From Tagaea sp. (GTDB taxonomy: Bacteria; Pseudomonadota; Alphaproteobacteria; CACIAM-22H2): 64,000 nt of DNA. A model generated the notes under the pieces. The model had not been told where the DNA came from and did not search any database. It worked only from the letters and a program-made list of their open reading frames with translations. Both the position numbers and the translations under genes were made by a program. The stretch spans positions 1,664,001 to 1,728,000 of the forward strand of contig CBDIIB010000005.1 of assembly GCA_965279525.1 (NCBI GenBank), read 5' to 3'. Position 1 is the stretch's first letter; every line of letters begins with the position of its first letter. This document shows, one piece after another, positions 1 through 64,000 of the stretch.

Positions 1-768
1 ATCCGTGCCGACGGTCGCGGTATTGCTGCGCGTGCTGGCGACGTTCTGCCGGACGCGCAGGGCGACGCCGGGTGCGTCGAAATCGTGATAGGCGCCGGGA
101 TAGACGACGATGGACACCGGCGCACCGCGCCCGGCGGCAGCCTTGACGAGCGACACGCACGGCGGCGCGTTCGTCCAGTCGTCCTTCTCGCCGATCAGGA
201 TGTGCAGCGGGATCGCCGTATTCCATTCGGGGCGCACCGCGGCGACCGCGCGGCAGCCGGGATAGAACGCGACGGCCACGCGGAAATCGGCGGCGATGCC
301 CTTGCGGGCGGGCGCGTCGGTGCGCAGCGTCGACAGCGTGGCCATCGCACCGTTCGACCAGCCCATCAGGCCGATGTTTGCTGGCAGGATATCGGCGCGC
401 GCCTGCAGGAAGGCGAGCCCGCCATAGGCATCGAACGGGCGTTCGCGCTCGGGCCGCACCGGCGGCTCGCGCAAGGTGCAGGTTTCGCGCAGGCCGCGCG
501 GACCGAAACTGTCGACATGAAGGACGGCATAGCCGTGCTTGACCAGCAGCTCGTTCCATTGCGTGTCGCGCGCGGCGAGCTTGCCGTTCGAGCGCAGGAA
601 GCCCCCGCAGCCATGCAGCAGGACGACGGCCGGGAAGGGCCCCGATCCCGCCGGCCGGGCGAAGATGCCCGCGATGCGATCGCCGTTGGTCGCGGCGAAC
701 TCGACGCGCTCAAGTGCGCCGGCCGGTGCCGCGGCGAGCAGCAGTGCTGCGAGCAGTGCCGATCTCAT
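1..768 (-). CDS. Dienelactone hydrolase family (alpha/beta hydrolase), exported; runs off the window edge
   Basis: Not in ORF track; translated by hand from ATG at 768 (ATGA overlap with the permease stop): MRSALLAALLLAAAPAGA signal peptide, PAVVLLHGCGG, nucleophile GWSNG, IGEKDDWT, YPGAYHDFD. Confidence 0.88.
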   Translation of the reverse strand, partial: MRSALLAALLLAAAPAGALERVEFAATNGDRIAGIFARPAGSGPFPAVVLLHGCGGFLRSNGKLAARDTQWNELLVKHGYAVLHVDSFGPRGLRETCTLREPPVRPERERPFDAYGGLAFLQARADILPANIGLMGWSNGAMATLSTLRTDAPARKGIAADFRVAVAFYPGCRAVAAVRPEWNTAIPLHILIGEKDDWTNAPPCVSLVKAAAGRGAPVSIVVYPGAYHDFDAPGVALRVRQNVASTRSNTATVGTD

Positions 769-1592
769 TCGCTCGACTGGAGCAGTTGCCCGCGCTGGCG
801 CGCGCGCGCGAAGGCGAAAAGGAACGCGGCGAAGCCGATCGCGAGATAGACGAGGTTGAGCGCGAAGGCCGACGCGAGCAGGTCCCAGCGGAACGTGCCG
901 CCGATGACGAGGGCCCGCATCCCTTCGAACACGTGCGTCGAGGGCAGCGCCAGGGCCACGGGCTTGAGCCACGGCGGCAGGACGTCGACCGGATACCACA
1001 CGCCCGAAATGGGCTGGATCACGAAGACCGCCGCCCACGCGTAGGACTCCGCGGCAAGTCCGAAGCGGAACAGCAGCGACGCGATCATCAGCCCGACCGA
1101 CCAGCCGAGCATGATCAGCATCGTCCAGAACGCGACGAGCGGCAGGCCCATCTCGAAGATCGAATAGTGGAAGAGCGGGATCGCCAGCAGCGCCGCCGGG
1201 ATGACGCCGATCAGCGAACGCACCATGCCCAGCATCATCAGCGAGATGCCGAACTCGAAGGGCCGGAGCGGCGAGACGAACAGGTTGGCGAGGTTGCGCG
1301 ACCACATCTCCTCGAGCAGCGACAGCGTGAAGCCGAACTGGGCGCGCACCAGCACGTCCCACAGCAGCACGGCACCGATCAGCACGCCGGCGGCCTGGGC
1401 GAACCAGCTCGAATGCTGGTTGAGGAACACGGTGATGAAGCCCCAGATGACCATCTGCAGCAGCGGCCAGTACATGAGGTCGAACACGCGTGTCCACGAC
1501 CCGCGGAACAGGTAGTAGTGGCGCGACAGCATGGCGCCGAGACGGCCGAGACTGGCGCCGACGGGGCTCGCGTTCCCCGGGTTGGCGATCAT
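765..1592 (-). CDS. ABC-2 type transporter permease
   Basis: C-terminal part of ORF 765..2480 from MIANPG; several hydrophobic helices, SLLEEMWSRNLANLFVSPL and YPVDVLPPWL; ATGA overlap with ATPase stop. Confidence 0.9.
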   Translation of the reverse strand: MIANPGNASPVGASLGRLGAMLSRHYYLFRGSWTRVFDLMYWPLLQMVIWGFITVFLNQHSSWFAQAAGVLIGAVLLWDVLVRAQFGFTLSLLEEMWSRNLANLFVSPLRPFEFGISLMMLGMVRSLIGVIPAALLAIPLFHYSIFEMGLPLVAFWTMLIMLGWSVGLMIASLLFRFGLAAESYAWAAVFVIQPISGVWYPVDVLPPWLKPVALALPSTHVFEGMRALVIGGTFRWDLLASAFALNLVYLAIGFAAFLFAFARARQRGQLLQSSE

Positions 1593-2350
1593 TGCGCGGC
1601 CTCCACGTCGGTCGAGCTCGTGCCGCGCGCGATGTCGAGGAAGACCTGCTCCATGTCCTCGCGCCCGTAGCGGCGGATCAGCGTGTCCGGCGCCCCGCGG
1701 TCGACGATGCGCCCGCCTTTCATCATCAGCACGTCGGCGCACAGCCGCTCGACCTCGGCCATGTTGTGCGAGGCGAGCAGGATCGAGGCATGCGCCTTGC
1801 GCGCGTAGTTTTCCAGATGCGCCCGCACCCGGTCGGCCGTGTCGGGATCGAGGCTGGCGGTCGGTTCGTCGAGCAGCAGCAGCTCGGGCCGGTTGACCAG
1901 CGCCTTGGCAAGGGCCGCGCGCGTCTTCTGGCCCGAGGACAGCGTGCCGGTCTTGCGGTCGAGGATGGCGACCAGATCGAGCTCGCCCGCCAGCTCGTCG
2001 ATGCGGGCGCCGAGATCGCGCACGCCGTAGAGCCGGCCGAACACCGACAGGTTCTCGCGCACCGTGAGCCGGCCCGGCAGGTCGACATAGGGCGAGGAGA
2101 AATTCATGGCCGGCAGTGCCCGGAAGCGGTGCTTCAGCATGTCGTGGCCGAGCACGGTGACGCGTCCGGACGTGGGCACGAGGATGCCCAGCAGCATCGA
2201 GATCGTCGTCGTCTTGCCGGCCCCGTTGCCGCCCAGCAGGCCGACGATGGCCCCGCGCGGGACGGCGAACGAGATCGCGTCGACGGCCGGCGGGCCGTCG
2301 TCGCGGAAGCGTTTGGTCAGGCTTTCGACATTGATCGCGTCTTCGCTCAT
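1589..2350 (-). CDS. ABC transporter ATP-binding protein
   Basis: Walker A GGNGAGKTT, signature LSSGQ, Walker B LLLLDEP, SH switch; start taken at MSEDAINV. Confidence 0.93.
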   Translation of the reverse strand: MSEDAINVESLTKRFRDDGPPAVDAISFAVPRGAIVGLLGGNGAGKTTTISMLLGILVPTSGRVTVLGHDMLKHRFRALPAMNFSSPYVDLPGRLTVRENLSVFGRLYGVRDLGARIDELAGELDLVAILDRKTGTLSSGQKTRAALAKALVNRPELLLLDEPTASLDPDTADRVRAHLENYARKAHASILLASHNMAEVERLCADVLMMKGGRIVDRGAPDTLIRRYGREDMEQVFLDIARGTSSTDVEAAQ

Positions 2351-2400
2351 GGGGTGATATATGGCGCGTTCCGGCCGCAGAGGCCAGAGTGCCGGTTGCC

Positions 2401-3711
2401 ATGACGAACCCCGATCCCGCATCCCATCTCCGCCCGCCGGCCCCGGCAAATCCGCCGGTCGGCCGCGTGCGCCTGCGCACGCTCGTGACGGTGCGCTGGG
2501 TCGCGGTCGCCGGGCAGGCGGCGGCGATCCTGTTCGTCTATTTCGGCCTCGGCTACGATTTCTCGCTTCCCGCCACGCTGGGTGCGGTCACCGTTTCGGG
2601 CGTGCTCAACGCCGTGCTGACATTCGACCGTCCGCCGGCCGGCCGGCTCGACGACCGGGCCGCCGGCGCCGTGCTCGGCTACGACATCCTGCAGCTTGCC
2701 ACGCTGCTCTATTTCACCGGCGGTCTGCTCAATCCCTTCGCCGTCCTGCTGGTGGCCCCCGTCGCGGTCGCCGCCACGTCGCTGACGCGCCTGTCGACCG
2801 TGCTGCTGGGCATCATCGCCACGCTCGCGGCCGGCATGCTGGCCCTTTGGCATTATCCGCTGCCCGGCGCCCCCTCGGGCCATGTCCTTCCGTCGGCCTA
2901 TTCCTTCGGCCTGTGGCTGGCGCTGTCGCTGACCATCGTGTTCGTCGCGGCCTATGTCGGGCGGCTTGCCGACGAGGCACGCCAGATGTCGGACGCGCTC
3001 GCCGCCACGCAAGCCGCCCTCGCGCGCGAGAACCGGATGAGTGCCGTGGGCGGGCTCGCGGCGGCTGCCGCGCACGAGCTGGGAACGCCGCTTGCCACCA
3101 TCGCCCTTGTCGCCAAGGAGCTGGCGCGCGACGCGCCCGTCGGCCCGGTGCGCGAGGACGCCGAACTGCTGCTGCAGGAATCGATGCGCTGCCGCGACAT
3201 TCTCGCGCGGCTGGCCGCCAAGCCCGAGGGCGGCGGCCCGGCAGGCGACCCGTTCCCGCGCCCCAAGCTGTCGGTGCTGCTCGGCGAGATCGCGGCGCGC
3301 TATGCGCGCGACGGCATCGCGCCGGAGATCTTGACCGACTATGCCGACGGCATCGATCCGCCGACGGCGCGGGCACCCGAAATGGTCCAGGCGATCGGCA
3401 CGCTGATCGAGAATGCCTGCCAGTTCGCCGCCGGCAGCGTGCAGGTGCGCGCCTGGTCGGACCGGCAGACGGTCGGCGTCGAGGTGCGCGACGACGGGCC
3501 GGGCTTCGCGCCCGACATCCTCGGCCGGCTGGGCGAACCCTATGTCTCGACGCGCGCGGACGAAGGGGACCACATGGGGCTTGGCATCTTCATCGCAACG
3601 ACATTGCTTTCCCGGTCCGGAGGTGCGGTATCCTTCGAGAACGGCGCCGACGGCGGCGCGCGGGTGACGGTCGTGTGGCCGCGCACCGCATTCGCGGGCG
3701 GGATGAAATGA
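2401..3711 (+). CDS. regB: ActS/PrrB/RegB family redox-sensing histidine kinase
   Basis: TM region with quinone-binding GGLLNPF, H-box AAAAHELGTPL, redox Cys in MRCRDIL, DDGPGF and MGLG boxes. Confidence 0.93.
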   Translation: MTNPDPASHLRPPAPANPPVGRVRLRTLVTVRWVAVAGQAAAILFVYFGLGYDFSLPATLGAVTVSGVLNAVLTFDRPPAGRLDDRAAGAVLGYDILQLATLLYFTGGLLNPFAVLLVAPVAVAATSLTRLSTVLLGIIATLAAGMLALWHYPLPGAPSGHVLPSAYSFGLWLALSLTIVFVAAYVGRLADEARQMSDALAATQAALARENRMSAVGGLAAAAAHELGTPLATIALVAKELARDAPVGPVREDAELLLQESMRCRDILARLAAKPEGGGPAGDPFPRPKLSVLLGEIAARYARDGIAPEILTDYADGIDPPTARAPEMVQAIGTLIENACQFAAGSVQVRAWSDRQTVGVEVRDDGPGFAPDILGRLGEPYVSTRADEGDHMGLGIFIATTLLSRSGGAVSFENGADGGARVTVVWPRTAFAGGMK

Positions 3712-3724
3712 CGGGCAGGGGCAA

Positions 3725-4276
3725 GTGAGCGAGATCGATTCGGGCAACAAGCACCTGCTGATCGTCGAGGACGACGAGGCGTTCCGGCTGCGGCTGGCGC
3801 GCGCGATGGAACGGCGCGGCTATACCGTATCGATGGCCGAATCCATCGCCGCCGCCGGGGCCGCGATCGAAGCGCATGCGCCCGAGTACGCGGTCGTCGA
3901 CCTGAAGCTCGGCGACGGATCGGGGCTCGATCTCGTGCCCCGCATCCGCGAACTGGCACCCGACGCGCGCATCGTGATCCTGACCGGCTACGGCAACATC
4001 GCCACGTCGGTCGCGGCGATCAAGGCCGGTGCCGTCGACTACCTGCCCAAGCCCTCCGACGCCGACGCGATCGACGCCGCGCTCCAGGCCGTCGACCGCG
4101 CGCTGCCGGCCCCGCCGGACCATCCGATGTCGGCCGACCGCGTGCGCTGGGAGCATATCCAGCGCGTGTTCGAGCAGTGCGACCGCAACGTCTCGGAAAC
4201 GGCGCGCCGCCTCAACATGCATCGCCGCACGCTGCAGCGCATCCTCGCCAAGCACGCGCCGCGCGAGCATCTCTGA
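3725..4276 (+). CDS. regA: ActR/PrrA/RegA family response regulator
   Basis: Receiver domain plus the invariant HTH PMSADRVRWEHIQRVFEQCDRNVSETARRLNMHRRTLQRILAK; directly after regB. Confidence 0.96.
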   Translation: MSEIDSGNKHLLIVEDDEAFRLRLARAMERRGYTVSMAESIAAAGAAIEAHAPEYAVVDLKLGDGSGLDLVPRIRELAPDARIVILTGYGNIATSVAAIKAGAVDYLPKPSDADAIDAALQAVDRALPAPPDHPMSADRVRWEHIQRVFEQCDRNVSETARRLNMHRRTLQRILAKHAPREHL

Positions 4277-4290
4277 GCGCGGGCCCGTCC

Positions 4291-5790
4291 ATGCCGGCGA
4301 CCACCCGCCTGCTCACGGCCCTCGGTGCGGTGCTGTGGCTGTCCTACGTGGCGCTGGCGGGCCGGCCGACGGCCGCGATCTACGCCACGCCGATCGCCGA
4401 AGACGGCTGGTATGCGCTGACCGTGGCGCGCGCGGCCGCGCGCGGTCTGGGCATCACGATCGACGGCGTGGCGTGGACCAACGGATTCCAGCCGCTCTTC
4501 ACGCTCCTCGAGGCGATCTGCTTCGCGCTGGCCGACGGTGCCGCCGAGACGGGCCTGCGCCTGTTCTTCGTGCTTGCCGCGCTCGTGCACGCGGCGGGCG
4601 CGCTGCTGGTGGCAAGCCTCGCGCGCGACGTGTGGGACGGGACGCGCGACGAACGCCGGCTTGCCGGCGTGCTGGCATTCGTCGGCTATCTCGCGGCGAT
4701 CAAGGCCTACAACGATTTCTATACGGGCCTCGAGACCGGGCTGCAGCTTGCCCTCTACGCCGCCGTCTGGCGGCTTTACACGCGCGACTGGCGCAACCTC
4801 GCCGGCGACCGGATCGCGATGGGCGTGCTGCTCGGCATGCTGGTGCTGGCGCGCATCGATGCGGCCGTGTTCGTCGCGGCGTTCTGCCTCGTCGAGCTGT
4901 GGCGGGGACGGGCGGCGCTGCGCGACACGCTGGCGCGCTGCATCACGGTCGGCGGGCTCGCCGTCCTCGTCTCGTCGCCCTGGTGGATCTACAACACGCT
5001 CGTTTTCGGGCATCCGATGCCGATCTCCGGCTTCGCGCAGCAGTCGCTGGAGATCTCGCCGGAGCGAACGCTGACGGCCCTGTGGGCGCTGCGCAGCGTC
5101 GCGGTGCCGTGGATATTCGCGGGTGCCTACGAGGCCTGGTGGAGCGATGCGCTGCGCGTGGCCGCGATCGGCGGGATCGCCGCCCTCGTGCTGCTTGCCC
5201 GCCGCCGCCAGCTCGTCGGCCAAGTCGAGACCGAAAGCCGCGTTTTCGTCGCCATCCTGCTCGCGACCTATGCGGCACTCGTGCCCTATTACTGGCTCAC
5301 GTTCTTCGCCGACTGGTTCTACATCCGCTATTTCGCGCCGCTCTCGCTGCTCGCGTTCGTGTTCGTGCCCGCACTCGCCGCGCGCGTCGCACCGCGCATG
5401 GCACCGGCCGCGATGGCCGCGGCCGGCGTGCTGACGGCGGTCCTGCTCGTGCTGGCCTGGCGCGGCGAGGGCGTATTCGGCGCGTCCTCGCATCACATCC
5501 AGCTCGCCCTGGTCGAGAAGCACGTGCTGCCCGGCGACACGGTGGCGGCCGGCCAGTCGGGGATGCTCGGGTTCCGGCGTGCCTACGTCGTCAATGTCGA
5601 CGGCAAGGTCAATGCCGAGGCGCTGAAATGGCGCGGACGCATCTGGGAATATCTCGACACGCGCGACATCGGCTGGTTCGCCGATTCGACGTGGTACGTC
5701 GAGACCAATCTCGGGCTTCGTCCCGAAGAGAACGGCTGGCGCCTGGTCGACTCGCAAGGCGACTTCCGCCTCTACCGGCGCGTGCGCTAG
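4291..5790 (+). CDS. Polytopic membrane protein, probable GT-C fold glycosyltransferase
   Basis: Many hydrophobic helices; EDGWYALTVAR, TNGFQPL, GLETGL, LARID motifs typical of lipid-linked-sugar transferases; ATG 14 nt after regA stop. Confidence 0.6.
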   Translation: MPATTRLLTALGAVLWLSYVALAGRPTAAIYATPIAEDGWYALTVARAAARGLGITIDGVAWTNGFQPLFTLLEAICFALADGAAETGLRLFFVLAALVHAAGALLVASLARDVWDGTRDERRLAGVLAFVGYLAAIKAYNDFYTGLETGLQLALYAAVWRLYTRDWRNLAGDRIAMGVLLGMLVLARIDAAVFVAAFCLVELWRGRAALRDTLARCITVGGLAVLVSSPWWIYNTLVFGHPMPISGFAQQSLEISPERTLTALWALRSVAVPWIFAGAYEAWWSDALRVAAIGGIAALVLLARRRQLVGQVETESRVFVAILLATYAALVPYYWLTFFADWFYIRYFAPLSLLAFVFVPALAARVAPRMAPAAMAAAGVLTAVLLVLAWRGEGVFGASSHHIQLALVEKHVLPGDTVAAGQSGMLGFRRAYVVNVDGKVNAEALKWRGRIWEYLDTRDIGWFADSTWYVETNLGLRPEENGWRLVDSQGDFRLYRRVR

Positions 5791-7202
5791 TACGCGTTTT
5801 CCTTGCCCAGGATGGCGAGCGGCGTGAGCGTCAGGATCTTCATGTCGAACAGCAGCGACCAGTTGTCGATGTAGTAGAGGTCGAACTGCACGCGCCGGCG
5901 CATCTTCTCGGGCGTGTCGGTCTCGCCGCGCAGGCCGTTGACCTGCGCCCAGCCGGTCATGCCCGGCTTGACGCGGTGGCGGGCGAGATAGTCGTCGATC
6001 ACCTTGGCGTACTGCTCGTTGTGCGCGACCGCATGCGGGCGCGGACCCACCAGCGACATGTCGCCCATCAGCACGTTGAGGAGCTGCGGGAACTCGTCGA
6101 GCGACGAGCGGCGCAGGAACTTGCCCACGCGCGTGACGCGCGGATCGTCCTTGGTCGCCTGCGGCACCGAAGGTTCCTCGGCGCGCTGGTGGTACATCGT
6201 GCGGAACTTGAAGACGACGATCTCGTTGTTGGCGAAGCCGTAGCGGCGCTGGCGGAACAAGGCCGGCCCCGGGCTGTCGAGCTTGACGGCGGCGGCCACG
6301 GCCAGCAGCACCGGCGACAGCACGACGAGCAGGATGGCCGCGAGGATGCGGTCCTCGAGCGCTTTCAGCACGAGGCTCCAGCCCGAGAGCGGGCGCTCCA
6401 GCACCGACAGCATCGGGATGCCGGCGATGGCATGGAAGCCGCGCGCGGGCAGGTAGGTGCCGATGTAATCCGGGCACAGCTTCACGTCGACCGGCACGAC
6501 CTTCAGCTTCTTGATCAGGTCCTGCAGGTCGGACGAGGCCTGCCACGGCAGGGCCACGACGATCTCGTCGACCGGATGCGTGCGGCAATAGGCGATGAGG
6601 TCGTCGACCGTGCCGGTCACCGGCTGGCCCTCGATCGTGTCGGGCAGGCGGTCGCGCCGGTCGTCGAACACGCCCACGATGCGGTATTCCTGCGTGCGCA
6701 CGTCGGCCATGTGCTTGAGGAACGCGCGCCCCATCTCGCCCGCCCCGATCACCGCGAGGTTCATGGCAAGGCGCCCCTGCGCGCGCCAGCGGTCGATCTG
6801 CATCAGCAGCAGCAGCCGCACGAGGATGAGACCACCGAAGCCGAGTGCCAGCCAGCCGATCGCGAAGGCGCGGCTGAAGGCGACGGAGGTCTGGGTGAAA
6901 TAGGCCAGCGCGATCAGGCTGGCCATCACGCCGGTCCACGCCATCGCGAGCTTGCCGAACTGGCTTGCCAGCCTGGACAGGTTCTCGAACACGTAGAGCC
7001 GGGCGACCTGCATGTAGTTGGCGGCGAGACCCATCGCCGCGAGGATCGCCATCAGATAGAGATCGGGGATGGCCCAGCTGTCGTGGCGGGCCCAATAGGC
7101 GACCCAGGCGGCAAGCGCCACCACGCCGACATCGGCCACCCGCAGCGCCCCCAGCACCAAGGTCTGCAGATCGGCGGCGACGACGTTGTTTTTCCGTTTC
7201 AT
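5787..7202 (-). CDS. wcaJ: Undecaprenyl-phosphate glucose phosphotransferase (WcaJ family)
   Basis: N-terminal TM helices, FKFRTM, SLDEFPQLLNVLMGDMSLVGPRP, VKPGMTGWAQVNGLRGET, DLYYIDNWS. Confidence 0.92.
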   Translation of the reverse strand: MKRKNNVVAADLQTLVLGALRVADVGVVALAAWVAYWARHDSWAIPDLYLMAILAAMGLAANYMQVARLYVFENLSRLASQFGKLAMAWTGVMASLIALAYFTQTSVAFSRAFAIGWLALGFGGLILVRLLLLMQIDRWRAQGRLAMNLAVIGAGEMGRAFLKHMADVRTQEYRIVGVFDDRRDRLPDTIEGQPVTGTVDDLIAYCRTHPVDEIVVALPWQASSDLQDLIKKLKVVPVDVKLCPDYIGTYLPARGFHAIAGIPMLSVLERPLSGWSLVLKALEDRILAAILLVVLSPVLLAVAAAVKLDSPGPALFRQRRYGFANNEIVVFKFRTMYHQRAEEPSVPQATKDDPRVTRVGKFLRRSSLDEFPQLLNVLMGDMSLVGPRPHAVAHNEQYAKVIDDYLARHRVKPGMTGWAQVNGLRGETDTPEKMRRRVQFDLYYIDNWSLLFDMKILTLTPLAILGKENAY

Positions 7203-7321
7203 TTCAGTCTGTTGCCCAAGTCCTGCGGGCATTTGAAGGTCCGCGAGCATAAGCCACCCCGCTGCTGGAAGCAAAGTCGATCTCGGGACAGAACGGCCTC
7301 GGGGGGTGTAGCATTTCAGCC

Positions 7322-7903
7322 ATGGACTTGACGAACCTCGACATGGATTTTCTGGCGTGGGGCATGCTCGCCGCGGCGGGCATCGCGGTCGTCCTGCGCC
7401 TGCGCGCCGCGTTCGAGCGCCGGCAGGAAGCCGAGCGGCCGACCGAGGAATACGTCGTGCGCGTGGCGCGCCGCCACAAGCCCGGCATGGGGGCCGCCCC
7501 GCTGATCAACGTGCCGTTCGCCGCCAACGCCGCCGGCCCCGATCCCGAGGACGCCGTGCGCCGGATGGCGCGCACGCTGCTCGCCCTTGCCGACAAGCGC
7601 GACCCGGTGGGGGCCGCCCAGGCCCGCCGCGCCGCCGCAAGGATCACCACACTTGCCGCCAGCCGCGGCATCGGCGGCGAGGACGTGGAGCGGGCCGCCC
7701 TTGCCGGCATGCTGCTGAAACTCGGCCCCGGCGTGCTGCCGGTGAGCCTGCAGCCCAAGCCCGAGCGCGAGCTTTCCAGCGTGCTGATGGACACCGCGCG
7801 CCTCGAAGGACCGGTCCCGGCGATCGTGCGCGCGATCCGCGACGGCGTGCCGGTCGAGCCGAAGCTCGAAGCGCTCGTCAGTCTCGTGCGCGAGGCTGCA
7901 TAA
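7322..7903 (+). CDS. Hypothetical membrane-anchored protein with degenerate HD-GYP-like segment
   Basis: ATG with GGGGGTG upstream, N-terminal TM; LADKRDPVGAAQARRAA...AALAGMLLKLG resembles the HD-GYP N-terminal helices without HD. Confidence 0.6.
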   Translation: MDLTNLDMDFLAWGMLAAAGIAVVLRLRAAFERRQEAERPTEEYVVRVARRHKPGMGAAPLINVPFAANAAGPDPEDAVRRMARTLLALADKRDPVGAAQARRAAARITTLAASRGIGGEDVERAALAGMLLKLGPGVLPVSLQPKPERELSSVLMDTARLEGPVPAIVRAIRDGVPVEPKLEALVSLVREAA

Positions 7904-7996
7904 GCCCGGAATTTACGGCCGCCATCCCCGTTGTCTCGGGCCGGACAGCCTGATACTTCCAACCCCCGCAAGAACGCCGGAAAAGGTCGAACACCC

Positions 7997-8977
<981 letters not shown>

Positions 8978-9074
8978 CACTTCCCTTCGGTGCGCCGTCG
9001 GTCCCGGCGATTTGCACTGTACTCGAATTGGCCGGAAATGCCTGATATACGGGTAGCGGAAGGGGCATTCCGAT

Positions 9075-10961
9075 TTGAGTCCGCGTACCAGCAGGAAGCT
9101 AAGGGCGATCTTGGTTGCGGACGTCGTCGGCTATAGCCGGCTCATGGGTTTGGACGAGGATGCGACATTCGCAGACCTCAAGGCGGTCTTCGCCGGCATT
9201 GTCGAGCCGAAGGTTTCCGCGCATCACGGGCGCATTTTCAAATCGGTCGGCGACGGCTTTCTCGCGGAGTTCGAGAGCGTCGTCGATGCGCTGCATCTTG
9301 CGGTCGAAGTCCAGGCCGCAATGGCAGCTCGTGCCGATGGCGTTCCCGAGGACCGGCGCATCCGGTTCCGGATCGGGATCAATATCGGCGACGTGATTGC
9401 CGACGAGGGCGACGTCTACGGTGACGGCGTCAACGTTGCCGCGCGCCTCGAAGGCCTTGCCGAGCCGGGCGGCATCTGCGTCAGCAAGGCGGTCGTCGAC
9501 TATTTCGGCGCGCGCAAGGGCTTCGAGTTCGAAAGCCTGGGGCGGGTAAAGGCGAAGAACATCACGCATCCGGTCTATGCCTATCGGCTGCGCGAACAGT
9601 CCGGAAGGCCTGTCGCGCGCTTTCGCATGCGGGCATTCGCGGTTGCCGCTGCCGTGGTCGCCACGATCGGGACGGGGCTGTATTTCGGCGTTGACGCCCT
9701 CCTGCCGTCCGGAAGCCGGACGCCGGATGCGACCGCTGCCATCCCGGACAAGGGACTTTCCGTCGTGGTGCGGCCGATCAGCGACCGGTCAGCCGATTCG
9801 ACCAAGGCATGGATTGCCGATGCGCTGACCGACGACCTGATTTCGGACCTTTCGCGCATATCCGGTTCGTTCGTCATCGCCCGGAGCACGGCCTTCGCCT
9901 ACAAGAACAGCGATGTCGATGCCCGCCAGATATCCCGCGAGCTCGGCGTGCGCTATGTCCTGGAGGGATCGGTTCGCCACGAGCCGGGCGGGCTGCGGAT
10001 GGATGTGGCGCTCATCGACGGCGAGAACGGCCGTCAGGTCTGGTCGGAGCGGTTCGAGCGCAGCGGAGCCGACGAGCGCGAGATCTCGCGCGACATCACC
10101 GGGCGGATCGCGCGCGCGCTCAACATCCAGCTCAAGGAAGATGCAAGCCGCCGCGTGGCATCCAGATCGCCGGCCAGCCTCGACTCCGCCGAACTGGCGA
10201 CATTGGCCTGGACGGTCCTGTTCAATCGCCCGCAGTCGCGCGATACCAACCTGGAGGCCGCCCCGCTCATCGAGCGCGCGCTGTCGCTCGACGAGCGAAA
10301 CGTCGAGGCGTGGATCGGAGCGGCGTATGTCCATACGCGCGCCGCACTTTACGGCTGGTCGGAGTCCCGCCCGGCGTCGCTGCGCTTGGCGATCGATGCC
10401 GGCGAGCGTGCGATCCGGCTCGGCCCCGAAAATGCGGATGCCTTCTACGTCCTGGGCTTCGCCAGCCACATCGCCAACGATGTCGAGCGTGCCCGGCATC
10501 TGTTCGCGCGCTGCATAGAGATCAATCCCAATTTCGCGCCGGCGTACAACTGGCAGGGAATAATCGAGTATTTCGACGGGCACCCCGAACGGGCATTGCC
10601 GCTGATACGTCAGGCGATCCGCCTCAGCCCGCGCGACGGATTGCTGAGCGTATGGCGGGCAAATGCGGCGATGTCGATACTGCTGATGAGCGACTTCGAA
10701 GGGGCTGCGGCGGAAGCGCGCGCGGGAATTTCCGACAACCCCCGGCATCCCAACAACCACGCGATCCTGGCTTCCGCCTATGGCCATCTTGGCCGGACCG
10801 CCGACGCGCGGGCTGCCCTTTTGCGATTCCTCGACCTGTCTTCGGGAAGCGGCACGTTGAAGCGGATCGTCGATCTCGGGCGTCCGGATCCCGAAACCTT
10901 CGCCCGACGATTCAAGGTCTATCTGGCCGGCCTGCAACTTGCCGGCTTGCCGGAGAATTGA
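9075..10961 (+). CDS. Class III adenylate/guanylate cyclase with TM, TolB-like and TPR domains
   Basis: AILVADVVGYSRLM, FKSVGDG, RIGINIGDV, GDGVNVAARLE; then IARSTAFAYK...LGVRYVLEGSVR and TPR-like helices; TTG start. Confidence 0.9.
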   Translation: MSPRTSRKLRAILVADVVGYSRLMGLDEDATFADLKAVFAGIVEPKVSAHHGRIFKSVGDGFLAEFESVVDALHLAVEVQAAMAARADGVPEDRRIRFRIGINIGDVIADEGDVYGDGVNVAARLEGLAEPGGICVSKAVVDYFGARKGFEFESLGRVKAKNITHPVYAYRLREQSGRPVARFRMRAFAVAAAVVATIGTGLYFGVDALLPSGSRTPDATAAIPDKGLSVVVRPISDRSADSTKAWIADALTDDLISDLSRISGSFVIARSTAFAYKNSDVDARQISRELGVRYVLEGSVRHEPGGLRMDVALIDGENGRQVWSERFERSGADEREISRDITGRIARALNIQLKEDASRRVASRSPASLDSAELATLAWTVLFNRPQSRDTNLEAAPLIERALSLDERNVEAWIGAAYVHTRAALYGWSESRPASLRLAIDAGERAIRLGPENADAFYVLGFASHIANDVERARHLFARCIEINPNFAPAYNWQGIIEYFDGHPERALPLIRQAIRLSPRDGLLSVWRANAAMSILLMSDFEGAAAEARAGISDNPRHPNNHAILASAYGHLGRTADARAALLRFLDLSSGSGTLKRIVDLGRPDPETFARRFKVYLAGLQLAGLPEN

Positions 10962-11005
10962 AGCCACATTCGTTGCGGTGCCCGTCGCGCGCCGCAGGTA
11001 CCTGA

Positions 11006-11545
11006 TCAGGCGCGCACCATCCGCACGTCCACCTCGCGCGCCACGTATTCCCACTCCTTCGTCGCGCGCAGCCGCACGAGCATCGCGTCGAATGCCGCTT
11101 CGTGCTCGGGTGCAAACTCGAACCACGTCACGAAGTCGAATGGCTCGCCGAGATCCCGGCCGTGATGCAGGCGCCGCGCGACGGCCGGCAGGTAATCCAT
11201 GCCGATGCGCGTGTGGTGCGAGGTCTCCTCGAAGATCGCGCGCCGCTCGTCTTGCGCCAGCGCCCACCATTCCGGTGTCTTGGAGAGCGGGATCATCGCG
11301 GCCAGCGTGGCTGATGGCCGGCCCAGCCCCTGCTGGACCGAGGCGAGTTCGCCGATCTCGGCGCGCGTGGCATAGCGCATGTTGCTGACCGCACCGCGCA
11401 GGCACCAGCGCGCGTCGGCGGGGCCGGGCGTGTCCGCCGTCACCGAGATGCGCGGGACGGCTTCAAGTGCCGGACCGCGGCACGCGTCGATGCGCGTGAC
11501 CTGCCATTCGCCGGAATTGCCGCCGGAGAAGCTGATGATCGCCAT
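11006..11545 (-). CDS. cld: Chlorite dismutase, short clade-2 type
   Basis: IPLSKTPEWWAL..DERR, HTRIGMDYLPAVARRLHHGRDLGEPFDFVTWFEF, LRATKEWEYVARE. Confidence 0.85.
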   Translation of the reverse strand: MAIISFSGGNSGEWQVTRIDACRGPALEAVPRISVTADTPGPADARWCLRGAVSNMRYATRAEIGELASVQQGLGRPSATLAAMIPLSKTPEWWALAQDERRAIFEETSHHTRIGMDYLPAVARRLHHGRDLGEPFDFVTWFEFAPEHEAAFDAMLVRLRATKEWEYVAREVDVRMVRA

Positions 11546-11588
11546 GGGCAATTGCCCAGCAAAGCGCGTGCCTCAAGGCTAAGAATCC

Positions 11589-11780
11589 TTGACTCCGCAT
11601 CCACCCGGATATAATCTCCGGTGGCTGGACGCGCTCTTTGACAAGTGAAGATTGACGACATGTGACGTTGAAAAATCCCGTCGCCTGTCAACAGGTCGCC
11701 GGATTTTCCATCGATGTCAGATGCTTGCCGTGTTGACGCAAAGTTTCGTCAACTTTACCGACAAGCATAAAATTCGGTAA
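11589..11780. ncRNA. Candidate structured non-coding RNA / cis-regulatory element
   Basis: TTGACT-15 nt-TATAAT (11589-11615), boxA-like GCTCTTTGACAA, two long hairpins (about 11656-11718 and 11721-11768). Confidence 0.45.
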
Positions 11781-11784
11781 TGGC

Positions 11785-13017
11785 TCAGGCGATCTTGCGG
11801 TTGGGATCGCGCAGCATGCTGTCGATGTGGAAGCCCTGGAACAGCCGCACGCCGGTGGCCTGGCCCAGTTCCAGCGCTTCGGCCGTCTCGCAGTGGGCCA
11901 TGATCAGGCGGCCGGCTTCGGCGGCGGCGACCCGCTCGCCCACGCCCGCCTCGCGCCATTCGTTCGGGCGCTCGGGGCGGAACAGCACCTTGATGAAATC
12001 GGCCCCCATCTCGGGGCGCGCGAACATCGGCAGCACGTCGAGCGTGATGCCGTCGAGCAGCACGCGGTAGCCGGCGTTGCGCAGGAACTCGCACGCGGTC
12101 AGGTATTCCGCGTAGTCCCAGAACACGTCGAAGCGCGGGATCTCGATGATGATCTGCGCCTTCGGGATGAAGTTGGCGATGCGCGTGTCGAACTCGCGGA
12201 AGCTCGCACTCATGATCGTCTGGATGTTGAGGTTGATCGACACGTTGCCGGACTGGCGCGTGACGAAACCGTCGAACATCGCGCGCAGCACGCGCGTGTC
12301 CATCGTGCGGGTGAGCTGCTGGAACAGCGGCTTCACCATCTTGAGGTCGTTGCGCGGCGCGACCATCTGGCGCAGTTCCGAAACGCCGACGAACACCTCG
12401 CGGAAGAACACGCGCATCTGCTCGCCCGGGGCGACCGCACAGCACATCTGGCTCTTGAGGAAGCCGGTGATGTCGGCCTTGCGCAGCAGGTCCTCGAGCT
12501 TGGCGAGCGAGGCGGGCGTGAGCGGCTGGCCCTGCGCCGTCGTCATCGCCGTGCCCGCCTTGTTCAGCAGGCGCGAGCGGCGTTCCTGGAACGAGCGGTA
12601 GTCGTCGGCGATCTTGCCGACGATGCCCTCGAAATCCGCGAAGCTGTCCTTGAAGGCGAAGAGCTCGTAGGCGTCCTGCGCCTGGCCTTCCTCGAGACCG
12701 GCGGCCGAGGCGTGCTGGCGCAGGATCGTCTTGAGGTCGGAGTCGAAATTCTCGAGATGGTAGCGGTGGTCGCGGCGGAACAGCAGCACGATGTTGTAGT
12801 TGTGCATCGCGAACACGCCGCTGTCCGACGTGCCCAGAAGCTGGCGCAGGGCCTGGATGATCTGCTGGAAATTCTCGCGCCGGCGGCTGAACCACGCCGG
12901 CGAGTTCATGGCCACGATCACGCCATAGCGGAACTGGATGTCCTCGGATTTCTTGACCCGGGCCAGTTCGGCTAGGAGTGCATCCTCGTCGCTTGCTTCT
13001 GTGGCCTTGCTGTCCAT
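11785..13017 (-). CDS. Degenerate EAL-like domain protein
   Basis: C-terminal SINLN, IIIEI, LLDG, DFIKV, LFQGF follow the EAL barrel pattern, but EAL and DDFG are replaced; start taken at MDSKATE. Confidence 0.72.
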   Translation of the reverse strand: MDSKATEASDEDALLAELARVKKSEDIQFRYGVIVAMNSPAWFSRRRENFQQIIQALRQLLGTSDSGVFAMHNYNIVLLFRRDHRYHLENFDSDLKTILRQHASAAGLEEGQAQDAYELFAFKDSFADFEGIVGKIADDYRSFQERRSRLLNKAGTAMTTAQGQPLTPASLAKLEDLLRKADITGFLKSQMCCAVAPGEQMRVFFREVFVGVSELRQMVAPRNDLKMVKPLFQQLTRTMDTRVLRAMFDGFVTRQSGNVSINLNIQTIMSASFREFDTRIANFIPKAQIIIEIPRFDVFWDYAEYLTACEFLRNAGYRVLLDGITLDVLPMFARPEMGADFIKVLFRPERPNEWREAGVGERVAAAEAGRLIMAHCETAEALELGQATGVRLFQGFHIDSMLRDPNRKIA

Positions 13018-13081
13018 TTTCCGTCGTGTATTTCGTGAATTCTGCGGGCCCGAGTCGCGGCGTGGGCGCCGGTCGGCAACT

Positions 13082-14287
13082 CTATCCGGCGGGGCGGGCG
13101 GGTTCAACTCGCCGTGCCCAGGCCACGTCGCGGCCGGCGGGCGGGGCGGGGGGCTTGGTCCGCCAGCGTGTCAGCACGTCGACCGCCTCGGGCAGGCCGA
13201 CGCGGTCGAACATCGCCACCGCCTCCAGCGGCGGGCCCTGGTCGACGCCGTCGGTCGCCGGCATCAGGCGGCCTTCGCTCGCCGAAGTGCGCTTGATCAG
13301 GTGGGCGAGTGCCAGATAGTGCGCGCGCTCCATGCCCAGTGCCTTGGCCGCGACCGCGAGTGCCCGGCCATCGGCCTGGTAGAGGATGCGCCGGCCGACC
13401 TTCATCGGCAGTTCGGCGAAGCGCGCGAACAGCGCTTCGAAGAGCGAGACATGGCCCTGGCGCAGCGTGCGCACGAGGATGGCCGGATCGTTGAGGCGCT
13501 CGGCGCGGATCGTGTCGGCGAGCCGGTCGGCCGACGAACCCCAGTCCATCGCCGCACCGTGGTCGGCGGCGGCGTTCTGGGCGGCGTCGTCGACGGCCCA
13601 GTCCACTTCGCCGGCCCAGGCCTGCGCCCAGTTGGCGCTGTTGGGATCGAAGGCGTAGCGGTCGCGGATCTGGCGCTTGAGGTCGGCGGCAACCCAGCCA
13701 TAGAGGCGTGCGGCGATGTCGCCGGGCAGGTCCTCGCGCGCGACGAGCGGGCGCTGCAGGTGTTCGCGCTCGCGCGACAGGTCGGAAAGATAGGCGAACG
13801 TGGCCTCGGCGATGCTTGCCGATCGGTTGGCGAGTAGTTCTTCCATCACGTCGGCTTCGCCCGTCTCGACGAGGGCGGCCGAAACGGCGGCACTCACGTC
13901 CGAGCGGTTGGCGATCGCCAGACGGTGCGCCTGGCCGCGCTGGCGGATGATCTCGATGAGGTCGGAATCGGCGAGGGCGGCACTCATCGTCAGCAGCGGG
14001 CGCGCGATCGAGATCTCGTCGTTGGCGAGGGCCAGCACCAGTTCGCGCGGGGCGTCGGGCGTTTCGGCGAGCCGTTCGGCGAGCCGCCGGCGGATCTCGG
14101 CCTCGGTCTCCTTGATCAGCTTGCGCACGATGTCGGCGGCGATCTCGAACTCGCCGCGGTCGAGGGCGGCGGGCTGGTCGGCGAGGATCTCGCCCAGCTG
14201 GTTGCCGATCGCCGCACGCGCGGTTCCGCGGCTCGTCTGGGCGACCTCGAGCAGCGCTTCGATCTTCGACTGGATGGTTTTGGGCAT
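13082..14287 (-). CDS. DUF2336 domain-containing protein
   Basis: RRRLAERLA..PDAPRELVLALANDEISIARPLL..S.AL.DSDLIEII, HRLAIANR, LLANRSA, LQRPLVAREDLP. Confidence 0.88.
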   Translation of the reverse strand: MPKTIQSKIEALLEVAQTSRGTARAAIGNQLGEILADQPAALDRGEFEIAADIVRKLIKETEAEIRRRLAERLAETPDAPRELVLALANDEISIARPLLTMSAALADSDLIEIIRQRGQAHRLAIANRSDVSAAVSAALVETGEADVMEELLANRSASIAEATFAYLSDLSREREHLQRPLVAREDLPGDIAARLYGWVAADLKRQIRDRYAFDPNSANWAQAWAGEVDWAVDDAAQNAAADHGAAMDWGSSADRLADTIRAERLNDPAILVRTLRQGHVSLFEALFARFAELPMKVGRRILYQADGRALAVAAKALGMERAHYLALAHLIKRTSASEGRLMPATDGVDQGPPLEAVAMFDRVGLPEAVDVLTRWRTKPPAPPAGRDVAWARRVEPARPAG

Positions 14288-14405
14288 CGTCCGCCACGTT
14301 ATGCGAGCGGGAGACTCGCGGGCAAGCGATAGCCGGACCCCGATGAGGCGTTCGCGACTAATTCGCACTTGCGGCCCGTTCGGTTTCGGGCTAATTTCCG
14401 AAAAC

Positions 14406-14431
14406 GATATTGCAAGTCATTCTCAATTATC
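14406..14431 (+). promoter_or_regulatory. Fur/iron-responsive box
   Basis: GATATTGCAAGTCATTCTCAATTATC, core TTGCAAGTCATTCTCAA imperfect palindrome, 20-45 nt upstream of an Fe3+-binding protein gene. Confidence 0.75.
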
Positions 14432-14450
14432 AGTGTCCGAGGAGCCTCCC

Positions 14451-15512
14451 ATGCGTTCGATCAGCCGCCGCAACCTGCTTCGTGGGACCGCCGCCGTCGC
14501 CGGCCTGGCCACGTTCGCCTTTGCCCCCCGCCGCGCCGATGCGCAGGCCGCGGCAGGTGTGGTGAATCTCTACACCGCCCGCCACTACGACACCGACGAG
14601 ACGATCTACACGAACTTCACCAGGGCCACCGGCATCCGCGTCAACCGGATCGAGGCCGAGGCCGACAAGCTGATGGAACGCATGCGCGCCGAGGGCGCCA
14701 ACAGCCCGGCCGACATCTTCGTCGCCGTCGACGCGGGCCGCATCTGGCGCGCGCACGAGGCGGGCCTGCTGCAGCCTGTGCGCTCGTCGGTGCTGGAATC
14801 CGCTATACCGGCCAACTACCGCGAGCCGGCCGGCCACTGGTTCGGCCTGTCCAAGCGCGCGCGCGTGCTCGTCTACGACAAGGCCAAGGTCAAGCCGTCG
14901 GACATCCCGAGCTATGCCTCGCTCGCGGACCCGAAATGGAAGGGCAAGATCGCGGTGCGCTCGTCGACCAACGTCTACAACCAGTCGCTCGTGGGCGCCA
15001 TGATCGCGGCCAACGGCGAGGGTCCGACGGAAGCATGGGCGCGGGCACTGGTCGCGAACTTCGCGCGTCCGCCGCGCGGCGGCGACACCGACCAGATCAA
15101 GGCGGTCGCCGCGGGCGAAGCCGAGATCTCGATCAACAACCACTACTACTACGCCAACCTCGTCGCCTCGAAGAAGCCCGACGACCAGGCCATCATCGAG
15201 AAGACCGGCATCCTGTTCCCCGACCAGGGGCCGGGCCAGCGCGGCACGCACATGAACATCGCCGGTGCGGGCATCGCGCGCCATTCGCCCAACAAGGCGA
15301 ACGCGATCCGGTTCCTCGAATATCTCGTGACGCCGGAAGCCCAGTCGGTCTTCGCCGAAGGCAACAACGAGTTCCCGGTCGTGCGCGGCGCCAAGCTGTC
15401 GCCGATCGTCGCAGCGTGGGGCGAGTTCCGCGAGGACGACCTCAACGGCGCGGTCTTCGGGCGCAACAACGAGGCGGCCCTCAAGCTGATGGACCGCGCG
15501 GGCTGGCGCTGA
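14451..15512 (+). CDS. Fe(3+) ABC transporter substrate-binding protein (FbpA/FutA/SfuA family), Tat signal
   Basis: SRRNLL Tat motif, VNLYTARHY, EGANSPADI, SSTNVYNQSL, GGDTDQIKAV, NHYYY; GAGGAG SD. Confidence 0.93.
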   Translation: MRSISRRNLLRGTAAVAGLATFAFAPRRADAQAAAGVVNLYTARHYDTDETIYTNFTRATGIRVNRIEAEADKLMERMRAEGANSPADIFVAVDAGRIWRAHEAGLLQPVRSSVLESAIPANYREPAGHWFGLSKRARVLVYDKAKVKPSDIPSYASLADPKWKGKIAVRSSTNVYNQSLVGAMIAANGEGPTEAWARALVANFARPPRGGDTDQIKAVAAGEAEISINNHYYYANLVASKKPDDQAIIEKTGILFPDQGPGQRGTHMNIAGAGIARHSPNKANAIRFLEYLVTPEAQSVFAEGNNEFPVVRGAKLSPIVAAWGEFREDDLNGAVFGRNNEAALKLMDRAGWR

Positions 15513-15559
15513 AACACACCTGACGGGCGGGGGATTGCCGGGGTAGTCTCCCGCCCGTC

Positions 15560-16393
15560 ATGAACTACCGCCATGCGTTCCACGCCGGCGGCTTCGCCGA
15601 CGTGGCGAAGCACGTGGCCCTTGCACTGCTCGTCGAGCGCCTGCGCGACAAGCCCAAGCCCTTCTGCGTGCTCGACACGCATGCGGGGCTCGGCGAATAC
15701 GACCTGCTTGCCGACGCTGCCACGCGCACGGGCGAATGGCAGGACGGGATCGCGCGCATCTTCGAGCGCACCGACGCGCCTGACGCCATGTCGGCCTATC
15801 TGGGGGCCGTGCGCGCCCTCAATCCCGACGGCGGCTTGCGCTGGTATCCGGGCAGCCCGCGCCTCGTGCAGGGCCTGCTGCGCGCCGGCGACCGGCTTGT
15901 TGCCAACGAGCTGCATCCGGCAGACGCCGAGACGCTGCGCCGCACCTTCGCGCGCGAGGCCGGCGTCGAGATCGCCGAGGGCGACGGCTATGAAGCGATC
16001 AAGGCCAAGCTGCCGCCGCGCGAGCGGCGCGGACTCGTGTTCGTCGACCCGCCCTTTGAACGCAAGGACGAGTTCGAGGCCCTCGCGCGTGCGCTTCGGC
16101 AGGGCCATCGGCGCTTCGCCACCGGCACTTTCGTCGCATGGTACCCGGTCAAGGGCCGCGCTGCGGTCGATGCCTTCCTTGCCGGGATCGGCGACGGCCG
16201 CATCCGGCGTGTCGGCGTGGCGGAATTCATGCGCCATCCGGCCGACGACGAGAAGCGCCTGAACGGCAGCGGACTCGTGACGGTCAACGCGCCGTGGAAA
16301 TTCGAGGAACGCCTGCGCGAGGCATGGGAATGGACCGCCGCCGCCCTCGGTATCGAAGGCGGCGTGCGCATCGAAACGCTGGTCGGCGAATAG
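15560..16393 (+). CDS. rlmJ: 23S rRNA m6A2030 methyltransferase
   Basis: MNYRHAFHAGGFADVAKH, DTHAGLG, YPGSP, ELHP, VDPPFE, WYPVK. Confidence 0.95.
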   Translation: MNYRHAFHAGGFADVAKHVALALLVERLRDKPKPFCVLDTHAGLGEYDLLADAATRTGEWQDGIARIFERTDAPDAMSAYLGAVRALNPDGGLRWYPGSPRLVQGLLRAGDRLVANELHPADAETLRRTFAREAGVEIAEGDGYEAIKAKLPPRERRGLVFVDPPFERKDEFEALARALRQGHRRFATGTFVAWYPVKGRAAVDAFLAGIGDGRIRRVGVAEFMRHPADDEKRLNGSGLVTVNAPWKFEERLREAWEWTAAALGIEGGVRIETLVGE

Positions 16394-16396
16394 GGC

Positions 16397-17101
16397 CTAG
16401 GCCGGCGGGGCGCCGATCGGGCCGTTGAGTTCGACCGTGACCGCCTCGGGCCCCTTGCGGGCCGTGACGACCTTCATGCGCACCGGCTGGCCGGGCGCCA
16501 GGCTCTGGAGGCCGGCGTTGCGCAGAACGGTGATGTGGACGAACACGTCCTTGCCGCCGCCGTCGGGCTGGACGAAGCCGTAGCCCTTCAGCCCGGAGAA
16601 CCATTTGACGACGCCGTCCATGGACTCGGCATTGGAAAGATCGACCGGCGCCTGATAGCTGCTGACGCGATCCCCGCCGCCGCCGCCGCCCGCACCGCCC
16701 CAGCCACCGCGATCGCCGCCGCGGTCGCCACCGCCACCGCCCCAGCCGCTGCGGTCGCCGCCGCGATCTCCGCCACCGCCCCAACCGCTGCGATCTCCGC
16801 CGCCGCCGCGATCGCTGCCGCCGCGATCGCCGTAGGGGGCCCGCGGTGCACGCGGTGCCGAAGGCTGTGCCGTCGAATTGTCGACCTCGAGGACGCGCAG
16901 CACCTGCCGGCCTTTCGGGCTCGACCCGATCTCGACCGTGACGCTGGCACCCTCGCCGACCGATTCATGGCCTGCCTGCTTGAGAGCCGAGAGGTGGAGG
17001 AACGCTTCCGGCGAACCGTCGGACGGCGTTACGAACCCGAAACCCTTGGCGCTGTTGAACCACTTCACGGTGGCCCGCATCGTGCCGTCACCCGAAGGCA
17101 T
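16397..17101 (-). CDS. Tandem cold-shock domain protein with Gly/Arg-rich linker
   Basis: Two CSDs: VKWFNSAKGFGFV...AFLHLS and VKWFSGLKGYGFV...DVFVHIT; GAGGAC SD upstream. Confidence 0.92.
   Translation of the reverse strand: MPSGDGTMRATVKWFNSAKGFGFVTPSDGSPEAFLHLSALKQAGHESVGEGASVTVEIGSSPKGRQVLRVLEVDNSTAQPSAPRAPRAPYGDRGGSDRGGGGDRSGWGGGGDRGGDRSGWGGGGGDRGGDRGGWGGAGGGGGGDRVSSYQAPVDLSNAESMDGVVKWFSGLKGYGFVQPDGGGKDVFVHITVLRNAGLQSLAPGQPVRMKVVTARKGPEAVTVELNGPIGAPPA
16668..16832 (-). repeat. Low-complexity coding repeat (DRGG / DRSGW units)
   Basis: GDRGGSDRGGGGDRSGWGGGGDRGGDRSGWGGGGGDRGGDRGGWGGAGGGGGGDR. Confidence 0.85.
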
Positions 17102-17358
17102 ATTTCCGTCCTCGCCTTAGCGCGTCTCTTCGACGTCGTTTGTCCCTGACACCCCGCGCGCCGGTCGGCGCGTCGTCGCGTGGCAGGGGAACCGGATTGC
17201 GGGAGGGCTTCGGGCTTCGCGATGGCTTCTTCTTGCCAAAAGAAGCGTTGCGTAAATAACCAAGGCTTCCGCGCGCGGCACCCACCACGCAAGGTTAACT
17301 ATAACAAACTCCCAAACGACTCGCAAAGTGGGGAATCGGCGCGGGCACCCGCCCGCAT

Positions 17359-18459
17359 CTAAAGATGGCCGGCCGCCCAGTGCGCGAGGGCCGCCGGGTC
17401 GGCACCGCCGACGGCCGCACCGGCGATCCGTTCGCCGACGAGTGCACCGAACTTGAACCCGTGACCGCTGAACCCCGTCGCGACATAGGCGGCGGACCCC
17501 AGCTTCTCGACGATGAAACGCTCGTCGGCGACGGTGTCGTAGAAGCAGGATTTAGCGGCGCTGATCCGGTATTCGTCCAGCCGTGCCAGCCGCCGGGCGC
17601 AGACCGCGAGCAGTTCTTCGGCCGCCGCCGGATCGGCGTCGCGCGGTTCGTCGGGATCGCCGACATTGCTGAAGGTGTGGAACCCGACCTTCAGGCCGCG
17701 GCCCTGGCGCGGGGGCACCAGATAGAAGCTTCCCGACGCGGCCTTGTCGAGCAGCAGCGGCATGTCGCCCCAGATGTCCCGCCAGTCGGCGGGCGGATCG
17801 AGATAGATGATCGTCTGGCGCGACGGGGTCATCCGGGCGGCCATTGCCGGCACCAGCCGGTTCGTCCACGGACCGGCGCACACGACAAGGGCATCGCCCG
17901 ACAGCCGACGGCCGTCCGCCAGCGTCACGGCCGCGCGCTCAGGGTCGATGTCGCGCACCGGCGCGTTCGCGTGCAGCGTTGCACCGTGCGCGCGCAGCCA
18001 GCCGGCGAGTGCCGCAACGATGTCGCCCGCGAACAGCGTGCCGCCGCTATCGGCTTCCAGAACGTCGGCAAAGCCGTCCGGGATCAGCGCCGGATAGCGC
18101 CGGGCGAGGTCGGTCGGACGGGTGTGCGCCACGCCGCACTTGTCCATGGCGGCGCGGCTCGCCGCGATCCAGCCGTTGGTGTCGTCCTCGAACATCAGCG
18201 AGCCGCTCGGCGCATAGAGCGTGCGGCCGAGATCGGCCCACAGACGGTCCCATGCGCCATAGGCATCGGCGACCATGCGCGTGTAGCCGACCTGCGCGCC
18301 GTAGGGATAGCGGATCAGCCGGTGCTGGTCGACCGACGAGCCGATCGGATTGGGGATCGCCGCCTGCTCGACGATCTCGACGTGCGCGCCGCGCTTGACG
18401 GCCGACCACGCGGTCGAAAGCCCGAAGATCCCGGCGCCAACGATCAGAAGCTTCGTCAT
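17359..18459 (-). CDS. FAD-dependent oxidoreductase, sarcosine oxidase/SolA-like
   Basis: IVGAGIFG Rossmann motif, GSSVDQHRLIR, CFYD, GFSGHGFKFG. Confidence 0.88.
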   Translation of the reverse strand: MTKLLIVGAGIFGLSTAWSAVKRGAHVEIVEQAAIPNPIGSSVDQHRLIRYPYGAQVGYTRMVADAYGAWDRLWADLGRTLYAPSGSLMFEDDTNGWIAASRAAMDKCGVAHTRPTDLARRYPALIPDGFADVLEADSGGTLFAGDIVAALAGWLRAHGATLHANAPVRDIDPERAAVTLADGRRLSGDALVVCAGPWTNRLVPAMAARMTPSRQTIIYLDPPADWRDIWGDMPLLLDKAASGSFYLVPPRQGRGLKVGFHTFSNVGDPDEPRDADPAAAEELLAVCARRLARLDEYRISAAKSCFYDTVADERFIVEKLGSAAYVATGFSGHGFKFGALVGERIAGAAVGGADPAALAHWAAGHL

Positions 18460-19421
18460 TTGCGGCTCGCTTCATACACGAGTTCGGCGGCGGCGAGATC
18501 CTCGAGTGCGGTGCCCACCGACTTGAACAGCGTGATCTGGTTGTGGAACGAGCGGCCGGCGGCACGCCCTTGGGTGAGGTCGGCAAGATCGCCGGCGATC
18601 TGCTTTTCCAGAAGCGTGCCGTTGGCCATCGGCTGCACGATGTCGCCCGCTTCCTTGAGCGCGCCGCTCCAGGTGTCGACATAGACGCGCGATCGCGCGA
18701 TCGCCTCGTCGTCGGCCTCGCGCATCTGCGGCGTGAAGCCGCCGACCAGATCGACATGCTGGCCGGGCCGCAGCCACGCGCCTTGCACCAGCGGTTCCTT
18801 GGCAAGCGTGGCGCAGCTGATCGTGTCGGCCCAGGCGACGGCCTCGGAAAGGTCGGTCATCGCGCGCGCCTTCAGGCGCCGTCCGTCGAAGTTGGCCGCA
18901 AGCGTCTGCGCCTTTTTCGCATCGCGGCCCCACACGACGAGTTCGCGGATCGGCCGCACGCTCGCGTGCGCGAGGATCAGATGCGGGGCGAGCGAACCTG
19001 TCCCCACCATCAGCAGTTTTTCGGAATCCGGGCGCGAGAGATATTTCGCCGCCAGGGCCGAGGCCGCCGCGGTGCGCTTCAGCGTCAGCATGTGCCCGTC
19101 GATCATCGCGAGCGGCGTGCCGTTGCGCGCGGACATCAGGATGTAGCTCGCCATCACCGCGGGCAGGCCCTGCTCGCCGTTCGACGGAAAGACCGTGACG
19201 ATCTTGACGCCGCAGTACCGGCCCGCCTGCCAGGCCGGCATCAGCAGCAGCGAGGCCGGCTGGGCATCGGGCACGTCCATCGCGTGGCGGTGGCGCAGCG
19301 GAACTTCGGCACCCTTGCGGAAGGCGTTGCGCAGAGCTTCGACCAAAGCACCCGCTTCGAGGATGCTCTCGACGTCGCTGGCACCGATCACGCGAATTCC
19401 GCCGCCGTGCATGCCGCGCAT
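18456..19421 (-). CDS. Ornithine cyclodeaminase / mu-crystallin family protein
   Basis: LLLMPAW, GVKIVTVFP.N, LTLKRTAAASALAA, LFKSVGTALEDL; start may be 19412. Confidence 0.92.
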   Translation of the reverse strand: MRGMHGGGIRVIGASDVESILEAGALVEALRNAFRKGAEVPLRHRHAMDVPDAQPASLLLMPAWQAGRYCGVKIVTVFPSNGEQGLPAVMASYILMSARNGTPLAMIDGHMLTLKRTAAASALAAKYLSRPDSEKLLMVGTGSLAPHLILAHASVRPIRELVVWGRDAKKAQTLAANFDGRRLKARAMTDLSEAVAWADTISCATLAKEPLVQGAWLRPGQHVDLVGGFTPQMREADDEAIARSRVYVDTWSGALKEAGDIVQPMANGTLLEKQIAGDLADLTQGRAAGRSFHNQITLFKSVGTALEDLAAAELVYEASRK

Positions 19422-19432
19422 CGCCGGTGGCC

Positions 19433-19765
19433 CTAGATCGGCGGGCCCGGCGGCAGCGCCGGAGACGTGGACGGCAGGGACCTGCTTTCGGCGGCCTTCA
19501 CGCTTTCAAGTTCGCGCGCCAGTCCATCGGCCCGCCTTGTGGCTTCGCGCGCACGCTTGCGCGTGCGGCCCTGCGCCAGCCAGGCGATCCCGGCCCCCAT
19601 GCCGAAGCCGATATAGAGTGCGCCCACCAGGGCCACGAAGACCGGCATCTCGAAGGCGGGGCCGACAGGCCAGAAATCGACGCGCACGTCGCCGCGATTG
19701 CCGAGCGCGAACAGGCCCGCCAGGGCCGCGAGCAGGCCGGCGAAGATCCAGTAGACGACGCGCAC
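19433..19765 (-). CDS. lapA: Lipopolysaccharide assembly protein LapA family
   Basis: Two TM helices with FALGNR..V.VDFWP and a basic coiled tail; conserved position after ihfB. Confidence 0.8.
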   Translation of the reverse strand: MRVVYWIFAGLLAALAGLFALGNRGDVRVDFWPVGPAFEMPVFVALVGALYIGFGMGAGIAWLAQGRTRKRAREATRRADGLARELESVKAAESRSLPSTSPALPPGPPI

Positions 19766-19775
19766 CGGCCCGGCC

Positions 19776-20072
19776 TCAGCCGGACTTGCCGCCGTCGTCG
19801 TTCAGCTTTTCGCGAAGTTCCTTGCCCGTCTTGAAGAACGGGATGAATTTTTCCGTAACGTCGACCGCCGCACCCGTGCGCGGGTTGCGGCCGGTGCGCG
19901 CACCCCGGCGCTTGACCGAGAAAGCGCCGAAACCACGCAGTTCGACGCGATGGCCGCGCGCGAGTGCGGCGGTGATCTCGTCGAACACGGTGGTGACGAT
20001 ACGTTCCACGTCGCGCTGGTAAAGATGCGGGTTGAGTTCGGCCAGCCGCAATATGAGTTCGGACTTGGTCAT
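19776..20072 (-). CDS. ihfB: Integration host factor subunit beta
   Basis: [37 protein letters not shown]. Confidence 0.97.
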
Positions 20073-20102
20073 CGGCCAAACACCCCTAGCGCTTGGAAAT
20101 CG

Positions 20103-21029
20103 TTAGCGGAAACGCAAATCAGGGTGCCAGACCGCCACAAGCCCGTCAAGCGTAAGTCGTTCCGGCAGATAGCTTTTTCCCAACGCCGCCGAAACGGCTG
20201 TCCGGACGAGCCCGCCCAGCAGCTGTTCTTCTCGCCAAACCCTGATTTCCCGCAGCGGAAAGCTTGATTTGACGCCCTTTTCCTCAAGCCAGTCGCGCGC
20301 CTCGCCGATCCCGCCAAGGGCGTCGATCAGGCCGTTGGCCTTGGCCTGGCGGCCCGTGTAGACGCGCCCGTCGGCCAGTGCGAGCGCCGTCGGACGGTCC
20401 ATACCGCGCCGTTCGGCGACCATGCCGACGAACATTTCGTACATGTCCTCGACCAACGCGCGGGTCGCGGCGCGGCCCGTATCGGTCAAAGGCTCGAGCG
20501 GCGAGGGCACGGCCTTCAGCGGCGACGACTTGATCGCCTCGGCCGACACGCCGAGCTTTTCCAGCAGGCCCGTCACGTCGGTCGTCTGCAGGATCACGCC
20601 GATCGAGCCGGTGATCGTGCCCTCGCGCGCGACGATGTGGTCGGCCGCGATCGCGACCATGTAGCCGCCCGACGCCGCGACCTCGCCCAGCACGGCGACG
20701 ACGGGCTTGGTCTCGGCGATCCGGCGCACGGCGCGAAAGAAGCTCTCGCCGCCCACGACGGTGCCGCCGGGGCTGTCGATGCGCAGCACGAGCGCTTTGG
20801 CGGACGAACCGTCCATCGTCTCTTCGAGCGCCTCGATGAGGTCGGTATCGTCGGTGATGATGCCGGACAGGCGCAACTCGGCGACGAAGGGGCCGTAGTT
20901 GCGAGCGATGTCGCTGCCGCCCGCGAGCAGGGCGATGGCGCCGGCCGCGACCAGCACGCTGGCCGCACGCCACAGGGAACGCGAGCGCTTGAGCCGGCGC
21001 CGTTCGACGAGAAGTTCAGGATCGTTCAT
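20103..21029 (-). CDS. sppA: Signal peptide peptidase SppA (S49)
   Basis: LRIDSPGG, AASGGY, TITGSIGV, ADGRVYTGRQA..GLIDALG. Confidence 0.93.
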   Translation of the reverse strand: MNDPELLVERRRLKRSRSLWRAASVLVAAGAIALLAGGSDIARNYGPFVAELRLSGIITDDTDLIEALEETMDGSSAKALVLRIDSPGGTVVGGESFFRAVRRIAETKPVVAVLGEVAASGGYMVAIAADHIVAREGTITGSIGVILQTTDVTGLLEKLGVSAEAIKSSPLKAVPSPLEPLTDTGRAATRALVEDMYEMFVGMVAERRGMDRPTALALADGRVYTGRQAKANGLIDALGGIGEARDWLEEKGVKSSFPLREIRVWREEQLLGGLVRTAVSAALGKSYLPERLTLDGLVAVWHPDLRFR

Positions 21030-21643
21030 GGGCGCAATCTAGGGCCGGGGGCCCGCCGCCTCAAGCCCGGTGCTTCCCGTACATAGACGGGTCGCCCGGC
21101 ATCGACGGAATCGGGTGCGGCACGGAAGCCGGCTTTCTCGAACAGGCTTCGGGTGCCGGTCCACGCGAACACGTCCGGCAGGCGCTTGTCCGACGTCGCC
21201 GGTCGCACCGGATAGCCTTCGACGACGACCGCACCTTGCGCGAACGCGTAGGCAGCCGCCGCCTTCAGCAATGCGCGCCCCACGCCCTTGCCGCGCCAGT
21301 CGCGGCGCACGAAGAAACAGACGACCGACCAGGCGGAGTCGTCGGCGCGCATGCGCCGGAGCTTGCGCGACTTGCCAAGCCGCGGGAACGAAGCGCGCGG
21401 GCCGACGCGGCACCAGCCGACCGGCTCGTCGCCGGCGAAGGCAAGCAAAGCGTGCGTGTGCCCGGCGCGCATTTCCATTTCGAGCGCGCGGCGGTTGGGA
21501 TCGCCGCGGCCCTCGTCATAGTCGGCCTTGAGCAGGCCCCAATACATGCACCAGCAGCCAGCACATGCCCCCTTCACGCCGAAGAGGGTGGCGACGGCCG
21601 GCATGTCGGACCGGAGGGCGGGGCGGATCGTCGGCCGGGTCAT
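21026..21643 (-). CDS. GNAT family N-acetyltransferase
   Basis: GACAGCWCMYW, VGWCRVGPR, WSVVCFFVRRDWRGKGVG, VEGYPV. Confidence 0.88.
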   Translation of the reverse strand: MTRPTIRPALRSDMPAVATLFGVKGACAGCWCMYWGLLKADYDEGRGDPNRRALEMEMRAGHTHALLAFAGDEPVGWCRVGPRASFPRLGKSRKLRRMRADDSAWSVVCFFVRRDWRGKGVGRALLKAAAAYAFAQGAVVVEGYPVRPATSDKRLPDVFAWTGTRSLFEKAGFRAAPDSVDAGRPVYVREAPGLRRRAPGPRLRP

Positions 21644-21671
21644 GCGCGCGAGGATAGGCCGGGCGGCGGGC

Positions 21672-21704
21672 AAAGAAAAAGGGCGGACCTTTCGGTCCGC
21701 CCTT
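21672..21704 (-). terminator. Rho-independent terminator of rpsA
   Basis: Minus strand AAGGGCGGACC-GAAA-GGTCCGCCCTTTTTCTTT, 30 nt after rpsA stop. Confidence 0.9.
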
Positions 21705-21734
21705 CGTTCTTTCCCGGTCGGGAAAGGTGCAGGA

Positions 21735-23462
21735 TCACTCCTGCTCCTTCTCCGCCTTGCGCTTGAGGGCGGCACCGAGGATGTCGCCGAGCGAAGCGCC
21801 CGAGTCCGAGGACCCGAACTGCTGCATGGCTTCCTTGTCTTCCTCGATCTCGCGCGCCTTGATGGACATCGAGATCTTGCGGCTCGCGCGATCCATCTGG
21901 GTGATCTTCGCGTCGACCTTCTCGCCCATCGCGTAACGCTCGGGGCGCTGCTCCGCACGGTCGCGGCTCAGGTCCGACTTGCGGATGAAGCCGGTGACGC
22001 CGTCGGCCAGCGTGAGCTCGATGCCGTTTTCCTGCACGGCCGAGACCGTGCCGGTGACGACGTCGCCCTTCTTGAAGCCCTGGGCGGCGGATTCGAACGG
22101 ATCGGCCGTGAGCTGCTTGATGCCGAGCGAGATGCGTTCCTTCTCGACGTCGACGTCCAGCACCTTGACCTTGACCTTGTCGCCCTTCTTGTAGGCCTTG
22201 ATGGCCTCTTCGCCGGACTTCTCCCAGTCGATGTCGGAGAGGTGCACCATGCCGTCGATCTCGCCGGGCAGGCCCACGAACAGGCCGAACTCGGTGATGT
22301 TCTTGACCTCGCCCTCGAGCTCCGTGCCGCCCTGGAACTTGACCTTGAACACGTCCCACGGGTTGTCCATGCACTGCTTGAGGCCGAGCGAGATGCGGCG
22401 CTTCGAGCTGTCGACGTCGAGCACCATCACTTCGACTTCCTGCGAGGTCGAGACGATCTTGCCCGGGTGGACGTTCTTCTTCGTCCAGCTCATCTCCGAG
22501 ACGTGCACGAGGCCTTCGATGCCCGGCTCCAGCTCCACGAAGGCGCCGTAGTCGGTGATGTTCGTGACGCGACCCTTGAAGCGCGCGTTCGCCGGATACT
22601 TGGCGGCAACGCCTTCCCACGGATCGGCCTCGAGCTGCTTCATGCCCAGCGAGATGCGCTGGGTCTCGGCGTTGAAGCGGATGACCTGCACCTTGACGTG
22701 CTGGCCGATCGACAGCGCTTCCGACGGATGGTTGATGCGCTTCCAGGCGATGTCGGTGACGTGCAGCAGGCCGTCCACGCCGCCGAGATCGACGAACGCG
22801 CCGTAGTCCGTGATGTTCTTGACCACGCCTTCGAGGATCTGGCCTTCCTTCAGCGAGGCGACCAGTTCCGAGCGCTGCTCGGCGCGTGTCTCTTCGAGGA
22901 CGGCGCGCCGCGAGACGACGATGTTGCCGCGCGAGCGGTCCATCTTGAGGATCTGGAAGGGCTGCGGGGTGCCCATCAGCGGGGTGATGTCGCGCACGGG
23001 GCGGATGTCGACCTGGCTGCCGGGAAGGAACGCGACCGCACCGCCGAGATCGACCGTGAAGCCGCCCTTGACGCGCCCGAAGATGACGCCGGTGACGCGC
23101 GCGTTGTCCTTGAAGTTCTTGTCCAGCGCGCCCCAGGCTTCTTCGCGCTTTGCCTTGTCGCGCGAGAGCGAGGCTTCGCCGTGCTTGTCTTCCATGCGCT
23201 CGACGAACACGTCGACCGTGTCGCCGGCCTTGAGCTCGACGGGCGTGCCCGCCGTGCCGAATTCCTTGAGGGCCACGCGGCCTTCCGACTTGAGGCCCAC
23301 GTCGATGATGGCGAAATCGCCCTCGATCGAGATCACGGTGCCCTTGACGACGCGGCCGTCGAACGACCCGCCTGCGCCGAGCGACTCTTCAAGCAGAGCC
23401 GCAAAACTCTCGCCGCCCGTCGACGCCGTCGGCGCCTTGGACAGGCTGGATGCTTTCGCCAT
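21735..23462 (-). CDS. rpsA: 30S ribosomal protein S1
   Basis: Six S1 repeats; DVGLKSEG, AFLPGSQVD, KNITDYGAFVDLGG.DGLLH, SGASLGDILG tail. Confidence 0.98.
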   Translation of the reverse strand: MAKASSLSKAPTASTGGESFAALLEESLGAGGSFDGRVVKGTVISIEGDFAIIDVGLKSEGRVALKEFGTAGTPVELKAGDTVDVFVERMEDKHGEASLSRDKAKREEAWGALDKNFKDNARVTGVIFGRVKGGFTVDLGGAVAFLPGSQVDIRPVRDITPLMGTPQPFQILKMDRSRGNIVVSRRAVLEETRAEQRSELVASLKEGQILEGVVKNITDYGAFVDLGGVDGLLHVTDIAWKRINHPSEALSIGQHVKVQVIRFNAETQRISLGMKQLEADPWEGVAAKYPANARFKGRVTNITDYGAFVELEPGIEGLVHVSEMSWTKKNVHPGKIVSTSQEVEVMVLDVDSSKRRISLGLKQCMDNPWDVFKVKFQGGTELEGEVKNITEFGLFVGLPGEIDGMVHLSDIDWEKSGEEAIKAYKKGDKVKVKVLDVDVEKERISLGIKQLTADPFESAAQGFKKGDVVTGTVSAVQENGIELTLADGVTGFIRKSDLSRDRAEQRPERYAMGEKVDAKITQMDRASRKISMSIKAREIEEDKEAMQQFGSSDSGASLGDILGAALKRKAEKEQE

Positions 23463-23551
23463 TCAGATGGTTCCTCTCGTATTCAACGCCGGACGTCCGT
23501 AAGGCACATTGCCTTCGGCCGACGCCGGGGCTGGGGTTCGCGCTTCGGGGA

Positions 23552-24169
23552 CTATCCCCGGGCGCGTGTCTTCGCCGAGATGAGGCCGAGAGCCATCCGG
23601 AACGCTGCGTCGGGATCGAGATCGGACGTGTCGAGCACGTCGGCATCGGAAGCCGGCTTCAAGGGGGCTTCAGCACGTTCGCTGTCCCGCTTGTCGCGTT
23701 CCGCCAGATCGGCGAAAACGGCGGCATATATAGGGGTTTCACCTCGGCCAAGCAATTCATTATATCGCCGCCGCGCGCGTGCCTCGGGGCTGGCCGTGAC
23801 GAAGATCTTCACGGTTTCCGGCCACGGGCACACGACGGTGCCGATGTCGCGCCCGTCGAGCACGGCCCCTTGCGCCTGGCGGGCGAAATTGCGCTGGAAT
23901 TCCAACAGGGACGCGCGCACCGCGGGGATGACCGCGACCTTCGAGGCATGCGCCCCCACGGCCCCGCTGCGCAGGTCGGGGGCATCCATGTCGGCAAGGC
24001 GGAAGCCGGCGGCGGCCGCCTCCGGCGTTTCGCCGGTGCGCAAGACCCTGGACGCAACCGCCCGATAAAGCGCCCCCGTATCGAGATGCGGCAGGCCGAA
24101 ATGCGCGGCGATCCGCTTGGCGAGCGTGCCCTTGCCGGCGGCGGCCGGCCCGTCGAGGGCGATGATCAT
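23552..24169 (-). CDS. cmk: Cytidylate kinase
   Basis: [36 protein letters not shown]. Confidence 0.96.
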
Positions 24170-25536
24170 CGGCCCGTGTCGACCTGGCCGCCCAGTGTGC
24201 GCACCAGCTCGATGAAGCCGGGGAAGCTCGTCGCGATGGCGCCGATGTCGTCGACCGTGACGGGCTTGGCGGCCGCAAGGCCCATCACGAGGAAGCTCAT
24301 CGCGATGCGGTGGTCGAGATGCGTGGCGATCGCGGGCGTGCCGGCCGCCATGCCCGGCGGCGGGCCGTCATTGCCTTCGACGATCAGGTCGTCGCCGTCG
24401 ATGGTCGCGGCAACGCCGCACGCCGCAAGGCCGCGCGCGATGGCCGACAGCCGGTCGCTTTCCTTGACGCGAAGCTCGTTCAAGCCGCGCATCACGGTGC
24501 GCCCCTTCGCGCACGACGCGGCGACCGCGAGGATCGGGTATTCGTCGATCATCGAGGGCGCGCGTCCCGCCGGCACGTCGACGCCCTTCAGCTTGGTGAA
24601 CTTCACAGAAATGTCGCCGACCGGCTCGCCGGCCTGGGTGGACGCATTGCCGATATCGAGCGTGGCGCCCATCTCGCGCAGCGTCTGGTAGAGCCCCGTG
24701 CGCCGCACGTTGAGGCCCACGTTGCGCACCGTCACCTCCGAACCCGGCACGATCAGGCCGGCGACGAGTGCAAACGCGGCCGACGACGGATCGCCGGGCA
24801 CGCGGACGTCGCGGCCCGTCAGCTCCGGCTGGCCCTTGAGTGCGATGCGGGTCCCCTGCGGCGTATCGCTTACGTCGAGCTCGGCGCCGAAATGGCGGAA
24901 CATCAGCTCGGTATGGTCGCGCGTGGCTTCCTTCTCGATCACGACCGTGGTGCCTGGCGTGTTGAGGCCGGCCAGAAGGACCGCACTCTTCACCTGGGCC
25001 GACGGCACGGGGACCACGTACTCGATGGGCAGCGGCTCGGCAGCGCCGATCACGGTCAACGGCAGCAGCACCTTGCCGTCGGCCCGCCCGCGCGCGACGA
25101 ACTTGGCGCCCATCTTTTCCAGCGGCTGCGTGACGCGGCCCATCGGCCGGCGGCGCAGCGAGGCATCGCCCGTGAACACGGCGACGATTGGGTGGGACGC
25201 GATCAGGCCCATCAGCAGGCGCGCACCGGTCCCGGCATTGCCAAGGTCGAGCACGTCGGCGGGTTCGACGAGCGCACCCACGCCGCGCCCGCGCGCGCGC
25301 CAGATGCCCGTCTTGTCGTCGCGGGAGATCTCGGCGCCCATCTGGCGCATCGCGGCGGCCGTGCGCAGCACGTCCTCGCCCTCGAGCAGGCCGTGAATGA
25401 CCGTCTCGCCCACGGCGAGCCCGCCCAGCATCAGCGAGCGGTGGGAGATCGACTTGTCGCCCGGCACGCCGGTCGTGCCCTTGAGCGGGGCGCCCGGCCG
25501 GCTGGTGGCGGGGAGGGGCGGTGTGGCGCTCGACAT
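24166..25536 (-). CDS. aroA: 3-phosphoshikimate 1-carboxyvinyltransferase (class II EPSPS)
   Basis: [49 protein letters not shown]; start at MSSATPP. Confidence 0.97.
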
Positions 25537-25718
25537 GGGGCCTCTAAGTGGGAATTGCGGCGGCAGGATCAGGGCTTGTAGCAACGCCGCCCGGCAGGGG
25601 CAACCGCCGCCGGCGGGCGCCGGTTGACAGGGGGGCCGGGACATGGCATTCCCCCCGCCCGTTCGAATTTGGTGCCGTTTTTGCGACGTAAACGGGCGGT
25701 ACCGCGAAGGAGCGATCG

Positions 25719-26042
25719 ATGGCGAAGGCCGAATGGGGTTTGAAGCGCACGTGCCAGGGCTGTGGCGCGCGTTTCTATGACCTGTCCAAGGATCCGATCA
25801 TGTGCCCGAAATGCGGGGCCGAGTACGATCCCGAAGTGCTGCTGAAGTCGCGTCGCGGCAAGCCGGCACCGGCTCCGAAGGTCGTCGCCGCCGTGGTCGA
25901 GGAGGTCGAGGTCCCCGACGCCCCCGCCGAGGAGGGTGCCGAGGAAGAGGAAGATGCGGTGATCGAGGACACCTCGGAACTGGGCGAGGACGAAGAAGAC
26001 GTCGCCGAGGTGATCGAGAACGTCGAAGACGAGGAACGTTGA
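25719..26042 (+). CDS. TIGR02300 / FYDLN acid-domain protein
   Basis: [25 protein letters not shown] zinc ribbon and acidic tail; AAGGAG SD; conserved location beside aroA and tRNA-Ala. Confidence 0.92.
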
Positions 26043-26108
26043 CCCTCGGGCACCTTTCGCCATAAATAACGCCGCAGGCCCGGGGACCCAAACCCGGCCG
26101 CAGATTTC

Positions 26109-26184
26109 GGGGCCATAGCTCAGCTGGGAGAGCGCCGCAATGGCATTGCGGAGGTCAGCGGTTCGATCCCGCTTGGCTCCACCA
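26109..26184 (+). tRNA. tRNA-Ala(GGC)
   Basis: GGGGCCATAGCTCAGCTGGGAGAGCG CCGCA-ATGGCAT-TGCGG AGGTCAGCGGTTCGATCCCGCTTGGCTCCACCA; 76 nt, G3-U70 pair, encoded CCA. Confidence 0.98.
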
Positions 26185-26193
26185 AGACGAAAC

Positions 26194-26230
26194 AAGGGCT
26201 TCGCCGGAAACGGCGGAGCCCTTATGTTTT
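26194..26230 (+). terminator. Terminator hairpin after tRNA-Ala
   Basis: AAGGGCTTCGCCG-GAAA-CGGCGGAGCCCTT followed by ATGTTTT. Confidence 0.75.
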
Positions 26231-26252
26231 GGGCCGCATCAAAGGAGCACCC

Positions 26253-27230
26253 ATGAAGATCGCGATCGTCGGGGCAGGGGCAATCGGCGGGACCATTGCC
26301 GGGACGCTGGCGCGCAAGGGCGGGCACGAGGTTTCGGTGCTGGCGCGCGGAGCCCATCTCGCGGCGATCCGCGCGGGCGGGCTGAAGCTCGAGACCGAGA
26401 CCGGTGTGACGACCCATCGTCTTGCGGCATCCGACAAGCCGGCCGATCTGGGTGCGCAGGACATCGTGATCCTGGCGGCCAAGGGACATGGGCTGCCCGC
26501 ACTTGCACCGACGCTTTCGCCGCTGCTCGCCAAGGACACCATCGTCGTGTGCGCGCAGAACGGCATCCCGTGGTGGTTCTTCGCCGGCATCGACGCGCCC
26601 GAGCGCGACACGCCGCTTCCCGTCATCGATCCGGGCGGCGGCATCTGGAAGGCGCTGTCGGGCACGCGCGCGATCGGCTGCATGATCCAGATGCCGGCCA
26701 GCGTGCCGGCCCCCGGCCATGTCCACAATCCCGGCCTGCCGCGCACGCTCACGCTTGGCACGCCGCGCAAAGGTTCCGATCCCGAAGCGCTCGCCACCGC
26801 TTGCGGCGTGCTGTCGGCTGCCGGCTTCGAGGCGAAGCCGACCGACGACATGCGCACGGTCGTGTGGAACAAGCTCGTGCAGAACGCGTTCTTCGGGCCG
26901 ACCAGCGTGCTCACGCAGGCGCGCAACGGCGAGATCGTCGGCGCACCGGGCATTGCCGAGCTTCGCGCGCGCGTCGTCGATGAAGGGGTCGCCGCCGCTG
27001 CCGCGTGGGGCAGTTCGCTTGCCGACGCAGTACCAGCACTCAACTCGCCCAACATCGGCAGCCCCAACCACAAGACGTCGATGCTGCAGGATTTCGAGGC
27101 CGGCCGGCCGGTCGAGATCGGCCCGATCCTCGCCGCCCCCATCGATCTCGGGCGCCGGCGCGGCGTGGCGATGCCGACATTCGAAGCACTGCACACGTTG
27201 ATGGCGCTGCGAACGGCAAAGCGCGACTGA
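26253..27230 (+). CDS. Ketopantoate reductase (PanE/ApbA) family
   Basis: [45 protein letters not shown]; AAGGAG SD. Confidence 0.9.
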
Positions 27231-27243
27231 AGGCGGGGGGCGC

Positions 27244-28368
27244 GTGAAAGACATCCAGGTCGGGCTGATCGGGGCGGGCTATATCGGCCACACGATGGCG
27301 CTTGCCTATCGCGCGGTCGGTGCCCTGTTCCCCGACCTGCCGCGCGTGCGGCTTGCGATGCTTGCCGATGTCGATGCCGCCGGTGCCGCGAAGGCCGCCG
27401 CGCGCTATGGCTTCGCGGCGGCGACGGCTGACTGGCGCGCGCTCGTCGCCGATCCCGCGATCGACATCGTCGCCATCGCCACGCCCAACCATCTGCATCG
27501 CGACATGGCGGTCGCGGCCCTTGAAGCGGGCAAGCACGTGCATTGCGAGAAGCCGCTCGCCCTCGATCTTGCACAGGCGCGCACGATGGAAGCGGCGGCG
27601 CGGCGTGCAAAGACATGCACCATCGTCGGCTACAACTATCTGCACAACCCGATGATCCGCACGGCGCGCGCAATCGTCGCCAGCGGCGAGATCGGCACGC
27701 CGGTGCATTTCAAGGGTGCCCACGACGAAGACTACATGGCCGATCCGGCGCTGCCGTTTTCGTGGCGCTGCGACCGGGCGCTCGCCGGGGCCGGCGCGCT
27801 CGCCGATCTGGGCTCGCACATCCTGAGTTTCGCCGACGCGCTGATGGGACCGGTCGCCGAAGTATGCGGCGATGTTTCCACGACGGTGCCGGTGCGCCCG
27901 CTGCAAGGCGGCGGCACACGCAAGGTCGAGAACGAGGACCAGGGCCATTTCCTCGTCCGCTTCGCGAGCGGGGCGACGGGTGCCATCGGGGCAAGCCGCG
28001 TGGCGCAGGGACGCAAGATGGGTCTCGCCTTCGAACTCGTCGGCACGAAGGGCTCGATCTCGTTCGACCAAGAGCGGCTCAACGAGCTTCGCGTCTATCG
28101 CGCGGACATGGGCACGGGCCGTGCCGGCTACACGACGATCCTCGCCGGCCCCGAGCATCCGGGCTATGCCGCGTTCTGCCCGGCGCCGGGCCATCAGATC
28201 GGCTTCACCGACCTGAAGACGCTCGAGGTGGCGCATTTCCTTGGCGCCATCCGCGACAAGGTGCCGGCCGAACCAGATTTCGCCGCCGCCTTGCGCTATG
28301 AGCGCGTCATCGACGCGGCGCTGCGTTCGGCCGAAGAACGGCGCTGGGTCCCGGTCGCGGCGGCGTAG
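27244..28368 (+). CDS. Gfo/Idh/MocA family oxidoreductase
   Basis: [36 protein letters not shown]. Confidence 0.93.
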
Positions 28369-28386
28369 CCGCGCCGGACAGCCAGG

Positions 28387-28752
28387 TCAGGTCTTGGGAT
28401 TGCTCAGCATGTCGGCGCAGGCGCGCGCGACGTCGGAATCGGGCTTGTTGCTGCCGGGCATCTGGGCGAAGCCGCTGCGCTCGATGACGGAGCCGCGCTC
28501 CCACGAACTCGTCTTCACCAGTTCGCCGAGCTTCGTCGAGGCGTCGCCCTGCGCGCGGAACAGCGACACGCAGATGGGTGCGAGCACGCCGACGACGGCC
28601 TCGTGCGAGGCGGCGGCGACGCGCTTGTCGGAGGTCCCGCCAGTCACCCAGCCGCCCCAGTTGAAGCCGAGGATCGCGAGTGCGACGGCACCGGCGGCGG
28701 CACCCCACAGGAACGGCGTGGTCGTGGGGGGAAGTTTCATTGAAATGGCCAC
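28387..28752 (-). CDS. Conserved hypothetical membrane-anchored protein (GFNWGGW motif, paired Cys)
   Basis: N-terminal TM, GFNWGGWVTGGT, LAPICV, VARACA; GTG start with AAGGA SD. Confidence 0.82.
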   Translation of the reverse strand: MAISMKLPPTTTPFLWGAAAGAVALAILGFNWGGWVTGGTSDKRVAAASHEAVVGVLAPICVSLFRAQGDASTKLGELVKTSSWERGSVIERSGFAQMPGSNKPDSDVARACADMLSNPKT

Positions 28753-28827
28753 GGGATATCCTTCAAAAGAATCGGAGCGCCGGGCGGAATGCCGCGACGC
28801 CTGTTTCGGGGAGCAGGCCGGCCGGGA

Positions 28828-28917
28828 TCAGACGGGTGCGCGCAACAGCGCGTAGACACCGATCAGCAGGACCAGCAGGGCAGGGACGACGACAGGCGGA
28901 ATGAACCAATTGGGCAT
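28828..28917 (-). CDS. 29-aa hydrophobic small protein (MPNWFIPPVVVPALLVLLIGVYALLRAPV)
   Basis: Hand-translated; ATG preceded by GGAG at 7 nt, single TM helix, GC-rich third positions, TGA at 28828-28830. Confidence 0.7.
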   Translation of the reverse strand: MPNWFIPPVVVPALLVLLIGVYALLRAPV

Positions 28918-29013
28918 TTGCAACTCCACGCGGCAGGAACCGGGGCGGGAGCGCAGTTCTCTCTCAGCCATCGAAGCCGGAAAGAGCCTTGTCGATGGTG
29001 ACGGACCCTACAC

Positions 29014-29526
29014 TTATCGGGTGACCGTGTCGTCCTTCATCGCCGCTTCGCGCCGGGCAAGGCTTTCGGCCGGCCACAGGCGCTCGCGGTCGTAGTATTC
29101 CGGAACCGACGGCATGTCGGGCGGCAGCACGACCCAGGGCTGCTTCGACGCCGTGAAGATGTGGATGTCGGGCGGCAGGCGGTCCGGCTCGTCGAGCGTG
29201 CCGACGCGCACGAAGGCGATCTTCGGCCCGGCACCCGAATAGTGGCTCCACAGCGCCACACGGCATGTCGGGCAGCGCACGATGCGCTGGCCCTTTCCGC
29301 TGTTCGACGGCGTGTCGACCGTTTCGGGCGTGCCGGCCAGCAGGGCGATCCGGCCGGTCTCGATCATGGCGTTGATCGCGAAGGCACTGCCCGATTCGCG
29401 CTGGCACCACCGGCAGTGGCAGCAATTGACGAACATCGGCCGTACTTCCAGGCGGTAGCGGACCGCCCGGCACGTGCAGCCGCCCTCGAAACCGCCCGCC
29501 GCCGTTCCGGCCATCTTTTCCTTCAT
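29014..29526 (-). CDS. GFA / CENP-V family protein
   Basis: EGGCTCRAVRY, CCHCRWCQR, RCPTC, VRVGTLD, HIFTASKQPW; exact start uncertain. Confidence 0.92.
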   Translation of the reverse strand: MKEKMAGTAAGGFEGGCTCRAVRYRLEVRPMFVNCCHCRWCQRESGSAFAINAMIETGRIALLAGTPETVDTPSNSGKGQRIVRCPTCRVALWSHYSGAGPKIAFVRVGTLDEPDRLPPDIHIFTASKQPWVVLPPDMPSVPEYYDRERLWPAESLARREAAMKDDTVTR

Positions 29527-29586
29527 AGACCCTCTATCCATTGAAATATCGGCGTTTCCCGCCTATTATTAAGGCCAGAGGCGCGC

Positions 29587-29880
29587 ATGGACCAGACCGA
29601 AAGCAAAGTCATCGTCAACCTGCTGCTCACCACGGTGGTGTTCTGCACCATCATGGGCGCCATCGGGTATGTCGTGACGCGTTACCCCGAATTGATCGAC
29701 GGCGCCTCGACGATGGTCAACGGCGTGGCCGTGGCCGTGCCGACGATCATCAGCACCGAGCCGATGACATTGCGTTGCCGCGTGTCGAAGGAGTTCGTGA
29801 TGGAGCCGGGCACCAGCCAGGTGCGCACGACGGCCATGGTCACGAACTGCGTCAACGAGCCGACCGCCAGCAAGAACTGA
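29587..29880 (+). CDS. Hypothetical membrane-anchored protein
   Basis: ATG after GAGG, one N-terminal TM, two C-terminal Cys, genome-typical codon use. Confidence 0.6.
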   Translation: MDQTESKVIVNLLLTTVVFCTIMGAIGYVVTRYPELIDGASTMVNGVAVAVPTIISTEPMTLRCRVSKEFVMEPGTSQVRTTAMVTNCVNEPTASKN

Positions 29881-29904
29881 GCTCTCTTCCCCGGAAGGTT
29901 CCAG

Positions 29905-30921
29905 ATGCTCCAGACCACCGTCGCCGGCAGCCTGCCGAAACCGTCATGGCTGGCCGCACCCCAGCAGCTCTGGGCGCCGTGGCGCCAGACCGGGGCGGCC
30001 CTCGCCGAAGCGCAGGCCGACGCCACCACGCTCGCCGTGCGCCTGCAGCGCCAGGCCGGCATCGACATCCCCAGCGACGGCGAACAGGCCCGCCAGCACT
30101 TCGTCCACGGTTTCCTTGCCGGCGTCACCGGCATCGATTTCGAGAACAAGGTGACGATGGGGATCCGCAACAACCGCTACGACGCGCAGGTCCCCCAGGT
30201 GATCGGTGCCTTGAAGCGCAAGGGGCCGGTCCACTCGATGGAAGCGCGCGCGGCGCGTGCCGCTGCCGACGGCAAGGTCAAGTTCACGCTGCCCGGGCCG
30301 ATGACGATCGTCGACACGATCGCCGACCGCTTCTATGGCGACCGCGTGAAGATGGCGATGGCGTTCGCCGAGCTCCTCAACGAGGAAGCGCGCGAACTGG
30401 AAGCCATCGGCATCGACACGGTCCAGTTCGACGAGCCGGCCTTCAACGTGTTCACCGACGAGGTGCTCGACTGGGGCATCCCTGCACTTCTGCGCGCGGC
30501 CGAAGGGCTGAAATGCACGACCGCCGTGCATGTCTGCTACGGCTACGGCATCCAGGCGAACATCGACTGGAAGAAGACGCTGGGCGACGAATGGCGCCAG
30601 TACGAGCGCATCTTCCCGGCGCTTGCGAAAAGCCGGATCGACCAGGTCAGCCTCGAAGTCGCCAACTCGAAGGTGCCGATCGAGTTCATCGGCCTCTTGA
30701 AGGGCAAGGACGTGCTCGTCGGCTGCATCGACGTGGCGAGCGAAAAAGCCGAGACGCCCGAGGAAGTGGCATCGACGATCCGGCGCGCGATGAAGTACGT
30801 GGATGCGTCGAAGATGTTCCCGTGCACCAACTGCGGCATGGCGCCGATGTCGCGCGAGCTTGCCTATGGAAAGCTCGCGGCGCTGAGCGCCGGGGCGGCC
30901 CTGGTGCGCAAGTCGCTTTGA
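29905..30921 (+). CDS. Cobalamin-independent methionine synthase catalytic-domain protein (MesD-like)
   Basis: AGSLPKPSWLA, DGEQARQHFV, LPGPMT, QFDEPAFNV, zinc ligands HVCYGY / E / CTNCGM; lacks the MetE N-terminal half. Confidence 0.9.
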   Translation: MLQTTVAGSLPKPSWLAAPQQLWAPWRQTGAALAEAQADATTLAVRLQRQAGIDIPSDGEQARQHFVHGFLAGVTGIDFENKVTMGIRNNRYDAQVPQVIGALKRKGPVHSMEARAARAAADGKVKFTLPGPMTIVDTIADRFYGDRVKMAMAFAELLNEEARELEAIGIDTVQFDEPAFNVFTDEVLDWGIPALLRAAEGLKCTTAVHVCYGYGIQANIDWKKTLGDEWRQYERIFPALAKSRIDQVSLEVANSKVPIEFIGLLKGKDVLVGCIDVASEKAETPEEVASTIRRAMKYVDASKMFPCTNCGMAPMSRELAYGKLAALSAGAALVRKSL

Positions 30922-31007
30922 TCCGTCGGGGCACCTGAGCAAAACTTGACGGCATCGACAGTTTTTTTCGCGATCCCCGGACGACATCGAACCCGTAAGT
31001 TCCGCCC

Positions 31008-31922
31008 ATGCGCCGTCGCCTGCCACCGCTGAATTCGCTGCGCGTCTTCGAGACCGTCGCGCGCCATCTGTCCGTCACCAAGGCGGCCGACGAGCTGTCG
31101 GTGACGCCGGCTGCCGTCAGCCACCAGATCAAGACGATCGAGGACCATCTCGGGCTGCCGCTGTTCCAGCGCAACAAGGGCAACCTGCTGCTGACCGACG
31201 CGGGCCAGGCGATCCTGCCCGGCATCCGGGGTGCCTTCGAGCAGCTGGCCGCCGCGATCGAGGAGATCGACAATCTGGGCGACGCCGGCGTACTGACGAT
31301 CAGCGTGGCGCCGTCTTTCGCCGCCAAATGGCTGCTGCCGCGCCTCGACCGGTTCCAGGCGAAATATCCCGAGATCGACGTGCGCGTGGCGGCGTCGATG
31401 TCGCTCGCCGACTTCCATTCCGACGGCGTCGATCTCGCGATCCGCTACGGCGCCGGCCGCTATCCCGACCTGCATGTCGAGCGCCTGCTCGACGAGGCGG
31501 TCTTCCCGGTGTGCAGCCCGGCGCTGCTGAAGGGTGCGGTCCCGCTCGACACGCCGGCGGCGCTGAAGAGCCAGACGCTGCTGCACGACGACAGCCCCGA
31601 CGACGATCCGTCCTGCCCGACCTGGTCGATGTGGCTGAAGGCGGCAGGTGTCGCCGACGTCGACGGTTCGCGCGGGCCGAAATTCAACCAGTCGAGCCTC
31701 GTGGTCGAGGCGGCTGTGCTCGGGCGCGGCGTGGCGCTGGGCAAGTCGCTGCTTGCCGCGGCCGATCTTGCCGCCGGCCGGCTGGTCAAGCCGTTCGGCG
31801 ATGCCGTGTCGGTCGATTTCGCCTATTTCATCGTCTGCCCGGAAGCCAAGCTCGCGTTGCGCAAGGTCGCGCTGTTCTGCGACTGGCTGCGCGGCGAGGC
31901 CGCCGGCAACCCCTCACCCTAA
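31008..31922 (+). CDS. LysR-type transcriptional regulator, GcvA-like
   Basis: MRRRLPPLNSLRVFE.VARHLS.TKAADELSVTPAAVSHQIK, SFAAKWLLPRL, VDLAIRYG. Confidence 0.93.
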   Translation: MRRRLPPLNSLRVFETVARHLSVTKAADELSVTPAAVSHQIKTIEDHLGLPLFQRNKGNLLLTDAGQAILPGIRGAFEQLAAAIEEIDNLGDAGVLTISVAPSFAAKWLLPRLDRFQAKYPEIDVRVAASMSLADFHSDGVDLAIRYGAGRYPDLHVERLLDEAVFPVCSPALLKGAVPLDTPAALKSQTLLHDDSPDDDPSCPTWSMWLKAAGVADVDGSRGPKFNQSSLVVEAAVLGRGVALGKSLLAAADLAAGRLVKPFGDAVSVDFAYFIVCPEAKLALRKVALFCDWLRGEAAGNPSP

Positions 31923-32002
31923 CCCTCTCCCCGGAGGGGAGAGGGGAAACTCGGCAGGTGCGGCTCCCTCTCCCGCCTGCGGGAGAGGGCGGGGGGTGAG
32001 GG
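31911..32002. repeat. REP/RIME-like palindromic element
   Basis: Outer CCCTCACCC...GGGTGAGGG enclosing hairpins CCCTCTCCCC-GGA-GGGGAGAGGG and CCCTCTCCCGC-CT-GCGGGAGAGGG, between convergent genes. Confidence 0.8.
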
Positions 32003-32004
32003 CG

Positions 32005-32361
32005 TCAGAACTCGACCCGGCCGCCTTCGAGGAAGATCGTCAGCAGCGCTTCGACTTCCTTGTCGGCCGGCGTGCGCAGGTCCCAGGTGCCCGCGACATG
32101 GCCTTCGGTCGTGCGCACGATCGTGCCGCGCCCGCGCACCTCGACCGAACCCTTTTCGCTGCGGATGCCGAGCACGATGTCGAACGGCGTGCCGGCCGGC
32201 GACCATGGCTTTACGGCCTTCGCGCGCCAGCCGTTGCGGCTCCAGTCGACGATCTCGTAGCCCTCGCCGTCGACAAGCAGGGTGCCGCGCAGGACTCCGA
32301 AGCGGGTCTGGCGCCGTTTTTCGTCTGATGTTCCGTCGGTCATGCTGCTTGAATCCGCCAT
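32005..32361 (-). CDS. PilZ-like domain protein
   Basis: KRRQTRF (RxxxR) and DWSRNG (DxSxxG) c-di-GMP motifs in a single ~110-aa domain; start may be 32343. Confidence 0.68.
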   Translation of the reverse strand: MADSSSMTDGTSDEKRRQTRFGVLRGTLLVDGEGYEIVDWSRNGWRAKAVKPWSPAGTPFDIVLGIRSEKGSVEVRGRGTIVRTTEGHVAGTWDLRTPADKEVEALLTIFLEGGRVEF

Positions 32362-32413
32362 TCTGAAGGTGGCGCAAACCTAGCCGATCCGCGCGCCGGG
32401 GAAAAGCGGCGCG

Positions 32414-33127
32414 CTATTCGACGTCGACTTGCGCAAGCCGTGTGGCGACCGTGTAGCGGAACGTGCCCAGCGGCCGGCCGCGATTGCCCAACTCCGGCAC
32501 CAGGCGTGCGAGCGTGGCCTGCACTTCGTCGCCGCTGCCGGGCAGCGGGGCGAGGGCCAGCTGGAATCGCGCCCCGCCGGCAGAAAAGGCGAGCGAACCG
32601 TCTTGTGCCGCCTCGCTCCCCGGTCCGATCAGGCCGGCAAGATCGATTCCGGGGGCCGCCAAGACGGCGCGTGCAAGTGCCGGCAGCACCGGCTCGAGCA
32701 TGCCCATGGGGGCGCGGCGGGCGAATTCGGCCGCCGCATCTGCCGGCCGCATGTCCGAGATCCGCCCCGTCGTCTCGCCGACGAGCCGCAGCCGGCAGAT
32801 CGCCCGCCCGCCGCCGTCGGCCCGCCGCAGTTCGATGGTCCGCGTGGTTGCCGGTGCGAACCCGGCTTCGGTCGCCGGAGCGGCGAAGGTCGCGCGATAA
32901 CGCGCGCGGCCGATCTGCAGGCGGCGCGGGCTCCCGGACAGTTCCATGCCGTCGACCCGCCAGGCCGGCCCGCCGGCAAGGCGTGAATGGACGCGGTCGA
33001 GATCGACATCGGCCTCGAAATTCGCGCGGATCGCGTCGGCGAGCGTCGCGCACGGCCCGACGGCCGCGAAGGCAGGACCGGCAGACATCAGGACGGCGAA
33101 CAGGACGAAAGGCGTGCCGTGTTTCAC
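32414..33127 (-). CDS. Hypothetical exported protein
   Basis: C-terminal part of ORF 32414..33604; GTG overlapping the methyltransferase stop (GTGA); signal-peptide-like MKHGTPFVLFAVLMSAGPAFA. Confidence 0.6.
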   Translation of the reverse strand: MKHGTPFVLFAVLMSAGPAFAAVGPCATLADAIRANFEADVDLDRVHSRLAGGPAWRVDGMELSGSPRRLQIGRARYRATFAAPATEAGFAPATTRTIELRRADGGGRAICRLRLVGETTGRISDMRPADAAAEFARRAPMGMLEPVLPALARAVLAAPGIDLAGLIGPGSEAAQDGSLAFSAGGARFQLALAPLPGSGDEVQATLARLVPELGNRGRPLGTFRYTVATRLAQVDVE

Positions 33128-34053
33128 TTCGGCCGGAACCCGCCCGTGATCGCGTGGATCAGGATCGCCGCCGTCGCCGCGACGTTGAGCGACTGGATCT
33201 TGCCGGTCCCCGGCAGGTTCACGACATGCTCGCACACCGCGAGCGTGGCGGGGGCGAGGCCCACCTCTTCGTTGCCCAGCACGAGGCACACGGGCTTGGG
33301 CCCCGTGGCGAGTTTCTGCATGGGCATCGGCGCACCCGTCCCGATGGCCGTGCCGACGACCGTGTAGAACATGCCGAGCTTGCGCAGCACGTCGGGCAGC
33401 CGGTGGATGCGGTAGACGTCGAGCCACACGAGCCCGCCTTCGGAAACGCGATAGGCGGCCTCGGACGGGGCGGCCTGCCCCGGATGATCGGTGATGGCGA
33501 GATGCGTGAGGCCGAAGAACGCGGCCGTGCGCGCGATGGCGCCCAGATTGTGCGGGTTGCCGATGCCGTCGAGCACGATCAGCGGCTGCCAGCGTGACGC
33601 CCACACGCGCGCCTCGCCCACGTCGAACGGCTTGGCCGGGCGAGGGCTGGTTTCTGCGATGATCCCGCCCGTCAGCGGCGTGCCGGCGATCTTGGCCAGC
33701 GCCTCGGCCGGCACGATGCGGTGCGCGATGTTGCGTTGCGTGGCCTCGCGCAGCAGGGCCGATGCGGCCTGCGCCATGTCGGGGGCGACGATCAGCCGTT
33801 CGACCGATTCCGGTGCGCGCGCGAACAAGGCTTCGACCGCCGGCAGGCCGGCGATGCGCAGGATGTCGCGCCGGTGGCGGCCGTCATGCACGCGCGCGTC
33901 CTGCTGGCGCGCATCTTGCGGACGCCCGCGATTGGGGCCCTCGCGCAGCGGGGCTTCGTCGCGGTTCGGCTGGTCGGACCGGCGATCGGGGGCCCTCGGA
34001 TGGGCCGGGCGGCGGCCCGGGCGCTTGGGCCTGTGCGGGGGCGGGCGGTTCAT
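33124..34053 (-). CDS. TrmH/SpoU family RNA methyltransferase
   Basis: LDGIGNPHNLGAIARTAAFFG, VLGNEEVGL, SLNVAATAAIL. Confidence 0.92.
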   Translation of the reverse strand: MNRPPPHRPKRPGRRPAHPRAPDRRSDQPNRDEAPLREGPNRGRPQDARQQDARVHDGRHRRDILRIAGLPAVEALFARAPESVERLIVAPDMAQAASALLREATQRNIAHRIVPAEALAKIAGTPLTGGIIAETSPRPAKPFDVGEARVWASRWQPLIVLDGIGNPHNLGAIARTAAFFGLTHLAITDHPGQAAPSEAAYRVSEGGLVWLDVYRIHRLPDVLRKLGMFYTVVGTAIGTGAPMPMQKLATGPKPVCLVLGNEEVGLAPATLAVCEHVVNLPGTGKIQSLNVAATAAILIHAITGGFRPK

Positions 34054-34178
34054 GGCACCGTCCTAGCGCGGAACCGGGACCGTGCGCTACGGGCCTGTCG
34101 TTGCATTGCAGCAGGGATAGCCGTATTTTCCGCGTCCCCTTGGCGCGACTTGGCACCCGAACGGACGGAACGACGAAT

Positions 34179-36068
34179 ATGGACGCGAAACCGGCTCCCG
34201 ACCTCGACCGCATGCGGCATTCGTGCTCGCACGTGCTCGCGGCCGCCGTACTGAAGCTCTTCCCCGACGCGAAGCTGGGCGTGGGCCCGGCGACCGACAC
34301 GGGCTTCTACTACGACATCGAGACGGCCGTGCCGCTGACGACCGAGGACCTGCCGAAGATCGAAGCCGAGATGCGCAAGATCCGCGAGCGCAAGCTGCCG
34401 CTCGTGCGCACCGAAGTGCCGATCGCCGACGCCGTCGCGTTCATGGAGAAGACGGGCCAGACCTACAAGGTCGAACTCCTCGGCCTGCTGGCCACGCGCG
34501 GCTCGACGGCCGCCAAGGGTCTCGAAGACCCCAACCTCGTCGAGGCGGGCGCTTCGGGCGTGACGAGCGTATCGTTCTATGCGCTCGGCGATTTCACCGA
34601 TCTCTGCCGCGGACCGCATGTGGAGCACACGGGCCAGGTGGGTGCGTTCAAGCTCACGAAGCTTGCCGGCGCCTATTGGCGCGGCGATTCGCGCAATCCG
34701 CAGCTCACGCGCGTCTACGGCACCTGCTGGGCCAACGAGCAGGACCTGAAGGCGTATCTCCACCGCGTGGAAGAAGCCGAGAAGCGCGACCATCGCAAGC
34801 TCGGCGCGGCGATGGGCCTGTTCCACCTTCAGGAGGAAGCGCCGGGCACGGTCTTCTGGCACCCGAAGGGCTGGACGCTGTTCCGCACGGTCGAGCGCTA
34901 CATGCGTTCGCGCCTGGAAGCCGACGGCTATGTCGAGGTCAAGACGCCCCAGCTGGTGGACCGCGTGTTCTGGGAGAAATCAGGCCACTGGGCCAACTAC
35001 CGCGACGCGATGTTCATCGCCCGGCCCGGCAAGGAAGGCGAGGAGGAAGACCGTCTCTACGCCATCAAGCCGATGAACTGCCCGGGGGCCGTGCAGATCT
35101 TCCGCGTGGGCCAGCGCAGCTATCGCGAGTTGCCGCTGCGCATGGCCGAGTTCGGTGCCTGCCACCGCTACGAGCCGTCGGGCGCCTTGCACGGCATCAT
35201 GCGCGTGCGCGCCTTCACGCAGGACGACGCGCACATCTTCTGCACCGAGGATCAGGTGCCGGCGGAATCGCAGAAATTCTGCGACCTGCTGCGCGTCATC
35301 TACAAGGATTTCGGCTTTGCCGATCTGGTCGTGAAATTCTCCGACCGGCCCGAGCAGCGCGCCGGATCGGACGAGACGTGGGACAAGGCGGAAACCGCAC
35401 TCGAAAAGGGCGCCGAGGCCGCCGGCCTCGCGACGGTGCGCAATCCGGGCGAGGGGGCGTTCTACGGCCCCAAGCTCGAATTCGTGCTGCGCGACGCCAT
35501 CGGGCGCGACTGGCAGTGCGGCACGCTGCAGGTCGATTTCGTGCTGCCCGAACGTCTCGACGCCGCCTATATCGGCGAGGACGGCAACAAGCATCGTCCG
35601 GTGATGCTGCATCGCGCGATCCTGGGATCGTTCGAGCGCTTCATCGGCATCCTGATCGAGAACTATGCCGGCCGCCTGCCGACCTGGCTGTCGCCGATCC
35701 AGGTCCGCATGGTGCCGATCGCCGACCGGCACGTCGATTTCGCGCGCGACGTGGCGCGTCGCCTGATGGGCTCGGAGTTGCCGCAGACCGACGGCGGCAT
35801 CCGCGTGGATGTCGACGACACGACCGAGCGCATGCAGAAGAAGATCCGCAACGCCCAGCTCGAGCAGATCCCCTACATGCTCGTCGTCGGCGACAAGGAA
35901 GCCGAGATGGGCAAGGTCGCGGTGCGTCTGCGCTCGGGGCGCGATCTCGGGACCATGGCGGTCGAGGACGTGGTCGCGCGCATCCGGGCGGAAGTCGCCA
36001 CGCGGGCCGACATCGTCGACCCGCCGGCACCCGTTCAGCAGGCGCCGAACCAGGCGAAAGCGCCGTAG
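34179..36068 (+). CDS. thrS: Threonine--tRNA ligase (no N-terminal TGS domain)
   Basis: RHSCSHVLA, DLCRGPHV, KRDHRKLG, KPMNCP, RVRAFTQDDAH, GAFYGPK, HRAILGSFERF; start at MDAKPAP. Confidence 0.97.
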   Translation: MDAKPAPDLDRMRHSCSHVLAAAVLKLFPDAKLGVGPATDTGFYYDIETAVPLTTEDLPKIEAEMRKIRERKLPLVRTEVPIADAVAFMEKTGQTYKVELLGLLATRGSTAAKGLEDPNLVEAGASGVTSVSFYALGDFTDLCRGPHVEHTGQVGAFKLTKLAGAYWRGDSRNPQLTRVYGTCWANEQDLKAYLHRVEEAEKRDHRKLGAAMGLFHLQEEAPGTVFWHPKGWTLFRTVERYMRSRLEADGYVEVKTPQLVDRVFWEKSGHWANYRDAMFIARPGKEGEEEDRLYAIKPMNCPGAVQIFRVGQRSYRELPLRMAEFGACHRYEPSGALHGIMRVRAFTQDDAHIFCTEDQVPAESQKFCDLLRVIYKDFGFADLVVKFSDRPEQRAGSDETWDKAETALEKGAEAAGLATVRNPGEGAFYGPKLEFVLRDAIGRDWQCGTLQVDFVLPERLDAAYIGEDGNKHRPVMLHRAILGSFERFIGILIENYAGRLPTWLSPIQVRMVPIADRHVDFARDVARRLMGSELPQTDGGIRVDVDDTTERMQKKIRNAQLEQIPYMLVVGDKEAEMGKVAVRLRSGRDLGTMAVEDVVARIRAEVATRADIVDPPAPVQQAPNQAKAP

Positions 36069-36229
36069 CACGCGTCGAACAGCCCGTTGAGGACCGCGAA
36101 CACGATCAGGTCCAGCACGAGCAGGGCGACGATCAGCGGCACGCCGACGCGCCACGCGAGCAGCGGGATCAGCCGCCATGTCGGCCGCGGGGCGGCGATG
36201 CGCTGTCCGTGCACGGGCTCGTCTTTCAT
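36035..36229 (-). CDS. Small hypothetical membrane protein (64 aa)
   Basis: ATGA-coupled to the upstream GNAT gene; hydrophobic VPLIVALLVLDLIVFAVL, CYG motif; 3' end overlaps thrS by 34 nt. Confidence 0.6.
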   Translation of the reverse strand: MKDEPVHGQRIAAPRPTWRLIPLLAWRVGVPLIVALLVLDLIVFAVLNGLFDACYGAFAWFGAC

Positions 36230-37131
36230 AGATAGGTTCCTGCAAGCGTGCGGGGGACTGCTCCGGTGCCGAGCTTGAAGCGCGCGAGGCCCGGGCTGCG
36301 GTCGGTGTCGATCGTGCCCAGATCCACCTTGCGCACGCCGGCTTCCTTCAGCGCCGTCAGCCCGCGCCACAGCACGAGATTGGCGGCATTGCGCTTGCGC
36401 CCTTCGTCGGTCGCGGCGGCGACGTAGTAGCTGGCATCCGGTCCGTGGCGCACGAAGAGCGCGCCCGCGACCGGCTCGTTACCATCCAGCGCCACGACGG
36501 CAAGCGTGGCGCGCGGCGATTTCAGGCCGGCGATCCGTGCCACGAAATCGCGCGACGGACCTTCGAAGCCCTTCGTCGCGTGCACGTCCTCGTAGCGTGC
36601 GACGACCCAGTCGATCCACTTGCCCTGCTGCGCCGTCTCGACACGAAGGCCCCCGCGCTCGGCGGCGGCAAGCCGGTTGCGCCATTTCTGGTGCAGCCCT
36701 GCACGCAAGGCGGCCTCGTCGCCGGCCGCAAGATCGAGGATCGCGCAGCTGTGGCCGGTATAGACGCGTGCACGCCCCAGCCAGCGCGCCGCGTTGGCCG
36801 GCGTCGCCGCGATCTCGGGGGCGATGAAGCTCAGACGCGCGATGCCGCGCGGGATCGCCGCCAGCAAAGCCGCGGCACCGGCATCGCCGGCGCCCAATGG
36901 AACCGGACCGCGTAGCGCCAGCCACAGCTCGGCGAAACCGAGCCAGCGCCGTCCGACAAGCTGGAGCGCTGCGCATACATTGTCAGGATCCGTCGCGAGC
37001 AGCCGCAACACGGGGCGACCCTGCCAGCGCACCGCGAGGCCATAGTCCCAGTCCTGCTGGAGCGGCCAGAAATCCGCCTGCCGTGCGGCGTTCTCCCAGG
37101 ACCGGCGATCGGGCTCGACAACGATCTGCAT
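36226..37131 (-). CDS. FemAB/FemX-like GNAT acyltransferase
   Basis: LQQDWDYG, LRGPV, LRAGLHQKWRNRL, ANLVLW, DLG....PGLARFKLGTG; AAGGA SD before MQIVVE. Confidence 0.85.
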   Translation of the reverse strand: MQIVVEPDRRSWENAARQADFWPLQQDWDYGLAVRWQGRPVLRLLATDPDNVCAALQLVGRRWLGFAELWLALRGPVPLGAGDAGAAALLAAIPRGIARLSFIAPEIAATPANAARWLGRARVYTGHSCAILDLAAGDEAALRAGLHQKWRNRLAAAERGGLRVETAQQGKWIDWVVARYEDVHATKGFEGPSRDFVARIAGLKSPRATLAVVALDGNEPVAGALFVRHGPDASYYVAAATDEGRKRNAANLVLWRGLTALKEAGVRKVDLGTIDTDRSPGLARFKLGTGAVPRTLAGTYL

Positions 37132-37177
37132 GCCGTTCCTTTTCGGACGCGGCCGGGACAAGGTCAAGCATAGAACA

Positions 37178-37226
37178 CGATAGTATGCTATCGAAGATCG
37201 CTATCGTTCCATTAATTGCACGTAAA
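37178..37226. promoter_or_regulatory. Operator-like palindrome plus CtrA-like box
   Basis: CGATAG-TATG-CTATCG (37178-37193), extra CTATCG at 37201, TTAA-N7-TAAA (37212-37226). Confidence 0.45.
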
Positions 37227-37276
37227 GATTTGGCCGCTAGGCTCGCCCGTGAGCTCGACAAGCGACGGAGCATGCC

Positions 37277-38269
37277 TTGGCCGAACCTGCGCACGACGAA
37301 GCCGGCGCCGACGCCCTGATGAAGGCGCCGCCGCGCACGGCCGTGGCCCCGCGCCGCTTCGAGTTCGTCCACAAGGTCTTCCAGGTCGAGAACGGCCTGT
37401 TCCAGCCCGATCCTTCGAGCGACGAACCGGTCTACAGCGTCGATCTGGGCGACTTGCGCGCCAACCTTTCCTTTCCCACGCTGCGCGTCTCGTTCGACAT
37501 CGACCCGGACAGCGCCGACTCCCGCCTGCTCGACGAGGTCGCCAAGGCGCTCACGTTCGTCAAGCGCATCCGGCCCGGCGACACGATCCCCAGCGAACTG
37601 CTCGACGGCTCGGCATCCTGGTCGGTCACGCCGCAGTTCCGCGCGATCGCCAAGGGCCGCGTGTGGGTCGGTCTCGTCGCGTGGCTGTCGGGCCAGCGCG
37701 GCGGGCGCGACATCAGCATGATCGAGCTTGCCAAGGTGTCGGAATCGAACGAGGCGAAAGACCACGTGAACATGGCTTTCGGCCGGCTCGCCGAGCATCT
37801 GGGCTACGGGGCCGCCAACAAGGAGATGGTCATCCGGAAGGTCGAGCGGCTGGTCGACGAGCTTTCCTACATCGAGGCGCTGCGCGAGCGCGTCGGGCGC
37901 GCGCGGCGCGTCGTCGAGATCGTCAAGCGGATGCGCAACACCTACAAGCGCGAGAAAAGCGTGCGCGAGGAGATCGAGCGCATCGTGCTGCTGATCGAAC
38001 GGCCGGTCGCCAAGCTCGAGGCGCAGATCACCGAAGTCGACGCCCAGGCCGGCGAGACGTCGAACGCGTTGCGCAACCTGCTGCAGCAGATCGGGTTCAT
38101 CCGCAAGACGCGCGACCGCCTGCATGCCGACCTGATGAAGTGGGACGACATCCTTGCGGCCTGGCAGGACATGGATGCCGAACCCTCGCCGCGCGCGCAA
38201 AAGCTCATCCGCAATACGTACCGCTTCGTCGCAAGATATTTTCCCGCCGAGTCCGAGTGGGTGCGTTGA
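37277..38269 (+). CDS. Protein of unknown function, paralogue 1 of 3
   Basis: 330 aa, TTG start with GGAG SD; colinear with 38373..39362 and 39464..40456 (HKVF, PVYSVDLGD, PSELLDGSASW, ELSYIEALRER, MKWD, YRFVARYFP). Confidence 0.9.
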   Translation: MAEPAHDEAGADALMKAPPRTAVAPRRFEFVHKVFQVENGLFQPDPSSDEPVYSVDLGDLRANLSFPTLRVSFDIDPDSADSRLLDEVAKALTFVKRIRPGDTIPSELLDGSASWSVTPQFRAIAKGRVWVGLVAWLSGQRGGRDISMIELAKVSESNEAKDHVNMAFGRLAEHLGYGAANKEMVIRKVERLVDELSYIEALRERVGRARRVVEIVKRMRNTYKREKSVREEIERIVLLIERPVAKLEAQITEVDAQAGETSNALRNLLQQIGFIRKTRDRLHADLMKWDDILAAWQDMDAEPSPRAQKLIRNTYRFVARYFPAESEWVR

Positions 38270-38297
38270 CGGTTTCGGGAAATCTTGCCGGCATTCG

Positions 38298-38312
38298 TTA
38301 ATCGCCCGGTAA
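38298..38312 (+). promoter_or_regulatory. CtrA-like box
   Basis: TTAA-TCGCCCG-GTAA, one mismatch to TTAA-N7-TTAA, in the spacer before paralogue 2. Confidence 0.4.
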
Positions 38313-38372
38313 GCTCTGCAGCTATAACGTGTTCACAGTCCGTTGGCCGACACCGGTCGATCGGAGGAACGC

Positions 38373-39362
38373 GTGACAGATACCCTGCCGAAAGCACCAC
38401 CTGCCGATCCGTTGAGCGAAGCCCCGCGCGAGGCGTCGCCGCCCCAGCGGTTCGATTTCGCGAACAAGGTCTTCCATGTCGAGAGCGGCGCCTTCCTGAT
38501 CGACGCCACGACCGACGAACCCGTCTATACCGTCGACCTGGGCGACGTGCGCGCCACGCTCACCTTCGCCACGCTGCGCTCGTCGTTCGGCATCGAGAAG
38601 GAACATCCGGACTCGAAACTGCTGGATGAGGTGAAGCGCGCACTTGTCTTCGTGCGCCGCGTGCGCAACGGGGATTCGATGCCGAGCGAGCTGCTCGACG
38701 GTTCGGCGTCGTGGAAGGTCGAAGAACGCCATCGCGTGGTCGCGCGCGGGCGCGTGTGGACCGGGCTCGTGGCGTGGATCTCGGGGGGCAAGTCGGCCGG
38801 CGGCGTCAGCATCGACGAATTCGCGACGATCGCAAACTCCGTCGAGACGCGCACGCGCGTGCAGGCCGCGTTCGGCCAGCTTGCCGACGCACTCGGCTAT
38901 CCGCCGGCGCGGCGCGGCGACGTCGTCGACCAGATCGAGCGGCTGATCGACGAGCTCTCGTTTCTCGAGGCGTTGCGCGAGCGCGTGGGATTGGCCCGGC
39001 GCATCGTCGAGACGCTGCGTGCCTACCGTGTCGCGCTCAAGCGCGAGAAGACCCTCGCCGAGGAGGTCGAGCGCACGATGCTGCTGGCCGAGCGCCCGGT
39101 CGTCGAGCACGAGAAACGGTTGGCGAAGATCGACGCGCAGTCCACGCATGTGCTCGAGATGCTGCGCCGGCTGGCGAATCAGATCGTCCTGATCCGCCAG
39201 ACGCGCGATGCGCTGCATGCCGGGATGATGAAGTGGGATCCGATGCTGGAGGCGTGGGCCGACGCCCCGCCGCAGCCCGGGCCGAACTGTCACCTGTTGA
39301 TCCGCGATACCTACCGGTTCGCGGCCCGGCACTTCCCGGTCCAGCAGGCTTGGAAACGCTGA
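38373..39362 (+). CDS. Protein of unknown function, paralogue 2 of 3 (most divergent)
   Basis: GTG start at 38373 with GGAGG SD; same motifs as paralogues 1 and 3. Confidence 0.9.
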   Translation: MTDTLPKAPPADPLSEAPREASPPQRFDFANKVFHVESGAFLIDATTDEPVYTVDLGDVRATLTFATLRSSFGIEKEHPDSKLLDEVKRALVFVRRVRNGDSMPSELLDGSASWKVEERHRVVARGRVWTGLVAWISGGKSAGGVSIDEFATIANSVETRTRVQAAFGQLADALGYPPARRGDVVDQIERLIDELSFLEALRERVGLARRIVETLRAYRVALKREKTLAEEVERTMLLAERPVVEHEKRLAKIDAQSTHVLEMLRRLANQIVLIRQTRDALHAGMMKWDPMLEAWADAPPQPGPNCHLLIRDTYRFAARHFPVQQAWKR

Positions 39363-39463
39363 TCCGGATGCCGGATTGGCGGTGGCGGCCATAGCAATGT
39401 AGGATGGAGACAATCTAGTGAAATCAGCCCGCCTCGACCGAACGTGCCCACGCGGAGTGCCGA

Positions 39464-40456
39464 TTGACCGAAGTCACGACACAGGCCGGCGAACCCGAAT
39501 CGCTGATGACCGAGGCGCCGCGCGTCGCGGCACCCGTGCGCCGGTTCGAATTCGCGCACAAGGTGTTTAGCGTCTCCGGTGGCTTGTTCCAGATCGATCC
39601 GCAGACCGACGACCCGGTCTACAGCGTCGATCTGGGCGACGTGCGTGCCAACCTCACCTTCGTGGCGCTGCGCGCGGCTTTCGGACTTGCACCCGACGAT
39701 CCGGATTCGAAGCTGCTGGACGAGGTCGGGCGCGGCCTTTCCTTCGTCAAGCGCATCCGGCCGGGCGACACGGTGCCAAGCGAACTGCTGGACGGGACGG
39801 CGTCGTGGACGGTCTCGGACCAGCATCGCGCGATCGCGCGCGGGCGGATCACCGTCGGTCTCATGGCGTGGATGTCGGGCAACCGCAGCACCCAGCAGAT
39901 GAGCATGCTCGAGCTTGCCAAGGTCGCCGAGGATCCGGAGACCAAGGGGCGCGTCCAGGCGGCATTCGCCAAGCTTGCCGACGAGCTGGGGCTGCCGCCC
40001 GACCGCAAGGCCGACGTGGTCGGCCAGATCGACAGGCTCGTCGACGAACTCACCTATATCGAGGCGCTGCGCGAGCGCGTGGCCAAGGCCCGCCGGATCG
40101 TCGAGGTCCTCAAGCGCCTGCGCGCGGTCTACAAGCGCGAACGCGGCGTGCACGACGAGATCGACCGCACGATCGCGTTGGCCGAGCCGCCGGTGGCCAA
40201 GCTCGAATCGCAGATCACCGAGGTCGACGGACAGACCGGCGAGACCGCCAACGCGCTGCGCACGCTGCCGCGCCAGATCGCGTTCATCCGCGAGACGCGC
40301 GACCGCCTGCATGCCCAGCTGATGAAGTGGGACGACATCCTGGTCGCCTGGAACGGCGTGGCCGCCGAGCGTTCGGGCACGGTCCAGCGGCTGGTGCGCG
40401 ACACCTACCGTTTCGTGGCACGCTATTTCCCGGCCGAGTCGGAGTGGGTCCGGTGA
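39464..40456 (+). CDS. Protein of unknown function, paralogue 3 of 3
   Basis: TTG start with GGAG SD; C-terminus TYRFVARYFPAESEWVR identical to paralogue 1. Confidence 0.9.
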   Translation: MTEVTTQAGEPESLMTEAPRVAAPVRRFEFAHKVFSVSGGLFQIDPQTDDPVYSVDLGDVRANLTFVALRAAFGLAPDDPDSKLLDEVGRGLSFVKRIRPGDTVPSELLDGTASWTVSDQHRAIARGRITVGLMAWMSGNRSTQQMSMLELAKVAEDPETKGRVQAAFAKLADELGLPPDRKADVVGQIDRLVDELTYIEALRERVAKARRIVEVLKRLRAVYKRERGVHDEIDRTIALAEPPVAKLESQITEVDGQTGETANALRTLPRQIAFIRETRDRLHAQLMKWDDILVAWNGVAAERSGTVQRLVRDTYRFVARYFPAESEWVR

Positions 40457-40478
40457 GCGGGGACGCGGGGGCGGGCAC

Positions 40479-41810
40479 GTGGCAGGCATAAAGCAGGTCG
40501 AGCGCAGGAAGCTGGGGCGCGAGGAGCTGTCAAAGCGCGTCGCCGCGCACGAACGCTTCTTGAAGAAGCAGTCCGGCGGCGTGCGCCTGCAGATCAATTT
40601 CTGCGTGGCGGCGCGCAACGACCTGCACGACCGCGACCTCGCCGAGGCCGAGCTCGTCGGCGCCGACCTGACCGAATGCGATTTCAGCCGCACGAACCTG
40701 TCGCGCGCCAACCTGTTCGGCGCGAACCTGACCCACGCGTGCCTGACCGACGCCAATCTCAGCCGCGTCGACCTGCGCGGGGCGGTGCTGAAGGGCGCCA
40801 ATCTCGAGGGCGCCGACCTCACGCGCGCGGACATCCGCGACGGGTTCCTGGTGACCGCCAACGAGAACGGCGAGTTCGACTACTCGGTCGTGCTGACGCA
40901 GAAATCGTCGATCGACGGCGCAAAGTTCGCCGGCGCCAATCTCGGCGAGGCGAAGCTGGGCCGGATCGTCGGCCAGTCGACCGATCTCACCAACTGCAAC
41001 CTGCGCGGCGCCAATCTCACCGGTGCGGACCTCTCGAACTCGAACCTGTCGGGCGTGGTGTTCACCGGCGCCGACCTTTCCGACGCGAACCTGTCGAACT
41101 GCAAGCTCAACGGCGCCGTGCTGGTCGGCGCCATCATGGCCGGCGCCAATCTCGACGGCGCCGACATGTGTGCGTGCCATTTCGTCATCGGCGACATGGA
41201 GAAGTGCGATCTTTCGCGCGCCGTCCTGCCGCGCACGCTCGCCGACATCGGCATGTCGTTCGGCGACATGGTCGTGGCGCACAACGACTGGCTGCGCACC
41301 GGCGGCGCGCAAGGTGCCCAGGTCACGATCGACGGCGTGGATCTGGGCCCCATCGAATGGCCCGGCGTGACGCTGTCGGCCGCCAGGCTCCAGCGCATCA
41401 CGCTCGTGGGCGCCAAGCTGCCGTCGGCGCGTTTCGACATGGCCAATCTCGAAGGCTCGATGCTCGCCGGCGTCGACATCTCGAACGGCTCGCTGCGCGG
41501 GGCCAATCTCGACAAGGCGGTGCTCGACGGCGCCAACATGCGCGACACCGATTTCTCGCCGCTGCCGCTGGCGGGCGTGGCCAACAGCAAATGGCCGGCG
41601 CGCGCCAAGGGCATCCGCGGGCACAAGACCGATTTCCGCGGCGCCAACCTGAAGGGCGTCGATTTCACCGAATCCTCGCTGCGCGACGCGGATTTCCGCG
41701 AAGCCGACCTCACGGGGGCACGGCTCGTCGATTGCGACCTGACGGGGGCCGACCTGCGCGAGGCGATCACGGCCGACGCGGACCTGCGCGGCGTTATCGG
41801 GATGAAGTGA
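40479..41810 (+). CDS. Pentapeptide repeat protein
   Basis: Long A(D/N)Lxx arrays (ANLFG ANLTH ACLTD ANLSR...); starts 22 nt after paralogue 3. Confidence 0.95.
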   Translation: MAGIKQVERRKLGREELSKRVAAHERFLKKQSGGVRLQINFCVAARNDLHDRDLAEAELVGADLTECDFSRTNLSRANLFGANLTHACLTDANLSRVDLRGAVLKGANLEGADLTRADIRDGFLVTANENGEFDYSVVLTQKSSIDGAKFAGANLGEAKLGRIVGQSTDLTNCNLRGANLTGADLSNSNLSGVVFTGADLSDANLSNCKLNGAVLVGAIMAGANLDGADMCACHFVIGDMEKCDLSRAVLPRTLADIGMSFGDMVVAHNDWLRTGGAQGAQVTIDGVDLGPIEWPGVTLSAARLQRITLVGAKLPSARFDMANLEGSMLAGVDISNGSLRGANLDKAVLDGANMRDTDFSPLPLAGVANSKWPARAKGIRGHKTDFRGANLKGVDFTESSLRDADFREADLTGARLVDCDLTGADLREAITADADLRGVIGMK

Positions 41811-41811
41811 C

Positions 41812-41840
41812 GGAAAAGACCCGCCGCGTCAGACGCGGCG
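41812..41840 (-). terminator. Hairpin between convergent genes, probable terminator of the RRM gene
   Basis: CGCCGCGT-CAG-ACGCGGCG stem, followed on the minus strand by GGTCTTTTCC. Confidence 0.5.
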
Positions 41841-42305
41841 CGGGGCGGGGCCGAGGCGGCGCTTTTCCACGGTGAAGCTGCGCGTGGCCGAAGTCGGCCG
41901 GCTGACGATCGGCTGGCTGAGGCCGAGCCGGTCGGCGTCGGGGCGCAGATGGGCCGGCAGCGGGCCGCCGTCCATCGGGCGCGTCGGGCGACGGCGTGCC
42001 GCCTTGGCGCGCGGCGGCTTCTTGGCCTTCACGTCGGCCAGGCGCACCTCGATCTTGCGCTCGCCCACGGTCGACCCGTCGAGGGCGGCGATGGCCGCCT
42101 TGCAGTGCGCCTCGGTCGCCATCGTCACGAAGGCATAGCCGATCGCCTTGCCGGTCGCGGGATCGGTCGGCACCTGGGCCTGGATCACGATGCCGTGCGC
42201 GTCGAACAGGTCGGCGAGCTTCTCGGCATCGATCCCGAACGGCACGTTGCCCACGAACAGGCGCGTGTTGTAGCTCTTGGCGGGTGTGGCGGCGGTCTTC
42301 GGCAT
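41829..42305 (-). CDS. RRM (RNP-1) RNA-binding protein
   Basis: RNP2 LFVGNV, RNP1 IGYAFVTM, AIAALDG, KIEVRLA; basic tail; start at MPKTAA. Confidence 0.9.
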   Translation of the reverse strand: MPKTAATPAKSYNTRLFVGNVPFGIDAEKLADLFDAHGIVIQAQVPTDPATGKAIGYAFVTMATEAHCKAAIAALDGSTVGERKIEVRLADVKAKKPPRAKAARRRPTRPMDGGPLPAHLRPDADRLGLSQPIVSRPTSATRSFTVEKRRLGPAPRRV

Positions 42306-42464
42306 CTGGTCTGTCCCCGGAGGGCGGCGGACGCGTTGGCCCGGCACCCAAGTTAGCAGTCTGATCCTTTCGCTTCCCCGCGACTCGCGGGAAACGCTCG
42401 TCCCTGATCTGCTATTCCCGCATGGCGCGGGACGCCGACTTGGACTTGCAAAACGCTCACCAGA
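42306..42464 (-). promoter_or_regulatory. Candidate structured 5' leader of the RRM gene
   Basis: Nested complementary segments CCAAGT/ACTTGG, TAGCAG/CTGCTA, two GC-rich hairpins, TCTGGT/ACCAGA closing at the start codon. Confidence 0.45.
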
Positions 42465-42571
42465 CACATCCTCGTTGCAAACTGCGGCAATAGGATGACA
42501 GCGATTGGGGCTTGAAGGGACCGGCCCGCCGGGCTTAGTTTCGGGCCTTCAGACTCCGGACGGATCGAGAA

Positions 42572-42973
42572 TTGTTCAAGAAATTCCGCGCATTGGTCGT
42601 CGACGACGACGGCACGACACGGCTCATGCTCCGCAACATGCTCGAAGCGCTCGAGTTCATGGCGGTCGAGACGGCCGCAGGCGCCGAGGGCGCCAAGCTC
42701 GCTTTCCAGACGTCGCCCGACCAGTGGCCGGACGTTTTGCTGTGCGATGTCAACATGAAGCCGACCAGCGGGCTCGAACTGGTCGCGTGGATGAAGTCGC
42801 AGCCCAAGATCGTCGCGCACAACGTGCCCGTCGTGATGGTAACCGCGCACTCCGACGCGCCGATCGTGCGCCGGGCGATGGAGCTTGGCGTCTCGGGATA
42901 CCTGATCAAGCCGGTGCAGCCGCTCGCCCTGCGCGTGCGGATGGAAAAAGCGCTGCTGCCGCGCGCGTTCTAG
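42572..42973 (+). CDS. Single-domain CheY-like response regulator
   Basis: LVVDDD, LLCDVNMKP.SG, MVTA, YLIKP; TTG start. Confidence 0.9.
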   Translation: MFKKFRALVVDDDGTTRLMLRNMLEALEFMAVETAAGAEGAKLAFQTSPDQWPDVLLCDVNMKPTSGLELVAWMKSQPKIVAHNVPVVMVTAHSDAPIVRRAMELGVSGYLIKPVQPLALRVRMEKALLPRAF

Positions 42974-42974
42974 T

Positions 42975-44417
42975 TCAGGCGAAAAACCGCACGAGCCACA
43001 GGGCGAGGCCCGGGATGGCGACGACGAGCGCCAGGCGCAGCACGTCGGCCGCGATGAAGGGCAGCACGCGCCGGTAGGTCTGCTGGATGGGCACGTTGCG
43101 CGTGATCGCCGAGATGACGAACACGTTGAGGCCGATGGGCGGTGCCGTCAGCCCGATGCCCACGACGATCAGCACGAGGATGCCGAACCAGATGGCGACG
43201 TCGTCCGGCGTCATGCCGAAATCGAGCGCCTGCACGATCGGGAAGAACACCGGCAGCGTCAGCAGGATCATCGCAAGCTCGTCCATCACGGCACCCAGCA
43301 GGATGTAGATCGCGAGCATCGTGACGAGCACGATATAGGGCGACACGCCCATGCCGCCGACGAAATCGGCCACGGAAGTCGGCAGTCGGGCGAGTGCGAG
43401 GAACGCGCCGAACACTTCGGCCCCCAGCAGGATCATGAAGATCATGCCCGAGGTTTCCGCCGTCTGGCGCACGGCATCGACGATCTCGCGCCAGCCGAGC
43501 GTGCGCTGGGCAAGCCCGACGAGCAGCATGGCGAGTGCACCGACGGAAGCACCCTCGGTGGGCGTGAAGATGCCCCCGTAGATGCCGCCGACCACGACGA
43601 TGGCGACGGCGATCGCGGGGACCACTTCGGTATCGACGACCGCGATGACGAGGGCAAGGCCGGCGATGGCGACAGCGAGGCCCGGCCCGATCGATCCGCG
43701 CAAGAACAGCGTCGCGCAGAGCGCCACCAGTGCCGCGGCCGCGAACTTGGGCCAGCGCGCCTTGCGTGCCGGTGCGGCGATCTCGACTGCGGCAAGCGGC
43801 GCAAGCTGCGGGCTGCGGCGCACCATCAGCGCGATGGTGATGCAGTAGAAGATCGCGGCGAGCACGCCGGGGATCAGCGCCGCCTGGAACAGCTTGGCGA
43901 TGTTCTGCTCGGTCGTGATCGCGTAGACGACGAGGATGACCGACGGCGGGACGAGGATGCCGAGCGTACCGCCCACCGCGATGGTCGCCGAGGAAAAGCC
44001 CCGGTCGTAGCCGAAGCGGTCGAGCTCGGGCATCGCCGCGCGCCCGAACGTGGCGGTCGTGGCGACCGACGAGCCGCAGATGGCGCCGAAGGCCGTGCAC
44101 GCCCCGATCACCGCCATGGCAAGCCCGCCGCGCCGGCGCCCGAAGGCACGCTCGGCCGCCAGGAACAGGGCGCGCGCGATGCCCGCGCGTTCGGCAAGTG
44201 CCCCCATCAGGATGAAAAGCGGGATGACCGACAGCGTGTAGTTGGCGAACTGGTGGTAGGTGTTGGTCTTCATGTAGCCGAAGAGCGCGTTCCAGCTCGA
44301 CAGCGTGCAGTAGCCGACCCCGCCCACCAGCAGCATCGCAAGCCCGATGGGGGCGCGAAGCGCGATGAGCGCGAGCATCGCGACGAAGCCCAGCGACGCG
44401 AGAAGTGCTCCGCTCAA
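42975..44417 (-). CDS. dctM: TRAP transporter large permease
   Basis: SVIPLFILMG, AICGSSVAT, GGTLGILVPPS, GIFTPTEGA, GLTAPPIGLNVF; TTG start overlaps dctQ stop. Confidence 0.93.
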   Translation of the reverse strand: MSGALLASLGFVAMLALIALRAPIGLAMLLVGGVGYCTLSSWNALFGYMKTNTYHQFANYTLSVIPLFILMGALAERAGIARALFLAAERAFGRRRGGLAMAVIGACTAFGAICGSSVATTATFGRAAMPELDRFGYDRGFSSATIAVGGTLGILVPPSVILVVYAITTEQNIAKLFQAALIPGVLAAIFYCITIALMVRRSPQLAPLAAVEIAAPARKARWPKFAAAALVALCATLFLRGSIGPGLAVAIAGLALVIAVVDTEVVPAIAVAIVVVGGIYGGIFTPTEGASVGALAMLLVGLAQRTLGWREIVDAVRQTAETSGMIFMILLGAEVFGAFLALARLPTSVADFVGGMGVSPYIVLVTMLAIYILLGAVMDELAMILLTLPVFFPIVQALDFGMTPDDVAIWFGILVLIVVGIGLTAPPIGLNVFVISAITRNVPIQQTYRRVLPFIAADVLRLALVVAIPGLALWLVRFFA

Positions 44418-44941
44418 CGTGACCCCCGCGCCTTGAGGCCCCGCGCCTTGAGGAAGGCGGTCGCCGTCGCGGTCGCCGCCAGCAGCGCGCACAAGGCGGC
44501 GCACAGCAGGATGAAGGGCCACATCTGGAGCTGGAGTTCGCTCGTCGTCTCGTAGTTCTCGCGCGCGTCGAACGTGCCGAGATAGAGGCCGTAGGCGCAC
44601 GCCGCCATGCAGGCCGCGAAGACGAGATCCCAGAACGCGTCCATCACGTCGCGCACGCGCTGTGGCAGGCGCTGGGTGAAGGTGTCGACCATGATGTTGG
44701 CGCGGCGCGCCTGCGTATAGGGCAGGTAGGCGAACACGGCGCACGCCGTGGCGATGCGCACGAGTTCGAAATCGCCGCGCACCGGCAGGTAGAAGAGCCA
44801 GCGCCCCAGCACGCTGACGACCACGAGCGTGGCGACACCCACGGCGAGCACGCCGCCGAGTGCGGCGGACACGCCCATCAGCCGGTCGAGAGTTCCGTGC
44901 GGGGGCTCGCCCCCGGTCGGGGAAGTCGCGTCGACGTCCAT
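44414..44941 (-). CDS. dctQ: TRAP transporter small permease
   Basis: Four TM helices, SVLGRWLF..PV.GDFELV, ANIMVD; lies between dctP and dctM. Confidence 0.9.
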   Translation of the reverse strand: MDVDATSPTGGEPPHGTLDRLMGVSAALGGVLAVGVATLVVVSVLGRWLFYLPVRGDFELVRIATACAVFAYLPYTQARRANIMVDTFTQRLPQRVRDVMDAFWDLVFAACMAACAYGLYLGTFDARENYETTSELQLQMWPFILLCAALCALLAATATATAFLKARGLKARGSR

Positions 44942-44991
44942 CGGGTCCGAAACTTCCTAGCCGTTCCGCGAAGGACGTCGACGCATGCGTG

Positions 44992-46041
44992 TCAGGCCGC
45001 CGTCGCGTGCTTGGCGAGCAGGGCCTTGAACGAGTCGGCGAGCTTGGCGCCGTCGAGGTTGCGGCCCTTCATCTGGGTGGCCCATTCCGCCCAGACCGGT
45101 TCCGTCGCCCGGACCCAGCGCGCCTTCTCGGCCGCGGTGATCGTCGAGATCGCGTTGCCGCGCGCCTTGACCATGTCGGAGACGGTCTTGGCTTCGGCGT
45201 CCCACATGTTTCCGGCAAGACGCGCGAACGCGGCACCGGAGTTGCGGTCGACGATCTGGCGCAGCTCGCCGGGCAGCCCGTCGTACTTCGCCTTGTTCAT
45301 CGCGAGGAAGAACGAGGCGGTGTAGAGCGTCGGCGTGCCCGGGATGGCGGTGTGGAACTTGACCAGCTCGTGCACGCGCACGGCCGGCACCACTTCCCAC
45401 GGGATGACCGCGCCGTCGATGACCTTCTGCGCGAGGCTTTCGGCGACCTGCGGGACCGGCATGTTGACCGGGGTGGCGCCGAGCGCACGCAGCGCTTCGC
45501 CCGTCAGGCGCGCGGGGCTGCGCAGCTTGAGGCCGCGCAGGTCTTCCATCGTCTTGACCTCTTTCGAGGCGTGGATGAGGCCCGCGTCGTGCGCCCAGAA
45601 CGACAGCAGCTTCAGCTCCTTCGTCTCGTCGGCCAGGTTCGCGTCGGCGAATTCCTGGGCGGCCAGCGAATTGACGATGCCGCGGTCCGACGCGATGAAC
45701 GGCAACTCGACCGTCTCGGTGATCGGGAAGCGGCCGGGCGTGTAGCCGGGCAGCGTCCACACGATGTCGACCACGCCGTCGCGCGCCTGGTTGAAGAGCT
45801 GCGGGGGCGTGCCGCCGAGCTGCATGCCGGGGAAGATCTCGATCTTGATGGCGTTGTTGCTGTCGGCCATGACCTTTGCGGCCCACGGGGCCAGCATCTT
45901 GGCGTGGCCGTTGGACTGCGGCCCGAGGAAGTGGTGCAGGCGCAGCGTGACGGCCTGCGCGCTGGCCGGACGCACGATGGCCGGGGCGGCCATGAGGGCC
46001 GCACCGGCGGCGGTTGCCTGAAGGAAATCGCGACGGTTCAT
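44992..46041 (-). CDS. dctP: TRAP transporter substrate-binding protein, Tat signal
   Basis: MNRRDFL Tat motif, MQLGGTPPQL..QARDGVVDI, YTPGRFP, LRGLKLR. Confidence 0.93.
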   Translation of the reverse strand: MNRRDFLQATAAGAALMAAPAIVRPASAQAVTLRLHHFLGPQSNGHAKMLAPWAAKVMADSNNAIKIEIFPGMQLGGTPPQLFNQARDGVVDIVWTLPGYTPGRFPITETVELPFIASDRGIVNSLAAQEFADANLADETKELKLLSFWAHDAGLIHASKEVKTMEDLRGLKLRSPARLTGEALRALGATPVNMPVPQVAESLAQKVIDGAVIPWEVVPAVRVHELVKFHTAIPGTPTLYTASFFLAMNKAKYDGLPGELRQIVDRNSGAAFARLAGNMWDAEAKTVSDMVKARGNAISTITAAEKARWVRATEPVWAEWATQMKGRNLDGAKLADSFKALLAKHATAA

Positions 46042-46189
46042 GGGAAAGTTCCTCGCCTGTCGAACCGGATTCGGCCCTGACGGCCGCGCGGTTCTGGTTG
46101 TTCGATGTCGCGGACCCTAGCACGGCGCCCGATTGGTGCAAAAGCCCCGGCGGCGCCCTAAACTCCCGGCAAACCGGAGGATTCGGAAG

Positions 46190-46912
46190 ATGCGCGAACA
46201 TGCCGTGGCCCGCCGCGAACTGGCTGCCGCCCTGCGCTGGGCGGCCCGGCTGGGCCTCAACGAAGGCAACTGCAACCATTTCAGCCTGCAGGTCGCACCC
46301 GACCGCTTCTTGGTCAATCCGTGGGGGCCGCACTGGCGCGAGATGAAGGCGAGCGACCTGCTGCTGATCGACGCGAAGGGCACGATCCTCGAAGGCAAAT
46401 GGCCGATCGAGGACACGGCGCTGCACATCCACACGCGCATCCATATCCGCCATCCCGATGCCGTCGCCGTGTTCCACACCCACATGCCCTATGCGACGGC
46501 ATTGTGCGCGATCGACGGCGGGCGGCTGGAGCCGTGCATCCAGTCGGGCCTGCGCTTCTATGACCGCATCGCCTACGACGAGGACTACAACGGCTTCGCG
46601 CACGGGCCCGAGGAGGGCGACCGCATGGCCGCCAAGATGGACGGCAAGCCCGTGCTGTTCCTCGCCAACCACGGCATCATCGTCACCGGGCCGACGGTCG
46701 CCCAGGCGTTCGACGATCTCTATTATCTCGAGCGCGCCGCGACCATCCAGGTGCTCGCGATGTCGACCGGCAAGCCGTTGCGCATCGTCCCCGGCCAGAT
46801 CGCCGCGCGCACCGCGCGCGAGAAGGCGCAGGGGCGCAAGGCCTACGACGAAGCGCACTTCGCCTCGATCCTGCGCATGCTCGACCGCGAGGAACCGGAG
46901 TATGCGGAGTAG
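46190..46912 (+). CDS. Class II aldolase/adducin family protein
   Basis: RRELAAALR, NHFS, IHTRIH, HTHMPYATAL, LANHGIIV; GGAGG SD. Confidence 0.92.
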   Translation: MREHAVARRELAAALRWAARLGLNEGNCNHFSLQVAPDRFLVNPWGPHWREMKASDLLLIDAKGTILEGKWPIEDTALHIHTRIHIRHPDAVAVFHTHMPYATALCAIDGGRLEPCIQSGLRFYDRIAYDEDYNGFAHGPEEGDRMAAKMDGKPVLFLANHGIIVTGPTVAQAFDDLYYLERAATIQVLAMSTGKPLRIVPGQIAARTAREKAQGRKAYDEAHFASILRMLDREEPEYAE

Positions 46913-47044
46913 GGCGGTGCCACGCCTTTCCGTTGTAAAATGAAATTCCTATGATAGGATGATGTGTGGCTAACCATGACCCGTGGAAGGCCAGTGCGCG
47001 CCTTGTAGTCAAAAAGCGCGCGGACGTTACCAGCCTTCGTTTTC

Positions 47045-47084
47045 AATGGGTTAAATAGGTTACCGTAACCTGTCGTAACCCATT
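47045..47084. promoter_or_regulatory. 40-bp imperfect palindrome with four GGTTA/TAACC half-sites
   Basis: AATGGGTTAAATAGGTTAC-C-GTAACCTGTCGTAACCCATT in an AT-rich intergenic region. Confidence 0.45.
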
Positions 47085-47123
47085 CATTTTGCAGCCGCAG
47101 CGCAGCCATACAAAATTCGCAAC

Positions 47124-47152
47124 TTGACAAAATGAACGTTCATTCATTTTAT
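47124..47152 (+). promoter_or_regulatory. Sigma-70 promoter with TetR operator
   Basis: TTGACA (47124-47129), perfect palindrome AATGAACGTTCATT (47131-47144), TTTTAT at 17-nt spacing. Confidence 0.7.
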
Positions 47153-47159
47153 ACGCGCC

Positions 47160-47792
47160 ATGCCCCGCCTTGCCCCCCAGTCCGTCGCCGACCGCCGCGC
47201 CCGCATCCTCGATGCGGCGAAGAGCTGCTTCATCCGCTACGGCTTCCACAGCGCGTCGATGCAGCAGATCTGTGCCGCCGCCGAGATGAGTGCGGGCAAC
47301 CTCTACCGCTATTTCCCGTCGAAGGACGCGATCATCGAAGGCCTGTGCGAGCGCGACATGAGCGAGGCCGCCGAAGGCTTCGCCGCCGCGCGCGCAGGCG
47401 CCGACGTTCTCGCCGGTCTCGAAGGCATGCTGATGGAGTACATGTGGAAGCGCCCGCGCGAGCAGCTCTGCATGTGGACCGAGATTTCGGCCGAAGCCAC
47501 GCGCAGCGACGCGGTCAACCGCAACTCGCGGCGCGTCTACGCCTTCATCGAGAAGAGCCTTGGCGACGTGCTCGCGCACGGCATGAAAGCGGGCAGCGTG
47601 CGCAAGGGCATCGATACCGCCAGCTACGCCGCCTTGATGAACGCGGTGTTCGAAGGGCTGATGGTGCGCCGCGCGGTCGCGTCCGATTTCGATCCGCGCC
47701 CGACCATCCGCCAGTTCATGTCGCTCGTGCGCGCCGGGCTCGCCCCCGCCGTTTCCATCCCGAAAAAGAAGACCAGAGGAGCGCGCAAGTGA
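47160..47792 (+). CDS. TetR/AcrR family transcriptional regulator
   Basis: RILDAA..CF...GFHSASMQQICAAAEMSAGNLYRYFPSKDAII. Confidence 0.95.
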   Translation: MPRLAPQSVADRRARILDAAKSCFIRYGFHSASMQQICAAAEMSAGNLYRYFPSKDAIIEGLCERDMSEAAEGFAAARAGADVLAGLEGMLMEYMWKRPREQLCMWTEISAEATRSDAVNRNSRRVYAFIEKSLGDVLAHGMKAGSVRKGIDTASYAALMNAVFEGLMVRRAVASDFDPRPTIRQFMSLVRAGLAPAVSIPKKKTRGARK

Positions 47793-48958
47793 TGCGCCGG
47801 ATATCGATACTCGTCGCCGCCCTGATCGCCATCGCGATGCCCGCACACGCCCAGACCGCCAAGGCCGAAGCCGCGCGCGGCAACCCGCCGCCGGCCGTGT
47901 CGGTCGTGGTCAGCGCCACGCGCGAGCTTGTCGACACGGTGCTCGTGACCGGCACGCTGGTGGCGCGCGAGGAAGTGCTGGTGCTCGCCGAGAACGAAGG
48001 CGCGCGCATCGCCGAAGTGCTGGTCGACGAGGGCGAAAGCGTGCGCCAGGGCCAGGTGCTGGCCCGGCTGTCGCGCGACCTGCTCGACGCCCAGTTCGCC
48101 CAGAACGCCGCCCAGCTTTCGCGCGCCGACGCGTCGATCGCGCAGGCCCGCGCCCAGATCGTCCAGGCCGACGCCGCCAGCGTCGAAGCCCAGCAGGCAC
48201 TCGAGCGCGCGCGCTCGCTTCGCAATTCCGGCAACGCCACCGAAGCCACGCTCGAACAGCGCGTGTCCGCCGCCCGCTCGGCGCAGGGGCGCCTCTCCGC
48301 TTCGCGTGACGGGCTCGCCTTCGCCATCGCCGAGAAGGCCCAGGTCGAGGCCCAGCGCCGCGAACTGCAGGTCCGCATCGAGCGCAGCGACGTCAAGGCG
48401 CCGCGCGCCGGCACGGTGTCGCGCCGCACGGCGCGCATCGGCCAGATGACCGGTGCCGGCGGCGAAGCGCTGTTCCGCATCGTCGCCGACGCCGAGATCG
48501 AACTGGAAGCCGAACTCCTCGAAACACGCATCGCCAGCCTCGCGGTCGGCCAGAGCGCGCGCATCTCGATCAGCGGCCGGCCCGACATCGCCGGCACCGT
48601 GCGTCTTGTTCCCGCCGAGATCGACCGCACGACGCGGCTGGGCAAGGTGCGTATCGCCCTGCCTCGGGATGCGGGCCTGCGGATCGGTGCCTTTGCGCGC
48701 GGCTCGATCGAGGTCGCGCGCCGCACGGTGCTGGCCGTTCCGGTCGGCGCCATCGTCTATGCCGACGACGGCGCCGCCGTGCAGATCGTCGACGGCACGA
48801 AGATCGTCGTGAAGCCGGTCAAGATCGGCCTCGTCGCCGACGGCCATGTCGAGATCCGCGAGGGCCTGACGCCTGATCTTCTGGTCGTGGCGCGCGCGGC
48901 AGGCTTCCTGCGCGAAGGCGACCAGGTCCGCCCGCTTCTCGCCGACAAGGCGCGCTGA
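47792..48958 (+). CDS. RND efflux periplasmic adaptor (MFP)
   Basis: Signal peptide, VTGTLVAREEV, VDEGESVRQGQVLARL, coiled hairpin, VKAPRAG; TGATG coupling to tetR. Confidence 0.92.
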   Translation: MRRISILVAALIAIAMPAHAQTAKAEAARGNPPPAVSVVVSATRELVDTVLVTGTLVAREEVLVLAENEGARIAEVLVDEGESVRQGQVLARLSRDLLDAQFAQNAAQLSRADASIAQARAQIVQADAASVEAQQALERARSLRNSGNATEATLEQRVSAARSAQGRLSASRDGLAFAIAEKAQVEAQRRELQVRIERSDVKAPRAGTVSRRTARIGQMTGAGGEALFRIVADAEIELEAELLETRIASLAVGQSARISISGRPDIAGTVRLVPAEIDRTTRLGKVRIALPRDAGLRIGAFARGSIEVARRTVLAVPVGAIVYADDGAAVQIVDGTKIVVKPVKIGLVADGHVEIREGLTPDLLVVARAAGFLREGDQVRPLLADKAR

Positions 48959-48961
48959 GCC

Positions 48962-51900
48962 ATGGCCTTCCCCGTTTCCGCCTGGGCGATCCGCCAGCCG
49001 CTGCCCTCCATCGTCCTCTTCCTCGTGCTGACGATCCTGGGGCTGTTCGGTTTCGCCAACCTGCCGATCACGCGCTTTCCGAACATCGACGCGCCGTTCG
49101 TGTCGGTCACGGTCACCCAGTCGGGTGCCGCCCCTTCCGAGCTGGAAACGCAGGTCACCAAGAAGGTCGAGGACGCGGTCGCCGGCATCGCCGGCGTCAA
49201 GCACATCGTCTCGACGGTGACCGAGGGCAATTCCGGCACGACCATCGAGTTCCGGCTGGAGACGCAGGTCGACCGCGCGCTCAACGACGTCAAGGACGCG
49301 CTCGCGCGCATCCGCCAGGACCTGCCGCGCACGATCGACGAACCCATCGTCCAGCGCATCGATATCGCGGGCCTGCCCATCGTCACCTACGCCGCGCGCG
49401 CCCCGCAGATGTCGGTCGAGGAGCTGTCGTGGTTCGTCGACGACACGGTCGCGCGCGACCTGCAGGGAATCCGCGGCGTGTCGAAGATCGAGCGCGTGGG
49501 CGGCGTGGACCGCGAGATCCGCATCACGCTCGACCCCGACCGGCTTGCCGCCTTCGGCGTGACGGCGGCAGACGTCAACCGCCAGCTGCGCGCCACGCAC
49601 GTGGACCTTGCCGGCGGGCGCGGCGAGGTGGGCGGGCGCGAACAGTCGATCCGCACGCTGGCCGGCACGCACACGCTGGCAAGCCTCGCCGACACGGCGA
49701 TCGCCCTTTCGGGCGGGCGCAAGGTGCGGCTCGAGGAACTGGGCGAGGTCGTCGACGGCCACGCCGAGATGCGCACCTTCGCGCGCTTCGACGGCGAACC
49801 GGTCGTCGCCTTCGCGATCAGCCGCTCGAAGGGGGCGAGCGACGCCACGCTTTCCGTCGCGATCGACGCGCGTATCGCGAGCCTGCAGGCCCGTCATCCC
49901 GAGGTGACGCTCGCGCGCATCGACAGCTACGTCACCTACACCATGGGCAACTATCATTCGGCGATGGCCTCGCTGCTGGAGGGTGCGGCCCTTGCCGTCG
50001 CGGTCGTGCTGCTGTTCTTGCGCGACTGGCGGGCCACGCTCATCACCGCGATCACGCTGCCGCTCGCCATCGTGCCGACCTTCTGGGCGATGGACCTGAT
50101 GGGCTTCTCGCTCAACCTCGTGTCGCTGCTGGCGATCACGCTGGTGACCGGCATCCTCGTCGACGACGCCATCGTCGAGATCGAGAACATCGCGCGCCAC
50201 ATGCAGATGGGAAAGACGCCGTGGCGCGCGGCCCTGGAAGCGGCCGACGAGATCGGCCTTGCGGTCGTCGCCATCACGCTCACCATCGTCGCGGTGTTCG
50301 CGCCCGTCAGTTTCATGGGCGGCATCGCCGGTCAGTATTTCAAGCAGTTCGGGCTGGTGGTGGCGGCGGCCGTGCTGTTCTCGCTGCTGGTGGCCCGTCT
50401 CATCACGCCGATGCTCGCCGCCTATTTCCTGCGCCCGGTCGCGCACAAGGCCGAGGTGGACGGGCGCATCATGCGCGCCTATCTGCGCCTCGTGCAGTGG
50501 TCGACGCGCCACCGCTTCAAGACCGTGATCATCGGGCTTGCGCTGTTCGCGGGCTCGATCTGGTCGACGGCCCTGCTGCCGTCGGGCTTCCTGCCGGGCG
50601 AGGACGTGGCGCGCACGCTGCTCGTCGTCGAACTGCCGCCGGGGGCCCGCCTTGCCGATACCCAGGCCGTCACCGGCGGGATCGTGGAACGGCTGCACAA
50701 CCGGCCGGAAGTGAAGAGCGTGTTCGTCGACGGCGGGCGCACGCCCAATGGCGGACGCGAGGTGCGCCGCGCCACGCTGACGATCCAGTTCGTCCACAAG
50801 ACCCAGCGCGACAAGAAGCAGAAGGTGCTGGAAGCCGAGATCCTGCGCGAGCTTGCCGACATCCCGGACATCCGCTTCTGGCGGCTCAACGAGAACGGCC
50901 AGCGCGGCCTCACGCTGCTCGTCACCGGCGACGATCCGGTCGTGACGGCCGAGATCTCGACGCGCCTTGCCAGCGAGATGCGCACGCTGCCCATCGTGCA
51001 GGGCGTGGTCTCCACCGCCGCCCTCGACAGGGCGGAAATCCGCATCCGGCCGCGCGCCGACCTCGCGGCCGACCTCGGCGTTTCGACCGACACGATCGCC
51101 GAGACGCTGCGCGTGGCGACCATCGGCGACATCGGCGCGAACCTCGCCAAGTTCGACGTCGGCACGCGCCAGATCCCGATCCGCGTGCAGCTCGACGCGC
51201 GCGCGCGCACCGAGGCACAGACGCTGGAAGCCCTGAAAGTGCCGACCGCGCGCGGCGGGCCGGTGCCGCTGGCGACCGTCGCCGAGATCAGCTTCGGCCA
51301 GGGGCCGACGTCCATCGAGCGCTACGACCGCGTGCGGCGAATCGCGGTCGAGGCCGACATGCTGGGCACCGACGCGCTTGGCGACGTGATCGAGCAGACG
51401 ATGCAGCTCCCCGTCGCGCGCAACCTGCCGCCGGGCGTCGAGATCCGCACGTCGGGCGATGCCGAAGTGATGGCAGAGGTCTTCCAGAGCTTCGCCGTCG
51501 CGATGGGGGCCGGCCTGCTGATGGTCTTCGGCGTGCTCGTCCTGCTGTTCGGCTCGTTCCTGCAGCCCGTCACGATCCTGTTCTCGCTGCCGCTGTCGTT
51601 CGGTGGCGTGGTGCTGGCCCTGCTGGTCACCCAGCGCCCGATCTCGATGCCGGTCGTCATCGGCCTCCTGATGCTGATGGGCATCGTCACCAAGAACGCG
51701 ATCATGCTCGTCGATTTCGCGATTGAGGAGATCGCAAGGGGCGTGGACCGGCTGACCGCGATCGTCGATGCCGGGCGCAAGCGCGCGCGGCCGATCATCA
51801 TGACGACCATCGCGATGGCGGCGGGCATGCTGCCCTCGGCCTACGGCGTGGGCGACGGCGGCGAATTCCGCTCGCCGATGGCCATCGCCGTGGTCGGCGG

Positions 51901-52057
51901 CCTGATCGTGTCGACCGGCCTGTCGCTGGTTTTCGTGCCGGCCTTCTTCCTCGTCATGGACGATGTCAGCCGGCTGGGGGCGCGTCTGTTCGCACGCTAT
52001 GTGGGTGCCACCGACGAGCATGAGGCGGGGCCGCCCGCGCGGAATCAGATACCGTAA
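48962..52057 (+). CDS. RND efflux permease (AcrB/AcrD/AcrF family)
   Basis: 1031 aa; GILVDDAIVEIENI, GIVTKNAIMLVDF, RARPIIMTT. Confidence 0.96.
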   Translation: MAFPVSAWAIRQPLPSIVLFLVLTILGLFGFANLPITRFPNIDAPFVSVTVTQSGAAPSELETQVTKKVEDAVAGIAGVKHIVSTVTEGNSGTTIEFRLETQVDRALNDVKDALARIRQDLPRTIDEPIVQRIDIAGLPIVTYAARAPQMSVEELSWFVDDTVARDLQGIRGVSKIERVGGVDREIRITLDPDRLAAFGVTAADVNRQLRATHVDLAGGRGEVGGREQSIRTLAGTHTLASLADTAIALSGGRKVRLEELGEVVDGHAEMRTFARFDGEPVVAFAISRSKGASDATLSVAIDARIASLQARHPEVTLARIDSYVTYTMGNYHSAMASLLEGAALAVAVVLLFLRDWRATLITAITLPLAIVPTFWAMDLMGFSLNLVSLLAITLVTGILVDDAIVEIENIARHMQMGKTPWRAALEAADEIGLAVVAITLTIVAVFAPVSFMGGIAGQYFKQFGLVVAAAVLFSLLVARLITPMLAAYFLRPVAHKAEVDGRIMRAYLRLVQWSTRHRFKTVIIGLALFAGSIWSTALLPSGFLPGEDVARTLLVVELPPGARLADTQAVTGGIVERLHNRPEVKSVFVDGGRTPNGGREVRRATLTIQFVHKTQRDKKQKVLEAEILRELADIPDIRFWRLNENGQRGLTLLVTGDDPVVTAEISTRLASEMRTLPIVQGVVSTAALDRAEIRIRPRADLAADLGVSTDTIAETLRVATIGDIGANLAKFDVGTRQIPIRVQLDARARTEAQTLEALKVPTARGGPVPLATVAEISFGQGPTSIERYDRVRRIAVEADMLGTDALGDVIEQTMQLPVARNLPPGVEIRTSGDAEVMAEVFQSFAVAMGAGLLMVFGVLVLLFGSFLQPVTILFSLPLSFGGVVLALLVTQRPISMPVVIGLLMLMGIVTKNAIMLVDFAIEEIARGVDRLTAIVDAGRKRARPIIMTTIAMAAGMLPSAYGVGDGGEFRSPMAIAVVGGLIVSTGLSLVFVPAFFLVMDDVSRLGARLFARYVGATDEHEAGPPARNQIP

Positions 52058-52130
52058 AGTTCGTAGTGGAAATCTTAACCGGAACGGGCGCACCATTCGG
52101 TGTCCGGAATCTGGCCGAAGCTTCGAACGA

Positions 52131-53483
52131 ATGGCTTTTCGATACCGCAGCACCCTCGCGGCCGCCGCCGTCCTCGCCGGCGTGCTCGGTGCATGGATGC
52201 CGGCCTGCGCCCAGCCCGCCGATCCCCGGATGTCCGCCGATGTCGACGCGGCTTTCGCGCGCATGCTGGCCGATCCGGGCAATCCCGAACTGACCTTCGC
52301 CTATGCCACGGCCGCGGCGCGCGCCGGCAATCTCGAAGGTGCCATCGCGTCGCTCGAACGCATGCTGCTGGCCGATTCGGGCCTCGCGCGGGTGCGCTTC
52401 GAACTCGGGATCCTCTATTACAGGATCGAATCCTTCGAGGCCGCACGCGGCTATTTCCGTTCCGCGCGCGAAGGCGGACGCCTGCCCGACGATCTCGACG
52501 CGCGCGCTGCCGAGTTCCTCGCCGAGATCGACAAGCGCCAGTCGCCGCACCGCTTCTCGGGGTCCGTGACGGTCGGGGCGCGCTACCAGTCCAATGCGAA
52601 TTCGAACAACAACACGGCCTTCGTGCGCATCCCGGCCCTCGGCGGGCTGAACGTCACGAACTCCGGCTCCAGCCGCAAGCATGACTGGAACGCGCTGGCC
52701 TCGGTGGCACTCCTCCACAATTACGAATGGGAGCCGGGGTCCGGCGATTCGCTGGAGACGGCGCTGACGCTCTATGGCGTGCGCCAGGCGAGCGTGCGGT
52801 CGGTGAATACGGCGCTGGCGGAAATCTCCACCGGGCCGCGTTTTGCCCTGCCGTTCGGCCCGTTCGATTCGGCGAGCATGCGGCCCTACCTGCTGGCCAA
52901 CCTCGTCACCCTCGACGACAACCGCTACTACCATTCCGGCGGCGCCGGCCTGCAGTTCCAGACCGCTTTCGCGAACGCCTTCGAATGGACGCTCGGCTAC
53001 GAGACGCGAAGCACGAACTACCGCACGGACTCCACGCGTTCGACCGCGCGTGCCGAGCAGGGGCAGGGCCATGTCGGTTCGACGTCGCTGACTTGGAACG
53101 CGACGGCCGTCGACAGTTTCACCGTCGGCTTCGCCGCCGGCCAGGTGTTCACGCGCGAGACCTACAAGACGTCGACGCAGACCGAGACGAGCTTTTCCTA
53201 CGCGCGCCGGATCGAGGCACCCTTCGGTCTGGGTGCCGGCCCCTGGATACTCGGCGGCGGCGTGGCGCGGGAAATCGTCAGCTATGCCGCGGGTGATCCG
53301 AATGTCGACCGCCGGGCGCGGCGCAACGACCGCGAGTGGCGCTTCACCGCATCGATGAGCGTGCCGGTCACGCTCGATGTGTCGTTCGTGCTGATCGGCC
53401 AGCACCAGACGGTCGTCTCCAGCTACGAGGTCAACACCTACCGCAACGAAAGCCTGACGGCGGGGCTCACATGGAGCTTCTGA
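52131..53483 (+). CDS. Outer-membrane protein: N-terminal TPR plus C-terminal beta-barrel (Slam/DUF560-like architecture)
   Basis: Signal peptide; TPR-like AIASLERML...RVRFELGILYYRIESFEAARGYF; amphipathic beta strands; terminal LTWSF BAM signature. Confidence 0.75.
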   Translation: MAFRYRSTLAAAAVLAGVLGAWMPACAQPADPRMSADVDAAFARMLADPGNPELTFAYATAAARAGNLEGAIASLERMLLADSGLARVRFELGILYYRIESFEAARGYFRSAREGGRLPDDLDARAAEFLAEIDKRQSPHRFSGSVTVGARYQSNANSNNNTAFVRIPALGGLNVTNSGSSRKHDWNALASVALLHNYEWEPGSGDSLETALTLYGVRQASVRSVNTALAEISTGPRFALPFGPFDSASMRPYLLANLVTLDDNRYYHSGGAGLQFQTAFANAFEWTLGYETRSTNYRTDSTRSTARAEQGQGHVGSTSLTWNATAVDSFTVGFAAGQVFTRETYKTSTQTETSFSYARRIEAPFGLGAGPWILGGGVAREIVSYAAGDPNVDRRARRNDREWRFTASMSVPVTLDVSFVLIGQHQTVVSSYEVNTYRNESLTAGLTWSF

Positions 53484-54475
53484 CCCGCATCGCGGCCGGC
53501 GTCCTTGCCGTCTCGTTGGCGGCGGGCGGCGCGCATGCGCAGCCGGCCCCGTCCGTCGGCGTCGCGGCGGCGGTGGTGCCCGACGCGCGCTCCATGCCGC
53601 CCGGTGGCGAGAACCGGACGCTTGCCGTCGGCGCCAATCTCGTCTTCCGCGAGCGCGTGACGACCGGGCCCGCCGGCCAGGTGCAGCTTCTCTTTGCCGA
53701 CCAGTCCGCGGTGTCGGTCGGCCCCGGCTCGGACCTGACGATCGACGAATATGTCTACGATCCCGCCGCCGGTGCGGGCCGCATGGCGATGCGGCTGGCG
53801 CGCGGTGCCGCCCGCTTCGTCGGCGGCAAGATATCGAAGACCGGCGAGGTCGCGATCGAGACGCCGGCCGGCCAGATCGGCATCCGCGGCGGCATGGCGA
53901 TGGTCGACGTGGCGCCCGACGGCGCCACGACCCGCGTCGTCCACCTGTTCGGCTATACGACGCTGCGCGCACTCGACGGCCAGACCCTGACGATGTCGCG
54001 CGCCGGCTCGCTCGTCGATCTCGCACGTCCGGCACAGGCGGGCGCACCTGCCGCGCGCCTTGTCGCGCGTCCGGCGCAGTCCGGCGAGATGGCGGCGATG
54101 CGGGGCCAGTTCGAGCGGCCGGGTGCCGGAACGTCTGCCGGTCCCTCGGCGCCGGGCGGTGCTGCACCGCCGACGGCACCTTCGCCCGGCGGACCGCCGG
54201 GACTTCCCGCCGCCGGTGCCGCCGGCCCGCCAGCTGGCGGCCAGATCGACTCAGCACTCGGCCGCTCGGGAATGTCGCAGGTCAATGCGGGTGCCCCGGC
54301 CCGCCTTGTGACCATCGCACCGCAGGGCAGCGTGCAGGGCGGCCCTGCGGCCGGCGGCCAGCCACCGCAGGCGAAAGGCCCGTCAGCGGTCAAGCTGCCG
54401 GCACTGGGACCGAAGGGTCCCGGGATGGGGCGGCCGATGCGCCCGCCGCCGAAATTCATCAAGCCGCCGCAATGA
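53471..54475 (+). CDS. Exported FecR-domain protein with Pro/Gly-rich tail
   Basis: Signal peptide; TTGPAGQVQLLFADQSAVSVGPGSDLTIDEYVYDP, RFVGGKISK, TPAGQIGIRG; start overlaps the upstream gene's end. Confidence 0.85.
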   Translation: MELLTRIAAGVLAVSLAAGGAHAQPAPSVGVAAAVVPDARSMPPGGENRTLAVGANLVFRERVTTGPAGQVQLLFADQSAVSVGPGSDLTIDEYVYDPAAGAGRMAMRLARGAARFVGGKISKTGEVAIETPAGQIGIRGGMAMVDVAPDGATTRVVHLFGYTTLRALDGQTLTMSRAGSLVDLARPAQAGAPAARLVARPAQSGEMAAMRGQFERPGAGTSAGPSAPGGAAPPTAPSPGGPPGLPAAGAAGPPAGGQIDSALGRSGMSQVNAGAPARLVTIAPQGSVQGGPAAGGQPPQAKGPSAVKLPALGPKGPGMGRPMRPPPKFIKPPQ

Positions 54476-56700
54476 AGCGACTGGCGGGCCTTGCGGCGCC
54501 GCTTCTTCTGCTGGCCGGTCTCGCCGGCCTGCGCGTGCTGGATCCGCCGGTGCTGCGCGACGTGCGTGCCTGGATTTTCGACGGCTACCAGCGGCTGGCG
54601 CCGCGCCCGTGGAGCGATGCCGGTGTGCGGATCGTCGATATCGACGAGGAAAGCCTCGCCCGTTTCGGCCAATGGCCGTGGCCGCGCCCGCTCGTCGCCT
54701 CGCTTGCCGAGCGGCTTTCCGCCGCCGGTGCCGCTTCGATCGCGTTCGACATGGTGTTCGCCGAGCCCGACCGGACGAGCCCTGCGGCGATCCTGCCGCT
54801 GTGGGCCGGTGCCGCCGGCGATCCGGCGCTGGCTGCACTTGCCGCACGACTGCCGGATCACGACGCCCTGTTCGCGCAGGCGCTCGGCAGCACACCCTCG
54901 GTGCTTGGCTTCGTGCTGTCGGACGCCGCGGTGCCGGCCGCACCGCCCGCCGCCAAGTGGGGCATCGTCTTCGCGGGTCCCGACGCGAGCGGCTTCCTGC
55001 ACGCCCATTCCGGTGCCGTGCGCAACCTTCCCGCACTCGAAGCCGCGGCACCTGGCCTGGGAAGTATCACGACGGGCTTCGACGCCGCCGGCATCGTGCG
55101 CCGCGTGCCGCTGATGGCACGCCTGAAGCGCGAGGACGGGAGTGCCCATCGCGCGATCTATCCGTCGCTGGCGGCCGAGGCACTGCGTGTCGCGCAGGAT
55201 GCCTCGACCTACGTGATCCGTGCCGCGGGCGCTTCGGGGCAGGGCGCGTTCGGCGCGCAGACCGGGATCGTCGACATCCGGATCGGCGCGTTCGTCGCGC
55301 GCACCGATGCCGGCGGCCGCATGCTGCTTTACGACACCGGGCCCGTGCCGCAGCGCGTCGTGCCGGCCTGGCGCGTGCTGGCAGGCGACATGCCGCCGGA
55401 CGCGTTCGACGGGCGCATCGCGTTCATCGGCACGTCGGCGGCCGGTCTCAAGGACATCCGCGCCACGCCGCTCAATCCGGTGGCTGCCGGCGTCGAGGTC
55501 CACGCGCAGATCGCCGAGCAGATCGTCGACGGCATCTTCCTGGAGCGGCCGGACTGGGCGGACGGATTCGAGTTCGCGGCACTCGTGGCGGCCGGCGCGA
55601 CGCTGATGCTGGTGCTCGCTGCGACGGGGGCCGCGACAGGTGCCGTCGTGCTGGTGCTGGCGCTGGCCGCCGCGTTCGCAGGCTCGTGGTACGCGTTCGC
55701 CACACACCGGATGCTGTTCGATCCGGTCTATCCGGCACTTGCCGCCGTGGTGCTCTATATGGTGCAGACGCTGATCGGCTTCCTGCGCAGCGAGGCCGAG
55801 CGCCGGCAGGTGCGCGGCGCCTTCGGCCGGTACCTGGCACCTGCCCTTGTCGAGCAGCTCGCGCGCGATCCGGACAGGCTTGCATTGGGCGGCGAGATGA
55901 AGCCGATCACGCTGATGTTCATGGACATCCGCGGCTTCACGCCGATCTCCGAACAGTTCGACGCGCACGGGCTCACGCGCTTCCTCAACCGCTTCCTCAC
56001 GCGCATGACGTCGTTCGTGCTCGACAGCGGCGGCACCGTCGACAAATACATGGGCGACGCGATCATGGCGTTCTGGAACGCGCCGCTGGACGTCGCCGAC
56101 CATCCCAGGAAGGCGCTTGAAGCGGCGCTCGCGATGCTCGCCGGGGCAAGGGCTTTCGATGCCGAATGGCGTGCCGAGCGCGAGAAGGAAGGGCTGGGCC
56201 ACGTGCCGGTCAGGATCGGCATCGGTCTCAACACGGGGATCTGCTGCGTGGGCAACATGGGGGCCGAGCAGCGCTTCGACTATTCGGCCATCGGCGACGA
56301 CGTGAACCTGTGTTCGCGCCTGGAAGGGCAGAGCAAGTCCTATGGCCTCACGCTGCTGATCGCCGAGGCAACCGCCGAGGCATGCGCCGAAGCCTTTCCG
56401 CTGCTCGAAATCGACCTGCTGCGCGTCAAGGGCAAGACGCGCCCCGCACGCATCTTCACGGCCGTGCCCGGAGAGATCGATGCCGCTTTCGCCGACTGGA
56501 GGCAAGCGCACGACGCCGCACTTGCCGCCTATCGCCGGCAGGACTGGGCGGGTGCCCGTGCCGCGATCGCGGCGTCGCGCGGGCGGGGCGACGGCGCCCT
56601 CGACGGTTACTACGCGGTTCTCGAAGCGCGCATCGCTGCCTACGAGACCGACCCGCCGCCCGCGGACTGGGACGGCGTGCACGTCGCGACCGAGAAGTAG
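54472..56700 (+). CDS. CHASE2-domain adenylate cyclase
   Basis: IVDIDEESL..FGQWPWPR, FDMVFAEPDR, GVEVHAQ, three TM, FMDIRGFT, DKYMGDAIM, DYSAIGDDVNLCSRLEG, RVKGK. Confidence 0.95.
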   Translation: MKRLAGLAAPLLLLAGLAGLRVLDPPVLRDVRAWIFDGYQRLAPRPWSDAGVRIVDIDEESLARFGQWPWPRPLVASLAERLSAAGAASIAFDMVFAEPDRTSPAAILPLWAGAAGDPALAALAARLPDHDALFAQALGSTPSVLGFVLSDAAVPAAPPAAKWGIVFAGPDASGFLHAHSGAVRNLPALEAAAPGLGSITTGFDAAGIVRRVPLMARLKREDGSAHRAIYPSLAAEALRVAQDASTYVIRAAGASGQGAFGAQTGIVDIRIGAFVARTDAGGRMLLYDTGPVPQRVVPAWRVLAGDMPPDAFDGRIAFIGTSAAGLKDIRATPLNPVAAGVEVHAQIAEQIVDGIFLERPDWADGFEFAALVAAGATLMLVLAATGAATGAVVLVLALAAAFAGSWYAFATHRMLFDPVYPALAAVVLYMVQTLIGFLRSEAERRQVRGAFGRYLAPALVEQLARDPDRLALGGEMKPITLMFMDIRGFTPISEQFDAHGLTRFLNRFLTRMTSFVLDSGGTVDKYMGDAIMAFWNAPLDVADHPRKALEAALAMLAGARAFDAEWRAEREKEGLGHVPVRIGIGLNTGICCVGNMGAEQRFDYSAIGDDVNLCSRLEGQSKSYGLTLLIAEATAEACAEAFPLLEIDLLRVKGKTRPARIFTAVPGEIDAAFADWRQAHDAALAAYRRQDWAGARAAIAASRGRGDGALDGYYAVLEARIAAYETDPPPADWDGVHVATEK

Positions 56701-56706
56701 GCCCGC

Positions 56707-57420
56707 TCAGGCCTGCTTGAACTCGTGGACCATTTCCTTGAGCCGCTTGGGCTCGAGGACGGCAAGTTCGGCCTTCTCGCGCACGACGATCTTCTTGCGC
56801 GCGAGTTCGGAGAACACCCGCGCCACCGTCTCGCGCGTCGTCGACACGCGCGCCGCGATGTCGCCGTGCGCCGGGATCGGGCGGATCACCGTGCGCCCGC
56901 CGGCGGCCTGCTTCGCCAGCCGCAGGATTTCGGCATAGACGCGGTTGTGGGCACCCAGCGTGGAAAGTTCGACGATGCGCGACGTCGCGTGGCGCACCAT
57001 GTGGGCCAGATGGTCGAGCAGGGCGAGCTGGGCGGACGAGCTGGCGAGAACCGCGTCGAGGAACGCCTGGCGCCCGAGCACGCCGAGCTGCGAGGGTTCC
57101 AGCGCCACGACGCTGGCCGAGCGCGGCTCGCCGTCGATCGCCGCAAGCTCGCCCACGCAGGCACCCGCCCCGATCTCGTCGAAGCTGACTTCGCGGCCCG
57201 ATTCCGAAAAGACGACGATGCGCGCCCGGCCGGCGACGAGGAAATAGACGTCGCTGTCGTCGCTGTCGCGGTCGATGATCGGCTGGCCGGCGTCGAAGCG
57301 GCACCAGCGGCATTTCGCCTCGATCGCCTGGCGGGCGCCGTCGGCCAGCGGGGCGAACAGGGCGATGCCCTTCAGGGTCCGGACCGCGGGGGCCGGAACC
57401 GCCTTTCTGGCACTGGTCAT
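56707..57420 (-). CDS. Crp/Fnr family transcriptional regulator
   Basis: cNMP pocket GELAAIDGEPRSA, HTH HGDIAARVSTTRETVARV; GGAGA SD before MTSARK. Confidence 0.92.
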   Translation of the reverse strand: MTSARKAVPAPAVRTLKGIALFAPLADGARQAIEAKCRWCRFDAGQPIIDRDSDDSDVYFLVAGRARIVVFSESGREVSFDEIGAGACVGELAAIDGEPRSASVVALEPSQLGVLGRQAFLDAVLASSSAQLALLDHLAHMVRHATSRIVELSTLGAHNRVYAEILRLAKQAAGGRTVIRPIPAHGDIAARVSTTRETVARVFSELARKKIVVREKAELAVLEPKRLKEMVHEFKQA

Positions 57421-57500
57421 CGCCGAATCTCCCTGTTGCGGGCCTTGCCCGGCCGGACGTTGCCGCATCGCACTCCCTTCCTCTATAGTCGCCCGGGCCG

Positions 57501-57515
57501 TGTTGCAACGCAACA
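57501..57515. promoter_or_regulatory. Palindromic operator, PhaR-box-like
   Basis: TGTTGC-AAC-GCAACA between the divergent crp and maoC/phaJ-like genes. Confidence 0.45.
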
Positions 57516-57555
57516 AGGGGCGGCAGCACATCACATCGGGGGCGCGCGGGTTCGG

Positions 57556-58044
57556 ATGGATCAGTACGAGGAACTTCACGGTCTCTATTTCGAGGATCTG
57601 AAGGTCGGCCAGACCGCGATTTTTGCCAAGACCGTCACCGAGACCGACATCGTGCTGTTCGCAGGGCTGACCGGCGACAACAATCCCGTGCACATCAACG
57701 AGGTGTTCGCCGCCGCCACGCCGTTCTCGGGCCGCATCGCGCACGGCATGCTGACCGCCAGTTTCGTCTCGACGGTTCTCGGCACGCGCCTGCCGGGACC
57801 GGGCGCCATCTATCTGAGCCAGACGCTGCGCTTCAAGGCGCCGGTGCGCGCGGGCGACACGGTCGTGGCGCGCGCGACGGTCAAGGAACTGGTGCCGGAG
57901 AAGCGCCGTTGCACGCTCGAGACGACGATCATGGTCGATGACAAGACCGTGCTCGAGGGCGAGGCCGTCGTGCTCGTGTCGAGCCGTGCGGCACTGACCG
58001 CGCATCGCGCGAGCGCGCGCGAGACATCGGCTGCAGGCGACTGA
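57556..58044 (+). CDS. MaoC family dehydratase ((R)-enoyl-CoA hydratase, PhaJ-like)
   Basis: FAGLTGDNNPVH, RIAHGML, LPGPGAIYLSQTLRFKAPV. Confidence 0.92.
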   Translation: MDQYEELHGLYFEDLKVGQTAIFAKTVTETDIVLFAGLTGDNNPVHINEVFAAATPFSGRIAHGMLTASFVSTVLGTRLPGPGAIYLSQTLRFKAPVRAGDTVVARATVKELVPEKRRCTLETTIMVDDKTVLEGEAVVLVSSRAALTAHRASARETSAAGD

Positions 58045-58052
58045 ACGAACCA

Positions 58053-59018
58053 ATGCGTCTTTACCGCGATCCGGCCGGCATTCCCGCCGATGCGAAGGGT
58101 GCCTACGCCGCCATCGGCAATTTCGACGGCGTGCATCGCGGCCATCAGGCCGTGATCGGCGAGGCGATCCGCCTTGCGCGCGCGGCCGGCCGCAAGTCGG
58201 CCGTCATCACGTTCGAGCCGCATCCGCGCCGCGTGTTCAAGCCCGACCTGCCGCCGTTCCTGCTGACCAGTGCGCGCATGAAGATCGCCACGCTGCGCGA
58301 TCTGGGTGTCGATCTGTGTTTTGCACTCCGCTTCGACCGGCAGCTTGCGGGCCTGACAGCCGAGGAATTCGTCGCGCGCGTGCTGGTCGGCTCGCTCGGC
58401 CTCGAAGGTATCGTCGCCGGCTACGATTTCGTCTTCGGCAAGGGTCGTGGCGGCAGTCCGGAAACACTGGTCGCCGAGATGCGCAAGGCCGGGCGGGTCG
58501 CGAAGATCGTGGCCCCCGCACTCGACGCGGCGGCCGCCGGGTCGGCGGCTGGCGAGAGCGATCCGGAAGCGTTCGTCTATTCGTCGACCGGCGTGCGCGA
58601 CGCGCTCAAAGCGGGCGATCCGCGCGCCGCCGCGCGCATCCTCGGCCGGCCCTTCGCGATCGAAGGGCGCGTGCGTCACGGCGACGCGCGCGGCCGCACG
58701 ATCGGTTTTCCGACCGCGAACCTGGCGCTGGGCCCCTATCTGCCACCGGCCTTCGGCGTCTATGCGGTGCGCGTGGACGGTGCCGTCGCCGGTCGTACGC
58801 TGGGCGGTGTCGCCAATCTCGGCGTACGCCCGACGGTGGGCGGGGATCCCGCACCCCGCCTCGAGGTCCATCTGTTCGACTTCGCGGGCGATCTTTACGG
58901 GCGACGGCTGACGGTCTCGCTGATCGAGTTCCTGCGTCCCGAACGCAAGTTCGACGGCCTCGATGCGCTCAAGGCCCAGATCGCCGCCGACGCTTCGGCT
59001 GCGCGAAAGCTGGTCTAG
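58053..59018 (+). CDS. ribF: Bifunctional riboflavin kinase / FAD synthetase
   Basis: IGNFDGVHRGHQ, TFEPHP, GRTIGFPTAN, GVRPT, LEVHLFDF, RPERKF. Confidence 0.97.
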   Translation: MRLYRDPAGIPADAKGAYAAIGNFDGVHRGHQAVIGEAIRLARAAGRKSAVITFEPHPRRVFKPDLPPFLLTSARMKIATLRDLGVDLCFALRFDRQLAGLTAEEFVARVLVGSLGLEGIVAGYDFVFGKGRGGSPETLVAEMRKAGRVAKIVAPALDAAAAGSAAGESDPEAFVYSSTGVRDALKAGDPRAAARILGRPFAIEGRVRHGDARGRTIGFPTANLALGPYLPPAFGVYAVRVDGAVAGRTLGGVANLGVRPTVGGDPAPRLEVHLFDFAGDLYGRRLTVSLIEFLRPERKFDGLDALKAQIAADASAARKLV

Positions 59019-60145
59019 CGCGCCGGCGGGCGTGGTGCCTGGCCTGCTTCGGCGGCCATTTCGGCGCGGCCCTGCGGCGTCAGGCGCTTCTTCAGGTTCA
59101 TCACGTAGCTGATGACTTCGGCGACCGCCTTGTAGTGCTCGGGCGGGATTTCCTCGTCGATGTCGACGCTGGCGTAGAGGGCACGCGCCAGCGGGCGGTT
59201 CTCGACGATCGGCACTTCGTGCTCGGTCGCGATCTCGCGGATCTTGAGGGCCGTGAGGTCCACGCCCTTGCCCACGCACACCGGGGCCGCCGTCTTCTCG
59301 TCGTAGCGCAGCGCCACGGCATAGTGGGTCGGGTTCGTTACCACGACGGTCGCCTTGGGGATCGCGGTCATCATGCGCCGGCGCGCGCGTTCCATGCGCA
59401 GCTGCTTGATGCGCCCCTTGACGACCGGGTCGCCTTCCGACTGCTTGTACTCGTCCTTGATCTCCTGCTTGGACATGCGCAGGCGCTTGTAATGCTGGAA
59501 GCGCTGGTAGAGATAGTCGAGCCCGGCGATCAGCGTCATCACCGAGATGACGGCGACCATCACCTTCATCGCCAGCGTGAGCATCACGCGGCCGATATCC
59601 GGCAGGTCGAGTTCGACAAACCGCGCGAGATCGTCGGCTTCGCCCTTCAGCGTGTACCAGCAGACCGTGCCGACGATCGTGATCTTGATGAGGCCTTTCA
59701 GGAACTCGAAGACGGAGTTGAACGAGAACAGCCGCTTGAAGCCGCTCGTCGGCGAGATCTTGCTGAATTTCGGGATCAGCGGCTGGGCCGAGACGATGAA
59801 GCCGTTCTGCAGGACCTGGGCGGCGACGGCGGCCACCATCAGCACCGCGAAGAACGGCAGCATGGCGACAAGCGGCGACATGAGCGCGAAGGCGATGATC
59901 TGCTGGAGACCGCCGCCCTCGAAGGTGAATTCGTGCGGGCGCTCGAAGAAGGGGACCATGGCGCCGGTCAGTCCGCGCCACATGTGGGTGCCGAGAAACG
60001 TGAAGCCGAGCGTGGCGCCCATGAACATCATCCAGTGATTGAGCTCGCGCGTGGCCGCGACCTGGCCTTTCTCGCGCGCATCGTCCAGCCGTTTGCCGGT
60101 TGGCTCTTCTGTTTTGGAGGACTCGTCTTGGGCTTCTTCGGCCAT
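59015..60145 (-). CDS. flhB: Flagellar export protein FlhB
   Basis: KTEEPT.KRL.DAREKGQV, KQSEGDP, autocleavage NPTH. Confidence 0.97.
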   Translation of the reverse strand: MAEEAQDESSKTEEPTGKRLDDAREKGQVAATRELNHWMMFMGATLGFTFLGTHMWRGLTGAMVPFFERPHEFTFEGGGLQQIIAFALMSPLVAMLPFFAVLMVAAVAAQVLQNGFIVSAQPLIPKFSKISPTSGFKRLFSFNSVFEFLKGLIKITIVGTVCWYTLKGEADDLARFVELDLPDIGRVMLTLAMKVMVAVISVMTLIAGLDYLYQRFQHYKRLRMSKQEIKDEYKQSEGDPVVKGRIKQLRMERARRRMMTAIPKATVVVTNPTHYAVALRYDEKTAAPVCVGKGVDLTALKIREIATEHEVPIVENRPLARALYASVDIDEEIPPEHYKAVAEVISYVMNLKKRLTPQGRAEMAAEAGQAPRPPAR

Positions 60146-60155
60146 GTCAGGACCT

Positions 60156-60938
60156 TCAGGGACCGAGGAGCAGGGGTTCGAGCTTGTCCATGAAGCCGCG
60201 CTCGAAGGCGCGCATGGCCGCCGCCGTGGTCAGGGCGAGGGCCGCCATGCCGATGGCGATCTGGGCCGGCTGGGCGATGAAGAACACCTGGATCGCGGGC
60301 TGCAGGCGCGCGATCAGCCCCATCGCGAGGTTGATGACCAGGCCGAAGACGAGGAAGGGGGCCGAGATCTGCACGCCGAGCGCGAAGCTGTGCGCGGTCC
60401 ATGTCGTCAGCGCCTTGGCGAAATCGCCAAGCGGCGGGAGCTGGCCGGGCGGGAACAGCCGGTAGGAATCCGCGATCGCGTGCAGCAGCAGGTGATGCAT
60501 GTTCGTCACGAACAGGAACGCGATGGCGATCGCCACGAGCCAGGCGGAGATCGCCGCACCCTGCTGGCCGAAGCCCGGATCGAAGAGCGTTGCCGCCGCA
60601 AGGCCGGTCTGCTGGGCGATGATGGCGCCGGCGACGACGAGTGCGGAGATGGCGAAGCGGCCGGCGAGCCCGATGAAGGCGCCGACCAGCGTTTCGCCCA
60701 GCAGGATGCCGGTCATCGAGATGACGGATTCGGGAAGCGGCGGGATCGACGGGCCGACCAGCGGCGTGAGGACGAGACAGATCGCCAGCGCCAGACCCAG
60801 CCGCATGCGCGCCGGGATGGCGAGTTCGCCCAGGCCCGGCATGCCGAGCATCGCAGCGCTTATCCGCACGAAGACGGCGAAATAGACGAAGACCTCGGCG
60901 GGCAGGGCGCGCGTCAGTTCGCCGACGATCAGGTTCAC
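60156..60938 (-). CDS. fliR: Flagellar export protein FliR
   Basis: Polytopic membrane protein, AGAIIAQQTGL, GLIARLQPAIQVFF; between fliQ and flhB. Confidence 0.93.
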   Translation of the reverse strand: MNLIVGELTRALPAEVFVYFAVFVRISAAMLGMPGLGELAIPARMRLGLALAICLVLTPLVGPSIPPLPESVISMTGILLGETLVGAFIGLAGRFAISALVVAGAIIAQQTGLAAATLFDPGFGQQGAAISAWLVAIAIAFLFVTNMHHLLLHAIADSYRLFPPGQLPPLGDFAKALTTWTAHSFALGVQISAPFLVFGLVINLAMGLIARLQPAIQVFFIAQPAQIAIGMAALALTTAAAMRAFERGFMDKLEPLLLGP

Positions 60939-61216
60939 GAGCTGCCGCCGATCCCGATGCCGACGGCCTTGGCCATCAGCTCGCGCGTGAATTCGATCAG
61001 CGTCGTGGACATGAACGGGATCGTCAGCACGAAGACGGCGAACAGCACCAGGATCTTCGGCACGAAGGTCAGGGTCTGTTCCTGGATCTGCGTCAGCGCC
61101 TGGATGAGGCTGATGACGAGGCCGACGACCAGCGCCACGAGCATCAGGGGAGCCGAGATCTTGAGCATCACCCAGATCGCCTCGCGCGACACTTCCAGCA
61201 CGTCGGTGGCGTTCAT
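60935..61216 (-). CDS. fliQ: Flagellar export protein FliQ
   Basis: VGLVISLIQALTQIQEQTLTFVPKI. Confidence 0.96.
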   Translation of the reverse strand: MNATDVLEVSREAIWVMLKISAPLMLVALVVGLVISLIQALTQIQEQTLTFVPKILVLFAVFVLTIPFMSTTLIEFTRELMAKAVGIGIGGSS

Positions 61217-61254
61217 GGGCGTTCCCGATAGGCTAGGGCGATCCGACGCTGCCG

Positions 61255-61575
61255 TCAGATCGGCATGCGGATGATTTCCTGGTAGGCCTGCACGACGCGG
61301 TCGCGCACGGCGATGGTCGCCTGCAGCGTGACCTCGGCGGCCGATACCGCCTGCACGACCTGGCCCACGTCGGCCTTGCCGGCAAGGGCGCGAAGGCTGG
61401 CCTGCTCGCCCGCCTTCAGCGACTGCATCGTGTTCTGGGCGGCCTGCGCCAGGATCGAGCCGAAATCGGCGTTGCCGGGTGCCGACTCGTCGGCGCCGGC
61501 GGCCGAACCGGGTTTGGAGATGCGTGCCGCACCCTGATAGGCGGCGGCGGCGAGCGAGGGCGAGGTGATTGCCAT
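61255..61575 (-). CDS. fliE: Flagellar hook-basal body protein FliE
   Basis: AVRDRVVQAYQEIIRMPI C-terminus. Confidence 0.95.
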   Translation of the reverse strand: MAITSPSLAAAAYQGAARISKPGSAAGADESAPGNADFGSILAQAAQNTMQSLKAGEQASLRALAGKADVGQVVQAVSAAEVTLQATIAVRDRVVQAYQEIIRMPI

Positions 61576-61598
61576 TTAAGGGGTCCCTTCGGCGGCGA

Positions 61599-62009
61599 TC
61601 AGCCGCGCAGGATGTCGATCGTGCGGGAGATCATGCTCTTCGACGTCTCGATGACGTTGATGTTGGCTTCGTAGGAACGCTGCGCCTGGCGCATGTCCAT
61701 CGCCTCGATCAGGTTGTTGACGTTCGGGGCAAGCACATAGCCCTCGGCGTCGGCGGCGGGATGCGAGGGCTCGTAGCGGCGCGCGAAGGAGGTCTTGTCG
61801 GTGCCGATGCCGGAGGTGCGCACCGTCTGGGTGCCGATCTGGCGGTCGAGGATGTTGCGGAAGCTGATCGTCTTGCGCCGGTAGGGATCCGCACCCGGCG
61901 TCTCGCCGAGCGAGTCGGCGTTGGCGATGTTTTCGGCGATCACGCGCATGCGGGTCGACTGGGCGGCCATGCCGGCTGCCGAGACGCGCATCGATTTCTG
62001 GAGGTCCAT
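61599..62009 (-). CDS. flgC: Flagellar basal-body rod protein FlgC
   Basis: AENIANADS, DPYRRK, YEPSHPAAD..GYV..PNVN, AQRSYEAN. Confidence 0.97.
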   Translation of the reverse strand: MDLQKSMRVSAAGMAAQSTRMRVIAENIANADSLGETPGADPYRRKTISFRNILDRQIGTQTVRTSGIGTDKTSFARRYEPSHPAADAEGYVLAPNVNNLIEAMDMRQAQRSYEANINVIETSKSMISRTIDILRG

Positions 62010-62022
62010 CGCTATTCCCCGT

Positions 62023-62424
62023 CTACGAGTTGCGGCCGATCGCCGAGCGCAGCATGGCGAGCTGCCGGCGATAGATGTTGGTGGTCATCTGGTAGTCCAT
62101 CGCCGTGTCGGCGACCTTCATGAGTTCCGTGTCGAGCTGGACCGAGTTGCCCGACAGCGTCGTCTCGCTCGGGCGCGGCTTGTCTTCGCGGTCCGGGCCG
62201 GCGATCTGGCGGCTGGTCAAATGCTGCGTCGCCGTCGTCGTCGCGGTCAGGCGCGAGGTCTGCTTGCGCATCTCGGCGCGGAAATCGATGGCCTTCAGGT
62301 CGCGCGGCTGGAAGTTCGGCGTGTCGGCGTTCGAGACGTTGTGCGACAGCACCGTCTGGCGGTGGCTGAGCCAGTCCATCCGACGTGCGATCATCCCGAA
62401 GAGGGGCAGACGCGTAATATCCAT
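62023..62424 (-). CDS. flgB: Flagellar basal-body rod protein FlgB
   Basis: RQTVLSHNVSNADTPNFQPRDL, SGNSVQLDTE. Confidence 0.96.
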   Translation of the reverse strand: MDITRLPLFGMIARRMDWLSHRQTVLSHNVSNADTPNFQPRDLKAIDFRAEMRKQTSRLTATTTATQHLTSRQIAGPDREDKPRPSETTLSGNSVQLDTELMKVADTAMDYQMTTNIYRRQLAMLRSAIGRNS

Positions 62425-62446
62425 GACCTTACTCTAGTGGCCGAAA

Positions 62447-62463
62447 GGTTAATAATCGGTAAA
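62447..62463 (-). promoter_or_regulatory. CtrA box upstream of flgB
   Basis: Minus strand TTTA-CCGATTA-TTAACC, one mismatch to TTAA-N7-TTAAC, in the AT-rich divergent flagellar promoter region. Confidence 0.6.
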
Positions 62464-62672
62464 TTATCTATAATTTTAGAGAATTTGAAAAGCATTTAAT
62501 TCACGCCAAGATTCAATATCTTGTTTGGCGAATCGGAGTCTCGAGTCGAGACTGATTTTCGGGCTAATTGCTGGAAACTACAAACAAAACTCACTTTTAA
62601 TAAAGTTTTAGCTGGTTTGGGGTAGTCCTGTGATCGTCAGTCCTTCCGCGAACCTGTCGAAAGCCGTTTCCC

Positions 62673-63005
62673 TTGGCCCGTCGTCCACCCCGACCGCCGC
62701 GTGCCCCGCTCGATCCGAACATGAAGCGGGCGATCGCCCTCGAGTACGCGCGCGAAAGCGATCCTGCACCGCGCGTCACGGCGAAGGGCGAGGGGCTGCT
62801 TGCCGACAAGATCGTCGAGATCGCGCGCGCACACGGCGTGACGGTGCGCGAGGACCGCGACCTGGTGATGCTGCTGGGAGCGGTCGACATCGACAGCCCG
62901 ATCCCGGTCGAAGCCTTCCAGGCGGTCGCCGAGATCCTCTCCTACATCTATCGAAAGCAGGGCCGCCTCGCCGCCGGCAAGGCCGCACCGGAGACCAAGC
63001 CATGA
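62673..63005 (+). CDS. Stand-alone FlhB C-terminal-like (EscU/YscU/HrcU family) protein
   Basis: AIALEY....APRVTAKGEG..ADKIVEIA..HGV.VRED, IPVEAFQAVAEILSYIY; start may be ATG 62721. Confidence 0.88.
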   Translation: MARRPPRPPRAPLDPNMKRAIALEYARESDPAPRVTAKGEGLLADKIVEIARAHGVTVREDRDLVMLLGAVDIDSPIPVEAFQAVAEILSYIYRKQGRLAAGKAAPETKP

Positions 63006-63295
63006 GGGCGGTCGAAGTCCTGCAGGCCATCGTCGACGTGACGCGCGAGATCGACGAGGCGCGTGCCGCCCTCCATCGCGGACAGGACGTGGCGCTCGAC
63101 GGGCTCGACGGGCGCGTGCGCGACCTTTGCCTGTCCACGACCGAGCTTCCGCGCGCCGAAGGGATCGCGTGCGCGGGCGCGCTCGACGGCGTGCACCAGG
63201 CCCTCGAACGGCTGCGCGGCACGCTTGCCGTTTCCGCCCGGCTTGCCGGTCCGGCCGCCCGCGTTCCGCAGGGCCACACGGGCTATCCGCGATGA
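63002..63295 (+). CDS. Hypothetical helical protein in the flagellar operon
   Basis: ATGA-coupled at both ends; VALDGLDGRVRDLC. Confidence 0.65.
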   Translation: MRAVEVLQAIVDVTREIDEARAALHRGQDVALDGLDGRVRDLCLSTTELPRAEGIACAGALDGVHQALERLRGTLAVSARLAGPAARVPQGHTGYPR

Positions 63296-63582
63296 TGATG
63301 GAACCCGAAAGCCTGCTGCGTTTCGCGGCCGCCCTTGCCTTCGTCGTGGCGCTGATCGCCGCGATCGCGTGGCTCGCGCGCCGCTGGATGCCGGGCGGCG
63401 TGGCGGTCTCGGCCAGCAAGCGCCGGCGCCTCCAGATCGTCGAGACGCTCGCCCTCGATCCCAAGACGCGCGCGATGCTGGTACGGCGCGACGAGGTCGA
63501 GCATCTCCTCGTCGTCGGTCCGCACGGTACGACGCATGTCGAGCGCGTCGAGCCGTCGCGCGCGACGTCGGAGCCGGCCTGA
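63292..63582 (+). CDS. fliO: Flagellar protein FliO
   Basis: One TM then RRLQIVETLALDPKTRAMLVRRDEVEHLLVVG; directly before fliP. Confidence 0.88.
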   Translation: MMMEPESLLRFAAALAFVVALIAAIAWLARRWMPGGVAVSASKRRRLQIVETLALDPKTRAMLVRRDEVEHLLVVGPHGTTHVERVEPSRATSEPA

Positions 63583-64000
63583 TGCGCTTGCTGAAGGCCG
63601 CTTGCGTCTTCCTGCTGGTGCTGGCGCCGCTGCCGGCGCTGGCGCAGAGCTTCAATCTCGACCTGGGCGACGGCAGTTCCACCACGGGCCGCATCATCCA
63701 GCTGATGCTGCTGATGACGGTGCTGACGCTCGCACCCTCCATCCTGATGATGGTGACGAGCTTCGTGCGCATCGCCGTCGTGCTGTCGCTGCTGCGCACC
63801 GCACTGGGCACCCAGCAGGCGCCGCCCAACGCGGTGCTGACGTCGCTGGCGCTGTTCCTGACGTTCTTCATCATGGCGCCGGTCGGCGAGGTCGCATGGC
63901 GCGACGGCATCTCGCCGCTGATCGACGGGCGCATCACCGAAGTCCAGGCAATCGAGCGGTCGGCGAAGCCCTTCCACGAATTCATGATCGTGCACACGCG
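63582..64000 (+). CDS. fliP: Flagellar export protein FliP (partial, runs off window)
   Basis: Hand-translated: signal peptide, TVLTLAPSILMMVTSFVRIAVVLSLLRTALGTQQAPPNAVLTSLALFLTFFIMAP. Confidence 0.96.
   Translation, partial: MRLLKAACVFLLVLAPLPALAQSFNLDLGDGSSTTGRIIQLMLLMTVLTLAPSILMMVTSFVRIAVVLSLLRTALGTQQAPPNAVLTSLALFLTFFIMAPVGEVAWRDGISPLIDGRITEVQAIERSAKPFHEFMIVHT

Follow-up and report, generated by a model that had tools for sequence, protein, structure and literature searches.

Relatives of the proteins described here whose RefSeq annotation was inspected bear no functional name: all four, from Azospirillum, are called 'hypothetical protein'. Three tandem helical paralogues of ~330-400 aa make up the layout of AhlABC, Hbl and Nhe, while Qnr and MfpA have pentapeptide repeats (PF00805) in common with the product of the fourth gene treated below. 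On the regulatory side, TTAA-N7-TTAAC is confirmed as the CtrA consensus in PMC7200025, and PMC8116508 places the flagellar genes of Rhodospirillales under CtrA control. The locus compared here with these systems lies in Tagaea sp., within a 64-kb stretch of DNA, the whole of which is referred to as the window.

Four genes follow one another on the forward strand. Copy 1 (37277..38269; 330 aa) has a TTG start after GGAG, copy 3 (39464..40456; 330 aa) also starts at TTG, and a gene for a pentapeptide-repeat protein (PRP; 40479..41810; 443 aa, GTG start) follows copy 3 after a gap of 22 nt (40457-40478). For copy 2 the longest open reading frame (ORF) spans 38343..39362 and would give 339 aa from a TTG; the GTG at 38373 is the likelier start, because it follows a GGAGGA Shine-Dalgarno sequence and the match to the family profile begins there. 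The resulting gene (38373..39362) encodes the 329 aa given in the original prediction, whose description of three intact, colinear paralogues followed by a PRP is borne out by both the ORF listing and the alignment. The intervals between the four genes showed no terminator-like site. A G+C-rich hairpin (41822..41840) lies directly past the PRP stop, overlapping the end of a convergent RRM gene, and is likely to be the terminator that closes the unit. On the other side, copy 1 is separated by 109 nt from a divergent GNAT/FemAB-like gene. The order thrS, GNAT, array, PRP and RRM gene holds in one Tagaea subclade, in a neighbourhood of stable housekeeping synteny, with thrS and a TRAP transporter close by.

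The three copies belong to an undescribed alphaproteobacterial protein family, unrelated to anything in the sequence or structure libraries searched. The original prediction had recognised no domain, and searches of Pfam, NCBIfam, PADLOC and PHROGs likewise gave no significant match, nothing rising above coiled-coil noise: the top matches were at E 0.0099 for Pfam (15.5 bits against a cut-off of 28.3), E 0.0012 for NCBIfam (17.6 bits against 300), E 0.0022 for PADLOC and E 0.012 for PHROGs. In a scan of 56 family members, 8 was the highest number matched by any one Pfam family. AlphaFold gives confident models, with pLDDT 86.8 and pTM 0.84 for full-length copy 3 and pLDDT 88.6 and pTM 0.71 for the N-domain. 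The full-length model presents an N-terminal alpha/beta domain of ~115 residues and a C-terminal bundle of long helices, a predicted fold in agreement with the division guessed at the outset. The structure search that had been proposed, run with Foldseek, brought up no characterised relative: at E<=1e-3 there were no matches for the whole protein in PDB or BFVD and none for the N-domain in PDB, the best whole-protein E against PDB being 0.15, with TM <=0.25 among the 50 best matches listed. Membrane segments are unexpected in any of the four products because the highest 19-residue Kyte-Doolittle mean is low, at most 0.99 in the three copies, which fits their earlier description as soluble, and 1.27 in the PRP. 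Eleven polar residues are near-invariant among 182 non-redundant members (D81, D102, E107, S114, H121, E195, E200, R203, R276, R279 and D280). A few database labels are attached to family members. JGI records name three of them ParE (P0062, P0065 and P0072), and ParE is outside the 25 most-matched Pfam families (of 87) in the 56-member scan, which included P0065 and P0072; NCBI labels P0275 as DUF2326, to which it has no match at E<=1.

Clustered at 50% identity, the family falls into 630 clusters; of 590 candidate stretches in species genomes, at least 561 code for a relative. The 78 loci fetched are from Rhodospirillales (45), Sneathiellales (11), Acetobacterales (2), Burkholderiales (1) and Hyphomicrobiales (1), with 18 carrying no order. 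The family tree tracks taxonomy, and in most loci the gene is single-copy, either chromosomal or chromid-borne. No homologue was found in 50,697 phage records, and in the plasmid collection matches were confined to five large replicons, 648-883 kb in size, from Azospirillum; smc is present at the locus in three of them. Neighbour statistics were drawn from the 80 best loci out of at least 561 and so describe the closer part of the family. The gene 5' of the family gene is trmFO in 14 loci; 15 have a DAO oxidoreductase there and 14 an EAL-like gene, 5 an M17 peptidase (with M17 downstream in 2 more) and 3 an M1 peptidase. Neighbours vary between clades, others being a peptide-type ABC ATPase and a FemAB-like transferase beside thrS, and a Cas9 gene adjoins one related locus, L044. 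The tandem array with its PRP occurs only in a single Tagaea subclade, which accounts for 10 of the 79 loci.

Identity across the three paralogues is 51-62% (copy 1 shares 51% with copy 2 and 62% with copy 3), and the family profile scores 438-477 bits for each, far above chance. Every motif listed in the original prediction reappears in the alignment (HKVF/NKVF, PVY.VDLGD, LLDEV, PSELLDG.ASW, EL..EALRERV, MKWD and TYRF.AR.FP...W.R), and each copy has all 24 positions that are invariant in a 56-sequence alignment. Copies 1 and 3 do end identically, as had been observed: their last 17 residues match exactly and, since the DNA of these codons holds many synonymous differences, the identity points to protein-level selection and not to recent gene conversion. 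Each copy forms its own orthologue clade, which spans several genomes and is older than the species splits. Support is 100/100 for the copy 1 clade (6 rows), 100/99 for that of copy 2 (9 rows), 96/93 for the grouping of copies 1 and 2 as sisters, and 100/98 for the whole array clade. Copy 3 evolves most slowly and is nearest to the ancestral sequence; its TTG start is kept in 9 of 9 loci, and it departs from the family consensus at only 2 group-specific sites, against 6 for copy 1 and 5 for copy 2. Copy 2 is the fastest, with a dN about twice that of the others. Copy 1 is the most derived at the signature residue 121, which is His in 99% of other family rows and Phe (H121F) in all copy 1 orthologues, purifying selection notwithstanding. 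All four genes of the unit are under purifying selection, dN/dS being 0.18-0.36 for copy 1, 0.26-0.44 for copy 2, 0.10-0.44 for copy 3 and 0.10-0.27 for the PRP. The earlier view of the copies as retained and not decaying thus finds backing in the separate orthologue clades and in dN/dS values of 0.10-0.44.

Judged by its repeats, the product of 40479-41810 is a member of the pentapeptide-repeat superfamily: the Pfam model Pentapeptide matches it in 8 stretches at E 2.3e-71, and the models Pentapeptide_4 and Pentapeptide_3 likewise score above their cut-offs. It had been likened to the gyrase-binding DNA mimics Qnr and MfpA, a likeness that the scores do not sustain: with 91.1 bits against a curated 240 for Qnr and 74.4 against 360 for MfpA, it is far under both cut-offs and is ruled out as an orthologue of either. 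At 443 aa the PRP is longer than the two NCBIfam models, which span 211 (Qnr) and 183 (MfpA) positions. Its top NCBIfam matches are Alr5209 and HetL-type repeats, which have no known role at gyrase, and PADLOC gave no match. Orthologues in 9 other loci are 83-96% identical. In all 10 array-clade loci with downstream sequence the gap from copy 3 to the PRP is 5-39 nt, and on the evidence of sequence the two genes look co-transcribed in this lineage. The spacer between copies 2 and 3 contains a promoter-like element on the forward strand, TTGGCG-N18-TAGGAT (39376..39405), with a TTGGCG that does not vary among the 9 array-clade loci aligned; a consensus promoter scanner did not call it, and for this reason we treat it as no more than a candidate for an internal promoter driving copy 3 and the PRP. 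The original prediction saw in the pentapeptide gene a partner in a system. A PRP-like ORF occurs within ~8 kb of the family gene in 10 of 79 loci, all of one Tagaea subclade; the other 69, 63 of them with downstream sequence of 1.5 kb or more, have none in the fetched flanks (<=8 kb per side), and in the sister Tagaea loci L011-L013 a hybrid histidine kinase occupies its position. Homologues elsewhere are thus not linked to pentapeptide genes, the very outcome that the prediction had said would count against it.

We defined a CtrA-type box as TTAA-N7-TTAAC with at most 1 mismatch. One such box, TTACCGGGCGATTAAC (38297..38312, reverse strand; 1 mismatch), lies in the spacer between copies 1 and 2, 61 nt 5' of the copy 2 start. 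Three overlapping CtrA-like boxes with 2 mismatches each occupy 37200..37227, between the GNAT/FemAB-like gene and copy 1; their core, TTAATTGCACGTAAAGA, is kept in all but one (L008) of the 8 Tagaea-clade loci aligned, and the site upstream of copy 1 has just 1 mismatch in L004, L005 and L007. The 64-kb window contains three sites with at most 1 mismatch, against 0.31 expected: the one before copy 2 and two in the flagellar flgB/fliP promoter. Of 60 regions upstream of family genes 15 contain a box, against 5 of the 375 'other' intergenic regions that bear a promoter (Fisher p 2e-10), a comparison that employed the literature-derived consensus and is partly post hoc, the motif having been picked after the window's own site was sighted. 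They occur in 8 of 21 family sequence clusters at 60% identity (p 1.7e-10), and none of 150 letter-permuted motifs reached 15 matches. In two of the five box-bearing 'other' regions the match is exact, and the box lies upstream of the EAL-like gene whose downstream neighbour is the family gene; directly 5' of the family gene itself, an exact match was found in 0 of 60 regions. Control by CtrA, if real, is not family-wide, because no box was found within 2.2 kb upstream in any of 12 Azospirillum/DAO loci or 14 Sneathiella/trmFO loci. These predicted boxes lend indirect support to the passing suggestion of a role in the cell cycle.

How the array came to be, and what its products do, can be approached from several sides. 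Plain duplication in decay, with the extra copies serving no retained function, might be read from the roughly twofold faster evolution of copy 2 and from L014, which has fragments of one copy. It is contradicted by the orthologue tree, whose copy-specific clades predate the species splits, and by dN/dS values of at most 0.44; with all three copies intact in the window and in L002-L005, and the 24 invariant positions kept, we regard decay as very improbable. A tripartite alpha-pore-forming toxin of ClyA type, such as AhlABC, Hbl or Nhe, would share the three tandem paralogues with long helical bundles, and there is a weak Atlas lead, a cluster with Bacillus_HBL in 13% of members (score 0.79). 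Here too the evidence is contrary, to the point that this is the least credible reading of all: the family is single-copy in most genomes, Foldseek gives no PDB match at E<=1e-3, the hydrophobic head or tongue is absent (19-residue hydropathy mean <=0.99), and the translations are without a signal-peptide-like hydrophobic N-terminal stretch. A role in anti-phage defence, which was among the first suggestions, or as a toxin-antitoxin or other mobile accessory module could appeal to the helical region's weak PADLOC matches with LmuB and PbeC (E 0.002-0.07), to the three JGI ParE labels and to the Cas9 gene beside L044. The PADLOC matches are coiled-coil noise, far from significance, ParE does not appear among the Pfam matches listed, and no mobile genes are nearby; a tree that follows taxonomy, the syntenic housekeeping DNA around the array, the phage records empty of homologues and a plasmid presence confined to the large Azospirillum replicons largely refute the idea, leaving it scarcely any probability.

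Two further readings deserve more weight, though we consider both unlikely. In one, the three paralogues form a hetero-oligomeric machine which with the PRP is a dedicated system, for instance for topoisomerase or nucleoid control. The PRP is strongly conserved and close behind copy 3 in all 10 array-clade loci with downstream sequence, no terminator-like site intervenes between the genes, and every paralogue is kept as a separate orthologue group across species; however, adjacency within one subclade can be inherited synteny, 69 of the 79 loci do without the gene in their flanks, sister Tagaea have the histidine kinase in its stead, and its Qnr and MfpA scores are low. The PRP is still present in the two-copy genomes L006-L008, and so the arrangement does not require three parts in fixed stoichiometry. 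In the other, the family is an enzyme, such as a metal-dependent hydrolase or transferase, with a site of acidic, His and Arg residues at the domain interface and paralogues that differ in substrate. The 11 near-invariant polar residues from D81 to D280 would suit this, as would the M17 and M1 peptidases, peptide-type ABC ATPase and FemAB-like transferase found beside the gene in some clades, but those neighbours are not constant between clades, no enzyme family or fold was matched, and H121 has given way to Phe in all copy 1 orthologues, which remain under purifying selection.

The account that we prefer, and hold to be somewhat likelier right than wrong, is a Tagaea tandem expansion of an undescribed family of non-enzymatic binders or scaffolds, with CtrA-linked expression in several lineages. 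Copies 1, 2 and 3 arose by duplication at a fixed housekeeping locus in one Tagaea subclade, copy 3 staying close to the ancestor while copies 1 and 2 diverged. In the box-bearing lineages the gene may be turned on as part of the CtrA regulon, the one that governs flagellar motility and development in Rhodospirillales. The product is pictured as a soluble protein, termed non-enzymatic solely for its lack of a recognisable catalytic constellation, in which D81, E107, S114, E195, E200, R203, R276 and R279 could line a binding surface between the two domains. An active site could be made by several near-invariant acidic and histidine residues (D102, H121, D280). The Tagaea paralogues may have split or widened the ancestral role, possibly as hetero-oligomers, and the candidate internal promoter would provide for co-transcription of copy 3 with the PRP. 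A bolder version, in which the family is a new part of the CtrA programme (motility, polarity or development) with a novel fold and the Tagaea proteins form a three-subunit hetero-oligomer that recruits a dedicated PRP, strikes us as doubtful. Of what was first proposed, the unrecognised family and the retained paralogues stand; a family-wide PRP system, gyrase control and defence are unsupported.

The best PDB sequence-profile match is the cytoplasmic helical hairpin of methyl-accepting chemotaxis proteins (MCP; PDB 2ch7, 3ja6; E 0.0018), over family residues 151-281, the long helices, with a composition bias of 11.9 bits. MCP residues 175-303, ~130 consecutive positions that we take to be one continuous helix, fall on three or more distinct helices in the family's predicted structure; Pfam and Foldseek lend no support, and we judge the match to be coiled-coil composition and not homology. 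The Azospirillum chromid proteins WP_014249612.1 (A. lipoferum 4B) and WP_012977186.1 (Azospirillum sp. B510) do belong to the family, with 38-41% identity to copy 3 over 93-94% of that copy, equal length and the same single domain architecture. Unlike the Tagaea array, they are single-copy and have no PRP neighbour; their genes lie between an FAD oxidoreductase gene and smc, with two extra genes before smc in B510, and the 12 loci of the Azospirillum clade scanned for a CtrA-type box, a set apart from these chromid loci, gave none. Flagellar class II operons of the alphaproteobacterial CtrA regulon carry TTAA-N7-TTAAC-like boxes upstream, as some family genes do, but the family itself resembles no flagellar, chemotaxis or cell-cycle protein. 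This CtrA-type site, common to family genes and the window's own flagellar genes, is the strongest clue to function.

The window encodes, all on the plus strand, three tandem paralogues of the ~330-aa family followed by a pentapeptide-repeat gene, an arrangement put forward in the original prediction and confirmed by ORF listing, by alignment and by the match of the fourth protein to Pfam Pentapeptide (E 2.3e-71). Copy 1 (37277-38269) and copy 3 (39464-40456) each start at TTG and encode 330 aa, and the pentapeptide-repeat gene (40479-41810, 443 aa) starts at GTG after a gap of 22 nt. Copy 2 (38343-39362) would extend to 339 aa from its TTG; the 329 aa first assigned to it fit a GTG start at 38373, which is preceded by GGAGGA and where the match to the family profile begins. 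Copy 1 shares 51% identity with copy 2 and 62% with copy 3, each of the three scores 438-477 bits against the family profile, and every motif originally listed is found in their alignment. Hydrophobic segments were looked for in all four proteins and none was found.

The view that these paralogues contain no recognised domain was also borne out, both by profile and by structure searches. Against Pfam, NCBIfam, PADLOC and PHROGs, copies 1-3 gave only sub-threshold matches, which fall on long helices and involve SMC, Rad50, LmuB and dynamin-helical models (E ~0.001-0.1); when 56 members were scanned against Pfam one by one, the top family matched at most 8 of them. An AlphaFold2 model built from the 56-sequence alignment is confident (pLDDT 86.8, pTM 0.84) and predicts an alpha/beta domain at residues ~25-140, with strands at 41-44, 51-57 and 60-65, and a bundle of long helices at residues 148-321, including those at 179-222 and 227-259. 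Foldseek comparison of the whole-protein model returned nothing at E<=1e-3 from either PDB (best E 0.15, with TM <=0.25 among the matches listed) or BFVD. A separate model of the N-terminal domain (pLDDT 88.6) had no structural match in PDB, and the ESM Atlas search gave no usable lead (best score 0.81), the N-terminal domain again being without a usable named match.

The sole match in a profile search of PDB sequences was to an MCP helix (E 0.0018). Homology to MCP was rejected, as ~130 consecutive MCP residues are spread over several separate family helices and the composition bias amounts to 11.9 bits; from these sequence properties we judge the match to be coiled-coil noise. Existing annotation fared similarly. 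The Azospirillum members opened in RefSeq are labelled 'hypothetical protein', the label 'ParE' on three JGI records has no such match in a Pfam scan, and the label 'DUF2326' on one NCBI record is not reproduced by Pfam, the two papers that mention DUF2326 being unrelated to the family. A literature search for four member accessions or locus tags found no paper.

The family is real, widespread and vertically inherited, with no recognisable relatives. Clustered at 50% identity and taken at E<=1e-3, it comprises 630 representatives, 314 of them with E<=1e-30, and lengths are mostly ~300-390 aa among the 150 matches listed. Members occur in Azospirillum, Nitrospirillum, Skermanella, Sneathiella, Tagaea and relatives, and, with one genome taken per species, at least 561 of 590 candidate stretches encode one. 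The best 80 of these at least 561 yielded 78 loci, assigned to Rhodospirillales (45), Sneathiellales (11), Acetobacterales (2), Burkholderiales (1) and Hyphomicrobiales (1), with no order given for 18. Phage homologues were sought and none was found; matches in a plasmid collection were confined to five large replicons of Azospirillum, and in three of them smc lies at the family locus. A search for fused forms among proteins of 624-2000 aa also found none, which is weak evidence. Three MAG contigs labelled Hydrogenophaga, Rhizobium and Asaia (L037, L043 and L044) carry family genes that nest in Niveispirillum-like or Tagaea-like clades, a pattern that seems better explained by mis-binning or mislabelling than by gene transfer. 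In the last of these, from a MAG labelled Asaia bogorensis, two non-adjacent family copies are followed at short distance by a Cas9-type gene (L044:11358-14588; HNH_4, RuvC_III, Cas9_a), with a single short ORF in between.

Among the best 80 of the at least 561, most loci contain a single family copy, the neighbouring genes are constant within clades and change between them, and no universal partner gene emerged; on account of these clade-specific neighbours a conserved operon partner was rejected. Upstream of the family gene lie trmFO in Sneathiella (14 loci), a DAO-type oxidoreductase in Azospirillum (15 loci) and an EAL-like 440-aa gene in Nitrospirillum, Niveispirillum and relatives (14 loci). 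The EAL domain of this last protein (for example L024:6334-7656, plus 13 loci) is weak or degenerate, and the window has a homologue at 11788-13107 on the minus strand, 24 kb away. An M17 (leucyl) aminopeptidase gene is found upstream in five loci and downstream in two more (L018, L019, L021, L023, L031, L074 and L078 together), the last two with a peptide-type ABC ATPase also nearby, and an M1 aminopeptidase (PepN) gene is divergent from the family gene in three loci of Skermanella and Arenibaculum (L015, L017, L020). Such adjacency in separate clades could reflect shared neighbourhood ancestry or be a functional hint.

Linkage to the pentapeptide-repeat gene is limited to one clade. Among the best 80 of the at least 561, only 10 of 79 loci, namely the window and L001-L009, have a pentapeptide-repeat-like ORF, always 5-39 nt past the last family gene; of the 69 loci that have none, 63 include 1.5 kb or more of sequence downstream. 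The ten share a synteny block consisting of a SpoU-like gene, thrS, a GNAT/FemAB-like gene (minus strand), the array, the pentapeptide-repeat gene, an RRM gene (minus strand), a response regulator and a TRAP transporter. Three family copies are present in the window and in L002-L005, and seemingly also in a single MAG in which L001 and L010 appear to be fragments of one three-copy locus; L006-L008 hold two, copies 2 and 3, and L009 is truncated by the contig end. In the more distant Tagaea loci L011-L013 the flanks are unchanged and two copies are present, and a hybrid histidine kinase with a receiver domain (L011:8794-11286, also L012 and L013) lies downstream of them, in the position of the pentapeptide-repeat gene. 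L014 contains one copy plus fragments, and in some of the same MAGs there is also an unlinked paralogue (L074, L078).

A maximum-likelihood tree (46 rows, LG+G4; supports given as ultrafast bootstrap/SH-aLRT) recovers the whole array as a clade (25 rows, 100/98), within which the copy 1 orthologues (6 rows, 100/100) and copy 2 orthologues (9 rows, 100/99) are sisters (15 rows, 96/93) and copy 3 is basal but not resolved. The pair from L011-L013 groups apart (7 rows, 97/96), indicating independent duplication or concerted evolution. The array is a tandem expansion at a housekeeping locus in one Tagaea subclade. With regard to its flanks, the GNAT/FemAB-like gene (36226-37167, minus strand; Acetyltransf_6 E 2e-13, weak FemAB) is divergent from the array and adjoins thrS (threonyl-tRNA synthetase, 34.1-36.07 kb, plus strand) in 12 of 15 Tagaea-clade loci (L002-L005, L007, L008, L010-L014 and the window; missing from L006), and its product could be an aminoacyl-tRNA-dependent transferase. 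On the other side, the RRM_1 gene (41829-42467, minus strand), whose 212-residue RNA-binding product has its RRM at 70-139 and extends beyond it in both directions, is the conserved convergent neighbour of the pentapeptide-repeat or histidine kinase gene in 14 of the 15. Inside the RRM_1 gene, ARAGORN reports a 'tRNA-???' with a four-base anticodon at 41998-42090, which has no Rfam support and is probably spurious.

All copies and the adjacent pentapeptide-repeat gene are under purifying selection, the NG86 dN/dS values of the window genes against their orthologues being 0.18-0.36 for copy 1, 0.26-0.44 for copy 2 (whose dN is ~2x that of copies 1 and 3), 0.10-0.44 for copy 3 and 0.10-0.27 for the pentapeptide-repeat gene. 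The three copies retain each of the 24 columns that are invariant in the 56-sequence alignment; the most conserved positions, over 182 members non-redundant at 60% identity, are R279, P105, E107, W115, D81, F42, W289, S114, R276 and E200. Thirteen positions are fixed within each paralogue group and differ between groups, and at such group-specific positions copy 3 stays closest to the family consensus, with 2 departures compared with 6 in copy 1 and 5 in copy 2. Residue 121 is Phe in all copy 1 orthologues and His in 99% of other family rows. Taken together, the dN/dS values, the invariant columns and the group-specific positions mean that the copies are retained and mildly specialised, not decaying; the alternative of a decaying duplication is contradicted by dN/dS and by the tree. 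Copies 1 and 3 have the same C-terminal 17 residues; recent gene conversion was rejected as the cause in view of the many synonymous differences in these codons.

Between the four genes there is no terminator-like site, and a hairpin follows the stop codon of the pentapeptide-repeat gene. Copies 1 and 2 abut or overlap in L002-L005 and have a 103-nt spacer in the window. The spacer between copies 2 and 3 contains TTGGCG-N18-TAGGAT (39376-39405), a putative internal promoter for copy 3 and the pentapeptide-repeat gene, in which TTGGCG is unchanged in nine of nine loci; a sigma-70 consensus scan of 36000-42700 reported no promoter. An Rfam search of the whole window returned one tRNA and nothing else, and hence no riboswitch in the conserved leaders. 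The intergenic region between the GNAT gene and copy 1 carries a palindrome, CGATAGTATGCTATCG (37178-37193), inside a block, CACGATnGTATGCTATC, kept in 7 of 8 aligned loci; the palindrome may be an operator for divergent promoters.

The sequence conserved 5' of the first array gene, TTAATTGCACGTAAAGA, resembles a CtrA box, whose consensus is given in PMC7200025 as TTAA-N7-TTAAC. According to PMC8116508, flagellar genes are under CtrA control in every order studied, Rhodospirillales included, and in Rhodospirillales CtrA is not required for growth and has effects on swarming and encystment. The 64-kb window has three CtrA-type sites with at most one mismatch, against 0.31 expected (three were reached by 1 of 100 shuffles): one at 38297-38312, 61 nt upstream of copy 2, and two with one mismatch each (62448-62463 and 62597-62612) in an AT-rich divergent flagellar promoter (62425-62629), between the flgB-flgC-fliE-fliQ-fliR-flhB operon and the fliP-containing operon. 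The flagellar cluster spans 59018-64000, with flhB, fliR, fliQ, fliE, flgC and flgB on the minus strand and fliP on the plus strand. At up to two mismatches, 13 of the 17 sites in the window fall in three regions, upstream of copy 1, upstream of copy 2 and in the flagellar promoter.

Across genomes, a site with at most one mismatch is present in 15 of 60 intergenic regions directly 5' of family genes versus 5 of 375 other promoter-bearing ones (odds ratio 24.7, p 2e-10), in a motif test chosen after the window's own motif was noticed. Sites occur in 8 of 21 clusters at 60% identity (p 1.7e-10) and in 5 of 11 at 50% (p 1.8e-7), with half-sites retained and spacers varying between lineages. None of 150 letter-permuted motifs reached 15 (mean 2.2), and the highest count among them, 10, came from the true motif shifted by one base. 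Of the five other regions, two contain exact-match boxes 5' of the EAL-like gene located ahead of the family gene (L047, L064). Directly 5' of family genes, 0 of 60 regions match the consensus exactly, and within 2.2 kb upstream a CtrA-type site is found in none of 12 Azospirillum loci and none of 14 Sneathiella loci. CtrA-type boxes, as recognised by motif, are enriched upstream of family genes in several lineages. In these, the candidate boxes suggest that the family genes would be expressed with the CtrA motility, cell-cycle or developmental regulon.

Several proposals for function were weighed against these data. A family-wide system with the pentapeptide-repeat protein conflicts with the restriction of that gene to one clade among the best 80 of the at least 561 loci, and its supposed action with gyrase was not supported. 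Specific tests contradict a defence module, among them PADLOC with its sub-threshold matches, and a ClyA-like toxin, among them the empty Foldseek result in PDB and the missing hydrophobic segments. We favour a putative non-enzymatic binding or scaffold role, which copies 1-3 would share out, copy 3 being ancestral-like and probably co-transcribed with the pentapeptide-repeat gene. The Tagaea array also offers a natural experiment in subfunctionalisation, with one ancestral-like copy and two diverged ones, one of which is without the conserved His. If the CtrA link is true, the family is a tractable new candidate in the ancestral alphaproteobacterial motility and cell-cycle circuit, testable in cultivable plant-associated bacteria such as Nitrospirillum; if false, the array is an ordinary lineage-specific expansion of a conserved hypothetical protein.

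The family represents an alphaproteobacterial protein that is unannotated, confidently folded and broadly conserved, and it provides a regulatory lead that can be tested. At the level of the system, the evidence supports a lineage-specific operon only, and the framing as a new system is largely unsupported. At the level of family and fold, nothing known comes close: the confidently predicted fold is without a solved counterpart, and Pfam, NCBIfam, PADLOC and PHROGs contain no model of the family. What is novel here is not a demonstrated new multi-gene system but a protein family together with its fold.
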